Below are positions 1 to 64,000 of a stretch of 64,000 nucleotides of DNA, in pieces. Origin of the DNA: an uncultured bacterium (GTDB lineage Bacteria; Omnitrophota; Omnitrophia; Omnitrophales; JACQLI01). Position 1 is the stretch's first letter. Each line of letters begins with the position of its first letter. The stretch is from NCBI GenBank assembly GCA_964372875.1, contig CAYJTB010000002.1, positions 21,576 through 85,575 on the forward strand, written 5' to 3'. The position numbers were made by a program, and so were the translations under genes. The notes below the pieces were generated by a model. That model made no database searches and was not told the origin of the DNA. It worked only from the letters and a program-made list of their open reading frames with translations.

Positions 1-557
1 ATTCCGTCACAGATGCCACCATCGGGTACATCACTCGTTACGCGCCGTCCGTTCGTGAAAATGGCGGTCTTTACACCCACGCCGGCAATTGGGCAATTCA
101 AGCGGAGGCCATTCGCCGCGACGGCGACAAGGCCTACCAACTCTACAAGAGTTTCAGCCCGATCCTCCGCGGGCTCGATCCGGATCACTATTTCACGGAA
201 CCTTATGTGACATCCGGAAACGTGGACGGACCGGACTCCCCGCATTTCGGTCGCGGTGGTTGGAGCTGGTACACAGGATCCGCACAATGGTATTTCACTG
301 TGGTGATGAATTGGATCCTGGGTGTCCGCGCCACCAAAGAAGGTTTACTGATTGATCCGGTTATCCCAAAAAGCTGGCCGGGTTTTAGCGTGAAAAGAAA
401 ATTCAGAAATGCTATCTACCAAATCGAAGTTAAGAATCCTAAAGGGGTCAGTGAAGGCGTTAAAGAAGTCCGCGTTGACGGAAAAGTCCATGCTTCAAAC
501 GTTCTTCCTGCTTTTGGAGATGGCAAGACCCACCGGGTCGAAGTTACACTGGGTTAA
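1..557 (+). CDS. GH94-type glycoside phosphorylase (cellobiose / beta-1,2-oligoglucan phosphorylase family), C-terminal fragment; 5' end lies outside the window
   Basis: The frame starting at base 3 is open to the stop at 555-557. The translation ENGGLYTHAGNWAIQAE...EPYVTSGNVDGPDSPHFGRGGWSWYTGSAQWYF...LLIDPVIP resembles the conserved C-terminal region of GH94 phosphorylases. Confidence 0.7.
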   Translation, partial: SVTDATIGYITRYAPSVRENGGLYTHAGNWAIQAEAIRRDGDKAYQLYKSFSPILRGLDPDHYFTEPYVTSGNVDGPDSPHFGRGGWSWYTGSAQWYFTVVMNWILGVRATKEGLLIDPVIPKSWPGFSVKRKFRNAIYQIEVKNPKGVSEGVKEVRVDGKVHASNVLPAFGDGKTHRVEVTLG

Positions 558-2577
558 AACCCACTGGATTTTTCTCTCGCTGATCGGTCTATTCGCTTCG
601 TGTGCTCCCAGCACCCAGATTTTGGCCCCTCGCGAGACCAACGCTCTGTCTCCTTACAAGGAAATCCCCAAAGATAAAAGCTTGAGAGTGGTGCCGTCGA
701 TGTTGTTGATCGATGATTTTAATACCGGAGACGGAAAAAATCGTTTCGGTTCTCCTTGGAAAAGTGAAGGATTACGGCCCGCCGAATTTAAAATCGATTA
801 TCCCATGCAAGACGCGCGCCGTGGAAGGAGGGGAAAATCTCTTCTTCTTGAAGCGGTCCTCTATCCGCGCAAAAAAGGCATGGTTAAAAGTTCCCTAAAG
901 GGTCTTGATGTCAGTCAGGGCAAGGGTCTCGTATTCAAATGCCGGATAAAAACCAAAGAGAACAAACCCTTCGACGGCAAACTCCAATTAGCACTCAAAG
1001 ATCTACGAGGCAGCTCACAAACCGTTGATTTTACAGCCCCTTGCCTTCCCGACCCCGAATCGGATCCCGATAATTGGAGAGAAGTAATAATTCCCCGAGG
1101 TCTTCTGGCATCCTTAGATTGGAATCTTTTGGATGAGATTAGTTTTATTGTGAGCGCCTCAGAGACGACTTCCTTAAAAGCCCGGATCTGGATCGATGAA
1201 ATCACTTTTTTTGGCCCCGAGGAAATAGTTTTTTATTCCCAAAAAGATAATCTGGCGGGGTTTCCAACTTCCGTTGACGCAACCGCGCGGGCCAAAGCGC
1301 TTCTTGCAGAGCCTGACGATCAGAAGTTCCTTTTAGAAGTTGCGCGAGACACTTGGAAATACTTCGTCAATGCCTTGGACCGGAAAACGCATTTGCCCGT
1401 GGATCATATCCGGGTGGGTAAGCCCAACGACGTAGGTTCTTATACCACCCCGACCAACCTCGCCCTTTATTTCCTGGCCTGCGTTTCCGCAAGCGAATTG
1501 GGCATCATCTCCAAAAAAGAGGCCCGGCATCGGGCATTAGAAACTCTCCGGACCCTTAAAGAAATGAAGAGGTGGAAAGGTTTTCACTACAATTTCTACC
1601 AAACGCACTCCCTCATCGTATCGCGGCCCTATATTTCTGTAGTCGACCTTGGCTGGTTCACCGCTTCTTGGATTGTCTTGAGACAGGTTTTTTCGGAAGA
1701 CGCAGAAATTAAAGCACTCGCCAATCAGTTTTTGAAAGACGCCAAGTATCAGGAATTTTATGACTCCACCTTGGGGCAATTAAGACTTGGCTTCGACGAA
1801 GCAACAGGAAAGTATTCAGCCTTCCATTATGGACTGATTTCAACAGAGGCCCGGCTTGCGAGCTTTATAGGAATAGGAAAAGGTGATTTGCCCCTGGGGC
1901 ACTGGTGGTCCATTTACCGCGCGCCGCCCATAGATTGGGAATGGCAAATGCAAGTCCCTGAAGGCAAAAAAGTGAATATCGGAGGCTACCCTATTTTTTT
2001 AGGATTTTATAAATATGACCACATGAAGTTTATTCCTAGTTGGGGAGGGTCAGTTTTTGAATTTTTGATGCCGCCTCTTGTGATGAAAGAAAAAGAGCTG
2101 GCACCAAAATCATTTGGCATGAATAACCGGATCGCCACGCAAGTACATATTGATTATGCTATTAACCGCAAGGGTTATCCGATTTGGGGGATATCCCCAG
2201 CCTCGACCTCGAGTGGCCGGCTTTGGAAATACGGTGAATATGGCGTAAAAATACTAGGGGTTAAGGGCTACAAAGACGAAGGGATCATTGCCCCTTATGC
2301 CACCTTTTTGGCCCTGGAAACCCTACCCGAGGAGGCTATCCATAATATGCGCCGAATGCTCGAGCTTTACCCTGTCTATGGGGAGTATGGGTATTATGAC
2401 TCCGTGAATGTGAAAAATAATCATATCAACTCCCAGTATCTAGTCTTAGATCAAGGCATGATCCTAGTTGCTATCGCCAATTATCTCAGAAAAGGAGTTA
2501 TTAAAGAGTATTTTCACCGGGATGAAATTGCTAAGAAAGCGGCACCGCTTTTGGCACAAGAAGAATGGTTTAAATAG
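520..2577 (+). CDS. Secreted or lipoprotein (alpha/alpha)6 beta-glucan hydrolase-like protein (GH144 / putative-glucoamylase PF10091-like) with an N-terminal CBM-like domain
   Basis: The ORF is open from 409, but ATG 520 gives a signal peptide with a lipobox-like LFASC. The N-terminal block LLIDDFNTGDG...IWIDEITFFG is paralogous to the next gene. The C-terminal blocks DTWKYFVNALD...TTPTNLALYF and YPIWGISPAS...YGYYDSVN...LVLDQGMILVAIANYL look like the DUF3131/GH144-type glucanase fold. The start codon is uncertain (490, 520 or later). Confidence 0.6.
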   Translation: MARPTGSKLHWVKTHWIFLSLIGLFASCAPSTQILAPRETNALSPYKEIPKDKSLRVVPSMLLIDDFNTGDGKNRFGSPWKSEGLRPAEFKIDYPMQDARRGRRGKSLLLEAVLYPRKKGMVKSSLKGLDVSQGKGLVFKCRIKTKENKPFDGKLQLALKDLRGSSQTVDFTAPCLPDPESDPDNWREVIIPRGLLASLDWNLLDEISFIVSASETTSLKARIWIDEITFFGPEEIVFYSQKDNLAGFPTSVDATARAKALLAEPDDQKFLLEVARDTWKYFVNALDRKTHLPVDHIRVGKPNDVGSYTTPTNLALYFLACVSASELGIISKKEARHRALETLRTLKEMKRWKGFHYNFYQTHSLIVSRPYISVVDLGWFTASWIVLRQVFSEDAEIKALANQFLKDAKYQEFYDSTLGQLRLGFDEATGKYSAFHYGLISTEARLASFIGIGKGDLPLGHWWSIYRAPPIDWEWQMQVPEGKKVNIGGYPIFLGFYKYDHMKFIPSWGGSVFEFLMPPLVMKEKELAPKSFGMNNRIATQVHIDYAINRKGYPIWGISPASTSSGRLWKYGEYGVKILGVKGYKDEGIIAPYATFLALETLPEEAIHNMRRMLELYPVYGEYGYYDSVNVKNNHINSQYLVLDQGMILVAIANYLRKGVIKEYFHRDEIAKKAAPLLAQEEWFK

Positions 2578-2702
2578 AGTCTTTTTATCCTTTTTTAAAG
2601 ACATAAAATTTCCCTTCACAAACCCCGTTTTATTACATACAATGAAGCCCGAGTTGTACATCAATAAAAGATTCTGCATGAGTTCGAAAGGAGCTAATTC
2701 AA

Positions 2703-3317
2703 ATGAAAGCGCAACAAATCCTTATCGCTTTAGCAGGTATGACACTCATTTCAACGACCCCTCTTTTAGCTGTTGAGGAAGCAGCCTCCGCAGGTGGCGG
2801 CAGCCAATTAGTACTCGCAGATTTTGACAGCGGTGACAAGCCTAACAATATCGGCGGAGACTTTGGTTCATGGGATAAAGACCCCAACGATGAAACCCAA
2901 TTTTCCCAAATGGCATTCGAAGGTGATGATGCTGCGGGAAATGCATCCGGTTATTCCATTCGGCTTGATTATGATGTCGACAGCCCCAATCCAGCCTACA
3001 ATGGTTTTTGGATGAAGTTAAACGGCGAAGACGCAACTCCCTACAATACGGTAAGTTTCTATCTCCGTGGAGATAAGGAAAAAGGATTCACCAAACGGAT
3101 CAAAGTTGAAATGAAAGATATGTCCAACCAGCCCTCGCCTTACATCGTTACCGGGATTACGGACCAGTGGCAGAAAATTTCTGTCCCCTTTGAAAAATTC
3201 CGCAAGGTCAAAGACTGGACCGCCATGAACGAATTCGTCGTGGTTTTTGACGACATCAACTCGAATCCCAAGGCCGGAACGATCTTTATCGATCAGATCA
3301 CGTTTGAAAAGCAGTAA
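2703..3317 (+). CDS. Secreted carbohydrate-binding-module-like protein (CBM11-like / CIA30-like fold)
   Basis: AAAGGAG lies upstream of the ATG, and there is a signal peptide MKAQQILIALAGMTLISTTPLLA. The motifs LVLADFDSGDKPNNIGGDFGSW ... IFIDQITFEK parallel the N-terminal domain of the 520-2577 product. Confidence 0.55.
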   Translation: MKAQQILIALAGMTLISTTPLLAVEEAASAGGGSQLVLADFDSGDKPNNIGGDFGSWDKDPNDETQFSQMAFEGDDAAGNASGYSIRLDYDVDSPNPAYNGFWMKLNGEDATPYNTVSFYLRGDKEKGFTKRIKVEMKDMSNQPSPYIVTGITDQWQKISVPFEKFRKVKDWTAMNEFVVVFDDINSNPKAGTIFIDQITFEKQ

Positions 3318-3348
3318 GCTTTAAATAGCTTTGCACTGACGCACAACA

Positions 3349-4599
3349 ATGGATGCCCTAGCCCGGAGTAGCAGCTCAGCCATGCTAAAACAAGTCCTGC
3401 TCAAAGACCGTATCCTTACGGATAAGGAAAGAAAGAATCTGGCCATTTTGGAAGTCGTCCGGAAAAATGGCCCGATTTCCCGCACCGACATTTCCAAAGC
3501 GACCGAACTTAACATTGTGACGGTCTCCAATTACATCAATCACTACATCAAAAAAGGTTTGGTGATTGAAGGCGAACTTGACGAATCAACCGGCGGACGC
3601 AAACCCGTCTTAGTGGAACTCAATCCTAAGGCGGGTTACATTGTGGGTGTGGGTCTTAACATGCTCTCAATGGTGGGAATTATGGTCGATCTCGAGATTA
3701 ACGTATTAAAAGAAACGAAACGCGAGCGGGTTCCTGAGAATTCCGAGACCGTGATTCAGAAAATGGTGGATCTTGCAGAGGAGATCATCAGCGCCTCCGA
3801 TATCGACCGGTCAAAAATTGCGGGAGTCGGTGTCGGTGTTCCCGGCATTATTGACGAACGCGGCAGGACCATTCGTTGGCCCCAAAGCTTGGGCGACAAA
3901 GATGTTTCCATCTGCCTTTCCATTAAAGATACCTTCGAGAAAAAACTCAACATCCCAACGATCGTAGAAAATGATGCCAACTCCGCAGTGCTGGGCGAAA
4001 AATGGCTCGGTCTTGACCGCGAAGTCCGCCACATGATTTATATGTTTTCAGGCGTCGGCGTCGGTATTCTGATCAACGGCGAAATCTACCGAGGAGCAAC
4101 GGGTGCGGCCGGAGAACTCGGGGTTGCAAGTTTGAAGGAAAGTAAAGAAGAGGCCTTTGTGATTGCACCTCAACTCGGCCGTTGGGAAATGGATTTGGGG
4201 ATGGTCCGGGAAGCCCGCGAACGTCTGGAAAAAGGTGAAAAATCAGCACTTCGCGATATGGTAGAAGGCAATCTCCATAAACTTGGATTTAAAGAGTTGA
4301 TAAGAGGCGTGAAGGAAAAAGACCCCCTCACGCTTAAGATCGTCGAAGAAGGCGCAGTGCTCCTTGGAAGAAAAGTTGCTTTTCTTGTGAATCTTCTCAA
4401 TCCAGAAATTGTGGTCATCGGTGGAGGTGTAGAAGATTGCGGGGCCGGCTTTTTGGAGGCTTTAAAAAATACCGTCAAGGAATGGGCAGTGGAAGAGGCC
4501 TCAACCCGCGTCAGCATCATTCCCTCTGCCTTCGGCGAAAATGCTGTGGCCCTCGGGGCTGTTGGAATCGTAGCCCGGGAAATTTTCGCCCAGATTTAA
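3349..4599 (+). CDS. ROK-family transcriptional regulator (N-terminal wHTH plus sugar-kinase-like domain)
   Basis: The N-terminal ILEVVRKNGPISRTDISKATELNIVTVSNYINHY is a winged HTH. The ROK-like blocks are GVGVGVPGIID and ENDANSAVLGEKW. Confidence 0.85.
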   Translation: MDALARSSSSAMLKQVLLKDRILTDKERKNLAILEVVRKNGPISRTDISKATELNIVTVSNYINHYIKKGLVIEGELDESTGGRKPVLVELNPKAGYIVGVGLNMLSMVGIMVDLEINVLKETKRERVPENSETVIQKMVDLAEEIISASDIDRSKIAGVGVGVPGIIDERGRTIRWPQSLGDKDVSICLSIKDTFEKKLNIPTIVENDANSAVLGEKWLGLDREVRHMIYMFSGVGVGILINGEIYRGATGAAGELGVASLKESKEEAFVIAPQLGRWEMDLGMVREARERLEKGEKSALRDMVEGNLHKLGFKELIRGVKEKDPLTLKIVEEGAVLLGRKVAFLVNLLNPEIVVIGGGVEDCGAGFLEALKNTVKEWAVEEASTRVSIIPSAFGENAVALGAVGIVAREIFAQI

Positions 4600-4612
4600 C
4601 CCTCAACTTACT

Positions 4613-5347
4613 TTGAGAGCCAGCTTTCTCGAGCATCTGGAAGAGCTGCGCTGGCGACTTATCGCATCGATCGCCGCCATTGTCGGTTTTTCCATGGCGG
4701 CGTATTTTTTTTCCGGCCAAATCCTCGAATTTTTTCTCTCACCCCTTAAGGCTTCCGGCGGCTACACTCTTTATTTTCACTCACCTTACGAAGCCTTCCT
4801 CACGCGCTTAAAAGTCTCTCTTCTGACAGGTGTCCTTGCCGCAAGCCCCGTGCTTTTTACCGAGCTATGGCTTTTTGTGGCCCCCGGTCTTCACCGCAGC
4901 GAAAAGAAGAAAATTTTTATTTTGATTTTAAGTTCAGTCATCCTATTTTTTGCAGGTGTGGTTTTTGCTTTTATGTTCCTTATGCCCTTTGGTCTTAATT
5001 TCTTTTTAGGTTTTCAGACGGATACCCTCCGGCCGCTTTTAGGCGTCACGCCTTATTTTTCGTTTTTGGTGGGGATGATCATAGCTTGTGGAATTTTTTT
5101 CGACCTTCCGATTATCGTACTCGGCTTAGTTGCTGCCGGTGTATTGAATGTAGAGCAGTTGAAAAAGGCCCGTAAATGGGTCATCGTCTTTTTCTTTTTA
5201 GCCTCCGCCATGATTACGCCTACCACCGATCCTGTGACACAAATCCTTTTAACGGTGCCTTTGATTTTATTTTACGAAATCTGCATCTTAATCGGCGGCC
5301 GGATGAGGAAGAAAGATAAGCATGAAAATCCTCTACGCAGGAGATAG
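4613..5347 (+). CDS. tatC: Twin-arginine translocase subunit TatC
   Basis: TTG start. The N-terminus FLEHLEELRWRLI and a six-TM profile are typical of TatC. Confidence 0.85.
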   Translation: MRASFLEHLEELRWRLIASIAAIVGFSMAAYFFSGQILEFFLSPLKASGGYTLYFHSPYEAFLTRLKVSLLTGVLAASPVLFTELWLFVAPGLHRSEKKKIFILILSSVILFFAGVVFAFMFLMPFGLNFFLGFQTDTLRPLLGVTPYFSFLVGMIIACGIFFDLPIIVLGLVAAGVLNVEQLKKARKWVIVFFFLASAMITPTTDPVTQILLTVPLILFYEICILIGGRMRKKDKHENPLRRR

Positions 5348-6068
5348 CCCCGCAGGCGGACCCGCGAATTACCTTTTAGGGATTCTTAGAGCGCTCAAAG
5401 CCGATTTTTTGCATCTGGGCCCCTCCGAAATTCTGGCGCCTCATATTCTTTCACGCCGTTTCGACACAATCATTCTAAGCGATTTCTCAGCCCAAAACGT
5501 CCCACAAACGTCCCAAAAAATCATTCGCGAACAACATTTATCCGGCGCCGGATTAATCATGGTGGGAGGCTGGGGATCTTTCTCAGGGCCTTTCGGCGGG
5601 TGGCGGGGAAGCGCGATTGAAAAAATCCTTCCGGTGTCTTGTCTGGCACGAGATGACCGCACCAATTTTCCGGGCGGCGCTTTGATGACTCTGAAGGCAA
5701 AACACAGCATGTTTAATAAAATCGATTTCAAAAATCCGCCTGTCATCTGTGGTCTTAATGAAATCCGCCCGAAAAAAGAGGCCCTCACGCTTTTAAGCGC
5801 AAGAAAAGTTCAAATAAAAAAAGGCGGCTGCAATCCTCAAATTGCTCTGGATCAAAAAGAATACCCCTTGCTTGTGATTGGAAGAAATCAACACCAAAGA
5901 GTCGCCGCTCTCACCACAGACCTTGCCCCGCATTGGTGCGGAGGATTAGTTGATTGGGGAGGGAAGCGTTTGAAGCTTCGCGTAAATTCCAAAATCCAAA
6001 TTGAAGTAGGAGACTTTTACGTGAAGTTTGTTTCCGGTCTCATCCGTTGGCTCGCCAAACAAGAATAG
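5322..6068 (+). CDS. Class-I glutamine-amidotransferase-like fold protein (DUF1355-like), function unknown
   Basis: MKILYAGDSPAGGPANYL...GLIMVGGWGSFSG resembles the putative-GATase family. The start overlaps the end of tatC by 26 nt. Confidence 0.45.
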   Translation: MKILYAGDSPAGGPANYLLGILRALKADFLHLGPSEILAPHILSRRFDTIILSDFSAQNVPQTSQKIIREQHLSGAGLIMVGGWGSFSGPFGGWRGSAIEKILPVSCLARDDRTNFPGGALMTLKAKHSMFNKIDFKNPPVICGLNEIRPKKEALTLLSARKVQIKKGGCNPQIALDQKEYPLLVIGRNQHQRVAALTTDLAPHWCGGLVDWGGKRLKLRVNSKIQIEVGDFYVKFVSGLIRWLAKQE

Positions 6069-6104
6069 AAAAAATTTACGCGAAGAGGAAGCCCTGAAAT
6101 CCGA

Positions 6105-9100
6105 TTAAGCAGCGATGGCCATCTGTTTTGCGGCCTCGAAGACCTTCCAGATCGCTTCCACTAAGGCAAAAGCCGAGCTCTTTATTTTGAAACGGGATCC
6201 GTTGATCTCAAAGAGATCTTGTTTTTGTGAAAGGCTCAGAACATCTTGAGCAAGTTTGGTGGAAGCACCTGACATAATGACAAGATAAGCAGCGCGTTTA
6301 GCTTCTGGAATAGAATAGGTCACAGAACGCAGACTTTTTCCAAAGTCTTCGCCAAATTCAGCGATCTTATCAGACAGGTTTTCCGGAAGGCTCAAGACAA
6401 AATAACGTCCAAGAAACGTTTGAAATTTAACCTCACCTTCAGGAAAATATTGCTTGTGCGCTTCATGGGCTGCCTTCAAGACTTCCTTTCGTAAACCGAT
6501 CCAATCGGGCGCGTAAACAAGATTTGCCCGGCCATCGGGGACAAGCTTTGTAAGTTCATCCATTTGTTTTGTGAGTTCGTCCTGATCTTGCTGATTCTTC
6601 ACCGCCTCCGGGGTTACAAAAATACTCACTCTGGCTTTCTTATTTTCGACGAGGGGAACAATAAGGCCTCGAAGCTCTGAAGTGCTTGGAACATAATCTA
6701 AAGTCGCCACATGCACTCCGGGTTGATTCGCTCCTTTTGCCAACAATGTAAAAATGCGAGCGATTTCACTATTAAATTGAATACTCTCTGTTTCCGGTCT
6801 CTCACTTTGTTTGGAAAATTCAATTAAAGCTGGAAGAATTTCTTCATCGTCAGGACTAAAGACCCACCGCATTTGTTTGGCGATTTCCAAGATAGCCCGA
6901 ACGACCGTCTTTGGATCCATCTTAGGGTTAGAATAGGGACGATGTTTTACAGCCCTTTCCATCAAAGAGAGGGTGAGAACCTCAGTTTTGGGGGAAATTC
7001 TCATTTCCGAGCGGCCGGCTTCAGTGTCCGGCGGAGTCGGAGGCACTTGAGGAGGCTGGCGGAATAAATTCTCAAGGCTCGCCCGGTCCTGCTCTTTCAA
7101 AAGGTGAAGCGCAAAAATTCGCCCGGCAAGGGTTTCAATAAGTTCTTCCATGGCCGGCGTGAGCGGTTGCGATTTCACCCGAAACATCTTTATGTATTCA
7201 GAAGGAAGCGGAACATTATTCGCAATATCTGCAAAAGATTTGTTATCCGTTAATACAGCCACCGGGTTTTCCTTTTCATACTTACCTCCCTGAACATTTT
7301 GGAAGTAAAACTTTCGGGCGTCTTCAGGGGTGAGTTCACCTTTCAAACGGAGAAGCTTTTCAATGAGCTCAGTTCGTGGCTCAAGCGTCGTAAGAAAATC
7401 AATGAGATCTTTATAATTCCTGTCAAACCTTGCCAGCGGTTCGGTAAGACTCCAAACCTCGCTGCGCATTTCGGAGCGGTTCGGATTTTCGCCTTGACCG
7501 GGAAGGCCCTTCTCCAAAAGGTTGCGGATAAACAGAGCCGTGCTAAAAAGAAAATGTTTGGCTTCTTCATTAGGAACATCTTCCTTTTGGCTCGCTGTAT
7601 TTAAGGCGCTTGCGTAGCGCATGAGTTCGCTGCTAAAACGCGCAAGAACGCTTTGAGGATCTTTGTATTCCGGATTCGTTTCGGGATGAGTGAAGGAATA
7701 GGTTAGAGTCGATTCCCCCCCCGCCGTTTTTTCGGATTCGATCAAAGTGACTTCATTCTTATCGGGTTCAACCGTTAAATTCCAGTAAAACCCGTGCCCT
7801 TCTTCCAATTCCACGCTGTTGGACACCACGATTTTTCCGCCTTCCCCTTTATCAGACGGCAGTTGTTGCAATTGGATTTTATATTCAACGCCGTTCGCCG
7901 CCGTGAGTTGGGTTTCGTAAATATTTTTGGTATGAGTAGGCGCAATTAAAGGTATGCGCTCTGAGGTAGAAATGACTTTATGATAATAGGGAGAGGAAAT
8001 CAGTTGAGAGGGGATAGATTGGGCTTCGCCCTTAGAAGAATACAGGAGCGTCTCGGCGGGTTTTTCCGGGTTAGGTCCCAATACAAGGTAAAGCTCCGTT
8101 TCCAATTGAGTCTTGGCACCCTCGGGCACGGTGATCTCAACCTGCCCCTCTTCCGTGACCTTTTGAAGCGTCTCGACTAAATGTAAAATTCGGCCCACCA
8201 AGACATCGCCTTTTTCCGCTTTAAACAAAATGTCCTGAGGCCGAACCTCTTTTTCTGAAAAGGGCGACAGTTTGACTCGGTTGAGAAGCATTTTGACTTC
8301 ATAGCCAAAGCCGCTGGATTGTTCAGAAATGCTTTTGATTAACTCTTCACGATGGGCCAGCTCCCACAATTTGGAGAGGTATTGCTTTAATTCTTCATCA
8401 CTGGCCCGCGCCTCGGAACGGAAGTTGCGGGAGTCTGTGTGAGGATCATACATAGGTTCAAGGGCCCGACGGATGGGGTCAAAGACGAAAAAATGTTCCA
8501 GATGAAGACTGGGTTTATGGATCCCGGCATAGGCGTCCTTAACACGTGACGGTGAAAATACTATTTCCACGGCGCCAGCTATCGCGAGGATATTGCTGTA
8601 ATCTCCCGATCGAAACCAACGAATCAGCTCGTCTTTCGTGGGAGGAAATTCGAGCCTCCGATCTTCCAACGTCTTTTTCCATTCGTCAGGAAGATTTTCT
8701 TTCTTATACTGTGAAGCCATTTTTGAAAGAGTCTCCAAATCTCTTTCGTCAATCAGCCCATCCAAAACAGGATCGGCGATAAAACGTGGCGGTTTTCTCG
8801 GTTCGCGAATCTCGTAGAGCCTCCATTTCATACCGGTCGGTGAAAACTCGAGCACAAACCGCTTTAATTGTTCTTCCAGGCCCGCTTGATTTTCCGGAGA
8901 ATCTTCAGCCTGAAAAAGAAGATGATCGGGAGTCCACCGGTTTACCTTGTAGCCGCCGCCTCTAAAATATTCGGTTTCTGTTGCCTTGAGGTAGTCAAAC
9001 GCCGCCATTTTTTCTACGGGAAGCAGCTCCTTGATCCGATTTTGGAGGGCTTTAATAGCATCGCCGACGCTCATTCCTTTGCGCGCTTCGGGATCATCTG

Positions 9101-12100
9101 ATTCAAACAAGCCCGCGGGCGTAAGAAGCTTAGGAGTAGAATTCGCGACTTTGGCGGCGAAGTTGCCTTGGGGGTCAACTAATTTTTTCCTAAGAAGCGG
9201 TTGAGAAAAATCACCGGCATTCCTCAACCCTTCGATCGGGAGTTTGAGATCAAGATAGATGGGATAACGGGTCGAATCCACGATAAGAAACCGGTTCTGC
9301 CAGCCTAAGTTTGCGCGTTCTTTTAAGGAAACGATGCTGAAATTGTTAGAAATTGCCTGCTCCATGGTCGTTGTGGTGTGTCCGCCGATGGCGAAATCCA
9401 CTCCGTTTTTTTCTACATAATCAGCAATCGCACGTTCGGAGTAATCGCGGCTCCAAAGCGTTTCGAGAAGAGGGTTTGTTTGGCGCTGTTCTTTCTGCGA
9501 TCTTGGAATTCGCGTAAGGTCTCTTACTTCGGGCGTGAAGAAATTAATAACGTCTTTCAAGCTTTGAATGTTGTGAACGGCTCCCGCATGAGCTAACAGA
9601 ATTTTAGTCCGGTCATCTTCAGAATGAATTTTTAAAACAACGGGAGAGGCCTGTATGTAGTTCTTAAAACCTTCGAGGGCTTCTTCGGAAAATGGTTTTC
9701 CTTCCCCGAACACCTCTTTTTCAAAAAATGAATTTTGGGTTGTAAGACGCTTTTGTTGCCAGATAGCAAGCCCTCCCATTTCGTGAGGGAGATGAGCATA
9801 GTCATGATTGCCGGGAAGATAATGCACCTGAACAGGGAAACGGCGCTTCAACGCCAAAATTTGCAGCAAGGTTGTGAAGGAATCCGCATAAGCCTTGGGA
9901 TCTTCGAAGAGTTCGCTTCGATGAGTATGAATCGCATCGCCCGTAATCACAAGATGAGCGTTTTTATCTTTGCGGAGCGCCCGTTCGATATCGACTTCTT
10001 TTAAAATTGCCGCCAGATTTTCATAAGCGCCGTGAAGATCGCCGATCACAATCAGCCGGTCCGCGTTTTTAATTTCTACCAAAGCGCCCGGTTTTCCGTG
10101 ATCATCGAGCCACCGGACGCTGCGCTCCCGATTATTGATCTCTTCTCCCTGAGAGTGAAGCGGGTACGCATCAAGTGCCGTCACCGCCCGCGCGAAAAAT
10201 TTTTCCGCACCCTCTTTCATAAAGAATTCGTACATTTGTTCTTTATCCAAAACCGCGTCCTGCTTCGCTCGCACCTCGGCCCTCGCCCGCTCAGGCGAGG
10301 ACGGAGGAGTACCCGAATCCAACCGATTTGGGCGCACCTCGGCTCTTGCACCGGATTCTCTGAATTTTTCGGTTTCTAAAGTGAGGGATTGACCGTTCCC
10401 AGTTTGTGGATAATGACGGGCGGATTCAAGGACATTGATTTTCGAAGGACGGCTTACGATTCCGAAGTGCGTCTCGAGTTCTCCAAGGAGGCGGAAGATA
10501 ACTTCGTCTTCTTGAATGCTTGGGCTATAAGATCTCTGCTTCATGAAGTTCAGAGCTCGTTTGATCGTTCGAGTGTCGTAATTCTGAACGACGTATTGAA
10601 CGACCTCATTATCTTTACTGCGCACCTCGGCCCTCGCCCGCTCAGGCGAGGACGGAGGAGTACCCGAATCCAACCGATTCGGGTGCACCTCGGACCTTCG
10701 ACTCGGCTCCGTCCCGAGCGTAGTCGAGGGGCTCAGGTCAAAAACACTCGGCCCTGAGCGAAGCCCTTCGGACTGAGTCGAACGGGCCTCGGAGCGGGAT
10801 TGTAAGCTGGCGGGAATGGGATCGAGATCCGTTTGCTTAAGTTCTTGAATTTCTAAAGATTCATGATTCGGTGTAATTTCTCGCTCCCAAAGGATCAGAA
10901 CGCCCGGGGCTTTTAATCTTTCCCAAATCATTCTCGCTCTTTCCTTGATGGTCTCCGAAGTCCAGTGTTCTCCCATCCAGGTGTTTCTCCAAAAGAAGAT
11001 ATGAGAAGGCGCAATAAATTCTGGATGAGCGGGAAGATCAAACAGATTTCCGTAAATTCCTTTGAATTCAACATCGATTCGGGAACGGTCCGTTTTGGGT
11101 AATTCAAGAAGCCGGTCTTTGATTACTTGTTCAAGCTCCAGAAGCGCTTCTACACTTTGGTTTACCACCTGTAAAACGAGATGGATTTTTTGTCCCTTGC
11201 CTTTTAGGGTTTTTAGTTCAGCGATCACCGTTTCGACGGTCTCCATCAATTCATCCCCTTGCTTACCCGGTCCCAACGTCGTCACGACCATCCCACGCGT
11301 ACCCGCTTCCACTAAAGAATGAACGGCCGAACGCAAAGCTCTTTGCTCGTTCTCTTCTAGAGGAAAATTCGAATCCGAGATGGCTTGTCCTTGATCCAAT
11401 CCTGTTTGAACCAAACGACGAATCTCTTGTTCGTCTAAGTCGGTGTAAGGCAGGAAAAAATCTACGATTTTACCCGGCTTCCATAATTCAGGCCGGAAAG
11501 TCCCGCGCCGCATTTCCAATTGCTGCGCCACAATTTTTTCCAAACGTTCTCTTTTCGTGTCACTCCGCACCTCGGCCCTCGCCCGCTCAGGCGAGGACGG
11601 AGGAGTACCCGAATCCAACCGATTCGGGTGCACCTCGGACCTTCGACGCGGCTCCGTCCCGAGCGTAGTCGAGGGGCTCAGGTCAAAAACACTCGGCCCT
11701 AAGCGAAGCCCTTTGGGCTGAGTCGAACGGGCCTCGGAGCGGGGGGCCGTTATTTTATCTTTAATAATATTATGGTTGACTTTTAATAAATCATTTGTTA
11801 CCCTTTCCCCGTTCTGAAATGCTAAGGTATGATGAAAGGAGAACAAGCCTGAGGTGAAAATATTCTGGACTCCAAAACGGTTGGAGGCGATGTCAAAAAC
11901 TTCTTTAACGCTGTTCCAGGCATTTTTGGTGGCAGCAGTAGTTGGTGGCGTGTTAGGCAAAATTCCGAATGCCTGGCTCAAGTTGTTTTTTCTGTCGGCG
12001 ACGTTTAGCTTTTTGGTATTAGGAATTATAGTGGCCGATTGGCCTTTAATGAAAAAAGAGGAGGCCTGAAATGTTTGCTCTGATCTTTGCTTTGGTTCTG

Positions 12101-15100
12101 ATATTTGTAATTGCTGCTTGGATTGGAATCGAGCAGTACCGCCTGAAACACCGGCGTCATTAATCGTTTCCGCATTTCGCATCTCGGCCCTCGCCCGCTC
12201 AGGCGAGGACGGAGGAGTACCCGAATCCAACCGATTCGGGCGCACCTCGGAACGGGGGCCTTGGTTATCTTCAAACCCGCCGGCGATCTTCAAATCCTGA
12301 AGGCGATCATCAAGCCGCTCCACGGCGTAGTCAAGCCCCTGGAGAAGGTGGGCTTCCTTTTCCGGATCATTTTGCATGGAATTTTTTAAATCGGCGATCA
12401 GGGATTTGGCTTCACCGGCTTCACGGAAAATGGTTTCGACAATCTCCGGACTCACTCTCTGACCCGTATTATTGTGATGCTTCAACGCCTCCATCAGATT
12501 TCCGCGCAGCTTAATCAAGCTTTGATCCAGCAAACGGCGCAATTCCTCAGGCGTCTCGCCTCCTCCCTCAAGGGGCTCCGGAGTCGGTTGCGCCCGCACC
12601 TCAGCGCGGGGCAGCGCTAGAAACGTAGTTTTATTTAAATCAAATTTTTCTTGACTATAAAATATATCCTTGTTAAACTCTCCTTTAATGAAAGATCGAA
12701 CACGACGGCTTGAGTCTGGTAAAATGCTACTGGACGTCTCAAAGTATTTCTCGACAGTTACGGGCATCGGAAGCCTGGCGGGCGGTTCCGTGAATTGGCG
12801 GTTAGCCGCTGTAGGTCTATTCATGGCGTTCGTATCTTGGTTTGTCGGATTTGTGACAATTCCTAAAGATGAGGAAACCAAATGACTAATTTTGAAATCA
12901 CGGCCATTGGCATCGGGATATTCGCCCTGGCGGTGGGCCTGACGGTCTACCTCACCGAGCGCTGGGACTCGATGCGCCATAACTCCCGTAAGCCCAAACA
13001 CGCCTAATTTAACATCCCCGCTGTTTTTCTCACTCCGCACCTCGGCTCTCGCCCGCTCAGGCGAGGACGGAGGAGTCTCCGGCCGGTCAGCCGGAGGCAC
13101 CTCGGCTCTCGAGTCGGCGCGGGTGCGTTCCTGCCAACTCAAAATGATTTTTTGGATTTCTGGATGAAGTCGAAACGCCGCTGATCGAAACATTTCGAGC
13201 GGAGGCGCCTCCGACAATTGTAATTTTGAGTCGATTCCCTCTTTCCCCTGAGACTCTATCGATCTTTGGAACTCCGATAAAAAATAAAATGCGTAAATCC
13301 GCTGAGTAAGATTGTCTAACCCCGAGGCCCAGGCCCGAAAGTTGCCAAGGCCGAGCTGTATTTCCTTTTCAAGAATCCGGATAGGATCGCCCTGCGCCTT
13401 TAAAATTTCCTCATACCTTCCTTCGAACAATGCCCTTAGGCCCTGTGCGTCGCGCCCTTTCGCGGCACGTAAACTCGATTGAAAACGCTTGGGAAGAAAC
13501 AATCCTTTTTCCTTCCCCCACTTGATGGCTTCTTCCTGTCGCGATGTTTCATAAAATTCATTTGCCATAAGGATGGCAACAAAGCGTAGAATTTGTTCGT
13601 CATATTTTGATAAGAACCGGTTTACCGAGTCCCGGGGCCAAAAAGGTTGCGGGTTTCCCTCAAAAAGGGAAGCGGCCTCATTTCGGATGATGGGAATTCC
13701 TTCCTTCAATAGTTCCTTGTGTTCCGGATCACTCCACTTGAAAGCGGCACCCCCCCAAGCTTCACGGATGATGTCGGAGGCAAAGCCTAGAAAAAAATAA
13801 TCCAGAGAATCAAGATTTTGAATGGCATTCCATCTCCAATAAAGATGCGCATCATTGATGCGTATCGTCATGGTTCCTGATGGGTCATCTTTTTTCTTTG
13901 CGTAAATCATTCCTTGTCTTGCCAGTTCAGCAGGCAGCGGCTCCGCTTTCTTGACCGCTTCCTTATAGTTCTTGAGAACCTCGGGATGCGGGTATCCTTG
14001 TTCAATCAACCAATCAATCGTTGCCGAAATGGCTTGTTTGATACTTTCCAGATTGGGATCAACTTTGAAACGCAATTGTTTTGGCAATTTTGCCGGTGTG
14101 CTTTGGGTGGATGAAATACCTTTGAGGTCTCCGACGATTTTTACAATTTTTTCGAGTTGATCATTCGTCAGTCCTAGAATTCCCTTTTGATTTTTTATTT
14201 TTTCTTCAAGGATTCGCCGCAGCTCCTGCACGGTCAATGTTTCACTTCTGTAAAGAAGCCTCAAGCGATCTTCGTTTAAACGGTCATGAAATTTTTGTGG
14301 AATACCGCTCTTGGCTTTGATGTTATCCCTCAGCATCTCGAGCTTCCTTTTTTCGTCCGTTCCGTGAGAATCTGCCCGCATCTCGGCCCTCGCCCGCTCA
14401 GGCGAGGGCGGAGGAGTACCCGAATCCAACCGATTCGGGTGCACCTCGGACCTTCGACTCGGCTCCGTCCCGAGCGTAGTCGAGGGGCTCAGGTCAAAAA
14501 CACTCGGCCCTGAGCGAAGCCCTTCGGACTGAGTCGAACGGGCCTCGGAGCGTGAAGTTTGATTTTTATTATAATATTTATTGATATAAAATGAAACTCC
14601 TGCTAGACTCCCCAGCGCATAAGGAGCTCTATTCATGAAAGAAATCTTTTCACCCGATCGGCGGGAAGTTGCAGCACGAACGTTATTCGATACCTGGAAG
14701 CTATCCGTCCCCGCCGCTGTAGCAGGAGGGTTCTTCCTCCAATTCAATATTTTTGTTAAAATCGCATTTGTGGTAGGGCTTTTAGCCGGATTTGCCTTGG
14801 CATTTTTTATGTTCCCTCCGGAATCAAGGGGAAAAGGAGGTTGAGATGTTAGTTGCTGTGAGTATTTTATTGGTGTTGGTTCCCGCCGTCCTTCTTGCAG
14901 GAATGTATTTAGAACAGTACCTGAGGAAGCGTCGTCACCTACATTAGAAAGGAGCGGCTGAGATGGACGTTGCTTTGATTTCGATATTTGGGATCCTTGT
15001 AGTGATAGGGACGTGGTTTGGGATTGAGAAGTACCAGGAACGCCGGAAGAGACACCTTCATTAAACCTTCCGGTATTCTTCTCACTCCGCGCCTCGGAGC

Positions 15101-18100
15101 GGTTGGCACCTCGTGCTAGTTGGTCGGCTTTTTGAATTTTCTTTTTCAAGAGATTAAGGTTAGGAATCGCCTTTTCACTCGCGATCTTGTCTAAAGTTTC
15201 AAGAGCAAGTTTAGAAAAGCCATCTTCGGCAAGTTTTTCAAATGCGTCTTGACTTTGTGCCTGTTCTATTAAACCCTTCTTAAATTGTTCAACGATGTAA
15301 ATTGAAAAATCTTCAACCCCTTTTCTACGAAAGTTCGGAATCAACAAAGATTTCTTCGTCTCATCAAGAACGAAAAAATTGGAACTCCATTTCCTAATAA
15401 ATCGGATATGTGACGAATTGATAAATCTTCCGGTTTGTGGGTCTTTTCGGAAAAGATCTATCAAATATTCTTTCAATTTTGCGCCATTCTTCTCTTCTAT
15501 TATCGCCTCAAACAAAGCGTGATTTTTCCCAGCATCCTTCTCCGGATCCCCTAAATAACTAGCATCTTCAAACTCTTTTTGTAACGATGGAAAAATTTTC
15601 TTGAGCAGTAGCAGCTCTTCCTCAAACCTCTTCTTCAATCCTTTGGATTGGATAATGGGCAATGGAAGCTTCCGAAATGCTTCTATTTTTTCATCCCCCA
15701 TGCCGTAGGGATTTATATCTATCGAATTCCGAATAGCGTGAAGAGCCTGAACATTTTCGGGAATATCTAAATTCAATTTCTGAATCGCTTCCACAAAAGC
15801 AACGTCTTTAGTTCTTTCGCTCGCCCGCACCTCGGCCCTCGCCCGCTCAGGCGAGGACGGAGGAGTACCCGAATCCAACCGATTCGGGTGCACCTCGGAC
15901 CCTCGACGATCAGAAGTTAGAAGTCGGGAGTCAGATATCAGATTTGCCTCCGAGCGGGAAAACACTATTTCCTTATTCGTCAAAAATATATTGACTTTTA
16001 AGGAATATGGATATACACTCATTGCCGCAAAAGGAGAGTAAGTTTTGTTTACACCGCTTCGAAGATTTGAATATGGTAGGATGCTGTTGGCATTGATCCC
16101 CGTGCTTGTGGGCTCGGCAGTGGTAAGCCGTGTGTTTACAGAAGCACCGCCGTTCTTTAGAATAGGGGTGGTATTGCTGATATTAGTCATAAGCGTGCTT
16201 GGCTTTATTATTTTACCCGCATCAATGGAAACTAAAGAAGGGAGGCGTTGAAATGATAGATACCGCGACGGCAGCTCTTCTGGGTGTTTTTTTAATGTTG
16301 ATTGTGATGATGTCTTGGTTTGGGATCGAGAAATATCTGGAGCGGCGGAAGAAGACTCATTGATAACACCCGGCAGCTCAAAATCAGCGAGAATTTCTTT
16401 TTGAGTCGTCGGAGCGGAGCGGGCGTCTAGGACAGGCGTCTCAACCGTGATGGTTCCAAACGGGATCACGATCGGCGCGCCGTAGATATTACGAAGTGGT
16501 TTGTTTTCCACATTGTCCCACACGATAGCTTTCTCGCCCGTGCGGCTTAAAATAAGAACAAATCTTCGGTCAGAGGCGTAACTACTTTGATTGATAGCAC
16601 GAATAATTCGTGACGCCGCCATCCTCTCATCTTTTGCTGTCTCAATAATTGCCTGAAGAACACTTTTAATTTCTTGAATAATGATTTTGGGCCGGACGTT
16701 TTGATCACGCGTTGTCATCCGCATCCGGATGGCATTGGAGATTTCTTTGATCGCAGGCTCGAGGTAGTTTACATCAAACGAGGTTTTCTTTTCGCCGAGA
16801 AGAGACGAGATGTAATCTTGAGACGAAGTTTTTTCTGTGATGCGCGGAGAGAGGATCGTGTAAGAAATTCCTTTTTTTCGGAAGGCGCGCGAGAGTCCGT
16901 CGGCGTGGAAACCGCCGGTGATGAGGACGGTGACGCCGTTCTCCCTCATCTTGCTCTTCTCCTCCCGAGGGGGAGAAGAGACAGTTGAGGGGGGATTTAA
17001 TATTTTTTCCACCATCACATCTTCACGTTTTTTGGCAAGTTGGTAGAAACGCATTGCCTGTTGGTAAAGATATTCAATCGCCCGGATGTTCGCAGGAATG
17101 ATTTGAGACGGACCCAAGTTTGTTTTGTCATGAAGAGATTGCATATCAATAAGGTAACGGACAAGCGGGCGGTCGATCGTTTCAGCTTGCTGGATTTTGA
17201 CGTAATCTTTGGGCGTAAGTTCCAAGTCAAAGAGCCGCTCGAAAAGTCCGCCGCGCTGGGCAAGCCCGACCAGTTTTAATTCTTCCGGTTGGGCAGCAAC
17301 GGCTTGGATTAGATTTTGAAAGAGCCGCTCGATTTCACCAAAAAGCCGTTCCGCATCGAGTTCGCTTTGTAAAACAGCCGCCTCCAAATAATGTGTGAAG
17401 TAGGGATAGTGATCAAAAGAAAATCCCTTATCGACTGTGGAGACTACAAGGTATTCCGCCAAATAACGCGGCAGATCATTTTTATTAAAACCAGGATCGT
17501 AGACCATTCCCGTTTGGTAAGGGGAGAACGAGAGGTTTTCAAAGGCGTGGACAAGAACGGGATGAACCCCGATTTCTTTTAAGTCAGCGATTAATTTTTG
17601 ACGGTCCGTTTGAATTCGTTCAGGATCAAGGCCCGACTCCGCCTCCTGAAGCCTCAAGAGCCTGATCATCTGCGGCCAGTCTTTTTGGCTCTCAAAGTTT
17701 CTAAGATCCACGCCCAGAATTTGTTTGGTTCTTCGCTCGAGTTCAAAGGCATAAGAGAGAAGTTCCATCTGGCCGGCCTCAAAAGATTCATTCGTTCGGA
17801 GCAGTGTTCTCGTATGAGGCGTTAGCAGATGAGTTCCAAGCCGGTCGAGTTCGCCGTCCAGTCCTTTGGTGAAAGTATTCGTTTCATTTTGCCGGCTCAT
17901 TACAATTTGAAAACTCTCTAGGTTATCCCGGTAAAGATCAGGATCTTCAATTCCGTAGGCGGGGATTTTTTCCTGTGATTCAATGAGGAAAAGTTCCGCT
18001 CCCGTCAGTTCGCCCTTTTCAACAAGCTTTTGGGCAACCTCCACGTTCAACTGGTTTTGATCAAAAAATTTGAAGTAGTCGGGGTTGAGTTTTTCGCCGG

Positions 18101-18431
18101 CGCCTTCAATGAATAAAGCGCGAACGCCGTATTTCTCGTCCAGAAATTTTAGAAGGGCAAAAATCTTTTTCTGTGTCTCGGCGTGTGCGTGAACCGATTG
18201 GATATGAATGAGAGGAATATTTTCTGTTTTTGTGTCGGGAAGAAATGCTTCTTTAATCGAAGCAAGCTCCTGGGGAATTCCGAGGGGCATCAAAGACAAG
18301 GGAAGATTTTCTATGCCGCCTTCGGCCTTCGCGGGTGGAACGAGGATGGACGATGCAATGACACACATCGCGACCAAGAGAGATATAAACTTTTTATAAG
18401 TCTTCATTAATGTCATAAATCTAATTTTCAA
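6105..18431 (-). CDS. Giant secreted modular protein (4108 aa). It has a signal peptide, a Tiki/ChaN/TraB-like N-terminal domain, several unknown modules and a calcineurin-like metallophosphatase module. REP-encoded linkers and low-complexity linkers separate the modules.
   Basis: This is a single stop-free frame of 12,327 nt and the only minus-strand gene in the window. The N-terminus KFISLLVAMCVIASSILVPPAKA is a signal peptide. IHIQSVHAHAE...ALFIEGA...VLITGGFHADG (about 16850-18250) resembles the Tiki/ChaN fold. LIVIGDLHG...VITGDAIH...LPGNHDY...GGHTTT (about 9350-10130) are metallophosphoesterase motifs. The start could be TTG 18431, ATG 18416 or ATG 18407. Confidence 0.75.
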   Translation of the reverse strand: MKIRFMTLMKTYKKFISLLVAMCVIASSILVPPAKAEGGIENLPLSLMPLGIPQELASIKEAFLPDTKTENIPLIHIQSVHAHAETQKKIFALLKFLDEKYGVRALFIEGAGEKLNPDYFKFFDQNQLNVEVAQKLVEKGELTGAELFLIESQEKIPAYGIEDPDLYRDNLESFQIVMSRQNETNTFTKGLDGELDRLGTHLLTPHTRTLLRTNESFEAGQMELLSYAFELERRTKQILGVDLRNFESQKDWPQMIRLLRLQEAESGLDPERIQTDRQKLIADLKEIGVHPVLVHAFENLSFSPYQTGMVYDPGFNKNDLPRYLAEYLVVSTVDKGFSFDHYPYFTHYLEAAVLQSELDAERLFGEIERLFQNLIQAVAAQPEELKLVGLAQRGGLFERLFDLELTPKDYVKIQQAETIDRPLVRYLIDMQSLHDKTNLGPSQIIPANIRAIEYLYQQAMRFYQLAKKREDVMVEKILNPPSTVSSPPREEKSKMRENGVTVLITGGFHADGLSRAFRKKGISYTILSPRITEKTSSQDYISSLLGEKKTSFDVNYLEPAIKEISNAIRMRMTTRDQNVRPKIIIQEIKSVLQAIIETAKDERMAASRIIRAINQSSYASDRRFVLILSRTGEKAIVWDNVENKPLRNIYGAPIVIPFGTITVETPVLDARSAPTTQKEILADFELPGVINESSSAAPDISRSQTKTSSQSTLKKHPEELPSRYLSFQRLPSLVSIDAGKIIKPSTLMTNISNTTPILKNGGASVNTRLTTAEPTSTGINANSILPYSNLRSGVNKTYSPFAAMSVYPYSLKVNIFLTNKEIVFSRSEANLISDSRLLTSDRRGSEVHPNRLDSGTPPSSPERARAEVRASERTKDVAFVEAIQKLNLDIPENVQALHAIRNSIDINPYGMGDEKIEAFRKLPLPIIQSKGLKKRFEEELLLLKKIFPSLQKEFEDASYLGDPEKDAGKNHALFEAIIEEKNGAKLKEYLIDLFRKDPQTGRFINSSHIRFIRKWSSNFFVLDETKKSLLIPNFRRKGVEDFSIYIVEQFKKGLIEQAQSQDAFEKLAEDGFSKLALETLDKIASEKAIPNLNLLKKKIQKADQLARGANRSEARSEKNTGRFNEGVSSGVPGTSQSQTTSLSLQGSQISKSKQRPSQPLLSNVGDDASSGTVLNTFLQEGRREPTPIKYSQQLTSQPPFPLDSGGNIKNAKANPAKSPTTNAILTKILNWRKNPPATAAGTDSFQVSNNVRAATSRRSGEKISFMNRAPYALGSLAGVSFYINKYYNKNQTSRSEARSTQSEGLRSGPSVFDLSPSTTLGTEPSRRSEVHPNRLDSGTPPPSPERARAEMRADSHGTDEKRKLEMLRDNIKAKSGIPQKFHDRLNEDRLRLLYRSETLTVQELRRILEEKIKNQKGILGLTNDQLEKIVKIVGDLKGISSTQSTPAKLPKQLRFKVDPNLESIKQAISATIDWLIEQGYPHPEVLKNYKEAVKKAEPLPAELARQGMIYAKKKDDPSGTMTIRINDAHLYWRWNAIQNLDSLDYFFLGFASDIIREAWGGAAFKWSDPEHKELLKEGIPIIRNEAASLFEGNPQPFWPRDSVNRFLSKYDEQILRFVAILMANEFYETSRQEEAIKWGKEKGLFLPKRFQSSLRAAKGRDAQGLRALFEGRYEEILKAQGDPIRILEKEIQLGLGNFRAWASGLDNLTQRIYAFYFLSEFQRSIESQGKEGIDSKLQLSEAPPLEMFRSAAFRLHPEIQKIILSWQERTRADSRAEVPPADRPETPPSSPERARAEVRSEKNSGDVKLGVFGLTGVMAHRVPALGEVDRQAHRQGEYPDANGRDFKISHLVSSSLGIVTNPTNQDTNAMNRPTAANRQFTEPPARLPMPVTVEKYFETSSSILPDSSRRVRSFIKGEFNKDIFYSQEKFDLNKTTFLALPRAEVRAQPTPEPLEGGGETPEELRRLLDQSLIKLRGNLMEALKHHNNTGQRVSPEIVETIFREAGEAKSLIADLKNSMQNDPEKEAHLLQGLDYAVERLDDRLQDLKIAGGFEDNQGPRSEVRPNRLDSGTPPSSPERARAEMRNAETINDAGVSGGTARFQSKQQLQISEPKQRSEQTFQASSFFIKGQSATIIPNTKKLNVADRKNNLSQAFGILPNTPPTTAATKNAWNSVKEVFDIASNRFGVQNIFTSGLFSFHHTLAFQNGERVTNDLLKVNHNIIKDKITAPRSEARSTQPKGLRLGPSVFDLSPSTTLGTEPRRRSEVHPNRLDSGTPPSSPERARAEVRSDTKRERLEKIVAQQLEMRRGTFRPELWKPGKIVDFFLPYTDLDEQEIRRLVQTGLDQGQAISDSNFPLEENEQRALRSAVHSLVEAGTRGMVVTTLGPGKQGDELMETVETVIAELKTLKGKGQKIHLVLQVVNQSVEALLELEQVIKDRLLELPKTDRSRIDVEFKGIYGNLFDLPAHPEFIAPSHIFFWRNTWMGEHWTSETIKERARMIWERLKAPGVLILWEREITPNHESLEIQELKQTDLDPIPASLQSRSEARSTQSEGLRSGPSVFDLSPSTTLGTEPSRRSEVHPNRLDSGTPPSSPERARAEVRSKDNEVVQYVVQNYDTRTIKRALNFMKQRSYSPSIQEDEVIFRLLGELETHFGIVSRPSKINVLESARHYPQTGNGQSLTLETEKFRESGARAEVRPNRLDSGTPPSSPERARAEVRAKQDAVLDKEQMYEFFMKEGAEKFFARAVTALDAYPLHSQGEEINNRERSVRWLDDHGKPGALVEIKNADRLIVIGDLHGAYENLAAILKEVDIERALRKDKNAHLVITGDAIHTHRSELFEDPKAYADSFTTLLQILALKRRFPVQVHYLPGNHDYAHLPHEMGGLAIWQQKRLTTQNSFFEKEVFGEGKPFSEEALEGFKNYIQASPVVLKIHSEDDRTKILLAHAGAVHNIQSLKDVINFFTPEVRDLTRIPRSQKEQRQTNPLLETLWSRDYSERAIADYVEKNGVDFAIGGHTTTTMEQAISNNFSIVSLKERANLGWQNRFLIVDSTRYPIYLDLKLPIEGLRNAGDFSQPLLRKKLVDPQGNFAAKVANSTPKLLTPAGLFESDDPEARKGMSVGDAIKALQNRIKELLPVEKMAAFDYLKATETEYFRGGGYKVNRWTPDHLLFQAEDSPENQAGLEEQLKRFVLEFSPTGMKWRLYEIREPRKPPRFIADPVLDGLIDERDLETLSKMASQYKKENLPDEWKKTLEDRRLEFPPTKDELIRWFRSGDYSNILAIAGAVEIVFSPSRVKDAYAGIHKPSLHLEHFFVFDPIRRALEPMYDPHTDSRNFRSEARASDEELKQYLSKLWELAHREELIKSISEQSSGFGYEVKMLLNRVKLSPFSEKEVRPQDILFKAEKGDVLVGRILHLVETLQKVTEEGQVEITVPEGAKTQLETELYLVLGPNPEKPAETLLYSSKGEAQSIPSQLISSPYYHKVISTSERIPLIAPTHTKNIYETQLTAANGVEYKIQLQQLPSDKGEGGKIVVSNSVELEEGHGFYWNLTVEPDKNEVTLIESEKTAGGESTLTYSFTHPETNPEYKDPQSVLARFSSELMRYASALNTASQKEDVPNEEAKHFLFSTALFIRNLLEKGLPGQGENPNRSEMRSEVWSLTEPLARFDRNYKDLIDFLTTLEPRTELIEKLLRLKGELTPEDARKFYFQNVQGGKYEKENPVAVLTDNKSFADIANNVPLPSEYIKMFRVKSQPLTPAMEELIETLAGRIFALHLLKEQDRASLENLFRQPPQVPPTPPDTEAGRSEMRISPKTEVLTLSLMERAVKHRPYSNPKMDPKTVVRAILEIAKQMRWVFSPDDEEILPALIEFSKQSERPETESIQFNSEIARIFTLLAKGANQPGVHVATLDYVPSTSELRGLIVPLVENKKARVSIFVTPEAVKNQQDQDELTKQMDELTKLVPDGRANLVYAPDWIGLRKEVLKAAHEAHKQYFPEGEVKFQTFLGRYFVLSLPENLSDKIAEFGEDFGKSLRSVTYSIPEAKRAAYLVIMSGASTKLAQDVLSLSQKQDLFEINGSRFKIKSSAFALVEAIWKVFEAAKQMAIAA
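10270..10342. repeat. REP/MITE-like element, short form (two hairpins), in frame in the giant ORF
   Basis: CGCACCTCGG CCCTCGCCCGCTCAGGCGAGG ACGGAGGAGT ACCCGAATCCAACCGATTTGGG CGCACCTCGG. The element is bounded by a 10-nt direct repeat. On the minus strand it reads RAEVRPNRLDSGTPPSSPERARAEVR. Confidence 0.9.
10622..10797. repeat. REP/MITE-like element, long form (short form plus a second hairpin-rich sub-element), in frame in the giant ORF
   Basis: Nearly identical to 11566-11741 and 14377-14552. On the minus strand it reads RSEARSTQSEGLRSGPSVFDLSPSTTLGTEPSRRSEVHPNRLDSGTPPSSPERARAEVR. CCTCGG-containing 10-mers occur at both ends and at the junction of the sub-elements. Confidence 0.9.
11566..11741. 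repeat. REP/MITE-like element, long form
   Basis: Same sequence as 10622-10797 apart from a handful of substitutions. It lies immediately upstream (+ sense) of nested cassette A. Confidence 0.9.
11776..11804 (+). promoter_or_regulatory. Sigma70-like promoter of nested cassette A
   Basis: TTGACT (11776-11781), a 17-nt spacer, then TACCCT (11799-11804), with AT-rich sequence upstream. Confidence 0.5.
11854..12069 (+). CDS. Nested small two-TM membrane protein A1 (71 aa), antisense to the giant ORF
   Basis: GTG 11854 (or ATG 11890). There is a basic N-terminus, two hydrophobic helices (LTLFQAFLVAAVVGGVLG / LKLFFLSATFSFLVLGIIVA) and an acidic tail KKEEA. It is a paralog of B1, C1 and D1. Confidence 0.6.
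   Translation: MKIFWTPKRLEAMSKTSLTLFQAFLVAAVVGGVLGKIPNAWLKLFFLSATFSFLVLGIIVADWPLMKKEEA
12071..12163 (+). CDS. Nested single-TM peptide A2 (30 aa)
   Basis: The SD GAGGAGG lies 6 nt upstream of the ATG. Peptide: MFALIFALVLIFVIAAWIGIEQYRLKHRRH. Confidence 0.6.
   Translation: MFALIFALVLIFVIAAWIGIEQYRLKHRRH
12178..12250. repeat. REP/MITE-like element, short form
   Basis: CGCATCTCGG...GGGCGCACCTCGG. It lies 15 nt downstream of the stop of nested ORF A2. Confidence 0.9.
12651..12679 (+). promoter_or_regulatory. Sigma70-like promoter of nested cassette B
   Basis: TTGACT (12651-12656), a 17-nt spacer, then TAAACT (12674-12679), with AT-rich sequence upstream. ATG 12688 lies only about 9 nt downstream, so the leader may be very short. 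Confidence 0.5.
12670..12885 (+). CDS. Nested small two-TM membrane protein B1 (71 aa from TTG 12670; more likely 65 aa from ATG 12688)
   Basis: MKDRTRRLESGKMLLDVSKYFSTVTGIGSLAGG...LAAVGLFMAFVSWFVGFVTIPKDEETK, with the same architecture as A1, C1 and D1. Confidence 0.55.
   Translation: MLNSPLMKDRTRRLESGKMLLDVSKYFSTVTGIGSLAGGSVNWRLAAVGLFMAFVSWFVGFVTIPKDEETK
12882..13007 (+). CDS. Nested single-TM peptide B2 (41 aa)
   Basis: The ATG overlaps the B1 stop (ATGA), with the SD GAGGAA 5 nt upstream. Peptide: MTNFEITAIGIGIFALAVGLTVYLTERWDSMRHNSRKPKHA. Confidence 0.55.
   Translation: MTNFEITAIGIGIFALAVGLTVYLTERWDSMRHNSRKPKHA
13036..13105. repeat. REP/MITE-like element, variant short form
   Basis: It has the same ends (CGCACCTCGG / GGCACCTCGG) and the same first hairpin (CTCGCCCGCTCAGGCGAG). 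The second hairpin is replaced by a different self-complementary sequence (CTCCGGC CGGTCA GCCGGAG instead of ACCCGAATC CAACC GATTCGGGT). Confidence 0.85.
14377..14552. repeat. REP/MITE-like element, long form
   Basis: Near-identical to 10622-10797. It lies immediately upstream (+ sense) of nested cassette C. Confidence 0.9.
14581..14609 (+). promoter_or_regulatory. Sigma70-like promoter of nested cassette C
   Basis: TTGATA (14581-14586), a 17-nt spacer, then TAGACT (14604-14609), with AT-rich sequence upstream. Confidence 0.5.
14635..14844 (+). CDS. Nested small two-TM membrane protein C1 (69 aa)
   Basis: The SD AAGGAG lies 8 nt upstream of the ATG. Sequence: MKEIFSPDRREVAARTLFDTWKLSVPAAVAGGFFLQFNIFVKIAFVVGLLAGFALAFFMFPPESRGKGG. 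Confidence 0.65.
   Translation: MKEIFSPDRREVAARTLFDTWKLSVPAAVAGGFFLQFNIFVKIAFVVGLLAGFALAFFMFPPESRGKGG
14846..14947 (+). CDS. Nested single-TM peptide C2 (33 aa)
   Basis: The SD AAGGAGG lies 5 nt upstream. Peptide: MLVAVSILLVLVPAVLLAGMYLEQYLRKRRHLH. Confidence 0.6.
   Translation: MLVAVSILLVLVPAVLLAGMYLEQYLRKRRHLH
14963..15064 (+). CDS. Nested single-TM peptide C3 (33 aa)
   Basis: The SD AAAGGAG lies 8 nt upstream. Peptide: MDVALISIFGILVVIGTWFGIEKYQERRKRHLH. Confidence 0.6.
   Translation: MDVALISIFGILVVIGTWFGIEKYQERRKRHLH
15826..15898. repeat. REP/MITE-like element, short form
   Basis: CGCACCTCGGCCCTCGCCCGCTCAGGCGAGGACGGAGGAGTACCCGAATCCAACCGATTCGGGTGCACCTCGG. It lies upstream (+ sense) of nested cassette D. 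Confidence 0.9.
15991..16019 (+). promoter_or_regulatory. Sigma70-like promoter of nested cassette D
   Basis: TTGACT (15991-15996), a 17-nt spacer, then TACACT (16014-16019), with AT-rich sequence upstream. Confidence 0.5.
16045..16251 (+). CDS. Nested small two-TM membrane protein D1 (68 aa)
   Basis: TTG start with the SD AAAGGAGAG upstream. FTPLRRFEYGRMLLALIPVLVGSAVV...RIGVVLLILVISVLGFIILPASMETKEGRR. Confidence 0.6.
   Translation: MFTPLRRFEYGRMLLALIPVLVGSAVVSRVFTEAPPFFRIGVVLLILVISVLGFIILPASMETKEGRR
16253..16363 (+). CDS. Nested single-TM peptide D2 (36 aa)
   Basis: The SD GGGAGG lies 7 nt upstream. Peptide: MIDTATAALLGVFLMLIVMMSWFGIEKYLERRKKTH. Confidence 0.6.
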   Translation: MIDTATAALLGVFLMLIVMMSWFGIEKYLERRKKTH

Positions 18432-18516
18432 TCTATGTTAGGTGATTGTTCCTCCTAGAGATGGAAGCTCCTAAAATATACCCCGTGAACAGGCAGGCGT
18501 CAAACGAAGCGCCCGC

Positions 18517-18545
18517 TTGACGGGATTTAAATAAATGTGTATAGT
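18517..18545 (+). promoter_or_regulatory. Sigma70-like promoter of the sulfate-assimilation operon
   Basis: TTGACG (18517-18522), a 17-nt spacer, then TATAGT (18540-18545). It sits in the divergent region between the giant ORF and cysC. Confidence 0.55.
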
Positions 18546-18603
18546 CTTAAGTCTTTTTATAACAAGGAGATAAGCTATTAAAACCGAAGGAGGAGTTAAA
18601 GAA

Positions 18604-19158
18604 GTGGGCAATAAGAAATATACCCTGCAAAGGGGGGTTACGATTTGGTTCACCGGTCTTCCTAGTTCAGGCAAATCCACGGTCGCCCGGATCTTGGAAC
18701 GCAATTTTCGCCAATGGGGTCTCAAATGTGAACTTTTAGATGGCGATGTGATCCGTACCAACCTCAGCAAAGGTCTGGGATTTTCCCGTGAAGACCGTGA
18801 CGCCAACATTAAACGCATCGGTTTTGTGGCGCACCTTTTGACCCGTAATGACGTCATTGCGATGGGTGCTGCGATTTCACCTTTCCGCGAAGCGCGGGAT
18901 TACAATCGCAAACTCATCGGCAATTTCGTCGAAGTGTTTGTGAAATGCTCTGTTGATGAATGTGAGAAACGCGATGTGAAGGGACTTTTTAAGAAAGCCC
19001 GCGCGGGAGAAATCAAAGGTTTTACCGGCGTGGATGATCCTTACGAAGAGCCGCTTCACCCGGAACTTATCTTAGAGACGGAAAAACAATCGGCTGAAGA
19101 GTCGGCGGATATCGTCGTGAAAAAATTGGAAGAGTTAGGATATTTGAAGGCTCAATGA
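18604..19158 (+). CDS. cysC: Adenylylsulfate (APS) kinase
   Basis: GTG start after GGAGGAG. P-loop GVTIWFTGLPSSGKSTVA, and a length typical of CysC. Confidence 0.9.
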   Translation: MGNKKYTLQRGVTIWFTGLPSSGKSTVARILERNFRQWGLKCELLDGDVIRTNLSKGLGFSREDRDANIKRIGFVAHLLTRNDVIAMGAAISPFREARDYNRKLIGNFVEVFVKCSVDECEKRDVKGLFKKARAGEIKGFTGVDDPYEEPLHPELILETEKQSAEESADIVVKKLEELGYLKAQ

Positions 19159-20000
19159 ATCAGGTCGATCTTCACATGCACACCACGCATTCCGACGGCA
19201 CTTTTCTGCCCCGGGATCTTGTGAAGCACGCGAAGGAGCGGGGACTCAAATGCATTTCCGTGACCGATCACGATACCATGTCGAGTTATGAGGAATGCCT
19301 TGATGAGTCAAAAAAGTTAGGGATCGAACTGATTCCAGGAATTGAAATCAGTGCCGATTTTGAGCCGGGGACCCTTCATATTCTTGGGTATTTTCTGGAT
19401 CCCGAGCAGCCGGAGCTAAAGAAAACGCTCCTCGATATTCAAAAAGCACGGCTTGAACGAAATCCTCAGATCATCAAGAAATTAAATAACATCGGAATTG
19501 ATATCACGCTGGAAGAAGTGATTGCTGAATCGGGCGGAAAACAAGTCGGGCGTCCGCATTTCGCGCGGGTACTTTTGAAAAGAGGCTTCATCAAAAACAT
19601 GGAAGAGGCCTTCCGAAAATATTTGGCCAAAGGAAAACCGGGGTACGTGGATAAACGCAGACTTTCTTCTAAAGACGCCATCCAGAGTATTCATCAAGCA
19701 GGCGGGATTGCATCCATCGCGCACCCTAAACAGATGAAACTCCAAGAGCCCGAACTTTCTAAAGAATTCGAGCGGCTCGTGGATGAGGGATTGGGTGGTA
19801 TCGAGGCGTACAATAGTTGCCAAAGCGCTGCCGAAGCCAAGATCTACAAGCAAATCGCAAAACGTTTTAATCTCATCGTTACAGGCGGTAGTGATTTTCA
19901 TGGCGCCAACAAACCCGACGTGCAGTTAGGAAGTTTTGGCGCAGACCTGGACTACAAAGTGATTGAAGACATGAAAAAGTTTGTATGGGTGAAGAAATGA
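19155..20000 (+). CDS. PHP-domain phosphoesterase, probably a 3',5'-nucleotide bisphosphate (pAp) phosphatase
   Basis: VDLHMHTTHSDGT...ISVTDHDT...GGSDFHG are PHP motifs. The gene is translationally coupled between cysC and cysH, which fits the COG0613 pAp phosphatase family. Confidence 0.7.
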   Translation: MNQVDLHMHTTHSDGTFLPRDLVKHAKERGLKCISVTDHDTMSSYEECLDESKKLGIELIPGIEISADFEPGTLHILGYFLDPEQPELKKTLLDIQKARLERNPQIIKKLNNIGIDITLEEVIAESGGKQVGRPHFARVLLKRGFIKNMEEAFRKYLAKGKPGYVDKRRLSSKDAIQSIHQAGGIASIAHPKQMKLQEPELSKEFERLVDEGLGGIEAYNSCQSAAEAKIYKQIAKRFNLIVTGGSDFHGANKPDVQLGSFGADLDYKVIEDMKKFVWVKK

Positions 20001-20024
20001 CCGTCATGACGAATTTGAGGAGCA

Positions 20025-20804
20025 ATGGTGTTGGCAGAACACACGCTTGATCTCGCAAAATTAAATCAGGAGTTCGAAAAGAAAAAGCCGGAAGAGATTA
20101 TTGCTTGGGCGATCAAAGCATTCCCCGGCAAAATCGCAATGACCTCTTCTTTTGGTCCGGAGTCCGGCGTTTTGCTTCATATGGCAAGCCAGATCGATCC
20201 GGGCGTACCCGTTCTTTTCTTAGAAACCGGTTACCATTTTCAGGAAACCATCGTTTATAAAGAAGAGCTCGTAAAACTTTTGGGTCTGACGCGTCTCGTG
20301 GATCTAAAGGCTGAGCCCAAGAGAAAAGCGGAAGTCGTAAAACAATACGAAGGCGTTCCCTACGAAAAAAATCCGGACCTCTGCTGCCAAATCAATAAGG
20401 TCGAGCCCATGGACTTGGCGATGAAAGATTTCGACGCGTGGATGAGCGGTATTCGCCGGCACCAAACGGATTTCAGAAAATCGATTCGCGTTTTTGAAGA
20501 GTACAGGAAACCCGAAACGGGAAACCATCTCTACAAAATTAGCCCCTTAGCCAATTTCACCAGCCGGGAAATGTGGTGGTATCTGAAAGAACACAATATT
20601 CCCAAACACCCTCTCTATGACAAAGGCTATCTCAGTGTCGGCTGCTGGCCCTGCACGCGCCCCGTTCAACCGGGCGATGATGAACGCTCAGGCCGGTGGG
20701 CCGGAAAAACAAAAACAGAATGCGGTATTCACACTTTTTTAGAGATAAAAGAAGAAGAGAAAAAGGAAAAGAAAGACGGAATCAATTATTCGGGTGGAAT
20801 ATAA
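20025..20804 (+). CDS. cysH: Phosphoadenosine-phosphosulfate / adenylylsulfate reductase (thioredoxin-dependent, with Fe-S-type cysteines)
   Basis: The PP-loop-like SSFGPESGVLLH, the C-terminal KTECGIH, and the CC...CxxC cysteines (DLCCQ, GCWPC) are typical of the APS-reductase subclass. Confidence 0.88.
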   Translation: MVLAEHTLDLAKLNQEFEKKKPEEIIAWAIKAFPGKIAMTSSFGPESGVLLHMASQIDPGVPVLFLETGYHFQETIVYKEELVKLLGLTRLVDLKAEPKRKAEVVKQYEGVPYEKNPDLCCQINKVEPMDLAMKDFDAWMSGIRRHQTDFRKSIRVFEEYRKPETGNHLYKISPLANFTSREMWWYLKEHNIPKHPLYDKGYLSVGCWPCTRPVQPGDDERSGRWAGKTKTECGIHTFLEIKEEEKKEKKDGINYSGGI

Positions 20805-20828
20805 AATGAAGGAGAATGATTACATCTA

Positions 20829-22001
20829 ATGATACAGCCCCACGGCGGTAAACTCATCAATCGTGAACTTTCTGGAAACGAAAAAGAAGAGGCCAAGAAA
20901 AAAGTCACAACCCTCAAGACACTTACACTCGCACCCTGCGAAGTTTCAGACCTTGAGATGCTTGCAACAGGTGCTCTGAGTCCCTTAGAAGGATTTATGG
21001 GCCAGGCGGATTTTAATTCCGTTCTGGAAAAAATGCACCTGGCAACGGGGCCTGTGTGGACACTCCCCGTCGTAAAATCCATCTCCGCCGAAGACAAAAA
21101 CAATTTGAAAGCAGGCGAAGAGGTTGCGCTTCAAGATGAAAAAGGCGAAGCACTTGCGATTTTAAAAATCGGCGAGATTTTTCCTTATGATAAAACCAAA
21201 CATGCCCAAAAGGCCTACGGGACTTTAGAAGAAACGCACCCCGGAGTTGCGCGCGTAATGAGCGCCGGAGGATTTTTAGTTTCAGGAAAAATTTCTCTTT
21301 TCCAACGGCCCAAATACACGGATTTTCTCCAATATCGCCTTGATCCCGCAGAGACCAGAAAAACTTTTGAATCACGCGGATGGAAAACCGTGGTGGCTTT
21401 TCAAACGCGCAATCCCATTCACCGGGCCCATGAATACATTCAGAAATGCGCACTGGAAATTGTGGATGGTTTGATGATTCATCCCTTGGTGGGTGCCACC
21501 AAGGGCGACGATGTCCCGGCCGCTGTCCGGATGCGTTGTTACGAAGTCCTCATTGAAAAATATTACCAAAAATCTCGTGTCCTTCTTTCGGTTTTTCCCG
21601 CGGCCATGCGTTATGCGGGCCCCAAAGAGGCGATCTTTCACGCGATTGTGAGAAAAAATTACGGCTGCACGCATTTTATTGTGGGCCGCGACCACGCCGG
21701 AGTTTCAAGACCCGACGGAAAAGGTTTTTATGGTCCCTTCGATGCCCAGAAAATTTTTGATGAATTCAAACCGGGCGAGATCGGTGTGACGCCCTTTTTC
21801 TTCGAAAATTCTTTCTATTGCCGCGCCTGCAAATCCATGGCCACGGAAAAAATTTGTCCGCACGATGCCTCGGGACGCGTCTTTTTAAGCGGGACCAAAG
21901 TCCGCGAGATGCTCCTCAAAGGAGAAATTCCACCGGAAGAGTTTTCACGGCCCGAGGTTGCGCGCGTTTTGCTCGAAGCTTACCAAACCAAGGAGAATTG
22001 A
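20829..22001 (+). CDS. sat: Sulfate adenylyltransferase (ATP sulfurylase)
   Basis: The motifs QTRNPIHRAHE and VGRDHAG are present. Confidence 0.9.
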   Translation: MIQPHGGKLINRELSGNEKEEAKKKVTTLKTLTLAPCEVSDLEMLATGALSPLEGFMGQADFNSVLEKMHLATGPVWTLPVVKSISAEDKNNLKAGEEVALQDEKGEALAILKIGEIFPYDKTKHAQKAYGTLEETHPGVARVMSAGGFLVSGKISLFQRPKYTDFLQYRLDPAETRKTFESRGWKTVVAFQTRNPIHRAHEYIQKCALEIVDGLMIHPLVGATKGDDVPAAVRMRCYEVLIEKYYQKSRVLLSVFPAAMRYAGPKEAIFHAIVRKNYGCTHFIVGRDHAGVSRPDGKGFYGPFDAQKIFDEFKPGEIGVTPFFFENSFYCRACKSMATEKICPHDASGRVFLSGTKVREMLLKGEIPPEEFSRPEVARVLLEAYQTKEN

Positions 22002-22976
22002 TTGTCCGCACCCCAAAGGACAAAACCTGTTCTTGCTGAAGAAGCCATCGGCCTCATCGGCAACACGCCGCTCGTAAAACTTAAAAGAATGGTGAAGCCG
22101 GGCTCCGCCCAAATTTTTGCCAAAATTGAATCGATGAATCCCGGCGGAAGTGTGAAGGACCGGATTTGTCTCAGCATGATTCGTGATGCGGAAGAAAAAG
22201 GCCTCCTCAAAAAAGATTCTGTGATCATTGAAGCCACGAGTGGAAACACAGGAATCGGCCTTGCCCTTATTTCTGCGGTGAGGGGCTACAAACTGATTCT
22301 TACGATGCCCGACTCCATGAGTTATGAAAGGCAATATCTTCTAAGAAGATTTGGGGCCGAGCTTGTTCTTACTCCGGCACTTGAAGGAATGAAAGGGGCC
22401 GTTGAAAAAGCCGAAGAGCTTTCAAAGAAATACAAAAATACTTTTACACCGCAACAGTTTAGTAACCCTGCAAACCCCAAAGTTCACCGCGAGACCACCG
22501 CGGAAGAAATTTGGGAAGCGCTGGACGGAAAATTCGATGCGTTTGTGGCGGGCGTCGGCACCGGAGGAACCATCACCGGATGCGGCGAGGTCTTTAAACA
22601 AAGAAATCCAAAAATTAAAATTATTGCAGTAGAACCTAAGCGTTCGCCCGTTCTTTCAGGCGGTGAGCCTGGGTATCACCGGATCCAAGGAATTGGCGCG
22701 GGTTTTGTACCTGAGGTCTTGAACCGGCGCATCATCGATCAAATTTATCAAGCAGACGATGAAGCCTCTTGGGACATGTCACTTACCTTGGCAAAAGAAG
22801 AGGGATTGTTGGTGGGCGTCTCTTCCGGCGCGGCCTGTGTTGTGGCGCTGCAAGTGGCCAGTGAACTGGGAACTGGAAAAAGTGTGGTAGTTATTTTTCC
22901 TGACACCGGCGAGCGTTACCTTACTTCTGCCGAAGAATTCACACCGCGCGAGAGCGGCGCAAAACGCACTTCATGA
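22002..22976 (+). CDS. cysK: Cysteine synthase A (O-acetylserine sulfhydrylase)
   Basis: TTG start. The PLP lysine block NPGGSVKDR, plus TSGNTGIGLA and GTGGTITG. Confidence 0.88.
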   Translation: MSAPQRTKPVLAEEAIGLIGNTPLVKLKRMVKPGSAQIFAKIESMNPGGSVKDRICLSMIRDAEEKGLLKKDSVIIEATSGNTGIGLALISAVRGYKLILTMPDSMSYERQYLLRRFGAELVLTPALEGMKGAVEKAEELSKKYKNTFTPQQFSNPANPKVHRETTAEEIWEALDGKFDAFVAGVGTGGTITGCGEVFKQRNPKIKIIAVEPKRSPVLSGGEPGYHRIQGIGAGFVPEVLNRRIIDQIYQADDEASWDMSLTLAKEEGLLVGVSSGAACVVALQVASELGTGKSVVVIFPDTGERYLTSAEEFTPRESGAKRTS

Positions 22977-22980
22977 AGCG

Positions 22981-24255
22981 ATGTCATACGTTAAGGGATT
23001 AAAATGCAGAGAGTGCAGCCGTCTTTATCCTAAAGAAGCGATCTATGTTTGCGAATACTGTTTCGGATCGCTCGAAGTTGATTACGATTATGACGCCATC
23101 AAAAAAGTCCTGAGCCGTAAAAAAATTTCTGACGGCCCTCGAAGCCTTTGGCGGTATCGCGAACTCCTTCCCATTGACGGCGACCCAACCGTAGGACTTT
23201 GGTCGGGCTTCACGCCTTTTTTCCGCGCGAAAAATCTGGCAAAGCGTCTGGGCGTTGACGAGCTCTACATTAAAGATGATTCGTCGAGCCATCCCACCTG
23301 GTCTTTTAAAGACCGCGTTGTCTCGATTGCACTTTCCAAGGCGCGCGAACTGGGTTTTGATACAGTCTCCTGCGCTTCCACCGGAAATCTTGCCCACGCT
23401 GTTGCGGCCCACGCGGCCCAAGCCGGATTCAAATGTTATATTTTTATTCCCTCGGATCTTGAACTCGCAAAAATTGTCGGCACGCTTGTTTGCGGTCCCA
23501 CACTCGTGGCGGTCCAAGGAAATTATGATGATGTGAACCGGCTATGCGCTGAAATCGCCGCCCGGTACAAATGGGCGTTTGTGAATATCAATATCCGTCC
23601 TTATTATGCGGAAGGATCCAAGACCTTCGGTTATGAGATCGCAGAACAGCTCGGCTGGCGAACACCTGACCACGTGGTGATTCCGGCAGCAAGCGGCTCG
23701 CTTCTGACAAAAATCTGGAAGGCCTTTAAGGAATTTGAAAAACTGGGGCTTCTTGAAAATTCCGTGAAGACACGTCTTCATTGCGCCCAACCGGACGGAT
23801 GTTCTCCTATCGCCAAGGCCATCTTGGAAAAATCCGAGGTGATCCGTCCTGAAAAACCCAACACGATTGCCAAATCTCTTGCGATCGGAAATCCCGCGGA
23901 CGGTTATTATGCCCGTGATGCCGTGCTACAATCGGGCGGTACCGCCGCACGTGTGAGTGATGATGAGATTCGCGAAGGGATTAAACTTTTGGCCGAGACC
24001 GAAGGTGTTTTTACAGAGACAGCGGGCGGCGTTACGGTTGCCGCAGCGAAAAAATTAATCAACGAAGGAAAAATCAACCGGAAGGAATCGATCGTTCTTG
24101 CCATCACAGGAAACGGTCTCAAGACCCAAGAGGCGATCCAAAAATCCGTGGGTTCACCCCTAGCGATCGAGGCCCACCTTTCTTCATTTGAAGAGCGCGT
24201 GATGGGAAAGTATAATGAGCAGCGTCGCGTCATTGCGAAGGAGCGAAGCGACTGA
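22981..24255 (+). CDS. Threonine-synthase-like PLP enzyme with an N-terminal zinc ribbon (possible MetM-type O-phosphohomoserine sulfhydrylase rather than a true ThrC)
   Basis: The N-terminal CRECSRLYPKEAIYVCEYCFG, the PLP lysine block HPTWSFKDR and ASTGNLA. It is followed directly by a ThiS/MoaD-like gene inside a sulfur-assimilation cluster. Confidence 0.7.
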   Translation: MSYVKGLKCRECSRLYPKEAIYVCEYCFGSLEVDYDYDAIKKVLSRKKISDGPRSLWRYRELLPIDGDPTVGLWSGFTPFFRAKNLAKRLGVDELYIKDDSSSHPTWSFKDRVVSIALSKARELGFDTVSCASTGNLAHAVAAHAAQAGFKCYIFIPSDLELAKIVGTLVCGPTLVAVQGNYDDVNRLCAEIAARYKWAFVNINIRPYYAEGSKTFGYEIAEQLGWRTPDHVVIPAASGSLLTKIWKAFKEFEKLGLLENSVKTRLHCAQPDGCSPIAKAILEKSEVIRPEKPNTIAKSLAIGNPADGYYARDAVLQSGGTAARVSDDEIREGIKLLAETEGVFTETAGGVTVAAAKKLINEGKINRKESIVLAITGNGLKTQEAIQKSVGSPLAIEAHLSSFEERVMGKYNEQRRVIAKERSD

Positions 24256-24304
24256 AGCAATCTCTTGTTGATTGCTTCGTTGGCTAACGCCTCCTCGCAA
24301 TGAC
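24229..24304. repeat. Long imperfect inverted repeat (GTCATTGCGA...TCGCAATGAC type REP-like hairpin), a possible attenuator or RNA-stability element
   Basis: The 5' arm gtcattgcgaaggagcgaagcgactgaagcaatc pairs with the 3' arm gattgcttcgttggctaacgcctcctcgcaatgac. The outer and inner segments pair and the middle forms an internal loop. The repeat overlaps the last codons of the ThrC-like gene. No U-tract follows. Confidence 0.7.
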
Positions 24305-24322
24305 TAATAAGGAGGATTCATC

Positions 24323-24607
24323 ATGCCTGTTAAAGTAAGAATTCCAACGCCCCTTCAAAAATTGACGGCCGATCAAGCGGAAGTCGATATTACTGCCAAA
24401 ACGGTGAAAGAACTTTTAGATGCATTAGAAAAGAAATATCCCGGCATCAAAGGAAGACTTTGTGACGAATCGGGCCGCGTGCGCCGGTTTGTAAACATTT
24501 ATCTCAACGAAGAAGACATCCGGTTCCTCAACCAAGAATCCACGGCACTTAAAGAGGGCGACGAGGTTTCCATCGTTCCTGCCATTGCCGGCGGAAAAAC
24601 TCTCTAA
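24323..24607 (+). CDS. ThiS/MoaD-family sulfur-carrier protein with a C-terminal GG followed by a 3-residue extension (KTL)
   Basis: The SD AAGGAGG lies upstream. The 94-aa sequence has the beta-grasp pattern ...[10 protein letters not shown]...[17 protein letters not shown]. Confidence 0.8.
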
Positions 24608-24854
24608 GATCACCGTGGCAAAAAAAGCGCTTCACCTTATCTTTCCGCAAAATCTCATCCAAGAGCCCATCATGTTCCTGGTGGCTCGCGACAACAATTT
24701 AGTCCTCAGCATTCGACGCGCGAAGATCACAGCGACCGCTGGAGAAGCGACCATCGAACTTGAAGGAAAAGAGAGCGATTTGGTCCAGGCCGAGCGCGTT
24801 TTCAAAGAAAAAGGGGTTCAGGTGAAAAGTGTTTTAGGGGACACGGTGGAATGA
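24585..24854 (+). CDS. NIL-domain (ferredoxin-fold, MetN C-terminal-like) small protein
   Basis: [46 protein letters not shown]...[12 protein letters not shown] resembles the NIL domain. The start is either ATG 24585 (overlapping the previous gene) or GTG 24615. Confidence 0.6.
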
Positions 24855-25855
24855 AAAAAGCCGAGATCCAATCTTTAAAAGAAAAAGTTTTAGCGGGCGG
24901 TGAAATTTCTTTTGAGCAGGCTGTGGAACTTATTCAATTAAACAGCCAGGAAGAAATCCAATCCCTTTTAGAATCGGCCGACGAAATCACGCGACGGTTT
25001 AATTCCAACGAACCCGGCCTCTGTTCGCTTCTAAATGCCAAGAGTTATTTGTGCGGCGAGGACTGCGGGTTTTGCGCCCAATCCGTTCGCTTTGACACCT
25101 CGGCAGACCGGTACGGCCTGATGCATCCCGAAAAAGTTGTGGAGGCCGCAAAACGGGCGGAAAAAAATGGTGCGCAGAATTTCTGCATCGTTACAAGCGG
25201 CGCGGCACCGGGTGAAGAAGAGTTTGAAAAAATTATCGAAATTTTAAAAAAGTTATCTGAGGAATCAAAATTAAACCTTGATGCCTCGTTAGGGTTTATC
25301 ACCGAAGAACAGGCCCGGCGATTAAAAGAAGCGGGCCTCCGGCGTTTTAATCACAATCTTCAAAGCTCCCGCGAGTTTTACCCGAATATTGTTTCTACCC
25401 ATAGTTATGACACACGCATTCAAACCATTCGCGCGCTGGTCCAAGGCGGACTGGAGCTTTGTTCGGGTGGAATCCTCGGAATGGGAGAAACGCACGAAGA
25501 CCGTGTGAAGCTCGCTTTCGAATTAAAACAACACACTCCGCATTGCATCCCAGTCAACGTACTCAATCCCCGGCCCGGCACTCCGCTTGAAAACCAACCC
25601 AAGCCCGACCCGCGTGAGATTTTAAAAACCATTGCTGTCTTTCGCTTCGTCCATCCGCGCGCCAATATCAAATTAGCCGGCGGGCGTGAAATCAATCTCA
25701 CTGCGGAGGAGCAAGTCTTGGCACTGAAAGGCGGTGCCAACGGCCTCATCATGGGAGGCTACCTCACCACCGAAGGCAATCCGGTGCGGGAAGATTTTCG
25801 AATGCTGGAGGAAGCGGGCTACCAAGTTCCACAGCATGAAGCCCGTCCTTCTTAA
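24851..25855 (+). CDS. bioB: Biotin synthase (radical SAM)
   Basis: CGEDCGFCAQS is a CxxxCxxC motif, and the length and downstream blocks are typical of BioB. Confidence 0.9.
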   Translation: MKKAEIQSLKEKVLAGGEISFEQAVELIQLNSQEEIQSLLESADEITRRFNSNEPGLCSLLNAKSYLCGEDCGFCAQSVRFDTSADRYGLMHPEKVVEAAKRAEKNGAQNFCIVTSGAAPGEEEFEKIIEILKKLSEESKLNLDASLGFITEEQARRLKEAGLRRFNHNLQSSREFYPNIVSTHSYDTRIQTIRALVQGGLELCSGGILGMGETHEDRVKLAFELKQHTPHCIPVNVLNPRPGTPLENQPKPDPREILKTIAVFRFVHPRANIKLAGGREINLTAEEQVLALKGGANGLIMGGYLTTEGNPVREDFRMLEEAGYQVPQHEARPS

Positions 25856-25857
25856 GT

Positions 25858-26577
25858 TTGCTTGATCAAAAAAATATCCTCATTACCGGCGGCACCAGCG
25901 CGTTAGGAAGCGCCTTCGTCCGAAAGGCCGTTGGGGCGCACGGCCGCGTTTTTTTCACCTACCATCAGCATGAAACGCTCGCTTCCGAACTCCGCGCACT
26001 AGGCGCAGAAGGTTTTAAACTAGACCTCGCCTCTACCCCACAAATCGATGTCTTCCAAAAAGAATTCAGGGCCAAGGTCAAAATCCTTCATGTCTTAATC
26101 CACAATGCTGCGGCCACGAAAGATGCTACTGTACAAAATATGAGTGACGCCCAGTGGGATGAAGTGATGAACGTCAATCTCAAGGCACCCTATCTTTTAA
26201 CAAAAAAACTTTTGTCTCCGCTTTTTAAGGCTGATCCCGCGAAGATCTTTTTTATGATCAGCCGGGGCGCTCTTCAAGGAATCTTTGGCGCTGCTAATTA
26301 TGCGGCTTCTAAGGCAGGCCTTGTAGCGCTTACCAAATCACTGGCCCAAGAACTGGGGCGGAAAAATATTTTGGTCAATTCCGTGAACCCGGGCTTCATG
26401 AAATCGCGCATGACCGAGCCTCTCCCGCCGGAAGTTTTTGAAAAAAATATCAAAGAAAGCGTGTTGGGAAAAATCTCTAACCCCGACGAAGTCGCCGATT
26501 TTCTAATTTACCTTTCCAGTAACCACATGACCCAAGTGAGCGGCCAAATCTTCCACTTCGAGTCCCGCAAGATATGA
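25858..26577 (+). CDS. Short-chain dehydrogenase/reductase, 3-oxoacyl-ACP reductase-like (FabG-like)
   Basis: TTG start. ILITGGTSALGSAF is the Rossmann motif, and YAASKAG is the catalytic YxxxK. Confidence 0.8.
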   Translation: MLDQKNILITGGTSALGSAFVRKAVGAHGRVFFTYHQHETLASELRALGAEGFKLDLASTPQIDVFQKEFRAKVKILHVLIHNAAATKDATVQNMSDAQWDEVMNVNLKAPYLLTKKLLSPLFKADPAKIFFMISRGALQGIFGAANYAASKAGLVALTKSLAQELGRKNILVNSVNPGFMKSRMTEPLPPEVFEKNIKESVLGKISNPDEVADFLIYLSSNHMTQVSGQIFHFESRKI

Positions 26578-26582
26578 AGCGC

Positions 26583-27117
26583 GCAGAATCTCCGCCTCCG
26601 TGGGATGCTCGGTCATCAGTAAAATCTTTATCCGCTGCAGGCACGAGTCTCGTCGCCACTCGGCGGGAATCCCCCCAAGCTCCTTCGGCGCTCAATGGCT
26701 CCAGCTTTTGGAAAAGACTAAGGCTGCTTCGCCGGGGGTCCCTCGCGGTTCCGGCCTCAGAAGGCCAGCCCGCGCTTCCCCCCCGGACGAATCAGCCGAG
26801 TTTTTCCGAAAAGCCTCCGCTATTCGCGCCCTCCGGACTTGGGGAGATTCCCGAACGTATCACGGTTGCATTAGAAGCAGAATCTCCGAAACTGAGGCGG
26901 CGTAGGGGCCGTACGAGAAAAATTCGGAATCAATTTTTCTCGAGGCCCCACGAGCGGAGGACGACTCCTTGTCCGCTGACTTACCCCTCATTCATGGTTG
27001 CATCTTCCCAGAATACGTTTGCTTCCAAACCGGCCGCGTTCATTTGGCAAAATAACTTTTATGTTTTCTCATCTGTTCAATTGTCGTCCGAGCGTCCGCC
27101 GAAGGAGGAGATTCTGC
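26583..27117. other. Non-coding, GC-rich, highly self-complementary 535-nt element bounded by imperfect 18-nt terminal inverted repeats (a MITE-like insertion or a large structured RNA)
   Basis: GCAGAATCTCCGCCTCCG (26583-26600) faces CGAAGGAGGAGATTCTGC (27100-27117). There is long-range 14/15 complementarity between 26665-26679 and 26838-26852, and a hairpin at 26905-26949 with a perfect 10-bp core. No frame gives a protein-like translation. Confidence 0.6.
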
Positions 27118-27133
27118 TATCAAAGCATGTCGG

Positions 27134-28375
27134 TTGCGGAGGAGTCTCCGAAACGGCAAGGGGAGTTTGCTTGTGAATCGACGAGTTGTGATTACAGGAA
27201 TGGGGGCGGTGACGCCGGCAGGGGTGGGGATTGAGGCATTTCGAAAATCACTGCGGGAGGGCCGGTCGGGATGCGGACCCTTAACATGTTTTGACCTCAC
27301 AGGATTCAAAGTCAAAAATGCTTTCGAGATAAAAAATTTCACACCCCTTCACGGAACCCGTCTCTTGGATCCTTTTATTCAATACGCACTTTGGGCTACC
27401 AATGAAGCGGCTCAGATGGCGCAATTTGATTCTTCATCCATGGATCCTTACCGAATGGGAATTGTGGTCAGTTCCAGCAAGGGAGGGCTTCACTCTTTTG
27501 ACGCGTTTCGCCAGAGGCTTGAACGAAATCCCAGCGTCATCCTTGGCGCGCGCGTTTACTCCAACACGGTTCCGAATTTTGCCGCCCAGTGGATTGCCAG
27601 AAAATGGAAAATATCAGGACCCGCCAAATGTTATGTGACAGCTTGCGCAACGGGTACGACCTCCATTATAGAAGGCGCCCGGATGGTTCAGGAAGACCTG
27701 GTCGATTATGTTTTTGCAGGTGCAGGCGATGCCTCACTTGTTCCTTTTCTTGTGGCAGGGTATGAGCAAATGGGAGTTCTTTCACCCGAGGGAATGTACC
27801 CCTTTGACCAAAGGCGGAAAGGTTTTCTTTTAGGAGAAGGCGCGGGTGTGGTACTCCTCGAAACCCTCGAAAGCGCCGAAGCGCGCGGCGCAAAAATTTA
27901 CGGCGAGATCGCAGGCTTTGCTTACGGAAATGATTGTTACAGTCCGGTGGCCTTTGATCCCAAAGGAGATTCACTCGCCCGAACACTCAAAAAACTTTGT
28001 GATGTTTTAAAAATAAACCCTGAGGAAATCGATTATTTAAACCTTCACGGTACCGGAACCATCGATGGCGATCTTTACGAAACGAATCAAATCAAACGGG
28101 CGTTTGGAAAAAAAGCTTATGAAATTCCTACTAGCTCCACGAAGTCGATCACAGGACACATGCTTGGCGCATCCGGGGCTGTTGAAATCATCGCGTGTTG
28201 TATCGCCATGGAAGAAGGTTTTGTTCCGCCTACCGCCAATTTAGAAAAACCGGATCCCCAATGCGATTTGGATTACACACCGCTCAGGGCACGCAAGCAA
28301 AAAATCCAAACGGCGATTTCTCATTCCATGGGTTTCGGCGGACATATCGCAGCCGTTGCTCTTAGGAAAACATAA
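27134..28375 (+). CDS. Beta-ketoacyl-ACP synthase I/II-like condensing enzyme (FabF-like)
   Basis: RRVVITGMGAVTP, the active-site ACATG and the C-terminal HGTGT...GHxxGAxG blocks are present. The true start is probably TTG 27167 or GTG 27173 rather than ATG 27134. Confidence 0.85.
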   Translation: MRRSLRNGKGSLLVNRRVVITGMGAVTPAGVGIEAFRKSLREGRSGCGPLTCFDLTGFKVKNAFEIKNFTPLHGTRLLDPFIQYALWATNEAAQMAQFDSSSMDPYRMGIVVSSSKGGLHSFDAFRQRLERNPSVILGARVYSNTVPNFAAQWIARKWKISGPAKCYVTACATGTTSIIEGARMVQEDLVDYVFAGAGDASLVPFLVAGYEQMGVLSPEGMYPFDQRRKGFLLGEGAGVVLLETLESAEARGAKIYGEIAGFAYGNDCYSPVAFDPKGDSLARTLKKLCDVLKINPEEIDYLNLHGTGTIDGDLYETNQIKRAFGKKAYEIPTSSTKSITGHMLGASGAVEIIACCIAMEEGFVPPTANLEKPDPQCDLDYTPLRARKQKIQTAISHSMGFGGHIAAVALRKT

Positions 28376-29518
28376 ATGGAAAGCCTCCTTACCACAGAAT
28401 TAAAAGAAATTCGCTTGAAGGGACTCTACCGGAAATTAAAAACGCTTTCTCCCGGCCAAGGCGCCCATGCCGTTTGGCGAGGAAGAGATCTCCTTTTATT
28501 TTGCGGAAATGATTATTTGGGTTTAAGCCGGCACCCTCGTGTTATTCAAGCCGCCCAGGAAACCCTTGAAAAATATGGCATTGGCGCCGGTGCCGCTCGT
28601 TTGATCTCCGGCACAAGCGATTTGCACAGCCAATTGGAAGAGGAACTCGCCCGCTTCAAATCAAAAGAGCGAGCGCTCCTTTTCGGTTCAGGTTATCTGA
28701 CCAATCTTGGAGTCTTGAGTGCCGTTGCCGGAAAAGAAGATCTCATTGTGATGGATAAACTTTGCCACGCCTCACTCATTGACGGGGCCAGACTCTCCGG
28801 CGCCATCATCCGAGTGTTTCCTCACAGAGACTATTCAAAGTGTAAGGAGATTTTAGAAAAAAGCCCCGAGTTTCGCAGGAAAATTCTTGTCTCCGACACT
28901 ATTTTTAGTATGGAGGGTGACCAAGCAGATTTAGAAGAACTTATTCAGATCAAAAATAAGTATAAGTGCCTTCTTGTGGTTGATGATGCGCATGGCGTAG
29001 GAGTCTTCGGCCCGACGGGCAGAGGACTCACCGAGGGAAAAGAAAAAGAAATCGACGTCATTGTGGGGACGCTTTCAAAGGCCTTCGGAGTTTTTGGGGG
29101 TTTTGCCGCAGCCTCTCGAACCCTCGTCGAATATTTCATTAATTTCTCGAGGTCTTTTATTTTTGCGACCGCACCGCCGCCGCTCGTCGCGGCCGCTGGT
29201 TTAGAGGCGCTTCATCTCATTCAAGAGGATCCATCTCTGCGTCAGAAGCTTTGGCGCAATATAGAACAAGTAAAAAAATTTCTCAAACCCCGGAATTTTT
29301 CATTTGAAAAAGCATCGCCTATTTTTCCAATTGTTTTAGGAGATGAGAAAAAAGCCGTAGAAGTTTCAGAGACACTTTTGGAACATGGAATCCTCATCCC
29401 CCCCATTCGGTACCCTTCCGTTCCAAGAGGTAAAGCAAGGCTGCGATTAACGTTAAGCGTCTCCCACACGGAAGAAGATTTGGAACAACTCTTCGAAGTA
29501 CTCCATAAAGTTTTATGA
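28376..29518 (+). CDS. bioF: 8-amino-7-oxononanoate synthase
   Basis: Alpha-oxoamine synthase blocks: NDYLGL, VVDDAHG, and GTLSKAFG with the PLP lysine. Confidence 0.88.
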   Translation: MESLLTTELKEIRLKGLYRKLKTLSPGQGAHAVWRGRDLLLFCGNDYLGLSRHPRVIQAAQETLEKYGIGAGAARLISGTSDLHSQLEEELARFKSKERALLFGSGYLTNLGVLSAVAGKEDLIVMDKLCHASLIDGARLSGAIIRVFPHRDYSKCKEILEKSPEFRRKILVSDTIFSMEGDQADLEELIQIKNKYKCLLVVDDAHGVGVFGPTGRGLTEGKEKEIDVIVGTLSKAFGVFGGFAAASRTLVEYFINFSRSFIFATAPPPLVAAAGLEALHLIQEDPSLRQKLWRNIEQVKKFLKPRNFSFEKASPIFPIVLGDEKKAVEVSETLLEHGILIPPIRYPSVPRGKARLRLTLSVSHTEEDLEQLFEVLHKVL

Positions 29519-30870
29519 GAACAAGACACCTCAAGCAACTCGACAAGAAATATATTTGGCATCCCTTTACGCAAATGGCGGATTGGCAAAAAGAAGACGT
29601 CCTGATTATTGATCGGGCCAAAGGAAATTATTTGATTGATACAAAAGGCAAACGCTATTTGGACGGTGTATCCTCTCTTTGGTGCAACGTTCACGGGCAC
29701 CGGGTAAAAGAAATCGACCACGCCATCAAAAAACAATTGGAAAAAGTAGCACACAGCACTTTTCTCGGGCTTTCCAATGTCCCGGCCATTGAACTCGCCG
29801 AAAAATTAATTTTGATTGCACCGAAAGGACTCACACGGGTTTTTTATTCGGACTCGGGGTCCGAGGCCATGGAAATTGCTCTCAAGATGGCTTACCAATA
29901 TTGGCAGCAAAAAGGAAAAAAGAAGAAGACAAGGTTTCTACGCTTAAGCAATGCTTATCATGGAGACACATTGGGTGCGGTGAGTGTGGGAGGGATCGAA
30001 CTCTTTCATCAAACTTATCGCCCGCTTCTTTTTAAAACCTTCGAGGCGCCGAGTCCCTATGTTTACCGCTGGCCCGCGAAAGGCCGCACAGGGTCGCGCG
30101 AAGAAGTGATGGAAGAGTCTCTAGCCGCACTCGAATCTATCCTGAAAAAACATTCTTCAGAAATCGCCGCACTGGTGATGGAGCCTTTGATACAGGGAGC
30201 GGCCGGCATGATCGATCAACCGAGGGGTTATATTTCAGGAGCGCGAAAACTGACCTTGAGGTACAATACCCTCTTGATTTTTGACGAAGTAGCCACAGGA
30301 TTTGGTCGTACAGGACGGATGTTTGCGTCAGATCACGAAAGGGTGACTCCGGACATTATGGCCGTTGCCAAAGGGCTCACAGGAGGTTATCTCCCACTTG
30401 CGGCAACTCTAACCAAGGAAAACGTTTACAAGGAATTTCTTGGCGACTACTCCGAATTCAAAACTTTCTTTCACGGCCACACTTATACGGCCAATCCGCT
30501 TGCTTGCCGGGCGGCCCTCGCCAACCTCAAAATTTTCCGCACGAAAAAAACGCTTGAGAAATTGCAGGATAAGATCGATCTCTTAAGGAACAGATTGAGT
30601 AGCTTTTCAAATCTCGAACACGTCGGAGACATTCGCCAAACAGGCTTTATGGCCGGAATCGAACTCGTAGAAGATCGCGCTACAAAAAAATCATATCCTG
30701 CGGAACAAAAAATAGGCATCCGTGTGACCCGCGAAGCGCGCAGACGCGGGGTGATTTTACGGCCCTTAGGAAATGTCATCGCCCTCATGCCGCCTCTTGC
30801 GATTACAACCAAGGAACTTCATCAATTGCTAGACGTTACCTGCGAATCCATTAAAACGGTAACCCAATGA
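29515..30870 (+). CDS. bioA: Adenosylmethionine-8-amino-7-oxononanoate aminotransferase
   Basis: Class-III aminotransferase blocks: YSDSGSEAME, IFDEVATGFGRTG and AKGLTGGY. The start overlaps bioF by 4 nt. Confidence 0.9.
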   Translation: MRTRHLKQLDKKYIWHPFTQMADWQKEDVLIIDRAKGNYLIDTKGKRYLDGVSSLWCNVHGHRVKEIDHAIKKQLEKVAHSTFLGLSNVPAIELAEKLILIAPKGLTRVFYSDSGSEAMEIALKMAYQYWQQKGKKKKTRFLRLSNAYHGDTLGAVSVGGIELFHQTYRPLLFKTFEAPSPYVYRWPAKGRTGSREEVMEESLAALESILKKHSSEIAALVMEPLIQGAAGMIDQPRGYISGARKLTLRYNTLLIFDEVATGFGRTGRMFASDHERVTPDIMAVAKGLTGGYLPLAATLTKENVYKEFLGDYSEFKTFFHGHTYTANPLACRAALANLKIFRTKKTLEKLQDKIDLLRNRLSSFSNLEHVGDIRQTGFMAGIELVEDRATKKSYPAEQKIGIRVTREARRRGVILRPLGNVIALMPPLAITTKELHQLLDVTCESIKTVTQ

Positions 30871-31598
30871 AAAAAGCCGCCGGAATTTTTATTATAGGAA
30901 CGGACACAGGCGTCGGAAAAACCGTGGTGGCCGCAGGACTTGCCCTTGTCTTGAAGGAACGCGGCATGCGGGTCGGTGTGATGAAACCCGTAGCGACCGG
31001 ATGTTTTGGAGAGGGGAAGCGGCTTATTTCAGGAGATGCGGTTTATTTATTAGAAGCCGCTGAAAACGAGCGCCCTTATCTTGCCAATCCGCTTCGTTTT
31101 AGAAATCTGCTGGCCCCCAGCGTTGCCAGCGTCATTGAAAAAAAAGAAGTGCCGATTGAAAAAATCTTGAAGGCCTACCGGGAGCTGCAGCGTCATTATG
31201 ATTTTATTATTGTCGAAGGAATCGGCGGACTTTTAGTTCCGCTCACAAAAGATTATTTTGTGGCCAATCTCATTCACGAATTTGGTCTTCCTTTGATGGT
31301 GGTTGCCCGGGGGGGGCTCGGAACTATTAATCACACGCTTCTTACAATAGATGCAGCAATCATTCGGGGGTTTGAAATCCGGGGTATCATTTTTAACCGG
31401 ATGCCGCGTGTCAATTTCTCCATAGCGGAGATCACGAATCCTAAAGTGATCCACGACATCACAGGCATTCCCGTGCTCGGGACGTTGCCGGAACTGGATG
31501 ATGTGGACGTAGAAACCTGCCGCTTTGGGAATCTCAAAGAAGTCTTCCGCGAACGGATTGATCTGGACCAGCTTTTCCGGTTCGAGACCATTTCTTAG
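30867..31598 (+). CDS. bioD: Dethiobiotin synthetase
   Basis: The P-loop GTDTGVGKT and VEGIGGLLVP. The start overlaps bioA by 4 nt. Confidence 0.9.
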   Translation: MKKAAGIFIIGTDTGVGKTVVAAGLALVLKERGMRVGVMKPVATGCFGEGKRLISGDAVYLLEAAENERPYLANPLRFRNLLAPSVASVIEKKEVPIEKILKAYRELQRHYDFIIVEGIGGLLVPLTKDYFVANLIHEFGLPLMVVARGGLGTINHTLLTIDAAIIRGFEIRGIIFNRMPRVNFSIAEITNPKVIHDITGIPVLGTLPELDDVDVETCRFGNLKEVFRERIDLDQLFRFETIS

Positions 31599-31676
31599 AC
31601 CGGCCCCAGAAGCCCAGGTTTAAAGGGCTTCATTCCTTCTTCAATCTTTGATAGAATCTCTCCAAATTTCCCACCT

Positions 31677-32762
31677 ATGAAACCAGTGCTTAGGAATCAA
31701 AAAATCCTTGTCGCAATGTCCGGGGGAGTGGACTCGAGTGTGGCGGCCGCTTTGCTTGTGGAGGCGGGCCATGAAGTCGCCGGGGCCACCATTAGGACAT
31801 GGGCGAGCAGCACGTGTGTGGACCGGAACACGCGCTCCTGCTGTGGTCTGACCGGAGTCGAGGATGCGCGAAGCGTGGCCGAGCGGATCGGCATCCGTTA
31901 TTGGGTTTTTAATTTTGAAGAAGAGTTTAAACGCCACGTCGTCGATTATTTCGCCAGCGAATATTTCAAAGGCCGAACCCCCAACCCCTGTATTGCCTGT
32001 AATGAACATATCAAGTTTCGCCTTTTCTTAAAACGCGCCCGCCAACTCGGTTTTGACGCCATCGCCACAGGCCATTATGCGAAGCTCCAAGAAGATCACG
32101 CGGGCAATTGTTATATCGAAGAAGGTGCAGATCCCGCCAAAGATCAATCTTATGTTCTTTTTCCTCTCGATCAAGATGTCTTAACGAATCTTTATCTGCC
32201 GCTGGGAGGTTATCAAAAATCGGAAATCCGTCAGAAGGCGCGCGATCTGGGTCTCAGTGCTGTGATGGAAAAACCGGATTCCCAGGAGATTTGTTTTATC
32301 CCAAGCAATAACCACGGGATTTTTTTACAAAAAGAATTCGATGCCCCTCAACAGGAAGGCGTCATCCGGACAAGAGAAGGAAAGATCCTTGGAAAACACA
32401 CGGGTTATTATCAATATACAAGAGGCCAGCGCCGGGGCCTTGGTGTTGCCTTTACTGAAAAACTTTATGTCCTCGAAACGATCCCCGAAACCAACGAAGT
32501 GATTGTCGGGACCAAAGACGAAGTGCTGGATGTGGAGTTTTGCGTTGCGCGGGTCAATTGGTTTTTAAGGCCTCAAGAAAAAAATTTCAAGGCCCTTGTG
32601 AAAATCCGGTCTCAGCATGTGAAGGCCCCTGCTCAAATCGAGATTCTGAAAGATCAGGAAGTCCGGGTCCATTTTGAAGAGCCCCAAGAAGCCGTCACAG
32701 CAGGTCAGGCCGCCGTTTTTTATGACGGCACCAAAGTTTTAGGTGGCGGGTGGATTGCGTAG
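31677..32762 (+). CDS. mnmA: tRNA-specific 2-thiouridylase
   Basis: The PP-loop VAMSGGVDSSVAA and the blocks ATGHYA and KDQSYVLF. Confidence 0.9.
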   Translation: MKPVLRNQKILVAMSGGVDSSVAAALLVEAGHEVAGATIRTWASSTCVDRNTRSCCGLTGVEDARSVAERIGIRYWVFNFEEEFKRHVVDYFASEYFKGRTPNPCIACNEHIKFRLFLKRARQLGFDAIATGHYAKLQEDHAGNCYIEEGADPAKDQSYVLFPLDQDVLTNLYLPLGGYQKSEIRQKARDLGLSAVMEKPDSQEICFIPSNNHGIFLQKEFDAPQQEGVIRTREGKILGKHTGYYQYTRGQRRGLGVAFTEKLYVLETIPETNEVIVGTKDEVLDVEFCVARVNWFLRPQEKNFKALVKIRSQHVKAPAQIEILKDQEVRVHFEEPQEAVTAGQAAVFYDGTKVLGGGWIA

Positions 32763-33640
32763 ACAAACTCCAGCTTCTTAGGGAGGTCACACTCTCCTAT
32801 AAGAAAGTTCTCGTGGCCTTTTCGGGCGGCGCGGATTCTGCTTTCGTTTTAAAAATTGCCCGCGATGTCCTGGGAAAAGAAAATGTCCTTGGCGTGATTG
32901 CCAAAAGCCCTTCACTTCCCGCGGCTGAACTCGAAGCCGCCAAAAAAATTGCCGAGGAAATTGATGCCCCGCTTCAAGTGATAGAAACGAATGAGCTCGA
33001 AAATTCTTCCTACACCTCCAACTCCATTAACCGCTGTTACTTTTGCAAAACCGAACTTTATTCCCACATGATTCCCTTAGCCCAAAAATTGGGATACCCC
33101 TTTATTTTGAATGGCACGAATCAAGATGACTTAGGGGATTGGCGCCCCGGCCTTAAGGCCGCTGCCGAATACGAAATTAAAAGTCCGTTGGTCGAAGCTG
33201 GTTTTACTAAATCAGAAATCCGCGAGACCTCTCAGTCGCTCGGGCTTTCCACTTGGTCCAAGCCCCAGGCCGCTTGTCTTTCCAGCCGCATTCCTTTTGG
33301 GACTTCGATTACGCCGGAAAGACTCAGCCAAGTCGAAGTCGGAGAAAGCATCCTTAAAGAGCTTGGATTTGAAATCGTGCGCCTTCGCTGGCTCCAAGAA
33401 ACAGCGGTGATTGAAGTCGGCTCTGACGAAACCGGAACTTTTTTTCAAAACCAACACGTGCGCGAAGAATCTCTAGCGAGACTCAAAGCCCTTGGCTTTC
33501 AAAGGATTCAACTTGATCTTCTTGGCTACCGCTCCGGCCGTTTCAATCCAGCGAAATCTTTCTCGCGACCTCTCTTGCCTTCGCCGGACGCTCAGGCGAC
33601 AATCGAGAATACAGAATCAAAACTGGAATATTCCAAATGA
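32750..33640 (+). CDS. PP-loop ATP-utilising enzyme of the LarE / TIGR00268 family (possible sacrificial sulfur transferase)
   Basis: GTG start. The PP-loop VAFSGGADSAFV, CYFCK, and AACLSSRIPFG, which resembles the LarE cysteine motif. No larB or larC is present in the window. Confidence 0.7.
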   Translation: MDCVDKLQLLREVTLSYKKVLVAFSGGADSAFVLKIARDVLGKENVLGVIAKSPSLPAAELEAAKKIAEEIDAPLQVIETNELENSSYTSNSINRCYFCKTELYSHMIPLAQKLGYPFILNGTNQDDLGDWRPGLKAAAEYEIKSPLVEAGFTKSEIRETSQSLGLSTWSKPQAACLSSRIPFGTSITPERLSQVEVGESILKELGFEIVRLRWLQETAVIEVGSDETGTFFQNQHVREESLARLKALGFQRIQLDLLGYRSGRFNPAKSFSRPLLPSPDAQATIENTESKLEYSK

Positions 33641-33998
33641 GGCGAGAGAACGAGAAAGCAAAACTTATTTGTGAAGATGCAGAATCCAAGATTAAAACGG
33701 ATAAGGTGTCGCCTTCGTTCGATGGACCTGGCGAAAAATCTTTTCCGGATTTTTCGCCGACGGTCCAACGCCGACTCCGGCTAATGAGAGGTCGCTTAAA
33801 AAATGGTTTCTCTTGCGGAAGGACACGGCCTGGGCGCGCTCGGAAGGCCGAGCGGGCATGGACTGGCCACCCAATCACTGTCTCTTATTTCTCTTATGGC
33901 CAGGAGCGAGGCCGGACGCGCGGGCGAAACACGCCTCGCTGAGGCGTGTTGAGCGGCGAACGGGACGTTGTACTTCCGCTTGTGGAACTAATCCTGTC

Positions 33999-35270
33999 AT
34001 GAAAGCACTCAAAGGCGGAATTAAGCTTGAAGGAAAAAAAGAGGCGACGACGATGCCATGGACGATCGCAAAGCCTTGGGCATCCAAACGCGTCCGGATT
34101 CCGCTTTGCGGATCCGCTCCGGTAAGTCTTCGCTCCCTTGTTAAAGAAGGCGAGCGAGTTCTGCGGGGTCAAAAAATCGCGGAACCCGAGGATGAAAACT
34201 CTACCGCGGCGCATGCTTCCCTGTCCGGAAAAGTAAATCAGATCGCATCTTTCCCGCACCCCCTTTTTGAAAATTTCGAAGCCATTGAAATTTTATCTGA
34301 CGGAAAAGATGAACCTGCCCAAGGAGTAGGACAAGAGCGCGCGGGATGGGAATCCCTGGAACCGCGTAACATCGTAGGAATTCTCCGTGACTTGGGAGTC
34401 ATCTCGCTTCTTCCCGCCCTTTCTCACCCTATCGACACTCTTATTATCAACGGCTGCGAATCCGAGCCGTATCTTACGTCAGAATATTGTCTGATGATGA
34501 GTCATCCTTCGGAAATCTTAAAGGGCGCGGAAATTTTAAGACGCGCTTTAGGGGCCCAAGATGTGATCTTGGCCGTGGAGGATAATAAAGAAGACGCCGC
34601 GGAACTATTCAAAAGCAAAATTTTTTTGGCCCGCTCCAACGTGCGGGTAAAGATGCCGCCTGCGCGTTATCCCCAAGGCAATGAAAAAATTCTCATCCGT
34701 GAAATTTTGGGAAGAAGAATTCATCACGGAGATCACCCGGCAAAATCCGGAGTGGTTGTTTTTGATATCGCAACCGCCCACGCCGCGTTTGAAGCCGTCG
34801 TGTTGCAAAAACCATTTTATGAAACGGTGGTCACGATCGGCGGCGAGTGTGTCGCCCAGCCGAAGAATTTTTGGCTTCGCGCGGGGACCTTGGTGGAAGA
34901 TGCGATCAAGCACTCCAAAGGTTTCCTAAGAAAACCGGCCAAGACGATTCTGGGAGGGCCGATGAGCGGTACTGAACTTTTAACGTTGGATGTTCCCGTC
35001 CTTAAAAGATCGGCCGCGATTCTGGGTCTTCCGCCTGAAGTGGCGAAACCGGAATCGATCGAGCCTTGCATCCGCTGCGGGCTCTGTGTGGATAATTGCC
35101 CGGCTTATATTTCTCCCGTGATGATTACACTGGCCGCCGAAAAAGATCTTTTCGATGTCGCCCAAGAGTATGATGCCCGCCTTTGTATTGAATGCGGAAA
35201 CTGCTCCTACGTTTGTCCCTCCAAACGTCCGATGGTGGAACTGATTCAATACGCGAATGCCAATTCCTAA
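33999..35270 (+). CDS. rnfC: RnfC-like electron-transport subunit (two 4Fe-4S ferredoxin motifs)
   Basis: The ORF is open from 33813, but ATG 33999 (MKALKGGIKLEG) is the plausible start. INGCESEPYLTSEY, CIRCGLCVDNCP and CIECGNCSYVCP are present. Confidence 0.75.
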   Translation: MKALKGGIKLEGKKEATTMPWTIAKPWASKRVRIPLCGSAPVSLRSLVKEGERVLRGQKIAEPEDENSTAAHASLSGKVNQIASFPHPLFENFEAIEILSDGKDEPAQGVGQERAGWESLEPRNIVGILRDLGVISLLPALSHPIDTLIINGCESEPYLTSEYCLMMSHPSEILKGAEILRRALGAQDVILAVEDNKEDAAELFKSKIFLARSNVRVKMPPARYPQGNEKILIREILGRRIHHGDHPAKSGVVVFDIATAHAAFEAVVLQKPFYETVVTIGGECVAQPKNFWLRAGTLVEDAIKHSKGFLRKPAKTILGGPMSGTELLTLDVPVLKRSAAILGLPPEVAKPESIEPCIRCGLCVDNCPAYISPVMITLAAEKDLFDVAQEYDARLCIECGNCSYVCPSKRPMVELIQYANANS

Positions 35271-36090
35271 AGGCAAAGCGCCTCATATCCGGTCGAGCAA
35301 TTCTGTCCCTCGGATCATGTGGACTTTTATCCTTGCCCTTTTTCCCCTGGTCTTCGTGTTTTTGTGGACTGAAAAATTTGACGCGTTCCGCACGCTTGCC
35401 ATCTCTTCCGCCTCGGGTCTTTTAAGTGAAATGGGAATGCAGAAAATTTTAAGAAAGCGCGTGAGTCTTTACGATGGAAGCGCTCTTCTCGCTTCACTTC
35501 TCTTTGCTTTATTTATCCCTGTGCATTTAGCGTCCTGGCAGGTTGCCCTGGGCGCGGCCTTTGGAATGATCTTTGGAAAACAAATTTTTGGAGGCCTTGG
35601 CCAGAATCCGTTTCATCCCGCGGTCGTTGGCTGCGCGTTTATTTTCGTAGCCTTTGCACAGTCCTTAAATTTTGGAATTCCTTTAATAGGCGTCGAATCC
35701 TACAGTTTGATCACAGCAACAGCCCTTGGAGGACTTGTTCTGCTTTTTTCTAAAATTATCCGCTGGGAAGCGCCTCTTCTTTATTTAACAGGTTATGTTC
35801 TCTTTTCTCTCGCTTTAGGCAACCCCGGCGGCAATTTTGATTGGCTGCTTCTTATCGCCGCATTTTTTCTGGTGACCGATCCGGTCACAACCCCGCTTAC
35901 CCGGATGGGGCAACAATGGTTTGCCTTGGGGGCCGGGATTTTAAGCGCGCTTTTTTCAAAGCCTCTTCCTTTCTTTCAAGGAATCATCTACGCCATTTTG
36001 TGGATGAATGCCTTAAACCCTTGGTTTGACCAGCTCTTTCGTCCCGCCGGTACGCGAAAAGTTTACGGATTCAACCTCGCCCCGAAATGA
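35257..36090 (+). CDS. rnfD: RnfD/NqrB-like polytopic membrane subunit
   Basis: It is multi-TM, and the blocks GKQIFGGLGQNPFHPA and FFLVTDPVTTP are typical of the RnfD/NqrB family. The start overlaps rnfC. Confidence 0.7.
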   Translation: MPIPKGKAPHIRSSNSVPRIMWTFILALFPLVFVFLWTEKFDAFRTLAISSASGLLSEMGMQKILRKRVSLYDGSALLASLLFALFIPVHLASWQVALGAAFGMIFGKQIFGGLGQNPFHPAVVGCAFIFVAFAQSLNFGIPLIGVESYSLITATALGGLVLLFSKIIRWEAPLLYLTGYVLFSLALGNPGGNFDWLLLIAAFFLVTDPVTTPLTRMGQQWFALGAGILSALFSKPLPFFQGIIYAILWMNALNPWFDQLFRPAGTRKVYGFNLAPK

Positions 36091-36575
36091 ATTCTCTTTT
36101 CCTTCGCGCCCTTCTGGCGTCTTTGCCCGTCCTCGGATTTACCCTCCAAATGGAAAACGGATTTATTTATGCGGTCGTCGGTTCTGCAATATTTCTTTTA
36201 GCCGGTTTAGGATTTTTCCTGATTCAGGCGGTCCTGCACCGGTCCATCGAGCGTTTAGGATATTTCTTTCTTCTTTTAGTGTTTGTTGTCATCGCAGAAA
36301 AGTTTTTTTCCGTTTCCATTCTTCTTTTGGCAAGTGTGCTTATCCTGAGTCCGCCGGACCTTTTCAAAAAAAGGAAGAACAAGAAACCTATCCTCACCAA
36401 AATTATTTTTACTTCGTTTTTCTTTTTTATGATCCTCGCTTTTCACGGTGCGTTGGCCGAATGCCTGGGTGTGCGGGCCGGGATTTTATTTTTCCAGCAT
36501 CCTAGCGGCAGTTATTTTTTGGCGGGACTCACGCTCACCGTCTTATCCAAAAAAAGGAATCGAAATAATGATTGA
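36087..36575 (+). CDS. Polytopic membrane protein (possibly a very divergent RnfA/E-like subunit)
   Basis: 162 aa, with about 4 hydrophobic helices. It is translationally coupled to rnfD (ATGA overlap). I recognise no diagnostic motif. Confidence 0.45.
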   Translation: MNSLFLRALLASLPVLGFTLQMENGFIYAVVGSAIFLLAGLGFFLIQAVLHRSIERLGYFFLLLVFVVIAEKFFSVSILLLASVLILSPPDLFKKRKNKKPILTKIIFTSFFFFMILAFHGALAECLGVRAGILFFQHPSGSYFLAGLTLTVLSKKRNRNND

Positions 36576-37104
36576 GTGGCTTTATTTGCTTCTTGGCTTT
36601 TCAAGCCTTTTCGCTCTTCAAAAAGGCCAGGCGCGGACCGCCGACGCAGGCAGGCTTGCAAAATTTTATCTCCGGCTTTTTGGAGCTGTCGCGGTGCTTG
36701 TCGTCATTCATAATATTTGTAACATTTTTGCGTGGAGTCCCAGCGGGTATCAAGAATTGGGAACGGCCAGCATTTTTCTTTGGGCGATCCTTCTGGACTG
36801 GGCGGTTAATGGAATAAAGAAAAAAGAAGAAGGCAGGGGAGAAGCCGCTCTTGCGATCAGCCGGTTTGCCCTGGCGCTCTTTGCCTTCTCTGCCTGGACC
36901 TTAGAAGATGGCGCTATCCCAGCTTCCACGATGAGGTTCTTTTTGGGCTTGTCCCTGCCCCTTGTGACCGGGTTTTTAGAATGGGTATTAATAGGTTTAT
37001 GGAATAGGCTTAGGCTTTCAGACGTGCCTGAAAGGGTTCAAGGTAATCCCGCGCTCTTTTGGATCGCCATGATTCTTGTGCTCGGAATTTGTAAATTGGG
37101 ATAA
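36568..37104 (+). CDS. Polytopic membrane protein, unknown function
   Basis: ATG 36568 overlaps the previous stop. MIEWLYLLLGFSSLFAL..., with about 5 hydrophobic helices. The longer ORF from 36448 overlaps the upstream gene and is less likely. Confidence 0.45.
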   Translation: MIEWLYLLLGFSSLFALQKGQARTADAGRLAKFYLRLFGAVAVLVVIHNICNIFAWSPSGYQELGTASIFLWAILLDWAVNGIKKKEEGRGEAALAISRFALALFAFSAWTLEDGAIPASTMRFFLGLSLPLVTGFLEWVLIGLWNRLRLSDVPERVQGNPALFWIAMILVLGICKLG

Positions 37105-37146
37105 ATCGGCTACACTTTCATAGGAAATGATCGCAAGAGATAAAAC

Positions 37147-38226
37147 ATGATTAATTTACTCATTCAAGCAGCCCTCGAAAAAGGCGCCTCAGACCTTCAC
37201 CTCTCGGTGGGCCGCGGACCCACTTACCGTATTCATGGCGACCTCATTTCCTTTGACCCCAAACCTTTAACTCCCCAAGACCTGGAAACGATGACTCGTG
37301 AAATCACCACCGAAGAACATCGAAAAAAAATTGCTGAGGTAGGAGGTGTAGATTTTGGGTTCTCTTTCAACGAGCAAGCACGGATTCGTGCGTCGGTTTT
37401 TAAAGAAAAGGGAAATTTTGGAATCGCACTGCGCCCATTGCCCAACCGTTTTTTTAAATTCGAAGAGATTGGACTGTCAGAAAAAGTTATCGAGCTTTTG
37501 AACCGGCCTCGCGGCATGATCCTTGTCACAGGTCCGACGGGTTCCGGAAAAACGACCACCTTGGCGTCCATGCTCAATTACATCAATGAAAACCTCCCCA
37601 AACATATTATTACGGTTGAGGATCCAATCGAATTCATGCACCCTCACAAAAAAGCCTTGATTACGCAGCGTGAAGTGGGCGAGGACGTCTCTGATTTTTC
37701 TGAAGCCGTGGTCAAGGCCCTTCGCCAGGATCCGGACGTTATTCTTATCGGTGAAATGCGCGATCTTGCAACGATGGAATCCGCCATTCGTGCAGCAGAA
37801 ACCGGACACCTGGTTTTTGCGACCTTGCACACGACAGGCGCGGCCAGAACCGTCGACCGTATTATTGATGTCTTTCCATCGCACCAACAGGCACAAGTTC
37901 GCGTTCAGCTTTCTGCAACCCTTATTGCCGTTGTCTCGCAGACCCTCTTGCCTAAAGCGGACGGAAAAGGCCGTGTGGGCGCCTTCGAAATCATGATTGC
38001 AACACCCGCTATCCGGAATCTGATCCGGGAAGGAAAGACTTATCAGATTACCTCTGAGATCCAGACCGGGGCCCGGTACGGAATGAAACTCTTGGATGAT
38101 CACTTACGCGAGCTTTATGAAGCCAATCTCGTCTCTTTTGATTCTGCTATGCAGGCCGCTTACGAACCTAAAGAACTCTCCGAGAAAATTGTTCGGACCG
38201 TAGGTGCGGGCAAGGCGAAAAAATAA
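37147..38226 (+). CDS. pilT: Type IV pilus retraction ATPase PilT
   Basis: Walker A GPTGSGKTTT, the block DPDVILIGEMRD and the PilT signature AIRNLIREGK. Confidence 0.88.
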   Translation: MINLLIQAALEKGASDLHLSVGRGPTYRIHGDLISFDPKPLTPQDLETMTREITTEEHRKKIAEVGGVDFGFSFNEQARIRASVFKEKGNFGIALRPLPNRFFKFEEIGLSEKVIELLNRPRGMILVTGPTGSGKTTTLASMLNYINENLPKHIITVEDPIEFMHPHKKALITQREVGEDVSDFSEAVVKALRQDPDVILIGEMRDLATMESAIRAAETGHLVFATLHTTGAARTVDRIIDVFPSHQQAQVRVQLSATLIAVVSQTLLPKADGKGRVGAFEIMIATPAIRNLIREGKTYQITSEIQTGARYGMKLLDDHLRELYEANLVSFDSAMQAAYEPKELSEKIVRTVGAGKAKK

Positions 38227-38425
38227 GGCAAAGACAGCCTCGGATTTTGAGGTTGCAAGGGGCGAAAGTTTTAGTTATCATAGCGCAGCCTCAGGGATTA
38301 AAGGTTACGCGTGGGACTACCCCTTCCAATCTCCTCCCAGGCTCCGAATCTTAAATAATAGAGTAAATTGTAAGCGAGTAAAAACGTTCTTTCTGGCTAT
38401 TGACTCACCTTAAGCATGAAACCCT

Positions 38426-41110
38426 ATGTCTAAACGTCTGTTTCTCATTGACGGACATTCTTTTTGTTACCGGGCGTTTTACGCCATTAGGTCTCTTTCA
38501 ACGTCGCGCGGCGAGGCCACAAATGCCATTTATGGATTTGTGACCATGCTGAGAAAGCTCGTGAATGAAGAGAAACCGGATTACCTTGCAATCTGTTTTG
38601 ACCGTAAGGAACCCACGTTTCGTCATGAGCGGTACAAAGAGTACAAAGCGCACCGCAAACCCATGCCCGATGACCTCATCGAACAGATGCCGGCCATTAA
38701 GGAACTGGTGACCGAGGCCTACCGGATTTGCCTTTTTGAGATGCCGGGTTATGAGGCGGACGATCTCATCGGGACCATTGCGCGGCGGGCGGAAAAAGAA
38801 GGCTTTGAGGTTTTTATTGTCACAGGCGACAAAGATGCGCTGCAGCTGGTGGATGACAAAATCAGAATTTATAACACTCACAAAGAGGGACTCATTTACG
38901 ACTCAAAAAAAGTCATGGAACGATTTGAAGGTTTAGGCCCAGAAAAAGTGGTAGAGGTGATGGCGCTTATGGGAGATTCCTCCGACAATATCCCGGGCGT
39001 TCCGGGCATTGGAGAAAAAACCGCCATTCGTCTCATTCAAGAATACGGCTCCGTCGACAGTCTCTATAAAAATATTAATGGTTTGAAATTAAAAGCCTTG
39101 GTTCAAACACTGCGTGAGAATGAACAAATCGCCCGGCTCTCCAAAGACCTGGCGCAAATTGACGTTCAAGTTCCTCTTGAAATCCATTGGGATGACCTTC
39201 GAATGAAGCCTGCGGACGAAGAAAAACTCGGCCAGCTTTTCAAGCGTTACGAATTCCGCACTCTTTTAAAAGAGCTCACTCCTACCGGTGAGGAAAAAAG
39301 CGCCGCGCGGTGTTACCAATCGATTACCCATGAGAAAGACCTAACCGCTTTGGTGAAGGATCTAGAGAAAGTGGATTTTTTTAGCTTTGACACTGAAACG
39401 ACGTCAGCCGATCCCATGCGGGCCTGTCTGGTGGGGATGAGTTTTTCATGGAAGCATTACAAGGCGGCTTATATTCCTACTTCCTCAGACCGGCACAAAG
39501 GCCCGGGCATTCCCGAAAAGCGCGCGTTGGAGATCGTCAAACCCCTTTTAGAAAATCCAAAATACAAAAAAGCCGGGCAAAACATTAAATATGATTCCAT
39601 CGTCATGCGCCGTCACGGGGTTCATTTGCAGGGAATTTGTTTTGATACGATGATCGCCAGTTACCTCGCCAACCCCATTAAGCTCAACCACAATCTCGAT
39701 GACATCTCTTTTGAATTTCTCCATGTCAAAAAAATTACCACGAAATCGCTTCTTGAAGGCGAAGGCAAAACCAAACTTCAATCCATGGATCTAGTCGCAC
39801 TGGAAAAAATCAGCGAATACGCCTGTGAAGATGCGGACTGCGTTTACCGGCTGATTCCCATCTTAAAAGATAAATTGGCGGCGCTGGAGCTGACGGAATT
39901 TTACGAGACCCTCGAACTTCCTCTCTCTGAAGTCCTGGCCCAAATGGAAATGAACGGTGTCAAAATTGACCTTAAGTTTCTGGCCAAACTTTCCGAAAAG
40001 ATGGCAGGCGATCTTGAACGTCTTACCCGCGACATTTACCGCGGAGCGGGTGAAGAATTTAACATCAATTCCACCAAACAGCTCGCCGAAATCCTTTTCG
40101 TTAAATTGAAATTTCCCGTGATCAGACGAACCAAAACAGGTTTTTCCACCGATGTCAGCGTGCTCGAAAAGCTCGCGGAAAGTTATCCGCTTCCGAAGCT
40201 GCTTCTTGAATACCGCGAGAAGGCAAAACTCAAATCCACTTATTTTGACGCGCTGCCCGAGATGGTGAATCCCGAGACCGGTTTAATCCATACTTCTTAT
40301 CACCAGACCGTCACTGCCACAGGCAGGCTTTCAAGTTCTGAGCCCAATCTTCAAAATATTCCGATTAAAACCGAAACCGGCCGCGAGATCAGGAAGGCCT
40401 TTGTCGCACGCGCCAAAGACCGCAAGATCCTTTCTGCCGATTATTCACAGATTGAGCTCCGGATCCTGGCGCACCTGTCTGAAGATGAAAATTTGATCCA
40501 GGCCTTTTTGGAAGACCGCGACATTCATAGTTTTACAGCCACCCTTCTTTACGGCCTCGAAGAAAAAGATGTGACGTATGAAATGCGCAATGCCTCAAAG
40601 ACCATTAATTTCAGCATCATTTATGGAAAAACAGCCTTTGGTCTATCGCAAGATCTTGGGATTTCGGTCTCAGAAGCTGATGATTTTATCAAAGCCTATT
40701 TCCTTCGTTATCCGGGAGTCTCAGAATACCTAGAAGCTCAAAAAGAAAAAGCGCGTAAAGACGGATACCTCACCACTTTTCTAGGCCGGCGTTCTTATTT
40801 TCCTGAGATCGGAGCAAAAAATATGCAGCTTCGGGCGATGGCGGAGCGCGCAGCGATCAACGCGCCTATTCAAGGGGCGGCCGCCGATTTGATCAAACTC
40901 GCCATGATCTCGGTTCATAAAGAGCTCGAACGCCAAGAGCTCAAGAGTTTGATGATCATGCAAGTCCACGACGAACTTGTCTTTGATATTTTGAATTCCG
41001 AAGAAGCGGCCATAAAAAAACTTATTATCCGGGAAATGGAATCGGCCGGTAAACTCCGGGTTCCCTTAAAGGTTAAGGTTAATGTCAGTGAAACGTGGTT
41101 CAGGGAATAA
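38426..41110 (+). CDS. polA: DNA polymerase I (5'-3' exonuclease, 3'-5' exonuclease and polymerase domains)
   Basis: The 894-aa product has the N-terminal LFLIDGHSFCYRAFYA, the exonuclease block FDTETTS and the polymerase motifs DYSQIELRILAH and QVHDELVF. Confidence 0.95.
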   Translation: MSKRLFLIDGHSFCYRAFYAIRSLSTSRGEATNAIYGFVTMLRKLVNEEKPDYLAICFDRKEPTFRHERYKEYKAHRKPMPDDLIEQMPAIKELVTEAYRICLFEMPGYEADDLIGTIARRAEKEGFEVFIVTGDKDALQLVDDKIRIYNTHKEGLIYDSKKVMERFEGLGPEKVVEVMALMGDSSDNIPGVPGIGEKTAIRLIQEYGSVDSLYKNINGLKLKALVQTLRENEQIARLSKDLAQIDVQVPLEIHWDDLRMKPADEEKLGQLFKRYEFRTLLKELTPTGEEKSAARCYQSITHEKDLTALVKDLEKVDFFSFDTETTSADPMRACLVGMSFSWKHYKAAYIPTSSDRHKGPGIPEKRALEIVKPLLENPKYKKAGQNIKYDSIVMRRHGVHLQGICFDTMIASYLANPIKLNHNLDDISFEFLHVKKITTKSLLEGEGKTKLQSMDLVALEKISEYACEDADCVYRLIPILKDKLAALELTEFYETLELPLSEVLAQMEMNGVKIDLKFLAKLSEKMAGDLERLTRDIYRGAGEEFNINSTKQLAEILFVKLKFPVIRRTKTGFSTDVSVLEKLAESYPLPKLLLEYREKAKLKSTYFDALPEMVNPETGLIHTSYHQTVTATGRLSSSEPNLQNIPIKTETGREIRKAFVARAKDRKILSADYSQIELRILAHLSEDENLIQAFLEDRDIHSFTATLLYGLEEKDVTYEMRNASKTINFSIIYGKTAFGLSQDLGISVSEADDFIKAYFLRYPGVSEYLEAQKEKARKDGYLTTFLGRRSYFPEIGAKNMQLRAMAERAAINAPIQGAAADLIKLAMISVHKELERQELKSLMIMQVHDELVFDILNSEEAAIKKLIIREMESAGKLRVPLKVKVNVSETWFRE

Positions 41111-41708
41111 AAAAAAGAGGCCGCTTCGGGTGGGACTTACCGGCAGTTTTGGAGCCGGCAAGAGCACCGTGGCGGGACTTTTTAAAAAAAACGGGGCGCA
41201 TGTGATCAGCGCCGACCGGCTGGCTCATGAAGTGTTCCATAAAACCAATCCGGTTTCTAGAAAGATCCGGTCGCTTTTTCCGGAAATCAAAGGAAGTTTG
41301 ACCCGGGCCAAGGTCGCCCAAATCATTTTTCAAGATCCCTCGAGGCGTTTAGTTCTCGAGTCCGTCATTCATCCTTATGTTTTTCAGCGCATCGAAGAGG
41401 ATCTGGCGAAAAAAAGAAAAGGGATTTCACTGATGGAAATCCCGCTGCTTTTTGAAACAGGTTTTGACCGCCGGTGCGACAAAACGATTGTCGTCAAAGC
41501 CCCGCGCGAAAAAGTATTGAAGCGTCTCCGGGCGAAAGGTTTCGGAAAAAGCGAGATCGAAAAACGCCGGCTTGCCCAAATGAGCGATCAGGAAAAAAAC
41601 AGACGGGCGGATTATCTCATTGATAATTCGAATGGCCTCGAAAAAACCAAAGAACAAGTTAAGACAATTTGGAGTGAACTTTTAAATATTCAGAAAGGAG
41701 CCAATTGA
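41082..41708 (+). CDS. coaE: Dephospho-CoA kinase
   Basis: The P-loop VGLTGSFGAGKSTVA. The start is uncertain, because this ORF start overlaps the polA end by 29 nt. Confidence 0.85.
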   Translation: MSVKRGSGNKKKRPLRVGLTGSFGAGKSTVAGLFKKNGAHVISADRLAHEVFHKTNPVSRKIRSLFPEIKGSLTRAKVAQIIFQDPSRRLVLESVIHPYVFQRIEEDLAKKRKGISLMEIPLLFETGFDRRCDKTIVVKAPREKVLKRLRAKGFGKSEIEKRRLAQMSDQEKNRRADYLIDNSNGLEKTKEQVKTIWSELLNIQKGAN

Positions 41709-41714
41709 AAAACA

Positions 41715-43136
41715 ATGGCTAGAGAAAGAGAAAGAGAACGAGAAAGAACAAGTAACCCAGCAGGAAGAAGAACCAACGATGTCCCCAAACCGGTTTCGGT
41801 GGAAGAGACGGAGTCCCGGCCCCCGATCCAAAGACAGGAGCCGCCGCCTACTACTTTTACGCGGCCCGATGGAGACAGGGGGCTTGATGTTGCCAGCCTC
41901 AAGAAGATGAAGATCAATGATCTTCATGACTTGGCGAGGAAATTCAAAGTCGAGCTTCCCACCGGCATCAAAAAACAGGATTTGATTTTTAAAATCTTGG
42001 AGGCGAAGGCCAAAGAATCCGGGCTCATGTATGGGGAAGGCGTCCTTGAAATCCTCCAAGACGGATTTGGATTCCTGCGCTCTCCCAATTACAATTATCT
42101 TCCTTCGCCGGATGATATTTATTGCAGCCCAAGCCAAATCCGGAAATTTAATTTAAGAACCGGTGACACGATAAGCGGACAAATTCGCTCCCCTAAAGAG
42201 GGCGAGCGTTATTTTGCGCTGCTGAAAGTGGAAGCGGTCAATTATGAGGATCCCGAAGCCATCAGGGACAAGATTCCTTTTGATAACCTGACGCCTCTTT
42301 ACCCGGAAGAAAAAATTCGTCTGGAAACTGCGCCCAACGAAATTTCGATGCGGGTTATGGATCTTCTGACACCCATCGGAAAAGGGCAACGCGGATTGAT
42401 TGTAGCCGCACCTTACAGCGGCAAGACAGTCCTCCTGCAAAAAATCGCCAATAGTGTTACGCAAAATCATCCGGAGGTTTATCTGATCGTCCTTTTGATC
42501 GATGAGCGTCCGGAAGAAGTGACAGACATGCAGCGTTCGGTGAAAGGCGAAGTCATTTCTTCCACCTTTGACGAACCGGCTGAGCGGCATGTGCAGGTGG
42601 CGGAGATCGTTTTGGAGAAAGCGAAGCGGCTGGTGGAACACAAACGCGACGTCTTGATCCTTCTTGATTCGATCACACGTCTTGCGCGGGCGTACAACAC
42701 GGTCGTGCCGCATTCAGGAAAGATTCTCTCAGGCGGTATCGATTCCAACGCGCTCCACAAGCCCAAGCGTTTCTTCGGTTCCGCAAGAAACGTCGAAGAG
42801 GGCGGAAGCCTTACGATCATTGCGACAGCTTTGGTCGACACGGGTTCGCGCATGGACGATGTCATCTTTGAAGAATTCAAAGGAACCGGCAACATGGAAC
42901 TTCAGCTCGACCGGAACCTTTTCCAGCGGAGAATTTATCCCGCCATCGATGTCAAAAAATCCAACACTAGAAAAGAGGAGCTTCTGCTTCCCTCGGATGA
43001 ACTTCAACGGGTTTGGATCCTCCGGAAAGTTCTCAATGAACTGAATCCGACCGAGGCGATGGAACTTTTGGTGAACCGTTTGGCAAAAACCAAAAGCAAC
43101 AGCGAATTTCTCTCTAACATGAATAAAATGGAGTAA
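41715..43136 (+). CDS. rho: Transcription termination factor Rho, with an arginine/glutamate-rich N-terminal extension
   Basis: The Rho N-terminal and RNA-binding blocks ([19 protein letters not shown]), Walker A APYSGKT and the C-terminal RIYPAIDV. The N-terminus begins [19 protein letters not shown]. Confidence 0.93.
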
Positions 43137-43372
43137 TGAAAATGAAAGAAGGAATACACCCCAGCTACGGACCCTCGGTGGTCCAATGCGCTTGCGGCAA
43201 CATGATCGAGACGCGCGGTACGAAATCCCGCGTGTCGGTGGATATCTGTTCCAGCTGCCATCCGTTTTATACGGGCCAACAAAAGCTCGTGGATACGGCA
43301 GGACGCATTGACCGGTTTCAGAAAAAGTATGCGGGAAAGGTTACTTCCGGCAAAAAGAGCAGTAAGAAGTAA
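43136..43372 (+). CDS. rpmE: 50S ribosomal protein L31
   Basis: MKEGIHPSY...[10 protein letters not shown]. The start is ATG 43136 or 43142. Confidence 0.9.
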
Positions 43373-43392
43373 ACCCGGAGTAAAACCCTTTT

Positions 43393-44481
43393 GTGCTCCC
43401 CCGGCTCCGTCTCGAAAAAATTCTGAAAAGGTCCGAGGAAATTGAAAACCTCTTGGGCCAGATTGAAATCGCCCGAGATCCTTCCAAAACTCAGACGCTT
43501 TCTAAAGAACTGGCCGGGCTTTTGATCGTCCTCAAACCTTTCAAAGAATTTTTGAAGATTGAAAAAGAAGCCGCGGAGATCGAGTCTTTTTTAAAAGAGG
43601 CGGGCCACGAAGCCGAGCTGAAACGTCTCTATGAAGAAGAGAAAACAAAACTTCTTCAAACAAAAGATCAGTTAGAACGCGACATAGAAGACCAGATCCT
43701 GCGGGAAGATGACCCCGATGCCGCTAGAAACGCGATCGTAGAAATCAGGGCGGGTACCGGGGGCGAGGAGGCCGCACTTTTTGCGAGCGATCTTTTTAGG
43801 ATGTACAGCCGTTACGCCCAAGACCGCGGTTTAAAAGTGGAAGTGATGGATACGAGCCTTGCGGGCAAAGGTGGTTTTAAAGAAATTATTTTTGGAGTTT
43901 CAGGTCCGGATGCCTATCGCCGGTTTAAATATGAAAGCGGGATCCACCGCGTGCAGCGCGTTCCGGAGACTGAGGCAAGCGGAAGGATTCATACCTCGGC
44001 CGTCACGGTGGCGGTACTTCCTGAGGCGGAAGAGGTGGATGTAGCGATCCAGCCTACAGAAGTTAGGATTGAGACCTTTAGGTCTTCAGGCCCGGGCGGA
44101 CAGCACGTCAATAAGACCGATTCCGCGGTCCGGCTCATTCATATTCCGAGCGGGCTTGTGGTCAGTTGTCAGGACGAAAAGTCGCAGTATAAAAATAAGA
44201 CCAAGGCCTTCCGGATTTTAAGAACGCGGCTTCTGGAATTGAAGCGCAAGGAGCAAGACGAAAAAATCCGGGCTGCCCGCAGAAAGCAAGTGGGCTCAGG
44301 CGACCGCTCCGGAAAAATACGAACTTATAACTTTCATGATAGCCGGGTGAGTGACCACCGGGTAGGTTTGACTTTGCATAACCTCGATGATATTTTAAAC
44401 GGAAATTTGGAAGAATTATTCCAAGCTTTGGAAAAAAAAGAAAGGACTCGGCGCCTCGCCGGGGAAAACGATGGCGAGTAA
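43393..44481 (+). CDS. prfA: Peptide chain release factor 1
   Basis: GTG start. The GGQ motif SGPGGQHVNKTDSAVR, and an RF1-type tripeptide region RVQRVPETE. Confidence 0.9.
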   Translation: MLPRLRLEKILKRSEEIENLLGQIEIARDPSKTQTLSKELAGLLIVLKPFKEFLKIEKEAAEIESFLKEAGHEAELKRLYEEEKTKLLQTKDQLERDIEDQILREDDPDAARNAIVEIRAGTGGEEAALFASDLFRMYSRYAQDRGLKVEVMDTSLAGKGGFKEIIFGVSGPDAYRRFKYESGIHRVQRVPETEASGRIHTSAVTVAVLPEAEEVDVAIQPTEVRIETFRSSGPGGQHVNKTDSAVRLIHIPSGLVVSCQDEKSQYKNKTKAFRILRTRLLELKRKEQDEKIRAARRKQVGSGDRSGKIRTYNFHDSRVSDHRVGLTLHNLDDILNGNLEELFQALEKKERTRRLAGENDGE

Positions 44482-45340
44482 CGTTTTAGTGCACGCTAAG
44501 GATCTTCGGTCGTCTGTCGAGTGGGGGCAAAAAGAGCTTTCATTTTTAAGCCCTGAAGAGGCCCAAGAAGAATGCGAAATTATTTTCTCAACACTCTTGG
44601 GTGTTTCCCGATCAGGAATTTATTTCGAGACAGATTTTAATCAGGAGCTCTGCCAAGAATTTTCTCGTTTGGTCAGGAACCGAAAACATAGAATTCCTCT
44701 CGCTTATCTTCTTAAGCGAGCCCCTTTTTGGGAAGACGAGCTTGAGGCGGAAGAAGGGGTTCTGATTCCAAGGCCCGAGACAGAGATTTTGATCGGGGCC
44801 TTTACTCAATTGTCCGGTTTTTCTAGCAAGGATTCATTCCGGTTTTTGGATTTAGGATCAGGTTCCGGGAATATTGCGGTTACGATTGCGAAATTGTTTC
44901 CCGGGTCCAAGGGCGTGGGTTCGGATATTTCGGCCCCAGCGATTTCACTTGGACAGAGAAATGCCGAGCGTCTTGGGGTCAGCAATCGGCTTGAATGGAT
45001 TCAAGCAGATGGCCTCAGTTTTTTTAGTGATAAAAAATTTGACGTTATTTTTTCCAATCCTCCTTATATAAAGACAAAGGATTGTAAGCGTCTTCAACCG
45101 GAAGTTTGCAAAGAGCCCGGGCTTGCCCTGGACGGCGGAGAAGACGGGCTTCATTTTTACCGGATGATTTTTCAAAATCTTCGTTGCCTTAAACCCAACG
45201 GAAGTCTTTGGGTTGAAATGGGCTGGGACCAAAGCAAGGCCGTGCAATCTTTTTTTAAAGGAAATTTTCAACAAGTGAATGTTTTCAAAGATTTTAATCA
45301 GATCGACCGGATTGTCGGCGGATTAGGATTGAATGGATAA
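44471..45340 (+). CDS. prmC: Release-factor glutamine N5-methyltransferase
   Basis: The SAM motif LDLGSGSGNIA and the catalytic NPPY (FSNPPYI). It lies immediately after prfA. Confidence 0.88.
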   Translation: MASNVLVHAKDLRSSVEWGQKELSFLSPEEAQEECEIIFSTLLGVSRSGIYFETDFNQELCQEFSRLVRNRKHRIPLAYLLKRAPFWEDELEAEEGVLIPRPETEILIGAFTQLSGFSSKDSFRFLDLGSGSGNIAVTIAKLFPGSKGVGSDISAPAISLGQRNAERLGVSNRLEWIQADGLSFFSDKKFDVIFSNPPYIKTKDCKRLQPEVCKEPGLALDGGEDGLHFYRMIFQNLRCLKPNGSLWVEMGWDQSKAVQSFFKGNFQQVNVFKDFNQIDRIVGGLGLNG

Positions 45341-46598
45341 GCTCGTTATCCACGGCGGCCGAAGGCTGAAAGGCGAAGTCGAGGTTTCGGGGGCTAAGAA
45401 CTCAGCGCTTCCTATTATGGCGGCAGCACTTCTGAGCGATGAAGAATCCATTTTGGAAAATGTCCCGTATCTTCGGGACATCTCTACCATGATGAAGCTT
45501 CTTCATTCTTTGGGGGCCAAGGTTCACTATGAAGCAGGAACTTTGGTGATTAAGCCCGGGAAAAATCTAAGACCCGTTGCTCCTTATAAATTAGTCAGTA
45601 CGATGCGTGCCTCCGTTTGTGTGTTGGGTCCTTTGCTTGCACGGCTTGGATATGCGGAAGTTTCACTTCCCGGAGGGTGCGTGATTGGGCCCCGGCCTAT
45701 TGATCTTCATTTAAAAGGCCTCCGCGGCCTGGGCGCTCAAATTGATATCGAACATGGTTACGTGAAAGCGCGGGCAAAGCGGAAACTTCGCGGAAACGAA
45801 ATTTTTCTGGGAGGATCTTTTGGCTCCTCCGTTCTTGCTACGGGAAATGTGATGATGGCGGCCACGCTTACTTCAGGGACGACGGTCATTGAAAATGCAG
45901 CCTGCGAGCCCGAAGTAGTGGATCTTGCAGCGTGCCTCAAAAAAATGGGGGCAAAGATTCACGGTGAAGGATCCCCGCGCGTCCAAATTGAAGGCGTGAA
46001 ACATCTGAGAGGAATGCGGCATCAAGTCATCCCGGACCGTATCGAGACAGGGACTTATATGGTAGCGGCTGCGATCACAGGCGGTGATGTTCTTGTGAAG
46101 AAGGCAATCCCCGAACATCAAAATGCTTTGATGGATAAACTCCTCCAAAGCGGGGTCAAAATAGAAAGAAAAGGAAATGGGATCCACATCAAGCGGAATG
46201 GAAAACTCCAACCCGTGGACCTCGCGACGCATCCTTATCCTGGATTTCCGACAGATCTGCAGGCCCAGATCATGGCTTTGATGACGGTGGCCCCGGGGAT
46301 CAGTGTCATCACAGAAAAAATTTATCCGGACCGGTTCATTCACGTCGCTGAACTGAATCGTATGGGATCGCGGATTTTTCTTGAGGGCAATAGCGCGATT
46401 GTCCACGGGGTAAAACAATTGAGCGGGGCGCCCGTCACGGCATCCGATTTGCGGGCAAGCGCAGCACTTCTTTTGGCGGGTCTGGTGGCGGAAGGAAAAA
46501 CCGAGGTCCACCGTGTGTATCACTTAGACCGCGGGTATGAACAAATCGAAGAGAAATTTTCAAAACTAGGGGCTCGGGTAACCCGAGAGAAAGAATAA
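45333..46598 (+). CDS. murA: UDP-N-acetylglucosamine 1-carboxyvinyltransferase
   Basis: The N-terminal GEVEVSGAKNSALPIMAAALL, and a length and block pattern typical of MurA. Confidence 0.93.
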   Translation: MDKLVIHGGRRLKGEVEVSGAKNSALPIMAAALLSDEESILENVPYLRDISTMMKLLHSLGAKVHYEAGTLVIKPGKNLRPVAPYKLVSTMRASVCVLGPLLARLGYAEVSLPGGCVIGPRPIDLHLKGLRGLGAQIDIEHGYVKARAKRKLRGNEIFLGGSFGSSVLATGNVMMAATLTSGTTVIENAACEPEVVDLAACLKKMGAKIHGEGSPRVQIEGVKHLRGMRHQVIPDRIETGTYMVAAAITGGDVLVKKAIPEHQNALMDKLLQSGVKIERKGNGIHIKRNGKLQPVDLATHPYPGFPTDLQAQIMALMTVAPGISVITEKIYPDRFIHVAELNRMGSRIFLEGNSAIVHGVKQLSGAPVTASDLRASAALLLAGLVAEGKTEVHRVYHLDRGYEQIEEKFSKLGARVTREKE

Positions 46599-46613
46599 AG
46601 GGGAACAATCACC

Positions 46614-46859
46614 ATGAATGTAATACGACTGAAAAAAGTGGGAACAAAAAATTTAAAAAAGTGGCGCGTGATTGTGACTGATCGTACTGCGCCGCGTAAC
46701 GGACGCCTCTTGGAAGAGCTGGGCTCTTACAACTCACTTGTCAATCCGCCTGAAATCCGGATCCGGCTTGATCAATATGAGACCTGGGTGAAAAATGGCG
46801 CTAAACCAAGTGCCACGGTTGCGAATCTGGTTAAGGAACAGAAAAAATCGAAGGCATAA
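46614..46859 (+). CDS. rpsP: 30S ribosomal protein S16
   Basis: MNVIRLKKVGTKNLKKWRVIVTD..., with conserved rpsP-trmD-rplS gene order. Confidence 0.9.
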   Translation: MNVIRLKKVGTKNLKKWRVIVTDRTAPRNGRLLEELGSYNSLVNPPEIRIRLDQYETWVKNGAKPSATVANLVKEQKKSKA

Positions 46860-46870
46860 GCTGATTAAAA

Positions 46871-47584
46871 ATGCGCATCGATCTGGTTACGCTTTTTCCT
46901 GATTTTTTTGATTGGCCCTTTTCAAATTCTATTTTTAAACGGGCCCAGTCCGAGGGAAAAGTTGAATTTCACGTTCATAACCCCCGCGATTTTACGGACG
47001 ACCGGCACCAAACCGTGGATGAAAAACCCTTCGGCGGTGGCGCGGGGATGGTGATGAAACCCGAGCCTGTGTTCCGATGTGTGGAATCGATTCCCGGAAA
47101 GGGCTGGGTGATTCTCTTGACGCCCCGGGGGCGGCCCTTAACGCAGGACCTTGCGCAAAAGCTGTCAAAAAAGAAGCATTTGATTTTATTGTGCGGTCAT
47201 TATGAAGGGATCGATGAAAGGGTCTCTGAGGGCTTGGCCGACCAGGAAATTTCGATTGGTGATTTTATTATGATGGGTGGTGAGGCCCCGGCTTTATGTT
47301 TGATCGAAAGTGTGGTTCGTCTGGGGCCCGGAATTTTAGGAAACCCAGAGTCTATCAAAGAAGAAAGTTTTAGCGAAGCGGGCCTGGAATTTCCACAATA
47401 CACAAAACCCCGAAGTTTTCGGGGAATGAAAGTACCGGAGGTTCTTCTTTCCGGCAATCATCAAGCAATTGAAGGATGGAGAAAAATGGAAGCGCTGCGT
47501 CAAACTCAAAAAAACCGCCCGGATCTTTTGGCGGTTTCTCATAACGGACGCGGGCCTAAGAATGGAAAGAGGAAATCAAAATGA
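46871..47584 (+). CDS. trmD: tRNA (guanine37-N1)-methyltransferase
   Basis: MRIDLVTLFPDFF..., CGHYEGIDERV and IGDFIMMGGE. Confidence 0.92.
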   Translation: MRIDLVTLFPDFFDWPFSNSIFKRAQSEGKVEFHVHNPRDFTDDRHQTVDEKPFGGGAGMVMKPEPVFRCVESIPGKGWVILLTPRGRPLTQDLAQKLSKKKHLILLCGHYEGIDERVSEGLADQEISIGDFIMMGGEAPALCLIESVVRLGPGILGNPESIKEESFSEAGLEFPQYTKPRSFRGMKVPEVLLSGNHQAIEGWRKMEALRQTQKNRPDLLAVSHNGRGPKNGKRKSK

Positions 47585-47859
47585 ATCTCATAGAAAAAAC
47601 AGAAGCTCCTTTTATGAAAAAAGACTTACCCGCTTTTCGCATCGGGGATACCTTAAAAGTTTATTTCCGCGTGAAGGAAGGAGAAAAAACAAGAACCCAA
47701 CTTTTTGAGGGAACTTGTACGGCAAGGCGGGGACGCGGACTGGGCGTCACTTGCACTGTGGTCAAAGAGGCTTACGGAGACAAAGTGGAAAAGACTTTTC
47801 CTTTGCATTCTCCGACCGTTGAAAAAATCTTTGTTGTTCAAAGCAAAACGAAAAAATAA
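47581..47859 (+). CDS. rplS: 50S ribosomal protein L19 (short, 92 aa)
   Basis: The blocks FRIGDTLKV and FEGTCTARRGRGL...FPLHSP match L19. The usual basic C-terminal tail is absent. Confidence 0.85.
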   Translation: MNLIEKTEAPFMKKDLPAFRIGDTLKVYFRVKEGEKTRTQLFEGTCTARRGRGLGVTCTVVKEAYGDKVEKTFPLHSPTVEKIFVVQSKTKK

Positions 47860-47865
47860 TCCGCC

Positions 47866-48504
47866 TTGTTGAAACTAGATCGCGAGCGATCGCTCTTTCG
47901 ATTTGACCAACGTTTTGAGAAGGAAACTGCGGAAGTCATTGCAGGAGTTGATGAGGTAGGCCGTGGGCCGTTGGCCGGCCCGGTGGTAGCCGCCGCGGTG
48001 ATTCTGAGAAAAAAAATCTCTCTCCCCGGGCTTAACGATTCCAAAAAAGTTTCTGCCGAGACACGAAAAGAACTTTTTTTTCAAATCATCAGGCAGGCAG
48101 TGATCGGCATCGGAGCGGTAAGCGAAACGATCATCGACCAAATTAATATTTTGCAAGCCACGCGAGTGGCCATGAGGCAGGCTGTCCTGGCACTTTCTAG
48201 AACTCCAACCCTTCTTCTTATTGATGGCCAAATCCGGCTTGACCTGCCCCTGAAACAAATCGCAATCATCCAAGGAGACGGCCAGTCTGCAGCCATTGCC
48301 GCCGCTTCCATCGTGGCAAAAGTTTATCGTGATTCTTTGATGGAATCTCTTGATCGAGATTATCCGGAATACGGGTTTGCCCAGCACAAGGGTTACCCCA
48401 CGCCGGAACATCTGGAAGTGCTCCGCAAAAAAGGCCCCGCCAAAATTCACCGCCGAACCTTCGCGCCGGTTCACAAGTGCCTGCAAAGCATTTCTTATGA
48501 GTGA
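47866..48504 (+). CDS. rnhB: Ribonuclease HII
   Basis: IAGVDEVGRGPLAGPVV and the block DSKK. TTG start; the true start may lie further downstream. Confidence 0.9.
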   Translation: MLKLDRERSLFRFDQRFEKETAEVIAGVDEVGRGPLAGPVVAAAVILRKKISLPGLNDSKKVSAETRKELFFQIIRQAVIGIGAVSETIIDQINILQATRVAMRQAVLALSRTPTLLLIDGQIRLDLPLKQIAIIQGDGQSAAIAAASIVAKVYRDSLMESLDRDYPEYGFAQHKGYPTPEHLEVLRKKGPAKIHRRTFAPVHKCLQSISYE

Positions 48505-48865
48505 TTTTCTTGGATTGGGCGGACGCGGGGAGGGTCTGGCCTGGGGTTTTTTGAAAAAACAAGGTTACAAGATCCTCGAAAAAAACTACCGCACCAAACT
48601 TGGCGAAATTGATGTGATCGCTTCAAAAAAGCGTACCCTCGTATTTATCGAAATCAAAACAAGACGCAATCATAATTTCGGCCTGCCTGAAGAGGCGATC
48701 GATTGGAAAAAACGCCGGAAAATGATCCGTGCGGCGGAAATTTATCTCCAGTCAAAACGGCTAGAGAATAAAGAGGCGAGATTTGATATTCTTGCCATCA
48801 CATGGAACGGCGAAGAAGAGCCGCATTTTAATCTCTTGGAAAACGCTTTCGAAATAGAGGCCTGA
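48497..48865 (+). CDS. yraN: YraN-family (UPF0102) endonuclease-like protein
   Basis: ATG 48497 overlaps the rnhB stop. GEGLAWGFLKKQGYKILEKNYRTKLGEIDVIA...VFIEIKTR is the typical YraN pattern. Confidence 0.85.
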   Translation: MSDFLGLGGRGEGLAWGFLKKQGYKILEKNYRTKLGEIDVIASKKRTLVFIEIKTRRNHNFGLPEEAIDWKKRRKMIRAAEIYLQSKRLENKEARFDILAITWNGEEEPHFNLLENAFEIEA

Positions 48866-51192
48866 TGAATTTTTTTAATCCGCTCGATATCCGCAAAGGC
48901 GAGGGCAGAAAAGCCCTCCTCATGTTCCTTTATTTTTTTATCACCATCACGGTCCTCTATGTTTTGAAACCGGTAAGAAGTTCTTTATTCCTGGAAGAGC
49001 TGGGAAGCCAAAAGCTCCGCTATGTCTATTTAGGCGAGGGAGTTTTTCTCCTTTTTGTGACGTGGATTTATGTGCAGCTTGCCAAACGGGTGCAGCGGAA
49101 AACTTTTTTTACGGGCGTCCTGGCGATCTTTATCTCGAACTTAATTATATTCTGGTGGCTTTTTCATCTCAAGGTTCCTTACTTGAGTGCCTTCTTTTAT
49201 ATTTGGGTTGCGTGTTTTTCGATTGTAAGCGTCACACAATTTTGGACCCTTGCCAACGATATTTTTAATCCGCAAGAAGCGAAACGCCTCTTCGGTTTGA
49301 TCATCAGCGGCGGAAGTGCCGGGGGAGTGATCGGAGGTCTTTTAACTAACCGCGCCGTCCGTTGGGTTCACACCGAAGACTTGCTGCTTCTTTCCAGCGT
49401 TCTTTTATCAAGCTGCATTGTCCTGGTGGGATTTCTTTGGCAATACCTCCCGGAAGGGTCGCCGGGTTTTGGAAAAGAAAGGGCCACGATCGAAGTCCAA
49501 TCCACACGGAAGCTTTTTATGACCTCAAAATACCTTTGGATGCTTGCCGGCATTGTCATGTTCGCCAAAGTTGCGTCCACCGTCGTGGATAACCAATTCA
49601 ACGCAATTGTGGAACTTCACTTGGTAGGTAAGCAAGCCAAAACAGCCTTCTTCGGGGCCTTCAGCGCCGGGCTTAATGTGATTTCTTTCTTGATGCAAAT
49701 TTATGCGACGAGCATGTCGCTTCGCCTCTTGGGGATCGGAATTTCACTCGCCCTTCTTCCTGTGGGTTTGTCTGGAGCGTTTCTTTTCACGGTTCTTATC
49801 CCAGCTTTGGGGACCGCTACCTTCCTTAAAATTTTTGATGGAAGCATTAATTATTCCATTCAGCAGGCTTCCAAAGAAGTGCTCTACTTGCCGCTTTCCT
49901 CCAGTGTCCGCTACCGCGCCAAACCGGTGATCGACATGCTGATTTACCGCGTCTCAAAAAGTTTGGGGGGGCTTCTGATCATTATTTCCGCAACCCTTTT
50001 TGCGATTCCCAACGACCGGACCGGGATTTTGATTTTTTTCTTAGCGCCGTTTTGGCTTTTTTTGGTTTGGAAAATGAAATCGTCCTACCTTCATTTATTA
50101 CGTGAAAGGCTTTGGACGGACAAAGGCAAGGGCTCCATTTCAAAACCTCGCCGGGTCACGGAAGTGCTGAGTTTCCTTTACGATGAAAAAACCGTAGGTG
50201 AATTAAAGACTTTTTTGAAAGAAGAGTCGACCTTGGCCCGAAAGATGGCGGCCGCTGCATGCCTTCTTTATCACAGGGCAGGCAAGGATCTGGAGGCCAC
50301 CCGGAGACTGGTCAATGATATGATTCGCTGGGAAGCTCTGGAGACGCCTTCTAAGGATTCTGCCGAAAATGGCATGGGCCAAGAACGGGAATTCTTAGAT
50401 GAACTTCTCTTGCGGCAAGCCGAGAAGGAAGTTTCGAATCAACCAACTTCATTGTCGCAGGAGGATGCGCCTGCCGTTTTAAAAAGGCTCGAGACCCTTT
50501 TGGAAGATCCCAAGCAGGGGATGGGCATCAAACGCTCTGCGTGCGAATTTCTGGAACACCAGGCCGGCCAAAAAACAGCCGACGCCCTTTTTAAAATTCT
50601 CTCCCAAACCCAAGGTCATGCGCTCCGGTTTCTTTTAATCCAGACTCTTTCAAAGGTACAGGAACGCAATCCCTCGATTCGCTGGAACCAGGCGCTCGTT
50701 AAAAAAGAAATTTTCAGGGAAACCGAGCTTTATTTTAAAATCGGAAAACTCTCGAATTTTTATCAAGAAAGCCCCGTCAAAAAAGAAGAATTCTTGGAAG
50801 TAGCCCTCGGCGCACTCTCAGATGAAAGCCTTGAACGTTTGTTTCGCTGTTTCGGATTGCTCTATCCCGGAGAGGCGATGCGGATCATCTATGAGCGTCT
50901 TTTAGAACACCCTCATCCCGACGCTGTTCGCTCCCACGCCCTGGAGCTTTTGCATAACCTGGTGGGTCCAGAATTTTACGGGCTTTTGGAAAAACTCTTT
51001 GATCAAAAACCTTTGAGCAAGATTTCAGAGCAAGAGGCCGTCTCTATCCTTGAAGGAATGCTGAATTCTTCCGACAGGTGGCTTTCTCTTGTTGCAAGAT
51101 TTTTAGTGGGCGAGACAGACTTGAAAGGCCGATGGCCTAAATTGGGTGGTTCGGTTTCTGATTATTTGAAATTTGAATCTTTGGATGTTTAG
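48865..51192 (+). CDS. Npt/TLC-type nucleotide (ATP/ADP) transporter-like membrane domain fused to a C-terminal HEAT-repeat domain
   Basis: The N-terminal RKALLMFLYFFITITVLYVLKPVRSSLFL and about 12 TM helices resemble the PF03219-type NTT/MFS family. The roughly 330-aa C-terminal part is alpha-helical and repeat-like. Confidence 0.55.
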   Translation: MNFFNPLDIRKGEGRKALLMFLYFFITITVLYVLKPVRSSLFLEELGSQKLRYVYLGEGVFLLFVTWIYVQLAKRVQRKTFFTGVLAIFISNLIIFWWLFHLKVPYLSAFFYIWVACFSIVSVTQFWTLANDIFNPQEAKRLFGLIISGGSAGGVIGGLLTNRAVRWVHTEDLLLLSSVLLSSCIVLVGFLWQYLPEGSPGFGKERATIEVQSTRKLFMTSKYLWMLAGIVMFAKVASTVVDNQFNAIVELHLVGKQAKTAFFGAFSAGLNVISFLMQIYATSMSLRLLGIGISLALLPVGLSGAFLFTVLIPALGTATFLKIFDGSINYSIQQASKEVLYLPLSSSVRYRAKPVIDMLIYRVSKSLGGLLIIISATLFAIPNDRTGILIFFLAPFWLFLVWKMKSSYLHLLRERLWTDKGKGSISKPRRVTEVLSFLYDEKTVGELKTFLKEESTLARKMAAAACLLYHRAGKDLEATRRLVNDMIRWEALETPSKDSAENGMGQEREFLDELLLRQAEKEVSNQPTSLSQEDAPAVLKRLETLLEDPKQGMGIKRSACEFLEHQAGQKTADALFKILSQTQGHALRFLLIQTLSKVQERNPSIRWNQALVKKEIFRETELYFKIGKLSNFYQESPVKKEEFLEVALGALSDESLERLFRCFGLLYPGEAMRIIYERLLEHPHPDAVRSHALELLHNLVGPEFYGLLEKLFDQKPLSKISEQEAVSILEGMLNSSDRWLSLVARFLVGETDLKGRWPKLGGSVSDYLKFESLDV

Positions 51193-51202
51193 AAATTGAC
51201 CG

Positions 51203-51670
51203 ATGATTCTTTGGATCACCCTTCTGCTTTTTTTATTTTCGGGATGCAGCACTTCGAAGTCTAGCCCTCCTTTGGAGATACCTCTTGTTCCCTCCGCTTC
51301 CGTGGAGGAAAGCACTACCTTTGAAAAAGCCCTGGCCTCACCGCCCGCCTCTAAAGAAGTCGAAAGGGCGAGAATCGAGTATCTCCTTGAACGGATCGCC
51401 AAGTCTCCTTATAATTTCATTCGTAATGGAACTCAACATAGCGGAAAGCGCGCTGAAATTCATTTAAGATGGAAATATCTGCGCAATCAAAAAAAAGCTG
51501 CGGCCGCCGAACAATTTATCAACGACGTCGCCACCCGTTCAAAAATTTCCGGGGAGAAATATCTCGTGGTGCTTCCGGACAAACGCCGCATTCCTCTCCG
51601 GAATTTTTTAGTTCATGAACTCCATTCCTTTGATAAAAGCCTTGAAGAAAAACACCGCGAAAATCTTTAG
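51203..51670 (+). CDS. Small lipoprotein (DUF5329-like)
   Basis: The lipobox LFLFSGC, and RIEYLLERIAKSPYNFIRNGTQHSGKRAEIHLRWKY. Confidence 0.5.
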   Translation: MILWITLLLFLFSGCSTSKSSPPLEIPLVPSASVEESTTFEKALASPPASKEVERARIEYLLERIAKSPYNFIRNGTQHSGKRAEIHLRWKYLRNQKKAAAAEQFINDVATRSKISGEKYLVVLPDKRRIPLRNFLVHELHSFDKSLEEKHRENL

Positions 51671-53006
51671 ACTTTTTTCTTCTTTGGCGATCTTTTTAGC
51701 CCTCGCCCTTTTTCCATCCTTTTCACTTTGGGCCCAAGAAGATTCTTATGACCGTTACGGCGCTGTCTGGCCCGAGGGCTCAGAATCTCCAAAATCAGCC
51801 GCAGGCATGCAAAATTTCAGGGATCGTTTTTTAACCTATCCCTTTGAAGTCATCAGATGGCCGTTCAATAAGACCCTTGTCTATGTGGAAGAAACTCACT
51901 TGAAAGACAAGGCGGATTGGATTTACGAACGCATGAAAGATTTCGGGATCACGCCCCGTGTCCACAAAGGAACCAGCGTTCGAGACGGGTTTGGCGGCGG
52001 TCTTAATCTGGAGTTTGTTAAATTTCTCCACTTAAAAGAATATTTTCCTGATCTGAGCGTTGAAGCTTCAGGGTTATGGACTGTTGATCCTATCGTTGCC
52101 TATGAACTTAAAGTAAGACAAGATAGAATCTTAGAATCAGGATTTTTTACGGGCGGGAATTTTAAATATGAAAACCGGGGAGATGAGCACTTTTATGGAA
52201 TGGGGCCTCATACGAGCCTGGGCGACGGCACCTCCTATAAATTGGAAAGAACCACTCTCGACGGCTTCTTGGGTTATGAGTTTTTAAATACCTGGAATGT
52301 CAAACAAACTTTTAGTTACCGCAACGTCAATATCTCGAACGGCCGAAAAGGGGGAAGGGGCGTCATTGATTCTATTTTTGTCGCAACAGGACGTCAGGAC
52401 ATTCCTGGCCTTGCGGGGGATCGGATCCTGAGTTGGGATATGAATCTTGAGCACGACAACCGCGATAGTAAAGATGCGCCCACCGAAGGAGGGTATGAAA
52501 GGTTACATTTTGGTGTCAATAAAGGAACAGAAAACAACACCGGTTATCTTAAATACCGCGCGGAAGCTGGACATTTCTTTAAATTATTTTCAGACCCTAG
52601 AGTCTTTGCTGTTCGTGGGTTAGCAGAACAAAATAATGGTTTTGGTGACCGCAATGTTCCTTTTTTCGAAATGGCGCGCCTGGGAGGCTACGGGGCCTAC
52701 CCCCGTTTCGGCGAGGCCCACCGCGGCTACATGCGCGACCGTTTTTATGACCAAGACCTTATTTTATTCAATATGGAATACCGGTGGGTCGCTTGGGAAT
52801 ACCGGAGCTGGACGATGGATTCGGTCCTTTTTTCTGACATCGGTCAGGTGTTTGACCGGTGGAGAGATTTTTCACTCGGTGATTTTCGAGTCTCTTATGG
52901 CATGGGATTCCGGCTTAATTTTGAAAAAACTCAGCTGATAGGTTTTGAAATTGCCCGGGCAAATGAAGGAATAGAACTTTATGTTACAACTAAAGCGCCG
53001 TTTTAA
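51615..53006 (+). CDS. Outer-membrane beta-barrel protein (Omp85/surface-antigen-like C-terminal barrel)
   Basis: It has a signal peptide, an alternating aromatic beta-strand pattern and a C-terminal ...ELYVTTKAPF with a terminal Phe. Confidence 0.55.
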   Translation: MNSIPLIKALKKNTAKIFRLFSSLAIFLALALFPSFSLWAQEDSYDRYGAVWPEGSESPKSAAGMQNFRDRFLTYPFEVIRWPFNKTLVYVEETHLKDKADWIYERMKDFGITPRVHKGTSVRDGFGGGLNLEFVKFLHLKEYFPDLSVEASGLWTVDPIVAYELKVRQDRILESGFFTGGNFKYENRGDEHFYGMGPHTSLGDGTSYKLERTTLDGFLGYEFLNTWNVKQTFSYRNVNISNGRKGGRGVIDSIFVATGRQDIPGLAGDRILSWDMNLEHDNRDSKDAPTEGGYERLHFGVNKGTENNTGYLKYRAEAGHFFKLFSDPRVFAVRGLAEQNNGFGDRNVPFFEMARLGGYGAYPRFGEAHRGYMRDRFYDQDLILFNMEYRWVAWEYRSWTMDSVLFSDIGQVFDRWRDFSLGDFRVSYGMGFRLNFEKTQLIGFEIARANEGIELYVTTKAPF

Positions 53007-54645
53007 GGTCTTCGGCCTTTTTATCTTGCTGGTTTTTTTGGCGACGGGTGTTTGTGCTGAGACCGCCTCAACAAAAACTTCTTATTCCAAAAGACAAGCC
53101 GGACTCTACCGTGATGTGTCAGACCAAAACATTTATTATGAAGGTATTCAATACCTTCGTCTGGATAGATTTTATCGCCTTCTTGGCCGGGAAAAACGTG
53201 CGTTGGACATTAATGTTTTCGATGAAGTTCCGGACTCAAATTTCTTCATCAATCGTCATGGCCGTTCCCGGATGTCTTTAGAGGAATTAAAAAAAGGCCC
53301 CGGGGTAACTGACGGTCCCGATACCTCGGGTCTTTGGACGATCACCAAAGGCAAATTTGACGGTATTACCCCCGGCTTTTTCATTGAGGATGCCAAAGGC
53401 GATAAGTATCTTTTGAAATTTGATCCTGTGGATTCGCTGGAGCTGGGAACGGGGGCAGAGGCCATCGCAAGCCGGTTTCTCTATGCCATGGGCTACAATA
53501 TTCCTCAATACACCATCGTTGAATTCAACAAGGATCAGCTCGCGATCAGCGAAGGGGCGAAGGTTTTTGACGAGACCGGTTTCCGGGTGCACCTCACCCC
53601 GGAAAAACTGGATCAGTTTTTGCTTTTTGTTCCTCAAACCAAAGACGGATCCTACCGTGCTTCAGCAAGCCGCATCATCAAGGGAGAAATTTTAGGTCCT
53701 ATGAAATTTCAAGGCAGGCGGGAAAAAGATCCGCAGGACCCCATCAATCACGAAGACCGGCGCGTGATTCGGGCTCTTCAAGTATTTAACGCATGGATCA
53801 ATAATAATGATGTGAGGGAAAGTAATTCTCTGGATGTCGTCCAGGAAAAGGACGGCAAGGAAGAAATTGTGCATTACCTTATCGATTTCAATTCAAGCCT
53901 TGGGGCTACTCCGCGGGGAGCTAAGTCTCCGCAATTCGGGCATGAACACATGCTGGATTACGGTGAAACGGCCAAAGCAGTTTTGACGCTCGGCCTTCGG
54001 GACAAGCCCTGGCAGAAACGTTGGGATGAAGCCAATAGAGAAGTAGCTTCGCCCGCCGTGGGTTATTTCGATAACAGCCACTTTGATCCTGGAAAATTCA
54101 AGACCCAACTTCCTTACTATGCCTTTAAAGATTTAACCCGAGCGGACGCCTTTTGGGCGGCCAAAATCATCATGAGTTTTACAAATGAAGAAATCCAGGA
54201 AATTGTTTCGCAGGGAAAATTTTCCGATCCAAAGACCGCGGAAGAAATCGTAAAAATTCTTATCCAGCGCCGGGATCTGATGGGCCGGTATTGGTTTTCA
54301 CAGGCAAACCCGTTTGATCATTTTGAACTTGCCCCATCCGGCGATTCCTACGAGCTCCATTTTGACAATCTGGCTGTCAAATACGGCTTTGTCGATGCTG
54401 GTAAAAGCCTTTACCGTTTTGAAGTCTTCGCCCCAAAAGGGAAAAAAGAAAAAAGAATCGCCAAAGAAGAAACGACCGAGCCCGTTTTTAAGATCAACTC
54501 ACATCTTTTCAGCGAGCATCCCTCCTTGGACGTTGCGATCAGAACCCGCAGGCCCGAGGCCAAAGAATGGAGTCCCTTTGTGCGTGTTCGGATTCGTAAC
54601 GATGCCGGGGGCCCGCAAATTGCCGGCATCGCTCACGAAGACTGA
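52981..54645 (+). CDS. Secreted protein of unknown function (possible kinase-like fold)
   Basis: The signal peptide FGLFILLVFLATGVCAE. NAWINNNDVRESN...HYLIDFNSSLG loosely resembles a catalytic-loop / DFG-like pair. This call is weak. Confidence 0.35.
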   Translation: MLQLKRRFKVFGLFILLVFLATGVCAETASTKTSYSKRQAGLYRDVSDQNIYYEGIQYLRLDRFYRLLGREKRALDINVFDEVPDSNFFINRHGRSRMSLEELKKGPGVTDGPDTSGLWTITKGKFDGITPGFFIEDAKGDKYLLKFDPVDSLELGTGAEAIASRFLYAMGYNIPQYTIVEFNKDQLAISEGAKVFDETGFRVHLTPEKLDQFLLFVPQTKDGSYRASASRIIKGEILGPMKFQGRREKDPQDPINHEDRRVIRALQVFNAWINNNDVRESNSLDVVQEKDGKEEIVHYLIDFNSSLGATPRGAKSPQFGHEHMLDYGETAKAVLTLGLRDKPWQKRWDEANREVASPAVGYFDNSHFDPGKFKTQLPYYAFKDLTRADAFWAAKIIMSFTNEEIQEIVSQGKFSDPKTAEEIVKILIQRRDLMGRYWFSQANPFDHFELAPSGDSYELHFDNLAVKYGFVDAGKSLYRFEVFAPKGKKEKRIAKEETTEPVFKINSHLFSEHPSLDVAIRTRRPEAKEWSPFVRVRIRNDAGGPQIAGIAHED

Positions 54646-54658
54646 AAAACCGAGTTCT

Positions 54659-55558
54659 ATGTTTTCTATTCTAAACCGTATTGGTCAAACCCCTCTGGTT
54701 CGTCTCAAAAAAATTCTCCCTCAAGGAACACCCTCTTCCGTTGAAGTGTACGCGAAGGCGGAATTGTTTAATCCTGGCGGTTCGGTCAAGGACCGGGCTG
54801 CCTGGAAAATGATCCAACAAGGAGAGGCAAAAGGGGAGTTTCGAGCAGGTAAAATTCTTATCGATTCAACCTCCGGCAATACGGGGATTGCCTATGCATG
54901 GATCGGGGCAGCCAGGGGTTTTCCCGTTGAGCTCGTGGTTCCAAAGAATGTGAGCGAAGAACGCAAAAAAATTATGAGCGGATTCGGAGCGAAGATTATT
55001 TACTCAGATCCTTTATTGGGTTCTGACGGTGCGCGGGAACTCGTAGAAGAAATCATAAAAAAAGATTCGAGCAAATATTTTTTCCCGGATCAATACAGCA
55101 ACGCCTGTAATTGGAAGGCTCATTATGAAACCACGGGGCCGGAGATTTGGGAACAGACCCAAAGAAAGGTCACCCATTTTGTCGCGGGTCTTGGCACCAG
55201 CGGGACCATGATGGGGACCAGCCGGTTTCTTAAAGAAAAAAATCCCAAGGTTTTTGCCTTGGCCGTTCAGCCGGAATCTTTTCACGGCTTGGAAGGGCTT
55301 AAAAATATGGAGTCCGCCCTCCCGGTTCCTATTTATGAACCGAAGCGCCACGACGCAAAAATTACTGTAGAAACTGAACCCGCCTATGAACTCACACGCC
55401 GCCTTGCCCGGGAAGAAGGGTTATGGGTCGGACCTTCTTCGGGGGCAGCGCTTTTGGGCGTCTTCGAACTTCTCAAGACCGTCAAAGAAGGAGTGATCGT
55501 CGCTCTCTTTCCAGACGGAGGAGATACCTATTTGAGTACCCAGCTTTGGGAAGTCTAG
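54659..55558 (+). CDS. cysM: Cysteine synthase B-like PLP enzyme (CysM-type)
   Basis: The ORF is open from 54314, but ATG 54659 (MFSILNRIGQTPLVRL) is the plausible start. NPGGSVKDR and STSGNTGIAYA are present. A JAMM protease gene follows immediately. Confidence 0.8.
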   Translation: MFSILNRIGQTPLVRLKKILPQGTPSSVEVYAKAELFNPGGSVKDRAAWKMIQQGEAKGEFRAGKILIDSTSGNTGIAYAWIGAARGFPVELVVPKNVSEERKKIMSGFGAKIIYSDPLLGSDGARELVEEIIKKDSSKYFFPDQYSNACNWKAHYETTGPEIWEQTQRKVTHFVAGLGTSGTMMGTSRFLKEKNPKVFALAVQPESFHGLEGLKNMESALPVPIYEPKRHDAKITVETEPAYELTRRLAREEGLWVGPSSGAALLGVFELLKTVKEGVIVALFPDGGDTYLSTQLWEV

Positions 55559-56016
55559 TGAATGTGATTATTCCCTCCGAATATCTCCAAGAAATCCGCC
55601 TTCAGGCAGAAGCCGATTATCCTAACGAAACTTGCGGAATCTTGTTGAGTCCTAAAAATCAAAAAGACCAATTATCCGCTATTTTCCCCTGCCGCAATGT
55701 CCAAGATGAGTATCATGCCCAAGACCCCGTAAGCTTTCCTAGAACCGCTCGTACCGCCTACTTTATTGATCCCAAGGACCTTTTGAAAATCCAGAGGGCG
55801 GCCCGGGAAACAAATACTGAGATGCGGGTCATTTATCATTCCCATGTCGAGGCAGGGGCTTATTTTTCCGACGAGGACCAGCGGATTGCCATTTCAGAAG
55901 GCCGGCCCGCTTACCCCGGCGTTACTTACTTGGTGGTATCGGTGTGCGAAAAAAAGGTTCAAGAAACAGCCCTTTTTGACTGGGATGATCAATCAAAATC
56001 TTATAAAAAAATTTAA
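55558..56016 (+). CDS. JAMM/MPN+ metalloprotease (Mec / CysO-hydrolase-like)
   Basis: GTG 55558 overlaps the cysM stop. The motifs are PNETCGIL (Glu) and HSHVEAGAYFSDED (HxHx7Sx2D). Confidence 0.8.
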   Translation: MNVIIPSEYLQEIRLQAEADYPNETCGILLSPKNQKDQLSAIFPCRNVQDEYHAQDPVSFPRTARTAYFIDPKDLLKIQRAARETNTEMRVIYHSHVEAGAYFSDEDQRIAISEGRPAYPGVTYLVVSVCEKKVQETALFDWDDQSKSYKKI

Positions 56017-56056
56017 GATAAAACCGTCTTCGCCGATATAATGGAGTAATTATAAT

Positions 56057-57787
56057 ATGTCTCAATCTACCCGAACACTCTTTATAGGTTTTGTCGTTGG
56101 GTTCCTCTTTGGACTCGTACTCATCGGCGTCATCAGGCCTCGTGGCATTCGTCCCTCCGATCGAGTCATAGCTAAGTTTGGTGGTGTCGAGCTCAAAGAG
56201 AATGAACTCAGAGAACGAATTGCAGAGCAGCTTGCACCCGCTGAAAATGAAGAATATCGAAGTCTCCAGGCGGGCGCCCAAGATTGGATCAATACCGGGC
56301 TTTTAGAAAAGGAAGCCAAAGCCCGAGGCGTTGATATCAAAGAAATCTATAAAGATGTCTGGAACCGCGTGCATGTCGGCTATGAGGATATGCTGCAAGT
56401 CTATAAGCAAAACAAGGAAAGTTATGGCAATCAGCCCTTTGAGCAGGCAAGCGGTTTGATCGCCTCGCAGTTGCGTACCATCAAATATGGCGAAGCGAAG
56501 AAAGCTTATGTCCAAGAACTTCATAAAAAATATCACGCCGAGATTTTCTTAGAAAAACCAAAAATTCTTATCGAGGGTTCAGCCCTGCCAATCCAACTTA
56601 AAATAGGCGAATCGGCCGCGGTGCAGGTAGAGGGAGACAAGATTCAGCCGGAAGCCCCCTCGGTTAAAACAGGAGCCGCCCCCGAGGTTGGGGTCGGCGC
56701 AAAGGGTGCTCCTGCCAAGGGATCGCCTAGTGCGCCTATCAAGATGGTTGAATTTGCAGATTTTCACTGTCATTTTTGCAGAAAAGTTGCCGCGACTTTG
56801 GAAAAAGTTGTGCAAAATTATCCTGACAAGGTTCAGTTAATCTTTCGGCATTACCCTCTTTCGCCTTCTCCTGGGAGCGAGTCCTTTTTAACCCATGAGG
56901 CGTCCGCTTGCGCAAATGAGCAAGGTAAATTTTGGGAATTTTACGATGAAATTTATAAAACCGAATCTTCTCCAAAGCCTGATGATTTGGAAGGTCTGGC
57001 CTCCAACGTTGGTCTGGATATGGGAAAATATAAAGAATGCATGCAGAGCCACCGTTATCAAAGCGCTATTCAAAATGATATTGCCGCAGGAAAAGCAAAA
57101 GGGGTCCAAGGTACACCCACGATTTTTGTCAATGAGGAAACCGTCAACGGCGCTTATCCTTATGAATATTTTGTGGATCTAGTTAATAACATTCTCACCC
57201 CGGGAAAAGTTAAGCCCACCCAAAAACCTGCCCAGCCCTCACCGGCCGCGGAAGGCCCCGTTCAATTTAATAACGATGACTTAAAAGGCAGACCCAGCAT
57301 AGGACCTGACAATGCACCCATCACGATCGTAGAATTCAGCGATTTTCATTGTCCTTTCTGTAAACGCGTGGGCCCCACCTTGGAACAAGTCATGAAAAAC
57401 TACAAAGGCAAAGTCCGGAGGGTTTGGCGTCATTATCCTCTTCCCATGCATGCCGGAGCCGACCGCACCCATCAAGCCTCGGAATGCGCCCATGAACAAG
57501 GCAAATTCTGGCAATACCACGACAAAATTTTTGAGACCCAAGGTCCGAAGCATGACCAGTTACTTACGGAAATTTCGAAACAAGTAGGACTCGATCAAAA
57601 GAAATTTGAGAAATGTCTCTCCCAAGGCAAATACAAAAATCTTATTCAACAGGAAATTGCCGAAGGCAGCAAAGTGGGAGTCCGGGGTACGCCTACTCTT
57701 TTTGTCAACGGTCAAAGACTTCCCGGAGCCGTACCTTATGAAAGTTTCGACTCAATTATCAAGAGCGAATTAGCAAAAAAATCTTAA
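56057..57787 (+). CDS. Membrane-anchored protein with a SurA-N-like region and two tandem DsbA-like thioredoxin domains
   Basis: An N-terminal TM helix and two CxxC sites (FADFHCHFCRK, FSDFHCPFCKR). Each site is followed by a QG(T/V)PT block. Confidence 0.75.
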   Translation: MSQSTRTLFIGFVVGFLFGLVLIGVIRPRGIRPSDRVIAKFGGVELKENELRERIAEQLAPAENEEYRSLQAGAQDWINTGLLEKEAKARGVDIKEIYKDVWNRVHVGYEDMLQVYKQNKESYGNQPFEQASGLIASQLRTIKYGEAKKAYVQELHKKYHAEIFLEKPKILIEGSALPIQLKIGESAAVQVEGDKIQPEAPSVKTGAAPEVGVGAKGAPAKGSPSAPIKMVEFADFHCHFCRKVAATLEKVVQNYPDKVQLIFRHYPLSPSPGSESFLTHEASACANEQGKFWEFYDEIYKTESSPKPDDLEGLASNVGLDMGKYKECMQSHRYQSAIQNDIAAGKAKGVQGTPTIFVNEETVNGAYPYEYFVDLVNNILTPGKVKPTQKPAQPSPAAEGPVQFNNDDLKGRPSIGPDNAPITIVEFSDFHCPFCKRVGPTLEQVMKNYKGKVRRVWRHYPLPMHAGADRTHQASECAHEQGKFWQYHDKIFETQGPKHDQLLTEISKQVGLDQKKFEKCLSQGKYKNLIQQEIAEGSKVGVRGTPTLFVNGQRLPGAVPYESFDSIIKSELAKKS

Positions 57788-57825
57788 TCCTCTAACGAGA
57801 TTTCTCGTTCTATGAGGGCCTTGCA

Positions 57826-58335
57826 ATGAAGCAAATTGTCCAGCGGCTTCTAAGACTACTTCCCATCTTATTTATGTGTGCGGGGGTGAATGTTTACGCC
57901 GAGGAAATCGTTCAGCTCGAGATTATTTCCCAAACCGCGGGTTCTTTCACTGCAAACCAATCTTCCTTTACTTTAACGTTCCCTGATTTTAAAAAAAATG
58001 CGGTGACAAATTCTGTAAGCGTCGGTTATTCCATCCAGGGTAATGAGGTCTTACGTACGGATGACGTGGTGATGGCAAGACTTGACGCCTCCTTTGATAA
58101 TATTGCTTTTGAAGCCCTTTTTGCCTCTTATACTGCAAATGGCGGGGACGCTACCTTGGCTGCTTCACAATCCGATTTCATCGCCGTCGGCACCAACGAG
58201 GTAGGGATTGTCCGAAAAGAAGGCGGGCAAATGCTCGACGGAAGCTTTGTCGTTACCTATCGGGCCCAGGCCCTTGAAGATCAGCCTGCGGGAGAAGAAG
58301 TTAGGACCTTAACGGTAACTTTCGCGCCGACTTAA
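57826..58335 (+). CDS. Secreted fibre-subunit candidate P1 (169 aa), a paralog of 63338-63886
   Basis: The signal peptide LLPILFMCAGVNVYA. SSFTLTFPDF...LDASFDNIAFEA...DATLAASQSDFIAVGTNEV...GSFVVTYRAQA aligns with P6. Confidence 0.6.
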   Translation: MKQIVQRLLRLLPILFMCAGVNVYAEEIVQLEIISQTAGSFTANQSSFTLTFPDFKKNAVTNSVSVGYSIQGNEVLRTDDVVMARLDASFDNIAFEALFASYTANGGDATLAASQSDFIAVGTNEVGIVRKEGGQMLDGSFVVTYRAQALEDQPAGEEVRTLTVTFAPT

Positions 58336-58343
58336 AGAAAACG

Positions 58344-58871
58344 ATGATACAAAAAAAAGCATTTTTTCTTATGGGGATATTCGGTACCCTGCTTTTTCTT
58401 CCCCTCAATGGGTTGTGGGCGGATACCGAGATAAAGATTGTCAGAATTTTATTTGAAATCGAACCGGTGACCGCCATGAAAGTCGCTTCCGATACCGGCG
58501 TCAAGGCGGTTCAGTTGGGCCCCCTTTCTCCTCACGCGGAAGTGCCCGCTCAATCGCTTGAGGTCTCCATTTTGTCGAACATCCGTCAATCCTATCAAAT
58601 CTATCACCGCCTGGAGGAAGATGTCACGAATGCCAGGGGAACAAAATTTCCTCATGAAAAATTACTTTTTATGGTGGCAGGAGGAAAAGAAGGAGGGACG
58701 AGTGCGTTTTCCGGTTTGTCCAGCATCCCTTCGGGCGAGACTTTAATTTTCCGTTCAAAACCGGATGGCGGTTCGGATGTTTTTCGCATTTTATATTCGG
58801 TAGAAAATACGAAACTTTTCGAGGCGGGTCTCTACTATGGTAATATTTATCTCGATATTCGAACAGAATAA
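58344..58871 (+). CDS. Secreted fibre-subunit candidate P2 (175 aa)
   Basis: It has a signal peptide and the C-terminal pattern FRSKPDGGSDVFRILYSV...EAGLYYGNIYLDIRTE, which is shared with P3 and resembles SCPU/DUF4402-type subunits. Confidence 0.55.
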   Translation: MIQKKAFFLMGIFGTLLFLPLNGLWADTEIKIVRILFEIEPVTAMKVASDTGVKAVQLGPLSPHAEVPAQSLEVSILSNIRQSYQIYHRLEEDVTNARGTKFPHEKLLFMVAGGKEGGTSAFSGLSSIPSGETLIFRSKPDGGSDVFRILYSVENTKLFEAGLYYGNIYLDIRTE

Positions 58872-59376
58872 GAAAATTTTAGCGTTGTCTTGGCTCCTCC
58901 TTTTAGGGGCTGGGTTTTTTGTCCCTAGGGCGTGGGCCGCGGATGAGATCAACCTTCAAGTTACCTTTATTGAAGGTGGAGATTCACTCGATTTTGGCCG
59001 ATTAAGAAATTTAGAAACTGACGGCACGCCTACCACCGAGGCGGCCACTCGTCAAGTGAGACTAAACATTGATCCTGTGGGGGGAAGCTTGAAGTCCTAT
59101 ATCGTTACTCAAATTGTCCAAGAAACTCCGGCCAATCAAGTCGGTACTCCCGTTCCGCTCGATACCGTTTTATATCGTGTTCAAGAAGAAGTTGGATCTG
59201 GAGTCGTAAGAGTCCCCAACCAAACTCCTTTGGTTTCCGGAGAGGAAGAAATTTATCGCTCCAGCCCCACGGGGGGATCCTCTCAACTCCTTGTAATCTA
59301 TGATCTTGCAGCATCTCCGCAGCAGGAAGCAGGCAGTTATTCGGGAAGCATTGCCTATAGGGTTTCTGCGGTATGA
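58837..59376 (+). CDS. Secreted fibre-subunit candidate P3 (179 aa)
   Basis: The signal peptide LALSWLLLLGAGFFVPRAWA, and the C-terminal YRSSPTGGSSQLLVIYDL...EAGSYSGSIAYRVSAV, paralogous to P2. Confidence 0.55.
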   Translation: MVIFISIFEQNKKILALSWLLLLGAGFFVPRAWAADEINLQVTFIEGGDSLDFGRLRNLETDGTPTTEAATRQVRLNIDPVGGSLKSYIVTQIVQETPANQVGTPVPLDTVLYRVQEEVGSGVVRVPNQTPLVSGEEEIYRSSPTGGSSQLLVIYDLAASPQQEAGSYSGSIAYRVSAV

Positions 59377-60227
59377 AGAAAATATTTCTTGTTATATTTT
59401 TTCTCTGCCTTGGAAGCTTGTCTCTTTTTGCTGAAGAGGCCGCTGCGCCCGCTAAAAAAGGATTCGGTGTTTCTATTTCACCTTCGCTGATTCGTCTGAC
59501 CGGTAAACCTGGGCAGGCCCAAAATGCTACGGTTCGGGTATTGAATAATGGAGTAAGCCCTACGCAAGTCATTACGGATATGAGCGATGTAGGCAACATG
59601 GTCGACAAAGAAGGAAGATTGACCCGCCAATTTCCCCCCGCAGGAACCACTCCATTTTCCTGCGCGAAGTGGACGCTTCTACGAGAAAATCAATTTATGC
59701 TCGGGCCCAAACAATTCAAAGATGTCACCTTTGTCATTTCTCCTCCCGCGGACAGTGTGGGAGGTTCGGCATGCGTTGTTTTTTTTAAAGGGATTCCTCC
59801 GCCCGAAGACAGTACAGGCGAGGCCGGCAAATACGCGCAGGCAACGATACAAATCCAACCGCGTCTCGGAGCCATGGTTTTTTATGAGATCGAAGGCACC
59901 GTCCGGCGGACCGCCAAACTCCTTGATATCAAATCCGATCCCCCCACCGCAGACACTCCTTTAAAAATTCACTATACTTTTAAGAACACGGGCAACACGG
60001 ATGTTCTGATCTCGGGCACGTTTTATATTTTGGATTCCAACAAAACTTTGGTCACCAAAGGAGATTTAAAAACCATCCGGATGTTTCCCGGCGATGAAGG
60101 CGCGAGCGAGACAGAGTCCACCGTCAGTTCCCTTTCATCCGGAAAATATCAATTGGTGGTAAGTTTTGAGTTGGGGCCCAATGTCCGGGAGGTGATTGTT
60201 AAGGAGCTTGAATTTTCAATTCCCTAG
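59373..60227 (+). CDS. Periplasmic two-Ig-domain chaperone-like protein P4 (284 aa)
   Basis: It has a signal peptide, the PapD-like opening VSISPSLIRLTGKPGQAQNATVRVLNNG, and a second beta-sandwich-like half. The start overlaps P3 by 4 nt. Confidence 0.5.
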   Translation: MKKIFLVIFFLCLGSLSLFAEEAAAPAKKGFGVSISPSLIRLTGKPGQAQNATVRVLNNGVSPTQVITDMSDVGNMVDKEGRLTRQFPPAGTTPFSCAKWTLLRENQFMLGPKQFKDVTFVISPPADSVGGSACVVFFKGIPPPEDSTGEAGKYAQATIQIQPRLGAMVFYEIEGTVRRTAKLLDIKSDPPTADTPLKIHYTFKNTGNTDVLISGTFYILDSNKTLVTKGDLKTIRMFPGDEGASETESTVSSLSSGKYQLVVSFELGPNVREVIVKELEFSIP

Positions 60228-63125
60228 GTGTCTTACCCCCGCTTAGGAAAATGGAAAAATGTTTTTTTCTGCCTTCTATTTGCCTTCGCGATTTCTAAAA
60301 CCTCTTCTGCTGAGACGTCGCCCTCAATCGAATTGGCAGTTCATTCCCCCGAAAATCTCGCGGTTCAGTCTTACAGTGTGGAAATAGGAAAGTCTCTTGC
60401 CCTTCCTGCCCGCAATCCATCGCGTTATTTAGTTTCTTCTCCCGAGGTGATTCGAATCACACAGGTGAGACCGGATGCCATTGATCTGGTCGGCCAGAAG
60501 TTGGGATCGACCCTCATCCTGGTGTGGGAAGAGACGGGGATCAGGAGTATTCAAATCACCGTAACGCGTGAGATGAAAGAAATAGAGAAAATACAGCAGA
60601 TCAAACAAGGGTCTTCCAAACTTTATCAGTCCCGGAAAAGCAGGTCCTTTAAGACAACCTACGAATCCGGCTATTCCATTCTCGAACAAGGCAAGATTTT
60701 AAACCGGGTCAGCGAGGTGCGTAAAATTTATAATCACGCCGTGAGCTTGAAGGGCAATACCCCCTTGGGTGATCTTGCGGGAAGCTTCTTCTATGAATAC
60801 CGCAAAGAACAAAGCATGAGAAAATCCGTGGCCCTTCCAAGAAACGCCTGGATAGGATTCTTTGATACGGATTTGCCCGGGAAAATTTTGGACCACTATG
60901 ACATGATCGGAGGAGAACAATATCTCAGTTTAAGTGAGTTTGGGTTTCCCGGCGCAAGATACTCGGGCTTTACCCTGTTACCTACAGAAAAAAGAGCAGA
61001 GAAGCCGGAAAAGGGACGTTTGGACTTGTCTTTTTTTGTCGGTCGCGAAGAGCGCGGCGCTTTTTTAGATAACCCCGCCAATACCAACCAGAGAGATATT
61101 AAACTCAATAACCGATTCACCGGTGAGAAGGTGGATTATCATCTATGGGAGCGCGGAAAAATTTCCCTGGGTACTTATCAAAAATGGGGCGGCCCCACCG
61201 CAGCCAATCAGGCGGAAAAAAATTACGACACAGGGTTTGATTTTGGCTTTCCTTATGTGCGTTTCAAAGGGCAAACGGGTTTGGACAACCGAAGACACAC
61301 GGCCATGCGGTACCACGCCCTATTTGAAAACAGCTGGACCCACACCGAGAATATTTTTCTGTACGTCGATCCAAATTACCGCACGATTACGGGAACCACA
61401 TTAGATCAGGGCCGCCGCGGCTGGCAGCTGCATTCAAGATTTCTCCCTTTGATGCCTTGGATAAAATCCGACGCCGTGGAATTAAAATTTGACGCCGACA
61501 TCACCCGGGATCTTTTGTCAGTCAATCCCAAACACCCGCACGATTACAACAAGTACTTTAAAGCGGGTGCGGGAACCCGCCTTCCTTTTAAATTAAAAAA
61601 TGAGGTGTCCTTTGAATATCGCAATCGTTTAGCGACTTCTTTCCCCTACACGCGCAAAAGAATCCACGAGCGGCTGAGTAGGGAAATCTCATTTAATTCG
61701 AGATGGATTAGACGCATGCGCCTTTACGGTCTTTCCACCCTTGAGCGTTATGGAGATGCGGAAAATACACCGGGTTTTAATGCCATCCGGTACGAAGTGG
61801 GCGGAGGAAATTACGTTTATTTGTTAGGAGGAATCTGGCTTTCCGGACAATATCTTTGGGACCGATTGGATGAGAAGGAAGCAAATCTGCATCCGGATAA
61901 AAGGACAAACCCCGGGCAGCTCACTTTAGCGGGAGGGGTCAATCATTCTTTCCGCAGGCTTCCTATCAGTGTGGGGACAAGCTTTCGCTACACCGATGAA
62001 AGGAAAACCATCCCCAAGCTTCACGACCCTTTCATTAATGAAGATCGATTTGAGGTGCGGGGTTCTGTCAATGTGAGGCTTCCTGATAACAGCACCTTTT
62101 ATGTCGAAACAAGGGCCACAAGAATAGAGTCTTTGGTGGGCAATCCCAAACGCATGGAGCTTACACTCGCCTTCGGGACACGTTTAAATTTTGATACCCA
62201 TTTTTATTTTCCCCAAAAGGCAACCATCGAAGGGTGCTTTTTTTTAGATAAGAATGCCAACGGACTCAAGGATGCCGAAGAAGAAGGCCTTCCGGGTATG
62301 GAAGTGGGAGTGGAAAGGGGGCCCAAAACCAAATCCGGCCACTTGGGTTTTTACCGGCTCAGACTTTGGGAAGGACTTGTTGTTTTTAAAGCTACTGACA
62401 AAATTCCCGAGGGATACTTCTTTACCACGCCTAGCGAACACGAACTTGAAATGTTGCCTAAAATGAAAACCCGCGTTGATTTCGGAATTGTTCCGCAAAC
62501 CCAAGTAAAAGGAAGGGCTTATGTGGATATCAATGAAAATTTTATTTTTGATAAAGACGATGTGCCAGTTCCAGCATTACAAGCGGTTCTTGATTCGGGG
62601 GAGTTTGCAGTGACTTCGTCGCAGGGACTTTATTCGATCCTTCAAATCAAACCGGGAGCTAACCGAATCCGTCTTTACATTCCTAGCATCCCCACAGGTT
62701 ACCGAACCATCACTCCGATTGAAGAGAAGTTTGAAGGCAAGCCCGGTGAACTTACGGTTTTTGATATCGTGATGACGATTGAGAGACACGTAGGCGGAAG
62801 CGTTTTTCTCGATACTAATAAAGATGGACGCCGGGCGCTGGATGAGCCGGGCATCGCTAATGTCTCGCTTTCTATCGACGCTCAAAAAGCAACAACGGAT
62901 AAGAGTGGAAAATACTCATTCAAAGACTTAAAGCCGGGGATAAAAAAGATAAGAATAGAAAAGTCGAGTTTAAGGTCGGATTACACCCCATCACTCGATA
63001 CGCTGGAGATTGAAATACCAGCAGGTTTCATAGCCCAAACCGACCTTAACTTTCCCGTCCAAGAAAAAGATGTACCCATGCCGGCATTGGAAGAGTCTCA
63101 AATTGACCCGCCAGGCACGAATTAA
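60228..63125 (+). CDS. Large outer-membrane assembly protein P5 (965 aa). It has a secretin/pilus-formation N-terminal-like domain, a predicted barrel and C-terminal SdrD-B / CarboxypepD_reg-like repeats.
   Basis: The GTG start abuts the P4 stop, and there is a signal peptide. VIRITQVRPDAIDLVGQKLGSTLILVWEE resembles the pilus-formation N-terminal region. The C-terminal repeats are FLDKNANGLKDAEEEGLPGMEV, YVDINENFIFDKDD and FLDTNKDGRRALDEPGIANVSL...TTDKSGKYSFKDLKPG. Confidence 0.55.
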   Translation: MSYPRLGKWKNVFFCLLFAFAISKTSSAETSPSIELAVHSPENLAVQSYSVEIGKSLALPARNPSRYLVSSPEVIRITQVRPDAIDLVGQKLGSTLILVWEETGIRSIQITVTREMKEIEKIQQIKQGSSKLYQSRKSRSFKTTYESGYSILEQGKILNRVSEVRKIYNHAVSLKGNTPLGDLAGSFFYEYRKEQSMRKSVALPRNAWIGFFDTDLPGKILDHYDMIGGEQYLSLSEFGFPGARYSGFTLLPTEKRAEKPEKGRLDLSFFVGREERGAFLDNPANTNQRDIKLNNRFTGEKVDYHLWERGKISLGTYQKWGGPTAANQAEKNYDTGFDFGFPYVRFKGQTGLDNRRHTAMRYHALFENSWTHTENIFLYVDPNYRTITGTTLDQGRRGWQLHSRFLPLMPWIKSDAVELKFDADITRDLLSVNPKHPHDYNKYFKAGAGTRLPFKLKNEVSFEYRNRLATSFPYTRKRIHERLSREISFNSRWIRRMRLYGLSTLERYGDAENTPGFNAIRYEVGGGNYVYLLGGIWLSGQYLWDRLDEKEANLHPDKRTNPGQLTLAGGVNHSFRRLPISVGTSFRYTDERKTIPKLHDPFINEDRFEVRGSVNVRLPDNSTFYVETRATRIESLVGNPKRMELTLAFGTRLNFDTHFYFPQKATIEGCFFLDKNANGLKDAEEEGLPGMEVGVERGPKTKSGHLGFYRLRLWEGLVVFKATDKIPEGYFFTTPSEHELEMLPKMKTRVDFGIVPQTQVKGRAYVDINENFIFDKDDVPVPALQAVLDSGEFAVTSSQGLYSILQIKPGANRIRLYIPSIPTGYRTITPIEEKFEGKPGELTVFDIVMTIERHVGGSVFLDTNKDGRRALDEPGIANVSLSIDAQKATTDKSGKYSFKDLKPGIKKIRIEKSSLRSDYTPSLDTLEIEIPAGFIAQTDLNFPVQEKDVPMPALEESQIDPPGTN

Positions 63126-63248
63126 GCTGTCCTTATTTCAAGACTAAAAAAAGTTTAATCCTTTACTCTTATTCTATAACCCAAAATGAAAACACAAGTT
63201 ACAGCATAGACGTTTTATTAAATACTATATAAATTTATTTACAAAGAC

Positions 63249-63277
63249 TTGACAAAATGTTTTTTATTGGGTAAGGT
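63249..63277 (+). promoter_or_regulatory. Sigma70-like promoter of P6
   Basis: TTGACA (63249-63254), a 17-nt spacer, then TAAGGT (63272-63277), in a 210-nt AT-rich intergenic region. Confidence 0.5.
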
Positions 63278-63337
63278 TCTGACATTCATGGGAGCTAAGC
63301 CACATTCCCAGAAGAATCTAAAAAGGAGACAACTCAG

Positions 63338-63886
63338 ATGAAAACAACGTTGAAAAAAGTAAATGTAGTTGTACTAACCGTATTGTTAGGTTTAGGCACA
63401 GCTACTATGGGTTTTGCAGCTGATTGGGTAACCACCAACCACGCTGTGACAGTTCAAATTCCGGAAGTATTGTCGATTTCCGCCGATGCCTCAAGCTTTA
63501 CCCTCGCGTTTCAGGATTTTATAACCACAGGGGAAGAGTCTTGGGCGCAGACTGTGACGTATACAATGCAAAGCAACAACATGCGTCAAGCGGATGGATC
63601 ACCGGCAATCAATGCGAATCTGGATTTTGCGTATGATCGTTTGGATCTGAAGGCTCAAGTAGGAAACTATACGAAGACCTCAGGCAATACGGAACTCGCA
63701 GCCCAGCAAGCCGGATATGTGACCATCGGTACCGAAAACGTCACTTTGGCTAAAAAGACAAATTCGTTAGGAGATGGAAAATTGTTGAATGGTTCCATTC
63801 CCATTACGTATAAAGCCGTTGCCACAAGCGATGTCCCGTCGGGTGACCAGACTCACATCTTGAACATTACGTTAACTACGATCTAA
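63338..63886 (+). CDS. Secreted fibre-subunit candidate P6 (182 aa), a paralog of P1
   Basis: The SD AAAGGAG, and the signal peptide VVLTVLLGLGTATMGFA. SSFTLAFQDF...NLDFAYDRLDLKA...NTELAAQQAGYVTIGTENV...GSIPITYKAVA aligns with P1. Confidence 0.65.
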   Translation: MKTTLKKVNVVVLTVLLGLGTATMGFAADWVTTNHAVTVQIPEVLSISADASSFTLAFQDFITTGEESWAQTVTYTMQSNNMRQADGSPAINANLDFAYDRLDLKAQVGNYTKTSGNTELAAQQAGYVTIGTENVTLAKKTNSLGDGKLLNGSIPITYKAVATSDVPSGDQTHILNITLTTI

Positions 63887-63911
63887 GCCAAGAATCAAAC
63901 TGGCTACAAAT

Positions 63912-63953
63912 AAACAGCCATCTCGCAGAGATAACGCGAGATGGCTGTTTTTA
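63912..63953 (+). terminator. Rho-independent terminator after P6
   Basis: AAACAGCCATCTCGC - agagataac - GCGAGATGGCTGTTT, followed by a T-run (TTTTTAT). Confidence 0.8.
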
Positions 63954-64000
63954 TACATAAAACCTCTCTTCTTAAGCCTCAAAAGCATCTTACTTACTAA

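Follow-up and report, generated by a model that had tools for sequence, protein, structure and literature searches.

Giant Omnitrophota proteins punctuated by a recurrent R-[A/S]-E-x-R mark, a candidate processing site between exchangeable modules

We analysed a 64-kb stretch of Omnitrophota DNA (the window, meaning the whole stretch at its full length) that contains one giant ORF, whose features are collected in Table 1. The two ends of the encoded protein are conserved, and its middle is variable. A public-collection protein (P0001, 4103 aa) is identical to it, with the start called 5 codons later, and a syntenic ortholog (P0005) was recovered by independent assembly on ~10 contigs. By inspection, the N-terminus reads MKTYKKFISLLVAMCVIASSILVPPAKA followed by EGG, with a putative cleavage site between AKA and EG, and a hydrophobic stretch comparable to this N-terminal segment was found in 124/197 family members. 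The family is defined by the N-terminal domain and comprises more than 7000 cluster representatives at 50% identity, mostly giant Omnitrophota proteins, a taxonomic spread that rests on the source names of the matched proteins. The C-terminal module, modelled with a generic Rossmann-like fold, is matched by the C-terminal modules of P0078 (43%), P0003, P0004, P0098, P0100, P0069 and P0002, and 147 of 200 family proteins have AA or SA at their C-terminal end.

Table 1. Features of the giant ORF in the window, in order from the N-terminus (REP, near-identical in-frame repeat)
Feature	Residues (aa)	Position in window	Strand	Remarks
Giant ORF	4108 aa	6105..18431	-	TTG start; stop codon 6105-6107
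N-terminal hydrophobic segment	6-36	18324..18416	-	Sec-type signal peptide or anchor, by inspection
Conserved N-terminal domain	45-565	16737..18299	-	TIKI/ChaN/Ere/TraB-like fold with large helical insert
First linker, degenerate long REP	826-869	15825..15956	-	RSEAN...RGSEVH...RAEVR
Solo site RSEAR	1111-1115	15087..15101	-	codons CGC TCC GAG GCG CGG
Module J2	1116-1293	14553..15086	-	low-complexity look, yet conserved
Long REP	1294-1352	14376..14552	-	RSEAR, 28-aa spacer, RSEVH, 16-aa spacer, RAEMR
Divergent short REP	1773-1799	13035..13115	-	SRAEV...RAEVR
Solo site RAEVR	1942-1946	12594..12608	-	codons CGC GCT GAG GTG CGG
Short REP	2060-2085	12177..12254	-	RSEVR, 16-aa spacer, RAEMR
Module J4	2086-2230	11742..12176	-	low-complexity look, yet conserved
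Long REP	2231-2289	11565..11741	-	REP copy
Long REP	2546-2604	10620..10796	-	REP copy
Short REP	2696-2721	10269..10346	-	REP copy
Module M7	2722-3337	8421..10268	-	contains metallophosphatase domain
Solo site RSEAR	3338-3342	8406..8420	-	found by motif scan
Solo site RSEMR	3652-3656	7464..7478	-	codons CGC TCC GAA ATG CGC
Module M9	3657-3806	7014..7463	-	sites at both edges
Solo site RSEMR	3807-3811	6999..7013	-	codons CGC TCG GAA ATG AGA
C-terminal module, conserved	3812-4108	6108..6998	-	end ...QMAIAA; matches in family members

The initial annotation had reported a motif, R-[AS]-E-[VAM]-R, recurring more than 12 times in the protein, and we counted 17 sites where 0.034 were expected from composition. 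Twelve of them lie inside or at the ends of REP copies and the remaining 5 are solo sites, all found where the annotation had placed them. The first Arg is encoded by CGC, CGT, AGG or AGA. The DNA core CCGAGGYGCG is present in 9 copies in the window versus 0.24 expected, every one of them within the giant ORF, in frame and on its strand, and the remaining ORFs of the window (16,146 aa) contain a single R[AS]ExR (0.57 expected). In an AF2 model of aa 3501-4108, which is informative at site 3652 only and too poor around site 3807, the confidence is <50 from aa 3643, marking the end of a folded domain near site 3652. The REP copies are 96-100% identical at the DNA level and rich in hairpins; the copy at 10620..10796 forms five hairpins as RNA (-97 kcal/mol, z = -4.1), and the divergent short copy retains hairpin 1 with a different sequence. 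All copies in the window occupy one ORF, one strand and one frame, always at module junctions, and they are recent intragenic DNA duplications, or gene-conversion products, of multi-site linkers.

The window gene comprises ~13 modules, the median module across the family being ~256 aa. A metallophosphatase had been proposed at about 9350-10130, and a Pfam search placed PF00149 at aa 2792-3019 (9375-10058, E = 3e-15), as the sole Pfam domain in the protein and with no site inside it; M7, the module that carries it, has a homologous module in P0066 (33% identity, E = 2e-53). That the motif sits at module boundaries was borne out by exact edges common to three pairs of proteins. The M9 homolog in P0082 (aa 1907-2048, 36% identity) has bounding sites at 1909 and 2051, the P0069 module that aligns with J4 (906-1023, 37% identity) begins at site 907, and the right-hand edges of J2 and its counterpart in P0077 (2628-2752, 38% identity) are sites in both proteins. 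The S/T/N/Q-rich segments J1-J4 were also considered as non-coding inserts or as one repeated element, which we rejected: they have no mutual similarity, and J2 and J4 are real modules, since other members contain homologs of them bounded by the motif. Modules recur at differing positions in other members, and they travel among family members as mark-bounded units.

Several independent protein units are found per ORF across the family, as judged from unrelated Pfam domains and whole-enzyme domain sets, and whole-protein-like modules include GT5+GT1, an APH kinase, CheR, HPr plus receiver, CsrA and sigma-70 region 4. Some modules open with canonical Tat, Sec or lipoprotein signal peptides directly after a site, and hydrophobic starts follow 6.2% of sites versus 2.6% of random positions; internal signal peptides normally need a free N-terminus, which suggests that free N-termini arise after sites. 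At a syntenic locus (L001), identity is 52-86% for the flanking genes and 54% for the N-terminal domain, but the cargo is almost wholly different. Such exchange of motif-bounded cassettes, with near-complete turnover of cargo between syntenic orthologs, is a striking case of gene-content evolution.

Across the 59 proteins of the first search we found 311 non-redundant R[AS]ExR sites, and 134 further representatives contained 551 versus 18 expected, i.e. a ~30x excess. In most cases residue x is V, L, A, M, T, S or I, and the earliest site always comes after the N-terminal domain (median aa 659). The annotation had reasoned that its claim would fail if the motif were equally frequent inside well-folded domains. 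In the first five proteins no strict-pattern site lies within a tabulated Pfam domain, and for the loose pattern R.E.R, 2 of 113 sites fall inside domains versus 8.6 expected (21 tabulated domain stretches in ten proteins), both of them non-[AS] matches of chance type. Enrichment of P, S and A immediately ahead of the motif, and of A, S or T followed by E immediately behind it, fits an exposed linker. Most family members carry solo 5-aa sites without a surrounding repeat, and where linkers hold double or triple sites the spacers measure 13-37 aa.

At the codon level, the 15 RAEVR sites of P0005 differ only synonymously, CGN/AGG changes included; RSELR sites use both TTR and CTN for Leu; and GARL sites, a mark of distant members, use all four Gly codons, CGN and AGR for Arg, and TTG and CTN for Leu. 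The boundary motif is thus recurrent and conserved at the amino-acid level, and R-[A/S]-E-x-R is a protein-level inter-module mark under purifying selection. Site codons are also biased, the first Arg being mostly CGC (11/12 and 12/15 sites), Ser always TCN and Glu often GAG; AGY never encodes Ser at sites, although it makes up 46% of the Ser codons in the gene examined. These codons carry signs of shared descent. Distant members bear other recurrent marks, namely GARL (20 and 13 copies), A[AS]SLG and PRDHDDP, and R[AS]ExR is missing from ~15 of 87 long members, an alternative mark being found in only some of those. Residue x is more uniform within one protein than across proteins (0.35 vs 0.16). 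Lineage-specific marks and within-protein uniformity are both expected if sites co-evolve with the enzyme that recognises them. A literature search found no prior description of the motif.

The N-terminal region had been annotated as Tiki/ChaN-like. The fold held up: by structure comparison the domain has the alpha/beta core with parallel beta-sheet of the TIKI superfamily. The assignment found no backing in Pfam, with no match above threshold for the window domain (PF04187, PF01963 and others) and Cofac_haem_bdg matches in 3 of 16 members that stay below threshold (best E = 0.01). A Foldseek comparison of the model against the PDB returned nothing significant, and a profile search of PDB sequences with the domain nothing relevant. 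The domain has this fold in common with the TIKI/TraB/ChaN/erythromycin-esterase superfamily and may share with it a conserved His...Glu (28 apart)...His arrangement; unlike the superfamily, it carries a ~330-residue helical insert between the core halves. Its invariant residues are Q78, H81, E109, G110, E162, Y167, R469, G506, G507, H509, P529 and Y540, with H81, E109 and H509 invariant in 58/58 members, and the H81-E109 spacing of 28 equals that of RRSP and Bcr135, a likeness in sequence spacing. The first acidic residue of the 2His/2Glu set, as known from active superfamily members, would lie two positions ahead of H81; there the consensus and most of the family have Asp, and the window protein has Ser. 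Tiki and RRSP, both members of the superfamily, are site-specific endopeptidases. The TIKI/ChaN/Ere-type fold, the invariant His-28-Glu pair and the GGFH motif therefore make the domain a candidate protease, and the only universally conserved candidate; no neighbouring gene, protease or other, is common to the four loci with known context.

We consider it somewhat probable that the window ORF belongs to a family of processed polyproteins, and we infer cleavage from the properties of the mark. The chain has a "beads-on-a-string" build and consists, in order, of a putative Sec-type signal or anchor, a conserved domain of putative TIKI-superfamily hydrolase type, a variable series of unrelated modules, each about as large as an ordinary protein, and a conserved C-terminal module ending in [A/S]-A. 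R-[A/S]-E-x-R would be recognised by a site-specific endopeptidase, whose cuts would split the precursor into separate proteins, and linkers with double or triple sites, those encoded by REP included, would be trimmed out. The protease might be the family's own N-terminal TIKI-like domain, which is a weaker suggestion. The evidence favours a processing site over the mere shadow of a DNA site, because the motif is family-wide, lies outside Pfam domains, falls exactly at the edges of shuffled modules, varies synonymously and is replaced by other marks in distant relatives. Against the polyprotein reading stand a conflict of topology, a Sec signal implying export of cargo much of which is of cytoplasmic type and of some modules that bear Tat signals, the biased site codons, which also fit a DNA-level spread of linkers, and the long members that lack R[AS]ExR. 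Semi-tryptic termini at RxExR, suggested by the annotation as a proteomic check, would be confounded, since a cut after either Arg looks like a tryptic cut.

A possible, though unlikely, alternative is that the modules stay joined in a single-polypeptide, membrane-anchored multi-enzyme scaffold, the motif serving as a docking, modification or charged-cap linker element. An uncleaved connector of this kind would explain the between-domain position, the amino-acid-level selection and the family-wide spread equally well; the literature allows for multi-enzyme giants being single products, and conservation at the extreme C-terminus shows that the full read-through product is under selection. However, strictly invariant R, E and R with free flanks are more typical of enzyme recognition than of a passive linker, and the wholly different marks of distant members (GARL, ASLG, PRDHDDP) are hard to reconcile with one structural role. 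Nor do tandem sites with short repeated spacers have an obvious scaffold role, and Tat, Sec and lipobox signals that follow immediately on sites point to free N-termini.

More doubtful is an origin at the DNA level: the motif would be what a recombination or insertion site, a junction between cassettes or a small palindromic mobile element such as REP leaves behind in frame, and its amino acids would matter only in keeping the frame open; a recombinase might then act on CGCNCCGAGGNGCG. The annotation had raised this alternative, which is partly true, for the REP copies only, with their 96-100% identity and the shared-descent codons. It draws on near-identical, hairpin-forming REP copies confined to one gene, a 14-nt core that is by inspection an imperfect palindrome, the codon bias at sites (Ser never AGY, first Arg CGC) and the fast turnover of cargo at the orthologous locus. 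Yet site differences within a gene are all synonymous, two-base changes included (CGC/AGG, TTG/CTN), and position 4 is variable, through changes in the first two bases of its codon, with R, E and R fixed. In most members the solo 5-aa sites have no repeat, and REP was absent outside the giant ORF, both in the window and in exact scans of public genome and metagenome collections. A DNA-level origin therefore explains the spread of linkers, not their retention.

A signal in the RNA, in which an RNase site, a ribosome pause, stop-go or re-initiation would yield separate products without a protease, appears very improbable. The codon preference at sites and the strong structure of REP as RNA would suit it, but an Rfam scan of 5000-20000 gave a chance-level match only and no known ribozyme or RNA family for REP, most family sites show neither structure nor nucleotide conservation around them, and GARL sites differ widely in nucleotide sequence. 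Cuts in the mRNA without stop codons would moreover yield non-stop products, and known stop-go peptides require a longer conserved upstream peptide. We give almost no credence to an artefact, i.e. a misassembly or chance open frame with the motif as a by-product of repeats: short-read assembly might in principle be misled by internal repeats of 84-182 nt, but a 12.3-kb frame cannot stay open by chance at 47% G+C, the modules at the N- and C-terminal ends are conserved family-wide, the ortholog was recovered identically from many independent assemblies, and the architecture is common to >7000 representatives.

Extended to the phylum, the polyprotein reading becomes a tentative, rather unlikely proposal of thousands of self-processing polyproteins, in which a Sec-targeted N-terminal TIKI-type protease would read a lineage-specific cleavage code (R-[AS]-E-x-R, GARL, A[AS]SLG or PRDHDDP) and release rapidly shuffled proteins, possibly in or at prey or host. 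The released batteries would include metabolic enzymes, CsrA, sigma-factor domains, kinases and modules with Tat, Sec or lipoprotein signals; the cell of the prey or host, or its surface, might be the place of release, and modules could borrow host sorting machinery. If true, viral polyproteins would have a counterpart in cellular organisms, and effectors a new mode of delivery.

The giant genes of Omnitrophota are a recognised puzzle, and the two main surveys ask whether their products act whole or as cut products; one of them reports that structures could not be predicted for want of known cleavage points. Giant "multi-enzyme metabolic" proteins and Archaeovorins have been described in two preprints (West-Roberts et al. 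2023; Nielsen & Lui 2026), in which cleavage of Omnitrophota giants into several products was already hypothesised and the cleavage points were stated as unknown; none was reported in the literature searched. Those giants come from the same phylum, share N-terminal signal or transmembrane segments with the window family and carry PGM/PMM, FBPase, PGI, starch synthase, GT1, methyltransferases, receivers and kinases as common cargo. [quoted passage not shown] The family of motif-punctuated Omnitrophota giants is very large and undescribed. The R-[A/S]-E-x-R mark is the first concrete candidate for the cut points of Omnitrophota giant proteins; being a countable boundary mark, it makes the question of whole or cut directly testable, offers a rule for splitting giants into units for structure and function prediction, and defines a huge family with a conserved head, tail and "grammar". 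If the proteins are indeed cut, they would form the largest known class of cellular polyproteins, with a new pair of protease and site that could serve as a tool.

Among known systems, the MARTX (multifunctional autoprocessing RTX) toxins of Vibrio and relatives, giant secreted bacterial proteins of 3.5-5.3 kaa, resemble the window protein in size and in having conserved ends and shuffled unrelated modules, and their effector modules are freed by a built-in protease that cuts between them at specific sites, as proposed here (in part, PMC6254334). The MARTX effector RRSP also has the same TIKI fold as the window N-terminal domain. MARTX toxins have features of their own, a C80 cysteine protease that cleaves behind Leu once host inositol hexakisphosphate has activated it, together with glycine-rich repeats and type I secretion, and neither a C80 domain nor RTX repeats were found in the window protein (Pfam on the whole protein gave Metallophos only, NCBIfam nothing relevant). 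The window family instead has the mark R-[AS]-E-x-R, a candidate protease in the N-terminal TIKI-like domain behind a Sec-type signal, and cargo that is largely housekeeping (glycolytic enzymes, HPr/EI, CsrA, kinases) rather than recognised toxins. By this analogy the window protein is at most MARTX-like in its working, and not a MARTX member.

Viral polyproteins of the picornavirus, potyvirus and nidovirus type likewise make many unrelated mature proteins from one ORF, with occasional tandem sites, and their short lineage-specific cleavage motifs co-evolve with an embedded protease, to which we liken the marks of the window family. Unlike them, the window gene is cellular and chromosomal and has conserved bacterial genes around it; no viral protease fold was found, and the module content turns over far faster than in viruses.

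The REP copies recall Rickettsia palindromic elements (RPEs) and in-frame MITE/REP elements, which are also short, hairpin-forming, near-identical in-frame repeats that add a peptide segment. RPEs occur in either orientation and are spread through many genes as well as intergenic regions. Dispersal of this kind was not seen for the window REP in the 64-kb window or the two public collections; unlike RPEs, it is limited to a single gene, strand and frame, lies at module junctions and is built around the boundary motif of the family.

The R-[AS]-E-x-R pentapeptide of the giant window protein is a mark under protein-level selection that lies between modules across a whole family of proteins with a conserved head, a conserved tail and shuffled cargo, and is a family trait rather than a local one. 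Searching with the full-length window protein yielded 59 proteins, including the query's own database copy, all of them giant (2.4-7.1 kaa) and, where named, mostly from Omnitrophota. They share with the query only the first ~560 residues, and Pfam content past this N-terminal domain varies widely (PGI, PGM, FBPase, adenylate kinase, HPr, PTS enzyme I, CsrA, sigma-70 region 4, NUDIX, YdcF, kinases, methyltransferases and glycosyltransferases). The same motif punctuates most of the 59, with 15 strict R[AS]E[VAM]R in P0002 (including 13 RAEVR), 15 RAEVR in P0005, 27 RxExR in P0014, 21 copies each in P0015 and P0022, 12 RSELR in P0026 and 10 RSEQR in P0032; the sequences flanking these sites are unrelated, mostly with no repeat around the five residues. 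Searching 1.84 billion representatives with a profile of the N-terminal domain gave 10,057 matching proteins (7058 at E <= 1e-30), with the domain always N-terminal. Among 134 matched proteins outside the first set, R[AS]ExR occurred 551 times for 18 expected, with three or more copies in 59 of the 87 with 1500 aa or more. The first site comes after the N-terminal domain (median residue 659), and the median distance between sites, 256 aa (interquartile range 142-465), corresponds to an ordinary protein size. On one contig (ENA ERZ1426829), P0008 (3744 aa) and P0015 (5668 aa) stand in tandem, with a 55-aa ORF and a PilZ-domain gene between them, and are marked by RSDxR and RSExR respectively; PilZ genes beside giant genes were remarked on by West-Roberts et al.

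In the window, the giant gene is a single 12.3-kb ORF whose product holds 17 R[AS]E[VAM]R for 0.034 expected from composition, confirming the punctuation described in the initial annotation. A motif scan recovered the five solo sites where that annotation had put them, and all remaining sites lie within REP, a repeated DNA element built around copies of the motif. The core CCGAGGYGCG occurs 9 times in the window (0.24 expected), in all 9 cases inside the giant ORF, on its strand and in frame, and a single R[AS]ExR (0.57 expected) is found among the 16,146 aa encoded by the window's other ORFs. Pfam detected the metallophosphatase domain, which had already been recognized, as the only domain of the protein, and Rfam gave no match. 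Directly upstream of the giant gene, a 128-aa ORF with no Pfam match overlaps the APS kinase gene on the opposite strand and is probably not a gene.

Coordinates of the features of the giant gene, its locus and related proteins (nt, window positions; aa, protein residues)
Feature	Position	Strand	Description
Giant ORF	nt 6105-18431	-	4108 aa, TTG start
Solo sites	nt 6999-7013, 7464-7478, 8406-8420, 12594-12608, 15087-15101	-	motif scan
REP, short form	nt 10269, 12177		84 nt in DNA; coding unit 78 nt = 26 aa: motif, 16-aa spacer, motif
REP, long form	nt 10620, 11565, 14376		182 nt in DNA; 177 nt = 59 aa: three motif-like sites, two spacers
REP, degenerate copies	nt 13035, 15825
CCGAG series of long REP	nt 10617-10798; copies at 11562, 14373
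128-aa ORF	nt 18471-18857	-
APS kinase gene	nt 18604-19158		strand opposite to 128-aa ORF
Colinear flanks	nt 1-6068, 18604-24255
Metallophosphatase	aa 2792-3019		Pfam
Last module	aa 3812-4108
Module M9	aa 3652-3807		matches P0082 1909-2051
Module J4	from aa 2081		matches P0069 from 907
Module J2	to aa 1294		matches P0077 to 2747
Tat signals after sites	P0082 2468; P0096 4385; P0113 804; P0026 702		TRRTFLQAGALAALGLAAL (P0082); SRRNLLLGALGLSLG (P0096); DRRDFLK (P0113)
Sec signal after site	P0111 748		AxA site
Lipoprotein signals after sites	P0042 3267; P0100 718		lipobox; ...LPLAAGC in P0042

In the first five proteins, none of the tabulated Pfam domains contained a strict R[AS]ExR. Over 21 tabulated domain stretches from ten proteins, 2 of 113 loose R.E.R sites lay inside a domain for 8.6 expected, both of them (REEIR and RPEGR) non-[AS] matches of the chance type; an equal frequency inside folded domains, raised beforehand as an argument against processing, is not what we found. 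Whole enzymes are contained within modules: GT5 and GT1 share a module of 819 aa, and a 390-aa module carries an APH kinase. An HPr domain begins a few residues past a site. For the window modules with relatives in other members (M9, J4 and J2), the edges are sites in both proteins, and these coinciding edges, together with the avoidance of Pfam domains, bear out the placement of the motif at boundaries between unrelated modules. Residues P, S and A are enriched before the motif and A, S, T, then E after it. In an AF2 model of aa 3501-4108, a folded domain ends at ~aa 3642 and confidence is low across the site at 3652, the region of ~3807 being too poorly predicted. Canonical signal peptides directly follow some sites, thousands of residues into the protein, and hydrophobic starts follow 6.2% of sites for 2.6% of random positions. 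Tat, Sec and lipoprotein signals normally act at a free N-terminus, and their internal occurrence therefore indirectly supports cutting; it directly supports modules being former or functional separate proteins. The earlier suggestion of a processed polyprotein holds as far as a protein-level mark between modules is concerned (codons, edges); that cleavage takes place at the mark, making the proteins polyproteins, we infer with slightly better than even confidence. In the main rival reading, the mark is an uncleaved connector or docking motif, which would leave the internal signals short of the free N-terminus at which they normally act, and which we consider rather unlikely.

The TIKI superfamily comprises site-specific endopeptidases (Tiki, RRSP), as well as esterases and a haem-binding protein. 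The N-terminal domain (confident model, pLDDT 83, pTM 0.79) has Q78, H81, E109, G110, Y167, R469, G506, G507, H509 and P529 invariant in 58/58 aligned members. According to PMC6254334, active TIKI enzymes have a His-Glu pair and a second His (H3902, E3930 and H4030 in RRSP; H85 and E113 in Bcr135). The His-to-Glu spacing of 28 (H81-E109) equals that of RRSP and Bcr135. Since neither Foldseek against the PDB nor sequence profiles gave significant support for a TIKI-type fold, the Tiki/ChaN-like domain proposed initially is kept as a probable TIKI-like fold, with a protease role as a hypothesis; that this domain is the enzyme cutting the mark is possible but doubtful. The window locus has no neighbour gene in common with the loci of P0026, P0015 and P0049, so that no conserved trans-acting protease gene is evident among them. 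Distant members use other marks, namely GARL[A/S/T] (20 copies in P0049, 13 in P0056), A[AS]SLG (P0024, P0016, P0046) and PRDHDDP (P0019, often beside RSELR), with the first copy directly after the N-terminal domain in each. Several proteins use a single pentapeptide throughout, and position 4 uniformity is 0.35 within a protein for 0.16 across proteins. Such lineage-specific marks are expected of a recognition site co-evolving with its enzyme.

The last module, of generic Rossmann-like fold, is also the last module in at least 7 other members, and 147 of the 200 family proteins (P0001-P0200) end in -AA or -SA, whatever their cargo or mark (...QMAIAA in the window protein). Conservation of both head and tail shows that translation runs through to the end of the frame. 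The [AS]A end may serve as a degron, with small C-terminal residues recognized in the manner of ClpX or Prc, or as a C-terminal secretion signal similar to that of type I systems; the last residue of HlyA is likewise Ala. Cargo turnover is visible at the locus, which is colinear with that of P0005, a syntenic ortholog in another genome (APS kinase, PHP protein, PAPS reductase and ATP sulfurylase on one side; GATase1-like protein, TatC, ROK protein and glucoamylase on the other). Flanking genes, those of sulfate activation among them, are 52-86% identical and the N-terminal domains 54% identical, whereas the cargo (4108 vs 6005 aa) is almost wholly different, two modules alone being weakly similar.

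A putative Sec-type signal at the N-terminus implies that the protein is exported, which is at odds with a cargo largely of cytoplasmic type and with the Tat signals on some modules; possible places of cutting are the cytoplasm or periplasm of the producer and a prey cell. Preprints on Omnitrophota giant genes proposed cleavage from C39 and S8 domains, stated that the cleavage points are unknown and described 'multi-enzyme metabolic' giants without a boundary motif (West-Roberts et al. 2023; Nielsen & Lui 2026). No such motif is mentioned in the Nature Microbiology survey or in other papers that refer to these proteins, and we found no earlier description of the motif, the TIKI-like head or the [AS]A tail in the literature available. 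With a boundary mark, the question of whether these giant proteins act whole or are cut becomes testable. The closest known systems in kind are MARTX toxins and viral polyproteins.

The 15 RAEVR sites of the P0005 gene differ only synonymously (CGC/CGA/CGG/CGT, GCC/GCG, GAG/GAA, GTG/GTA, CGG/CGC/CGT/AGG). RSELR in the P0026 gene has Leu as TTG, TTA, CTC or CTG and the first Arg as CGC or AGG, and GARL in P0049 uses all four Gly codons, CGG/CGA/AGG/AGA and TTG/CTT/CTG/CTA. In the window, Arg codons of the solo sites include CGC, CGT, CGG and AGA, with GAG/GAA for Glu and TCC/TCG for Ser, and the first Arg of REP-end sites is AGG or AGA. Position 4 varies (V, L, A, M, T, S, I, Q), with R, E and R constant. 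Codon choice is biased, the first Arg being CGC in 12/15 sites and Glu being GAG in 14/15 (background 41%) in P0005, and the first Arg being CGC in 11/12 and Ser never AGY (background 46%) in P0026. We read these codons as suggesting that new linkers arose from existing ones through duplication or recombination and were then held by selection on the peptide. The alternative of a DNA-site shadow, also raised initially, probably describes how linkers spread, but the codon data contradict a footprint at the DNA level alone, which is improbable.

At the protein level, REP amounts to two or three sites set apart by 16- and 28-aa spacers, and its copies are 96-100% identical in DNA; it would be a multi-site linker that was multiplied recently. 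The long form is predicted to fold, as RNA, into five hairpins (-97 kcal/mol, z = -4.1), and REP hairpins may promote recombination or slippage. The divergent copy at 13035-13115 keeps hairpin 1 of 10269-10346 in unrelated sequence, CUCCGGC...GCCGGAG replacing CCCGAAUC...GAUUCGGG, which hints at selection on linker DNA/RNA structure beyond that on the encoded sites. Short two-site spacers (1-40 aa) like those of REP were found in 85 cases in 37 family proteins (including P0014, P0071 and P0019), some recurring within one protein (PEINISGTxLxTG and EARMGLSDPQSLNPIGS in P0014); cutting at the sites would set these spacers free as short peptides. The pentanucleotide CCGAG occurs 5-6 times between successive hairpins of long REP, and the 14-nt core of the sites, CGCNCCGAGGNGCG, forms an imperfect palindrome.

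Follow-up and report, generated by a model that had tools for sequence, protein, structure and literature searches.

The seven copies of a hairpin-forming repeat found in a giant gene of an Omnitrophota bacterium are best explained, on sequence comparison, as belonging to a family of palindromic DNA elements, short and rich in GC, that sit in the host reading frame where the modules of Omnitrophota giant genes meet. The copies lie in a 64-kb stretch of DNA (the window). Its giant open reading frame, 6105..18431(-), holds four short and three long copies on its sense strand, all in one orientation and one frame. The repeats reveal a module-boundary motif for which no description was found for Omnitrophota giant genes.

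The giant gene (6105..18416(-)) encodes 4,103 aa from an ATG at 18416, and the open frame reaches a TTG at 18431. The protein is identical to database protein P0001, a member of the Omnitrophota giant-protein family. It consists of a signal-peptide-like N-terminus, a conserved N-terminal domain, about 12 unrelated modules and a conserved C-terminal domain. The N-terminal domain (aa 45-640; 16512..18299(-)) has invariant residues including Q/H in HIQxxH, EG and GGFH, and its predicted fold bears a weak likeness to the EreA/ChaN/TraB/Tiki superfamily. The sole Pfam match in the giant protein is a calcineurin-like metallophosphatase domain in one cargo module (aa 2792-3019; 9375..10058(-)). The C-terminal domain (aa 3812-4108; 6108..6998(-)) is common to the syntenic orthologues. 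The host gene corresponds to the 'multi-enzyme metabolic cluster' class of Omnitrophota giant genes described in two preprints (bioRxiv 10.64898/2026.06.07.730766; bioRxiv 10.1101/2023.11.21.568195), with which it shares many unrelated enzyme domains in a single very long ORF. The terms junction motif, linker and junction repeat do not appear in the available text of either.

Unit coordinates are given in window numbering with both junction motifs counted in. The first copy is a short two-hairpin unit, GSEVH-PNRLDSGTPPSSPERA-RAEVR, at aa 844-869 (15825..15902(-); covariance-model match 15837-15896, 74.5 bits). It is followed by a long unit at aa 1294-1352 (14376..14552(-)), in which a three-hairpin sub-element (RSEAR-STQSEGLRSGPSVFDLSPSTTLGTEPSR) precedes the two-hairpin unit and a T>C change (S>P) makes the hairpin 2 stem longer. 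A variant short unit, RAEVP-PADRPETPPSSPERA-RAEVR, occupies aa 1775-1799 (13035..13109(-); 57.3 bits), and in it another palindrome (CTCCGGC...GCCGGAG) substitutes for hairpin 1; RAEVP-type variants are also present in other genomes (L090, L134). Next come a short two-hairpin unit, RSEVR-PNRLDSGTPPSSPERA-RAEMR, at aa 2060-2085 (12177..12254(-)), and two long units, one at aa 2231-2289 (11565..11741(-)), whose three-hairpin sub-element carries four substitutions, 4/4 nonsynonymous, and one at aa 2546-2604 (10620..10796(-)). The last copy is a short two-hairpin unit, RAEVR-PNRLDSGTPPSSPERA-RAEVR, at aa 2696-2721 (10269..10346(-)), where a single synonymous change disrupts one hairpin 1 stem pair. 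All seven matched the covariance model, which was built from the wider element family.

The sequence-only reading had placed seven copies of these forms at these positions, with two hairpins in each short unit, a different palindrome in the variant copy and one orientation, frame and translation throughout, and all of this held. Start-to-start spacings are 351, 945, 612, 858, 1341 and 1449 nt, all divisible by 3. An unfiltered covariance-model scan of the 64-kb window returned just the seven copies and opposite-strand echoes of their palindromes, and none outside the giant gene, as had been claimed. A 29-mer from the core, with at most one mismatch, gave seven matches against none expected from shuffles. 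The canonical cores are 97% identical to each other and no similarity was found among the flanking modules, in line with the earlier description of near-identical copies between unrelated flanks. The copies have a GC content of about 0.66, the giant gene as a whole one of 0.475. Substitutions within copies comprise five nonsynonymous and one synonymous. Window ORFs of at least 150 aa yielded no transposase or recombinase domain.

The element runs in the order junction motif, hairpin 1, ACTCCTC(A/C)GTCCT, hairpin 2, junction motif, with the central stretch as a conserved spacer separating the hairpins. Its 5' start falls within a junction motif (...GAG GTG C), after which come an outer helix, GAGG paired with CCTC, and hairpin 1, of 9 bp. 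The 3' arm of hairpin 2 closes with the AGG codon that opens the second junction motif (AGG GCC GAG GTG CGN). The downstream motif belongs to the element, with its R codon inside that arm. Unit size is 60-80 nt, and about 177 nt for the long form. Three window copies have an extra, lineage-specific three-hairpin sub-element joined at a further junction motif, which agrees with the view of the long form as two sub-elements.

The CGACCTCGG-type 10-mer on either flank codes for a junction motif, R-[S/A]-E-[A/V/M/I/L]-R. With one mismatch allowed, the 10-mer CGCACCTCGG occurred 20 times against 3.6 expected, mostly within the giant gene, and in 60 family proteins R[SA]E[AVMIL]R was counted 293 times, with 8.6 expected. 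Synonymous codons are used for the residues of the motif (CGN or AGR for R, TCN for S, GAR for E), which places the constraint on the peptide. The five-residue motif delimits modules across the Omnitrophota giant-protein family and is selected at the protein level. The element is present at 7 of the 12 junctions of the window gene, and the motif stands alone at the other five, as RSEAR at aa 1111 (15087..15101(-)), RAEVR at aa 1942 (12594..12608(-); CGC GCT GAG GTG CGG), RSEAR at aa 3338 (8406..8420(-)), RSEMR at aa 3652 (7464..7478(-)) and RSEMR at aa 3807 (6999..7013(-)), the latter just before the conserved C-terminal domain.

The flanks had earlier been described as CCTCGG-containing direct repeats that might be target-site duplications. 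The direct repeats are indeed present, but they do not amount to a simple or demonstrated target-site duplication: they are codons of a family-wide motif that occurs solo at five window junctions and, with varying choice of synonymous codons, hundreds of times in relatives, and the downstream motif belongs to the element. The weak Tiki/TraB/EreA-like fold of the N-terminal domain raises the possibility that the junction motifs are candidate polyprotein cleavage sites. Cleavage-point information is lacking, according to the available text of the 2023 preprint (bioRxiv 10.1101/2023.11.21.568195).

Folding gave a divided result. The 193-nt long form alone stands out (z -4.15, 0/200 shuffles, for the copy at 10620..10796), while the folding energy of the short form is unremarkable against shuffles of its own GC-rich sequence (z -1.2 to -1.9); the case for structure therefore rests on the perfect stems and on covariation across genomes. 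Among 17 distinct copies, 94.7% of stem cells are paired, against 78.7% in shuffles (0/500 as high) and 34-54% in slid-register controls. Compensatory changes on both sides were found in 13 of 23 stem pairs. The stems contain 351 Watson-Crick, 5 G-U and 7 A-C pairs; being almost all Watson-Crick, they show no RNA-strand signature. The encoded peptides are radically different between genomes (SLNRSDS, SLKRLAS, SLNPIGS, SLPRSEA, SSPERA). The repeats thus conserve base pairing and not the peptide. The sequence-only reading had likewise seen structure kept while sequence was not, and had taken this to point to the DNA or RNA level. Hairpin-templated repair can keep the complementarity of a perfect palindrome, so covariation alone is no proof of selection.

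Comparison with relatives revealed a patchy distribution. Two positional orthologues, P0002 and P0005, share the neighbours of the window gene on both sides; they have 15-16 plain junctions, and the element is absent from both. The P0002 module homologous to window aa 1353-1774 has plain RAEVR at its edges. Across 84 family loci (1.2 Mb), the covariance model found the element only in L001 and L040, and overall it is carried by the loci of only 3 of about 82 species. Scanning 265 junctions for folding energy led to the same picture, and element-type peptides occur in about 3 of 135 further family representatives. In metagenome data, homologous copies lie in giant ORFs on at least eight other contigs. 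Of 30 model matches, 29 are sense-strand and in frame within giant ORFs. The exception is a full antisense copy in the dnaX linker of L001, cut short by a 48-nt indel in the related L002. As an independent parallel, P0050, from a clade with the junction motif GARL, has a 126-nt, 96%-identical inverted-repeat unit between GARL...GARL double junctions.

The near-identical copies, the orthologues without the element, the covarying stems and the 5:1 ratio of nonsynonymous to synonymous changes bear out the earlier proposal of a mobile or gene-converted element as opposed to domain duplication: the repeat behaves as a nucleic-acid-level element that was amplified recently or gene-converted. We lean towards a palindromic repeat in the style of RPE or REP elements, specialised for these junctions. 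It probably spread through recombination or through template switching where junctions have the motif in common. Because both its ends are junction-motif codons, the element could be copied from junction to junction, whether by ectopic recombination, by gene conversion or by a switch of template during replication, with the shared stretch of about 10 nt as the point of exchange. The hairpins would promote stalling and hence template switching. Motif-guided copying would give the same orientation and frame every time without a selection step. The added 21-54 residues would be tolerated as a P/S/T/G/R-rich spacer in a linker, flanked by two junction motifs. Against such copying, 10 nt of homology is short for RecA-dependent recombination. 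The lack of copies outside the giant gene in the window, of a transposase or recombinase domain among its ORFs of at least 150 aa and of a notable folding energy in the short form also weighs against this reading. Furthermore, architecture, spacer and junction link are conserved across several genomes, and a selected function would give the same pattern.

On one such reading, which we consider unlikely, the hairpins form a structure selected for its effect on giant-gene expression. Stable GC hairpins exactly at module boundaries might slow ribosomes for co-translational folding or processing, or might shield the 12-kb mRNA or divide it into segments, in the way that REP elements stabilise the mRNA upstream of them, with near-identity within a genome stemming from gene conversion. 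Strict placement at junctions, the 29/30 sense-strand copies and the architecture and spacer kept across genomes with covarying stems fit this reading, as do the GAGG nucleotides of the junction motif that join the outer helix and the tendency of hairpin loops to mutual complementarity (68% against 55% in shuffles). However, about 97% of family members, both syntenic orthologues included, have no element, five window junctions do without it and one copy is antisense in dnaX. The nearly pure Watson-Crick stems, with G-U no commoner than A-C, are atypical of RNA helices. No Rfam family matched the element, and no U-tract lies 3' of the hairpins, so they are not intrinsic terminators.

It is also improbable that the elements serve a cassette system as recombination sites, attC-like in function, at which modules are inserted or shuffled in frame and a putative recombinase or HUH nuclease recognises the hairpins by their structure. 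Module content does differ greatly between the positional orthologues (4,103, 4,909 and 6,005 aa; few modules in common), relatives have recurring modules in changed order, structure is kept while sequence is not, hairpin 1 and hairpin 2 variants combine as mosaics and the two hairpin loops tend to be the reverse complement of one another. Yet the element is missing from most junctions and from most genes whose modules are just as shuffled; its termini are direct repeats instead of inverted core sites, neither the window nor the surroundings of the related loci examined yielded a recombinase, and a module co-travelling with an element was never seen.

An ordinary linker repeat is disfavoured as very improbable. 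Here a P/S/T-rich peptide would be selected, for example as a spacer separating two cleavage or recognition sites, with nucleotide identity due to recent duplication or gene conversion and hairpins incidental to GC-rich codons. The constant frame between two peptide-motif copies, some peptide similarity across genomes (xSGTP, DPTDPGTPQSL) and the short-form folding energy, no better than shuffles, would suit it. Fully compensated stem columns beside radically changing residues, the excess of nonsynonymous changes, the unrelated peptide encoded by the antisense dnaX copy and the orthologues without the element argue against it. Finally, repeats collapsed or chimerised in a short-read MAG are hardly credible as the source: at about 177 nt the long copies are larger than the k-mers typically used and the homologous copy in L040 adjoins a run of N, which indicates that such repeats do break assemblies and that module order between copies could be wrong, but the seven flanks are distinct and unique, the 12.3-kb frame is unbroken, the N- and C-terminal domains are rightly placed with synteny kept and homologous elements are present in independent ENA, NCBI and JGI assemblies.

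Among known systems, the GC-clusters or 'byps' of yeast mitochondria are likewise short GC-rich palindromic mobile inserts with matching short flanks in AT-richer coding sequence. Byps are skipped by translational bypassing and often have stops inside, whereas the Omnitrophota copies are stop-free in the host frame and bypass is unneeded. Integron attC sites, like these elements, mark the edges of exchangeable units and conserve structure instead of sequence. An attC site is a single imperfect hairpin from inverted core sites, is found between genes and is the substrate of the IntI integrase; the Omnitrophota element has two independent hairpins, direct-repeat ends and an in-frame position, and no integrase was seen. 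REP and REPIN elements, mobilised by RAYT transposases, are GC-rich hairpins of 20-40 nt, often paired, homogeneous per genome and divergent between genomes with compensated stems, and the present elements resemble them in all these features of the hairpins. REPs are extragenic, a REPIN is two inverted REPs forming one long hairpin, and they co-occur with a RAYT gene. In contrast, the Omnitrophota elements are intragenic and in frame with two hairpins of unlike stems, and the window yielded no Y1/HUH transposase domain. MITEs are small repeats that sometimes yield in-frame fusions (PMC10969869), and the element shares with them small size, multiple copies and the lack of its own coding capacity. 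It has no terminal inverted repeats, and its flanking direct repeat is the host junction motif, partly the element's own, with no demonstrable target-site duplication. As to the earlier label 'REP/MITE-like', the element has neither the termini of MITEs nor the extragenic location of REPs.

The Rickettsia palindromic element (RPE), cited earlier as precedent, is apt as an analogy. Both are short hairpin-forming palindromic repeats in frame within protein genes, with near-identical copies per genome and a tolerated extra peptide segment (PMC10969869). With a length of about 150 bp, RPEs make up ten families, each encoding a conserved peptide, and are spread over many unrelated genes and intergenic DNA. 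Compared by description, the Omnitrophota element measures 60-80 nt, or about 177 nt as the long form, has junction-motif codons at both ends, belongs to another host phylum and conserves pairing instead of peptide; unlike the dispersed RPEs, it is bound to one gene family and one type of site, the junction motif, in 29 of 30 matches.

All seven copies of the element lie in one open reading frame on the minus strand (window 6105..18431), which runs to 4,108 codons from a TTG, or to 4,103 aa when counted from the ATG at 18416 (the giant protein P0001). A repeat search of the window recovered the four short copies (10270-10342, 12178-12250, 13036-13105 and 15826-15898) and the three long copies (10622-10797, 11566-11741 and 14377-14552) that had been read from the sequence alone. 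The start-to-start spacings (351, 945, 612, 858, 1341 and 1449 nt) are each a multiple of three, as expected from the single frame claimed for them, and all seven copies are in frame and free of stops. The short form is translated as RSEVHPNRLDSGTPPSSPERARAEVR, to which the long form adds RSEARSTQSEGLRSGPSVFDLSPSTTLGTEPSR; both translations agree with that sequence-only reading. Its other descriptive claims also held. The canonical cores are 97% identical, about 12 modules between the copies have no mutual similarity, both hairpins are present and the copy at 13035-13109 carries the substituted palindrome. No copy was found elsewhere in the 64 kb, where R1, a covariance model of the wider element family, matched just the seven with its filters off. 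A core 29-mer with at most one mismatch gave seven matches in the window against none expected. The perfect stems of the element are 7-9 bp long and the GC content is about 0.66 in the copies compared with 0.475 in the giant gene. Compared with shuffles of its own GC-rich sequence, the folding energy of the short form was unremarkable (z -1.2 to -1.9) and the 193-nt long form was the only form found to be clearly exceptional (z -4.15). No homologue of the long-form sub-element was found by blastn and tblastn in 1.68 Mb of related loci. The core, searched as an exact 26-mer, had no match in genome, metagenome or viral contig collections, from which the window's genome is absent, and exact searches with P0001 and with the protein of a window neighbour likewise gave nothing. 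The Rfam 15 covariance models included no family for the element and gave one chance-level match (E = 0.82) elsewhere in the giant gene.

The 10-mer that the sequence-only reading took for a direct repeat has a different nature: read as its reverse complement, CGCACCTCGG supplies part of the codons of the pentapeptide R-[S/A]-E-[V/A/M]-R, which (as R[SA]E[AVM]R) occurs 17 times in P0001, including solo occurrences without the repeat at aa 1111, 1942, 3338, 3652 and 3807. Analysis of 60 proteins of the family revealed 293 junction motifs (R[SA]E[AVMIL]R) against 8.6 expected from residue shuffles, and relatives have as many as 23 of them in one protein, at apparent module boundaries. The constraint on the motif is at the peptide level, since its codons vary synonymously (R as CGN/AGR, S as TCN, E as GAG/GAA). 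Other short motifs have the same role in distant clades, namely GARL[A/S/T] (as GARL[AST], 20 times in P0050 and 13 times in P0057), ASLG (P0025) and ARMS (P0044), and this clade specificity suggests co-evolution with a recognising factor. A reading of the motif as an internal Shine-Dalgarno sequence (GAGGTG) or as a start codon (GTG/ATG/TTG at position 4) was rejected: RSEAR, with GCG, is dominant in many relatives, the motif of locus L001 is coded by synonymous codons that break the Shine-Dalgarno sequence, and the motifs of other clades are unrelated. Signal peptides at module starts after a junction were also considered and found to be anecdotal cases without significant enrichment (7.8% versus 4.4% at the loosest threshold; Fisher p = 0.63 at threshold 2.2).

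The proteins homologous to P0001 are Omnitrophota giant proteins of 2,400-7,100 aa, which have in common only an N-terminal domain of about 600 aa and a C-terminal domain, with unrelated Pfam enzyme domains between them. P0001 has this arrangement, with a conserved N-terminal domain of about 550 aa (residues ~40-600) followed by variable cargo. The family is very large, with 60 word-indexed matches, 206 loci among the GTDB species genomes and, at 50% identity and E at most 1e-3, 9,590 cluster representatives. The N-terminal domain had no sequence match in Pfam or PDB and no Foldseek match in PDB, and its AlphaFold2 model has a mean pLDDT of 78.9. The Pfam ChaN/Tiki family PF04187 matched the N-terminal domains faintly (three of 13 members, E at least 0.09), and HIQxxH and GGFH are invariant in the domain. 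Modules rich in S/T/N/Q/G/P (0.45-0.54) with no family match were observed at aa 1116-1293, 2086-2230 and ~690-843 (window 14553-15086, 11742-12176 and 15903-16364, minus strand), and similar "SEKxxG..." modules are present in P0002 and P0005, two further members of the family. The idea that these S/T/N/Q-rich modules are real genes read antisense or out of frame was rejected, every other frame being full of stops.

P0002 (locus L084) and P0005 (locus L083) are positional orthologues of the giant gene. All three loci have the same neighbours (window 409-6068 and 18604-22001): one side holds a ROK regulator, TatC and a GATase1-like protein, and the other holds genes of sulfate assimilation (APS kinase, PHP, PAPS reductase, ATP sulfurylase). 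The giant genes themselves differ greatly in length (4,103, 4,909 and 6,005 aa) and in module content. In the comparison of orthologues that had been proposed earlier, P0002 and P0005 carry 15-16 plain RAEVR junctions and lack the element. Their junction codons are mostly CGC GCC GAG GTG CGG, with some synonymous variation. The module at window aa 1353-1774 has elements on both sides, and the homologous module of P0002 is bounded by plain RAEVR. The element is dispensable for the gene family. Elsewhere in the window, positions 48865-51192 of the plus strand encode a protein of 775 aa that contains a TLC ATP/ADP transporter domain (E 4e-13); such a transporter would be in keeping with an energy-parasitic, host-dependent way of life of this bacterium.

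A structured nucleic-acid element, and not a protein repeat, was the earlier expectation, and the wider family agrees with it, in that the stems covary and the encoded peptides diverge. In P0014 (N-terminal domain about 30% identical), the giant protein of locus L001, repeated mini-spacers are enclosed by "double junctions" that lie 18-22 aa from each other. The DNA of each mini-spacer holds two perfect 9-bp hairpins whose sequence is unlike the window's, and one pair of L001 copies differs by a compensated change (GCTCAGAAC/GTTCTGAGC versus GCTCCGAAC/GTTCGGAGC). A search of metagenome contigs with the shared 3' part as the pattern (CAGTCCTT-N15-AAGGGCCGAG) gave 13 copies in which the inner stem is perfect, 12 of them in frame in open frames of 1,264-4,214 aa. 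The element starts with the junction motif (...GAG GTG C(A/G/C)), followed by an outer helix (GAGG/CCTC), hairpin 1 (9-bp stem, 5-nt loop), a spacer (ACTCCTC(A/C)GTCCT) and hairpin 2, the 3' arm of which ends in AGG. This AGG serves as the R codon that opens the following junction motif (AGG GCC GAG ...), and P-RSEAR is in some copies encoded by hairpin 2 itself. The hairpin 1 stem of the window (CCCGAATC/GATTCGGG) and the RAEVP-type variant both recur in contig L134.

Seventeen copies were aligned (alignment A4) and tested against the structure ((((.(.(((((((((.....))))))))).).))))...(((((((((.....))))))))). The window rows are WIN_a, GAGGTGCACCCGAATCGGTTGGATTCGGGTACTCCTCCGTCCTCGCCTGAGCGGG---CGAGG; WIN_14376, GAGGTGCACCCGAATCGGTTGGATTCGGGTACTCCTCCGCCCTCGCCTGAGCGGG---CGAGG; WIN_13036, GAGGTGCCTCCGGCTGA---CCGGCCGGAGACTCCTCCGTCCTCGCCTGAGCGGG---CGAGA; WIN_12178, GAGGTGCGCCCGAATCGGTTGGATTCGGGTACTCCTCCGTCCTCGCCTGAGCGGG---CGAGG; and WIN_10270, GAGGTGCGCCCAAATCGGTTGGATTCGGGTACTCCTCCGTCCTCGCCTGAGCGGG---CGAGG. 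The rows from relatives, named by locus and position, are L097_2161, GAGGTGCACCAGGATCCGACCGATCCTGGTACTCCTCAGTCCTCGCCTCGGTCGGAGGCGAGG; L001_16307, GAGGTGCGCGCAGCCCGATTGGGGCTGAACGACCCTCAGTCCTTGAACCCGATCGGTTCAAGG; L001_21146, GAGGTGCGCGAAGCCCGAATGGGGCTGAGCGACCCTCAGTCCTTGAACCCGATCGGTTCAAGG; L090, GAGGTGCCCCCGGCTCCGACCGAGCCGGGGACTCCTCAGTCCTTGAATCGGTCGGATTCAAGG; L097_9700, GAGGTGCACTCAGCCCCGACCGGGCTGAGTACTCCTCAGTCCTTGAAGCGATCGGCTTCAAGG; L112_10924, GAGGCGCACCAGGATCCGACCGATCCTGGTACTCCTCAGTCCTTGAAGCGGTTGGCTTCAAGG; L112_13246, GAGATGCACCAGGATCCAACCGATCCTGGTACTCCTCAGTCCTTGAAGCGGTTGGCTTCAAGG; L134_9009, GAGGTACACCAGGATCCGACCGATCCTGGTACTCCTCAGTCCTTGCCTCGATCGGAGGCAAGG; L134_9747, GAGGCGCACCCGGCCGGAGCGCGGCCGGGTACTCCTCCGTCCTCGCCTCGGTCGGAGACGAGG; L134_10305, GAGGTGCCCCCGAATCCGATCGATTCGGGGACTCCTCAGTCCTTGCCTCGATCGGAGGCAAGG; L141_4027, GAGGTGCACCCGGCCGCGATCCGGCCGGGCAGTCCTCCGTCCTCGTCTCGGTCGGAGGCGAGG; and L148_3035, GAGGTGCGCTTAGCCCAATCGGGGCTGAGCGACCCGCAGTCCTTGAAGCCAATCGCTTCAAGG. 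Standard pairs fill 94.7% of the stem cells compared with 78.7% in shuffles, none of 500 of which reached the observed value, and slid-register controls gave 34-54% pairing. Both-sided changes were found in 13 of the 23 pairs, and compensatory cells numbered 62 against 21 expected. Conservation is highest at the junction nucleotides (0.97), followed by the spacer (0.89) and the stems (0.71-0.79), which are variable yet paired. The peptides encoded by hairpin 2 are radically different (SLNRSDS, SLKRLAS, SLNPIGS, SLPRSEA, SSPERA), and internal substitutions among the window copies comprise five nonsynonymous changes and one synonymous change. Analysis of pair types revealed 351 Watson-Crick, five G-U and seven A-C pairs. 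Because the pairs are nearly all Watson-Crick and G-U is no commoner than A-C, there is no signature of a one-strand RNA helix, and the element looks like a DNA palindrome. Overall, the element is maintained as base pairing and is a clean natural example of an open reading frame in which constraint on the nucleic acid overrides the peptide that it encodes.

The loops of hairpin 1 and hairpin 2 also tend to reverse complementarity (A4 columns 17-21 versus 50-54), for example CGACC/GGTCG and CAACC/GGTTG. Loop-loop pairing was 68% compared with 55% in shuffles (0/500) and 17-50% in slid controls; the window copies do not follow it. This complementarity could represent a kissing-loop interaction or opposite-strand recognition.

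Comparison of the related loci revealed a patchy, junction-bound and lineage-specific distribution. When 83 loci were scanned for perfect hairpins and 265 junctions for folding energy, the window and L001 stood out almost alone, and among 84 family loci (1.2 Mb) only L001 and L040 were matched by R1. L001 has four copies in its giant gene and one in dnaX, and L040 has two copies, 96% identical, one of which abuts a gap of Ns. On the metagenome loci R1 gave 17 strong matches (E below 1e-6) together with weaker ones and opposite-strand echoes. Among strong matches of the model, 29 of 30 are on the sense strand and in frame in giant ORFs. Element-type double junctions were found in about three of 135 further family representatives. 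The element has been amplified recently within genomes. In L040 an N run (13481-13494, a scaffold gap) adjoins the element copy and the giant ORF is apparently split there; repeats of this length can break or scramble giant genes in short-read assemblies.

The dnaX copy (L001:2495-2574; 62.3 bits), the one exception among the 30, is a full two-hairpin element, antisense and in frame, in the linker region. In dnaX of the related locus L002, 48 nt of the element are missing and hairpin 1 is kept, so that the two loci represent an indel polymorphism of the element outside a giant gene. The L001 copy keeps GAGGTGC-like and GCTGAGG-like ends; the junction-like termini belong to the element, because this copy still carries them. 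The giant protein (6,478 aa) is identical in L001 and L002, and the two records share 98.85% identity over 33 kb. Identity drops to 88% upstream of about L001:6319, in dnaX, recR and their neighbours, and this boundary is either a strain recombination boundary or a chimeric assembly.

An independent instance of the same phenomenon, unrelated in sequence, was found in the GARL clade. Lying between GARL...GARL double junctions, a 126-nt unit of P0050 (locus L085) contains a long inverted repeat (purine-rich/pyrimidine-rich) and is present in two 96%-identical copies (L085:7749-7874, aa 1917-1958; 9363-9488, aa 2455-2496). GC-rich perfect hairpins (GGGCGGAC/GTCCGCCC, GGGCCGAC/GTCGGCCC and others) were also observed in locus L006 at 3238-3291, 7497-7553 and 8906-9493, as two-hairpin units in both orientations. 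Some lie between genes and others within an open frame of 759 aa just upstream of the giant gene of that genome; they may represent a different REP-like family in another Omnitrophota genome.

The 10 nt shared on both flanks of the element are the host junction motif. Both ends of this palindromic repeat are junction-motif codons, and what it adds to the protein is a spacer rich in P/S/T/G/R, with a junction motif on either side. The element would probably be copied from junction to junction at the ~10-nt motif, through ectopic recombination, gene conversion or template switching. Such copying would automatically be in frame and in one orientation, because the element ends match every junction of the host gene. 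It fits the flanks, since the upstream R/S codons are site-specific (GGG TCC, CGT TCC, AGA GCC) and the downstream AGG GCC GAG is constant and belongs to hairpin 2. An RNA or DNA function under selection at the boundaries between modules is a possible alternative; copying by motif homology explains the 29/30 pattern without selection or a transposase, and no transposase or recombinase domain was found among the window ORFs of at least 150 aa. It is also possible that the element is an attC-like cassette site. The integron attC forms a single imperfect hairpin from inverted core sites (R''-L''/L'-R') and has an adjacent intI/attI, whereas the element has two separate hairpins and direct-repeat ends, and no integrase domain was found in the window. 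Simple target-site duplication, for which a check had been proposed in the sequence-only reading, is disfavoured by codon-level comparison of the flanks; the flanking motifs of the P0050 unit likewise argue against a fresh duplication, because the two differ from each other at four of 12 nt and each one stays the same from copy to copy.

The junction motif is arguably a more consequential finding than the element itself. The literature on Omnitrophota giant genes raises the question of whether giant proteins are cleaved, and a 2023 preprint gives their cleavage points as unknown (bioRxiv 10.1101/2023.11.21.568195). Term searches revealed neither a junction motif nor a linker in that preprint or in a second one (bioRxiv 10.64898/2026.06.07.730766). 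The motif is a concrete, testable candidate cleavage site and offers a practical way of splitting giant proteins for structure prediction and annotation. The EreA/ChaN/TraB/Tiki superfamily is characterised by an alpha/beta fold and paired motifs that contain His, and its Tiki/TraB branch includes proteases. A self-processing bacterial polyprotein, in which R[SA]E[AVMIL]R (or GARL[AST]/ASLG/ARMS in other clades) would be cleaved by a putative cognate protease, the conserved, weakly Tiki/TraB/EreA-like N-terminal domain, is an unlikely reading. It is a reasonable hypothesis because of the faint ChaN/Tiki matches, the invariant HIQxxH and GGFH and the clade-specific motifs, which would reflect co-evolving protease specificity. 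The hairpin elements would then be selfish DNA with a "protein-level intron" strategy: each copy would bring a second cleavage site, the added peptide would be trimmed from the mature products, and the element could accumulate harmlessly in an otherwise constrained giant gene. If true, the polyprotein reading would supply the cleavage map that the giant-gene literature calls missing.

In-frame palindromic repeats are known mainly from Rickettsia. The Rickettsia palindromic element (RPE), named as precedent in the sequence-only reading, proved to be the closest analogue, being an in-frame palindromic repeat (PMC10969869). Like RPE, the element forms hairpins, with perfect 7-9 bp stems and covariation across 17 copies, and lies in frame without stops (7/7 window copies, 29/30 model matches). 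Unlike RPE, which is dispersed over unrelated genes and intergenic DNA, its window copies are in the giant gene only, and in 1.2 Mb of related loci it was found only in giant genes and in one dnaX copy. It is further set apart from the described RPE families (RPE-1..10), each with a conserved peptide, by its unconserved peptides and its different host phylum. MITEs have terminal inverted repeats, whereas the element termini are direct repeats (GAGGTGC ... GCCGAGGTGCG) and the repeat search of the region revealed no inverted-repeat pair. REP/REPIN sequences are extragenic, whereas all copies of the element are intragenic, and no cognate RAYT (Y1 transposase) was found among the window ORFs of at least 150 aa. 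A literature search for palindromic repeats in Omnitrophota found no paper apart from CRISPR mentions. We rate the element as an in-frame palindromic repeat whose site specificity and architecture had not been described before. Its two hairpins covary and are conserved in structure, and it is tied to a single type of site, the junctions between the modules of giant genes, in a phylum that is poorly known and mostly uncultured.

Follow-up and report, generated by a model that had tools for sequence, protein, structure and literature searches.

Giant proteins of the Omnitrophota have been described as 'multi-enzyme metabolic clusters', transmembrane-anchored proteins of thousands of residues that carry many unrelated domains (bioRxiv 10.64898/2026.06.07.730766; 10.1101/2023.11.21.568195). 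Neither preprint mentions 'antisense', 'linker' or 'polyprotein' in term searches; 'cleavage' is absent from the 2026 preprint, and the 2023 one states that cleavage points are unknown. Rickettsia palindromic elements (RPEs) are selfish palindromic DNA inserted in frame in protein-coding genes (reviewed in PMC10969869); they are scattered over unrelated genes and carry no genes themselves. Antiparallel overlapping genes such as ano and laoB of E. coli O157:H7 (PMC5960689, PMC5810103) are small genes embedded antisense within a longer annotated gene, and are young, lineage-restricted and arose de novo by overprinting inside an older gene. Integron gene-cassette arrays are exchangeable units separated by short, structured, repeated boundary sequences, with content that varies between relatives, whereas viral-type polyproteins carry unrelated functional units in one long ORF, separated by a short repeated cleavage motif and accompanied by a cis-encoded protease.

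Here we examined a stretch of 64,000 nucleotides from an uncultured bacterium (GCA_964372875.1 CAYJTB010000002.1:21576-85575; hereafter the window), in which a − strand ORF of 4,108 codons encodes an Omnitrophota modular giant protein. A first-pass annotation had proposed that four antisense cassettes (A–D) in this ORF are each bracketed by REP elements or their 10-mer end motifs, as composite REP–promoter–genes–REP units in module slots of the ORF. It had offered three explanations, namely that the boundaries are recombination sites that shuffle modules, that the unit is a composite mobile element built to be translatable on its antisense strand so that insertion does not kill the host gene, or that the REP hairpins act as terminators or stabilisers of the + strand transcripts.

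Results

Organization of the giant gene

The layout was confirmed, with all the annotated REPs and motifs found where they had been placed. The features are as follows.

6105-18431 (−): giant ORF of 4,108 aa, with a signal/anchor helix, a conserved N-terminal domain, then variable modules separated by R[SA]E[VAM]R delimiters
16364-18431 (−): conserved N-terminal domain (aa 1-689), shared by 58 homologues, with an EreA/ChaN/TraB-like core
15899-16363 (+): cassette D; TTGACT 15991-15996 and TACACT 16014-16019; D1 16045-16251 (DUF6722-like, 68 aa); D2 16253-16363 (36 aa)
15826-15898 (no strand assigned): short REP, an in-frame mini-module RSEVH-PNRLDSGTPPSSPERA-RAEVR with two hairpins
15116-15825 (−): ordinary sense module (236 aa), with a positive codon-usage score in the − strand frame and no paralogue among the other modules
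15087-15115 (−): delimiter RSEAR plus a degenerate second copy (ARGAN), read on the − strand
14553-15086 (+): cassette C; TTGATA 14581-14586 and TAGACT 14604-14609; C1 14635-14844 (69 aa); C2 14846-14947 (33 aa); C3 14963-15064 (33 aa)
14377-14552 (no strand assigned): long REP, an in-frame double mini-module bounded by three delimiters (RSEAR ... RSEVH ... RAEMR)
13106-14376 (−): sense module (423 aa), homologous to aa 4049-4381 of the protein P0002 and to the protein P0007
13036-13105 (no strand assigned): variant REP, with the first hairpin conserved and the second replaced by a different palindrome
12605-13035 (+): cassette B; TTGACT 12651-12656 and TAAACT 12674-12679; B1 12688-12885 (DUF6722; longest ORF begins at 12670); B2 12882-13007 (41 aa)
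12594-12608 (−): solo delimiter RAEVR, containing the annotated 10-mer CGCACCTCAG
12251-12594 (−): sense module (114 aa)
12178-12250 (no strand assigned): short REP
11742-12177 (+): cassette A; TTGACT 11766-11771 and TACCCT 11789-11794; A1 11854-12069 (71 aa); A2 12071-12163 (30 aa)
11566-11741 (no strand assigned): long REP
10270-10798 (no strand assigned): short REP (10270-10342), a 92-aa sense module and a long REP (10621-10798), outside the annotated units

Some details of the annotation required correction. B1 most likely starts at ATG 12688 rather than 12670, the second solo motif downstream of cassette C (GGCACCTCGTG) is a degenerate copy, and unit D has no delimiter on its downstream side but abuts the conserved N-terminal domain directly. 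In addition, the two REPs at 10270-10342 and 10621-10798 flank an ordinary sense module, therefore REPs are not specific to cassettes.

The giant gene lies in a syntenic position (ROK-TatC-GATase1_like, giant gene, APS kinase-PHP-PAPS reductase) shared with L001 and L002, two loci that carry orthologous giant genes. Homologues carry PGI, PTS EI, NUDIX, kinase and other domains. The N-terminal domain shares the α/β core fold of the EreA/ChaN/TraB/Tiki superfamily, although the fold match is moderate. In 12 sequences H76, H81, E109, R469 and H509 are invariant, a result obtained without superposition on the catalytic residues of the family.

The boundary motif and the REPs

The 10-mer CGCACCTCGG is coding sequence and encodes the pentapeptide R[SA]E[VAM]R. 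With at most one mismatch it occurs 20 times in the window against 3.6 expected; 17 of these are + strand copies between 10270 and 15898, and one more + strand copy (8407) and one − strand match (10462) also lie inside the giant ORF. As a peptide delimiter, R[SA]ExR separates modules in about 35 of 59 homologous giant proteins, with 5-23 copies each against 0.1 expected, and the window protein has 17 copies. The motif is conserved across proteins that are about 25% identical. In L021, a locus with an embedded D-type cassette that shares the delimiter feature, the RSELR copies, including the two that flank the cassette, differ at many synonymous sites, so the conserved object is the peptide and not a DNA site. 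However, delimiter codons are almost uniform in the window, L001 and L002, far more so within a genome than the peptide requires, which also fits a DNA-level process.

The REPs are in-frame mini-modules of roughly 73-176 nt between two or three such delimiters. Alignment placed long REPs at 11562-11743 and 14373-14554, 96-97% identical to a third copy at 10617-10798, and short REPs at 12177-12260 and 15825-15908; overall the copies are 96-99% identical. All seven lie inside the giant ORF, in frame and in one orientation, and the full REP cores occur nowhere else in the 64 kb. The REP sequence is also absent from L001, L002 and all other loci, and from the metagenome collection; the REPs are specific to this lineage. 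The short REP folds into two strong hairpins (−36 kcal/mol on the + strand; z −3.7 on both strands), and of the long REPs the copy at 11566-11741 was folded. The REPs resemble classical REP/BIME elements as imperfect palindromes forming stable hairpins, but not in having an extragenic location. Classical elements have an associated RAYT (Y1 transposase) in the genome; none of the ten genes flanking the giant ORF is a transposase. Like RPEs, they are hairpin-forming, repeated and in frame within a protein-coding gene, and the cassettes likewise persist inside an ORF without breaking it. Unlike RPEs, they are confined to one gene within the 64 kb examined, are bounded by the host's own peptide delimiter and have direct-repeat ends, and the nested cassettes carry a promoter-like pair and two or three genes on the opposite strand.

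The + strand operons

Each cassette has a −35/−10-like pair of the TTGAC-N17 type, GGAGG-type ribosome-binding sites, a DUF6722 two-helix protein gene and one or two ORFs for 30-41 aa peptides. B1 matches DUF6722 (Pfam PF20482) with 29.0 bits against a cutoff of 27 (E 1.3e-6). A1, C1 and D1 fall below Pfam detection; they match a profile built from family members at E 3e-21 to 5e-20, but were themselves among the 33 sequences used to build it, and independent support comes from the DUF6722-annotated proteins they retrieve. Each of A1-D1 has its own closer relatives in a library of 1.8 billion proteins. No function is known for DUF6722, and only a sub-threshold TsaT hit was found (E 0.0085, 16.5 bits against a cutoff of 80); the resemblance to the small hydrophobic toxins of type I toxin-antitoxin systems is in composition only.

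The same layout, a promoter, a ribosome-binding site, a roughly 65-70 aa two-helix gene and an adjacent or overlapping roughly 30-40 aa single-helix gene with a basic tail, is shared by the free-standing loci L004-L008, L010, L018 and L019 and by all embedded copies. In the free-standing locus L020 the automated search did not recover the peptide ORF, although the peptide profile matches at 10210-10329. Relatives of cassette A comprise the embedded orthologues L009 and L011-L014 and the free-standing L010 and L018; L017 is an embedded orthologue of cassette B; and cassette D has L021 as an embedded relative and L019 and L020 as free-standing ones. The free-standing homologues include members of other phyla. 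In contrast to overprinted genes, the embedded unit is therefore neither younger than nor restricted to its host gene, but is an old, widespread operon across which the host frame has been kept open, with four copies in this one gene.

The host frame and recurrence of the nesting

The − strand frame of the giant ORF has 0 stops in every cassette, while the other two − strand frames have 7-14, and nucleotide shuffles give P of about 1e-4 per cassette. When the + strand proteins were held fixed, with synonymous codons resampled and non-coding sequence shuffled, P(0 stops) was 0.0008, 0.007, 0.0013 and 0.0053, about 4e-11 jointly. Codon-usage scoring, on the other hand, does not separate the strands inside the cassettes, as all frames score near 0.

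Seven further cassettes, in L009, L011, L012, L013 and L014 (A-type), L017 (B-type) and L021 (D-type), lie antisense inside open frames. The frame of L017 spans its whole 571-bp contig, and the others run from over 1,141 aa to over 6,730 aa. All 11 embedded cassettes, or 12 counting the partial L003 locus, share one codon phase, and the seven also have 0 stops, whereas free-standing A- and D-type relatives and outgroups have 3-9 stops in that phase. Cassettes sit between host-type delimiters in the window, L009, L011 and L021, where L011 has an unrelated delimiter ([AG]ARLA[GD]), and L009, L012-L014 and L021 have embedded cassettes without REPs.

Discussion

Our data confirm the observation made in the first-pass annotation, while its interpretation is only partly supported. 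The cassettes do sit in module slots bounded by the sequence that bounds the protein modules, and the core of its second explanation, a unit that stays readable on its antisense strand so that the host gene survives, is strongly supported by the stop-codon statistics and by the recurrence of the arrangement in at least seven other giant genes. A REP-bounded mobile unit and a DNA recombination site are poorly supported.

We favour, with moderate confidence, selected nesting of one gene inside another over chance. In this view the giant gene encodes a membrane-anchored, polyprotein-like protein with interchangeable modules, the REPs are lineage-specific spacer modules whose near-identity points to recent copying or gene conversion, and four module slots are occupied, in reverse orientation, by a two-gene operon for a DUF6722 protein and a single-helix peptide with a His/Arg/Lys tail. 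The analysis itself establishes the anatomy, the stop-free bias, the recurrence and the homology of the + strand genes. We infer from sequence alone that both strands are expressed, that the delimiters are processing or flexible-linker sites, perhaps cut by the N-terminal hydrolase-like domain, and that head-on transcription from the cassettes influences expression of the giant gene; any function of the operon is likewise a matter of inference. On present evidence the + strand genes could be silent, or the giant ORF untranslated beyond some point. In the shared-wobble phase the two protein sequences largely determine each other, therefore selection on the filler peptide cannot be separated from selection on the DUF6722 protein, and this view does not explain how a cassette that normally carries 3-9 antisense stops first entered an essential reading frame. 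The resemblance to viral-type polyproteins lies in the single long ORF, the short conserved motif and the hydrolase-like fold of the N-terminal domain. Tiki/TraB relatives include proteases, but cleavage remains hypothetical here and no bacterial precedent of this form is known to us.

Of the alternatives, the possibility that delimiters and REPs are homologous or site-specific recombination sites, with the cassettes simply modules moved in this way, survives best but remains unlikely. Module turnover at delimiters is real between orthologues: the window, L001 and L002 share the N-terminal domain but almost no modules, shared modules are colinear, and whole-module insertions or deletions fall exactly at a delimiter (P0002 RAEVR 4377). 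The uniform delimiter codons and the near-identity of the REPs would also fit. However, the synonymous variation in L021, the conservation of the motif as a peptide and the presence of cassettes in hosts with other delimiters argue against this, no recombinase lies nearby, and a 10-15 nt identity is short for RecA-type recombination. As in integron arrays, exchangeable units are separated by short, structured, repeated boundary sequences, with content that varies between relatives. The comparison is limited, as there is no integrase in the flanks, the boundaries are codons of a peptide and do not appear to be attC sites, the units lie in one continuous frame, and the nested operons carry their own promoters, unlike the promoterless cassettes of integrons.

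A role of the REP hairpins as terminators or 3′-end stabilisers of the + strand operons, which would not exclude the nesting, is doubtful. REPs begin 14-28 nt after the stops of A2 and B2, the variant REP keeps a second hairpin with a different sequence, and L009 and L017 have a small hairpin after the downstream delimiter. On the other hand, no T-run follows the REP hairpins, cassettes C and D and the L021 cassette lack a downstream hairpin, hairpins are absent next to several embedded cassettes and equally strong on the − strand, and long REPs lie upstream of cassettes A and C, where a terminator for that operon makes no sense.

Transposition of REP–promoter–genes–REP as a unit, as a MITE or composite transposon would, is less likely still. 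Five of the seven REP copies adjoin a cassette, the L011 cassette is also bracketed by two copies of a local 54-nt repeat, and A-type cassettes occur in unrelated giant ORFs. However, the near-identical REPs flank cassettes that share only 13-29% (DUF6722 genes) and 21-40% (peptides) protein identity, and were therefore not copied together with them. REPs are also absent from other embedded loci and flank a sense module, their ends are direct 10-mers with no inverted pair bracketing a cassette, there are no target-site duplications, and no transposase lies within 6 kb. Finally, that the + strand ORFs are decaying relics or chance ORFs is very unlikely despite their near-zero codon-usage scores and lack of known function, because all 11 fully sampled embedded cassettes keep both genes intact with start codons and ribosome-binding sites, nearly all keep a −35/−10 pair, the A-type proteins are 49-69% identical to free-standing homologues, and HMM E-values are 1e-16 to 1e-26.

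In summary, we propose that the operon is presumably transcribed and translated from the + strand, while host translation on the − strand would run through it and yield a filler module of roughly 150 aa. This would be possible because the DUF6722 gene always sits in the phase where third codon positions of both strands coincide, and because codon choice and the non-coding promoter and leader have, in this view, been purged of TTA, CTA and TCA in that phase. The flanking delimiters would then keep the filler separate from the functional modules of the giant protein.

Layout of the giant ORF and its nested cassettes

To verify the layout described in the first-pass annotation, we first searched the window for long open reading frames, repeats and copies of the boundary motif. 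The − strand ORF at 6105-18431, which encodes 4,108 aa, is the only very long ORF in the window. A repeat search recovered every REP that the annotation had listed, together with two more that flank an ordinary module:

10269: short REP, newly found
10617: long REP, newly found
11562-11743: long REP
12177-12260: short REP
13036-13105: variant REP
14373-14554: long REP
15825-15908: short REP

The 10-mer CGCACCTCGG, with one mismatch allowed, occurs 20 times against 3.6 expected, and 17 of these are + strand copies between 10270 and 15898. The REP cores occur nowhere else in the 64 kb. Each of the four AT-rich stretches carries a TTGAC(T/A)-N17-TAnnCT pair, with the predicted −10 boxes ending at 11794, 12679, 14609 and 16019, and GGAGG-type ribosome-binding sites in front of an ORF of roughly 70 aa with two helices and of one or two ORFs of 30-41 aa with one helix. 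The observed layout is therefore correct. Exact-sequence look-ups of the giant protein, of B1 (the first gene of cassette B) and of the protein P0001 returned no record.

The host frame is free of stops across the cassettes

Within the four cassettes the host frame has 0 stops, whereas the two other antisense frames have 7-14, and nucleotide shuffles give P(0) of about 0-5e-4 per cassette. We also used a stricter null, in which the + strand proteins were held fixed, synonymous codons were resampled from the window's own usage, and only the non-coding parts were shuffled. This gives P(0) of 0.0008, 0.007, 0.0013 and 0.0053, about 4e-11 jointly, with both the coding and the non-coding parts contributing. 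In contrast, six-frame codon-usage log-odds separate the sense modules clearly but are uninformative inside the cassettes. We considered whether an alternative genetic code or an assembly artefact could cause the open frame and rejected both, as the other frames and the flanking genes have normal stops and the pattern recurs in independent assemblies. A local blastp of the antisense 'filler' peptides (for example ...NAWNSVKEVFDIASNR...) against 59 homologues of the giant protein found no relatives.

The boundary motif is a peptide delimiter

Read on the − strand, the 10-mer is the codon string of the pentapeptide R[SA]E[VAM]R, which occurs 17 times in the protein. A database search shows that the protein belongs to a family of Omnitrophota giant proteins of 2,400-7,100 aa, which share only the first 560-690 residues and then carry widely different Pfam content. 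In about 35 of the 59 homologues the same motif (R[SA]E[VAMLI]R across the window protein, P0002-P0050 and the metagenomic locus L021) occurs 5-23 times against about 0.1 expected, beginning just after the N-terminal domain; it is therefore a family-wide module delimiter. Each genome favours its own variant (RAEVR, RSEAR, RSELR and others), and these delimiters are candidate processing sites. Term searches of two preprints on Omnitrophota giant proteins found no mention of them.

The short REP is a mini-module between two delimiters (RSEVH-PNRLDSGTPPSSPERA-RAEVR), while the long REP has three delimiters. Another family member, P0014, has analogous double-delimiter mini-modules of different sequence in aa 994-4510, namely RSELR-PEINISGT...-RSELR three times and RSEVR-...SDPQSLNPIGS-RAEIR three times. 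The REPs form two strong hairpins on either strand (z about −3.7). The variant REP at 13036-13105 keeps two hairpins, but its second stem-loop has an unrelated sequence (CTCCGGCCGGTCAGCCGGAG in place of CCCGAATCCAACCGATTCGGG), suggesting selection on the structure. Nucleic-acid structure is therefore also conserved, as in the in-frame palindromic elements of Rickettsia (PMC10969869). In addition, a conserved 16-mer, TCACTCCGC(A/G)CCTCGG, at 15070-15097, 13018-13045 and 11548-11575, reads RAEVR/RSEAR-SE(K/D) on the − strand; it lies immediately downstream of cassettes B and C and at the module-REP junction upstream of cassette A. L021 has RSELRSAKN at the equivalent place.

We next asked whether the delimiter is a DNA site or a peptide. 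In the window and in L001 and L002, the syntenic orthologous loci, the delimiter codons are far more uniform than the peptide requires. In L021, however, the RSELR copies differ freely at synonymous positions, including the two that flank its cassette, and the motif is conserved as a peptide among proteins only about 25% identical. The conserved object is therefore the peptide, and the local codon uniformity and 96-99% REP identity point to recent copying or gene conversion on top of that.

The + strand genes are real and old and have free-standing relatives

B1 passes the Pfam DUF6722 threshold. A profile of A1-D1, the first genes of the four cassettes, finds about 30 small proteins in a library of 1.8 billion proteins, in which each of the four window proteins has its own closer relative. 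A wider search finds 65 proteins, mostly annotated as DUF6722, from Thermodesulfovibrionales, Desantisbacteria and others. On their contigs these genes stand free, with the same layout of promoter, roughly 65 aa gene and roughly 35 aa gene, and every antisense frame there has 4-9 stops at a similar GC content. NCBIfam and PHROGs scans gave no meaningful hit for the small proteins, which belong to a family without a known function. The small peptide partners (12071-12163, 14846-15064 and 16253-16363 in the window, and those of L009-L021) end in His/Arg/Lys-rich tails (KHRRH, RKRRHLH, HHHHSH, KHRHSH), and cassette C carries two such peptide genes in tandem.

Recurrence of the nesting in other giant genes

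To determine whether the nesting is particular to this gene, we scanned other genomes with an alignment of A-type operons. Five more operons (L009, L011-L014) lie antisense inside open frames running from over 1,141 aa to over 6,730 aa, and one copy (L010) is free-standing, as is L018, another A-type copy. L017 is a B-type orthologue whose antisense frame is open over the whole contig, with RAEVR right after the peptide gene. For the D-type, a metagenome scan found one embedded copy (L021, in an ORF of more than 6,028 aa with RSELR on both sides) and two free-standing copies. In all 11 embedded cassettes, or 12 counting the partial locus L003, the host frame is the one whose third codon positions coincide with those of the DUF6722 gene, and it has 0 stops, whereas free-standing relatives have 3-9 stops in that same phase. 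All embedded copies keep both genes and ribosome-binding sites, and nearly all keep a −35/−10 pair. Embedded and free A-type proteins are about equally distant from one another (49-69% identity), so embedding is either old or repeated.

The hosts differ in their delimiters. The giant ORFs of L011 (3460-20181, −) and L012 (1-14934, −) use another repeated delimiter, [AG]ARLA[GD], with 19 and 9-10 copies, respectively, and L012 has the same N-terminal domain. L011 also carries GC-rich repeats inside the ORF, including a 92-nt pair that is 100% identical and 10.7 kb apart. In L013 (1-20190, −) and L014 (1-19269, −) no enriched delimiter motif was found, and transmembrane helices lie on either side of the cassette. 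These two giant ORFs are rich in transmembrane helices followed by basic tails, for example ILTIGILIFFGFIVGMMVYRWRRDRPRSS, which occurs twice; the helices seem to separate modules, and they resemble the small peptides of the cassettes but lie in sense orientation. In the window, L009, L011 and L021 the cassette sits between the host's own delimiters, and in L011 it is bracketed by that host's own 54-nt repeat. The REP core is absent from the other loci retrieved, and a REP 29-mer is absent from the metagenome contigs searched. The cassette is therefore the travelling or persisting entity, and the REPs are local. Several loci with the A-type cassette (L012, L013 and L010) come from MAGs labelled Planctomycetia or Planctomycetales and not Omnitrophota, although L012 has the N-terminal domain of the Omnitrophota proteins; either the family spans PVC phyla or the bins are mislabelled.

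Module turnover at delimiters

The syntenic orthologues L001 and L002 have the same flanks, but lack cassettes and REPs and share few modules with the window; tblastn of the small proteins against both found nothing. The shared modules are colinear, as shown by comparison of window 7475-14376 with aa 4049-4777 of the orthologous protein P0002. In P0002 the relatives of window modules 13106-14376, the second half of 7475-8406, and 6108-7009 are contiguous, and the window carries about 1,570 extra residues exactly at the P0002 delimiter RAEVR 4377. The extra material is the variant REP, cassette B, a module, a REP, cassette A, more REPs and further modules. Whole-module insertions or deletions at delimiters are thus real, although by a mechanism that these data do not identify, and no recombinase lies nearby. 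We also considered that the region might be a tandem duplication of units composed of a cassette and a sense module. This was rejected, as the sense modules next to the cassettes are unrelated to one another and the cassettes are deeply diverged.

The N-terminal domain

An AlphaFold model of the N-terminal domain, built from 12 sequences, has a pLDDT of 79. Foldseek against the PDB was not significant, and Pfam and NCBIfam scans gave no meaningful hit for the domain. Taken with the delimiters, this predicted hydrolase-like domain makes a self-processing polyprotein a reasonable, though hypothetical, idea. Neither of the two preprints on Omnitrophota giant proteins yielded a hit for antisense, linker or polyprotein, and one of them states that cleavage points are unknown.

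Interpretation and implications

Our data best fit nested antisense operons in module slots of a polyprotein-like giant gene, maintained by selection on both strands. The layout, the stop-free host frame, its recurrence and the homology of the + strand genes are read directly from the sequences, while expression of both strands and processing at the delimiters are inferred. The interpretation offered by the first-pass annotation is thus partly supported. Its suggestion of a unit translatable on its antisense strand is right. Its reading of the boundary sequences as DNA recombination sites is not supported as stated, and its proposal that the REP hairpins terminate or stabilise the + strand transcripts stands only as a hypothesis. 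The REP-bounded composite unit is likewise not supported as stated.

Antisense overlapping genes in bacteria are rare and disputed. Here an independently recognisable, widely conserved operon lies inside another gene, with a quantitative signature of selection on the opposite frame, free-standing relatives that act as natural controls, and at least 11 replicates in different hosts, which makes it an unusually clean case. The data also show that a non-coding promoter and leader can stay free of stops in one antisense frame. The family-wide delimiter (R[SA]ExR, or ARLAG in other hosts) and the predicted hydrolase-like N-terminal domain together make it directly testable whether, and where, these giant proteins are processed.

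A further, still tentative, possibility is that giant modular genes of Omnitrophota and related bacteria host a class of 'frame-transparent' nested operons. These would be old, self-promoted gene pairs recoded so that the host ribosome reads straight through their antisense strand, and the resulting filler would be flanked by the same peptide delimiters that separate, and perhaps allow cleavage of, the functional modules of the host. If both strands are expressed, this would be long-term, selected, bidirectional coding of roughly 450-bp stretches that include a promoter, and it would also give the first candidate cleavage points for these giant proteins. More generally, the data suggest that giant modular genes can tolerate, or recruit, foreign material between delimiters.
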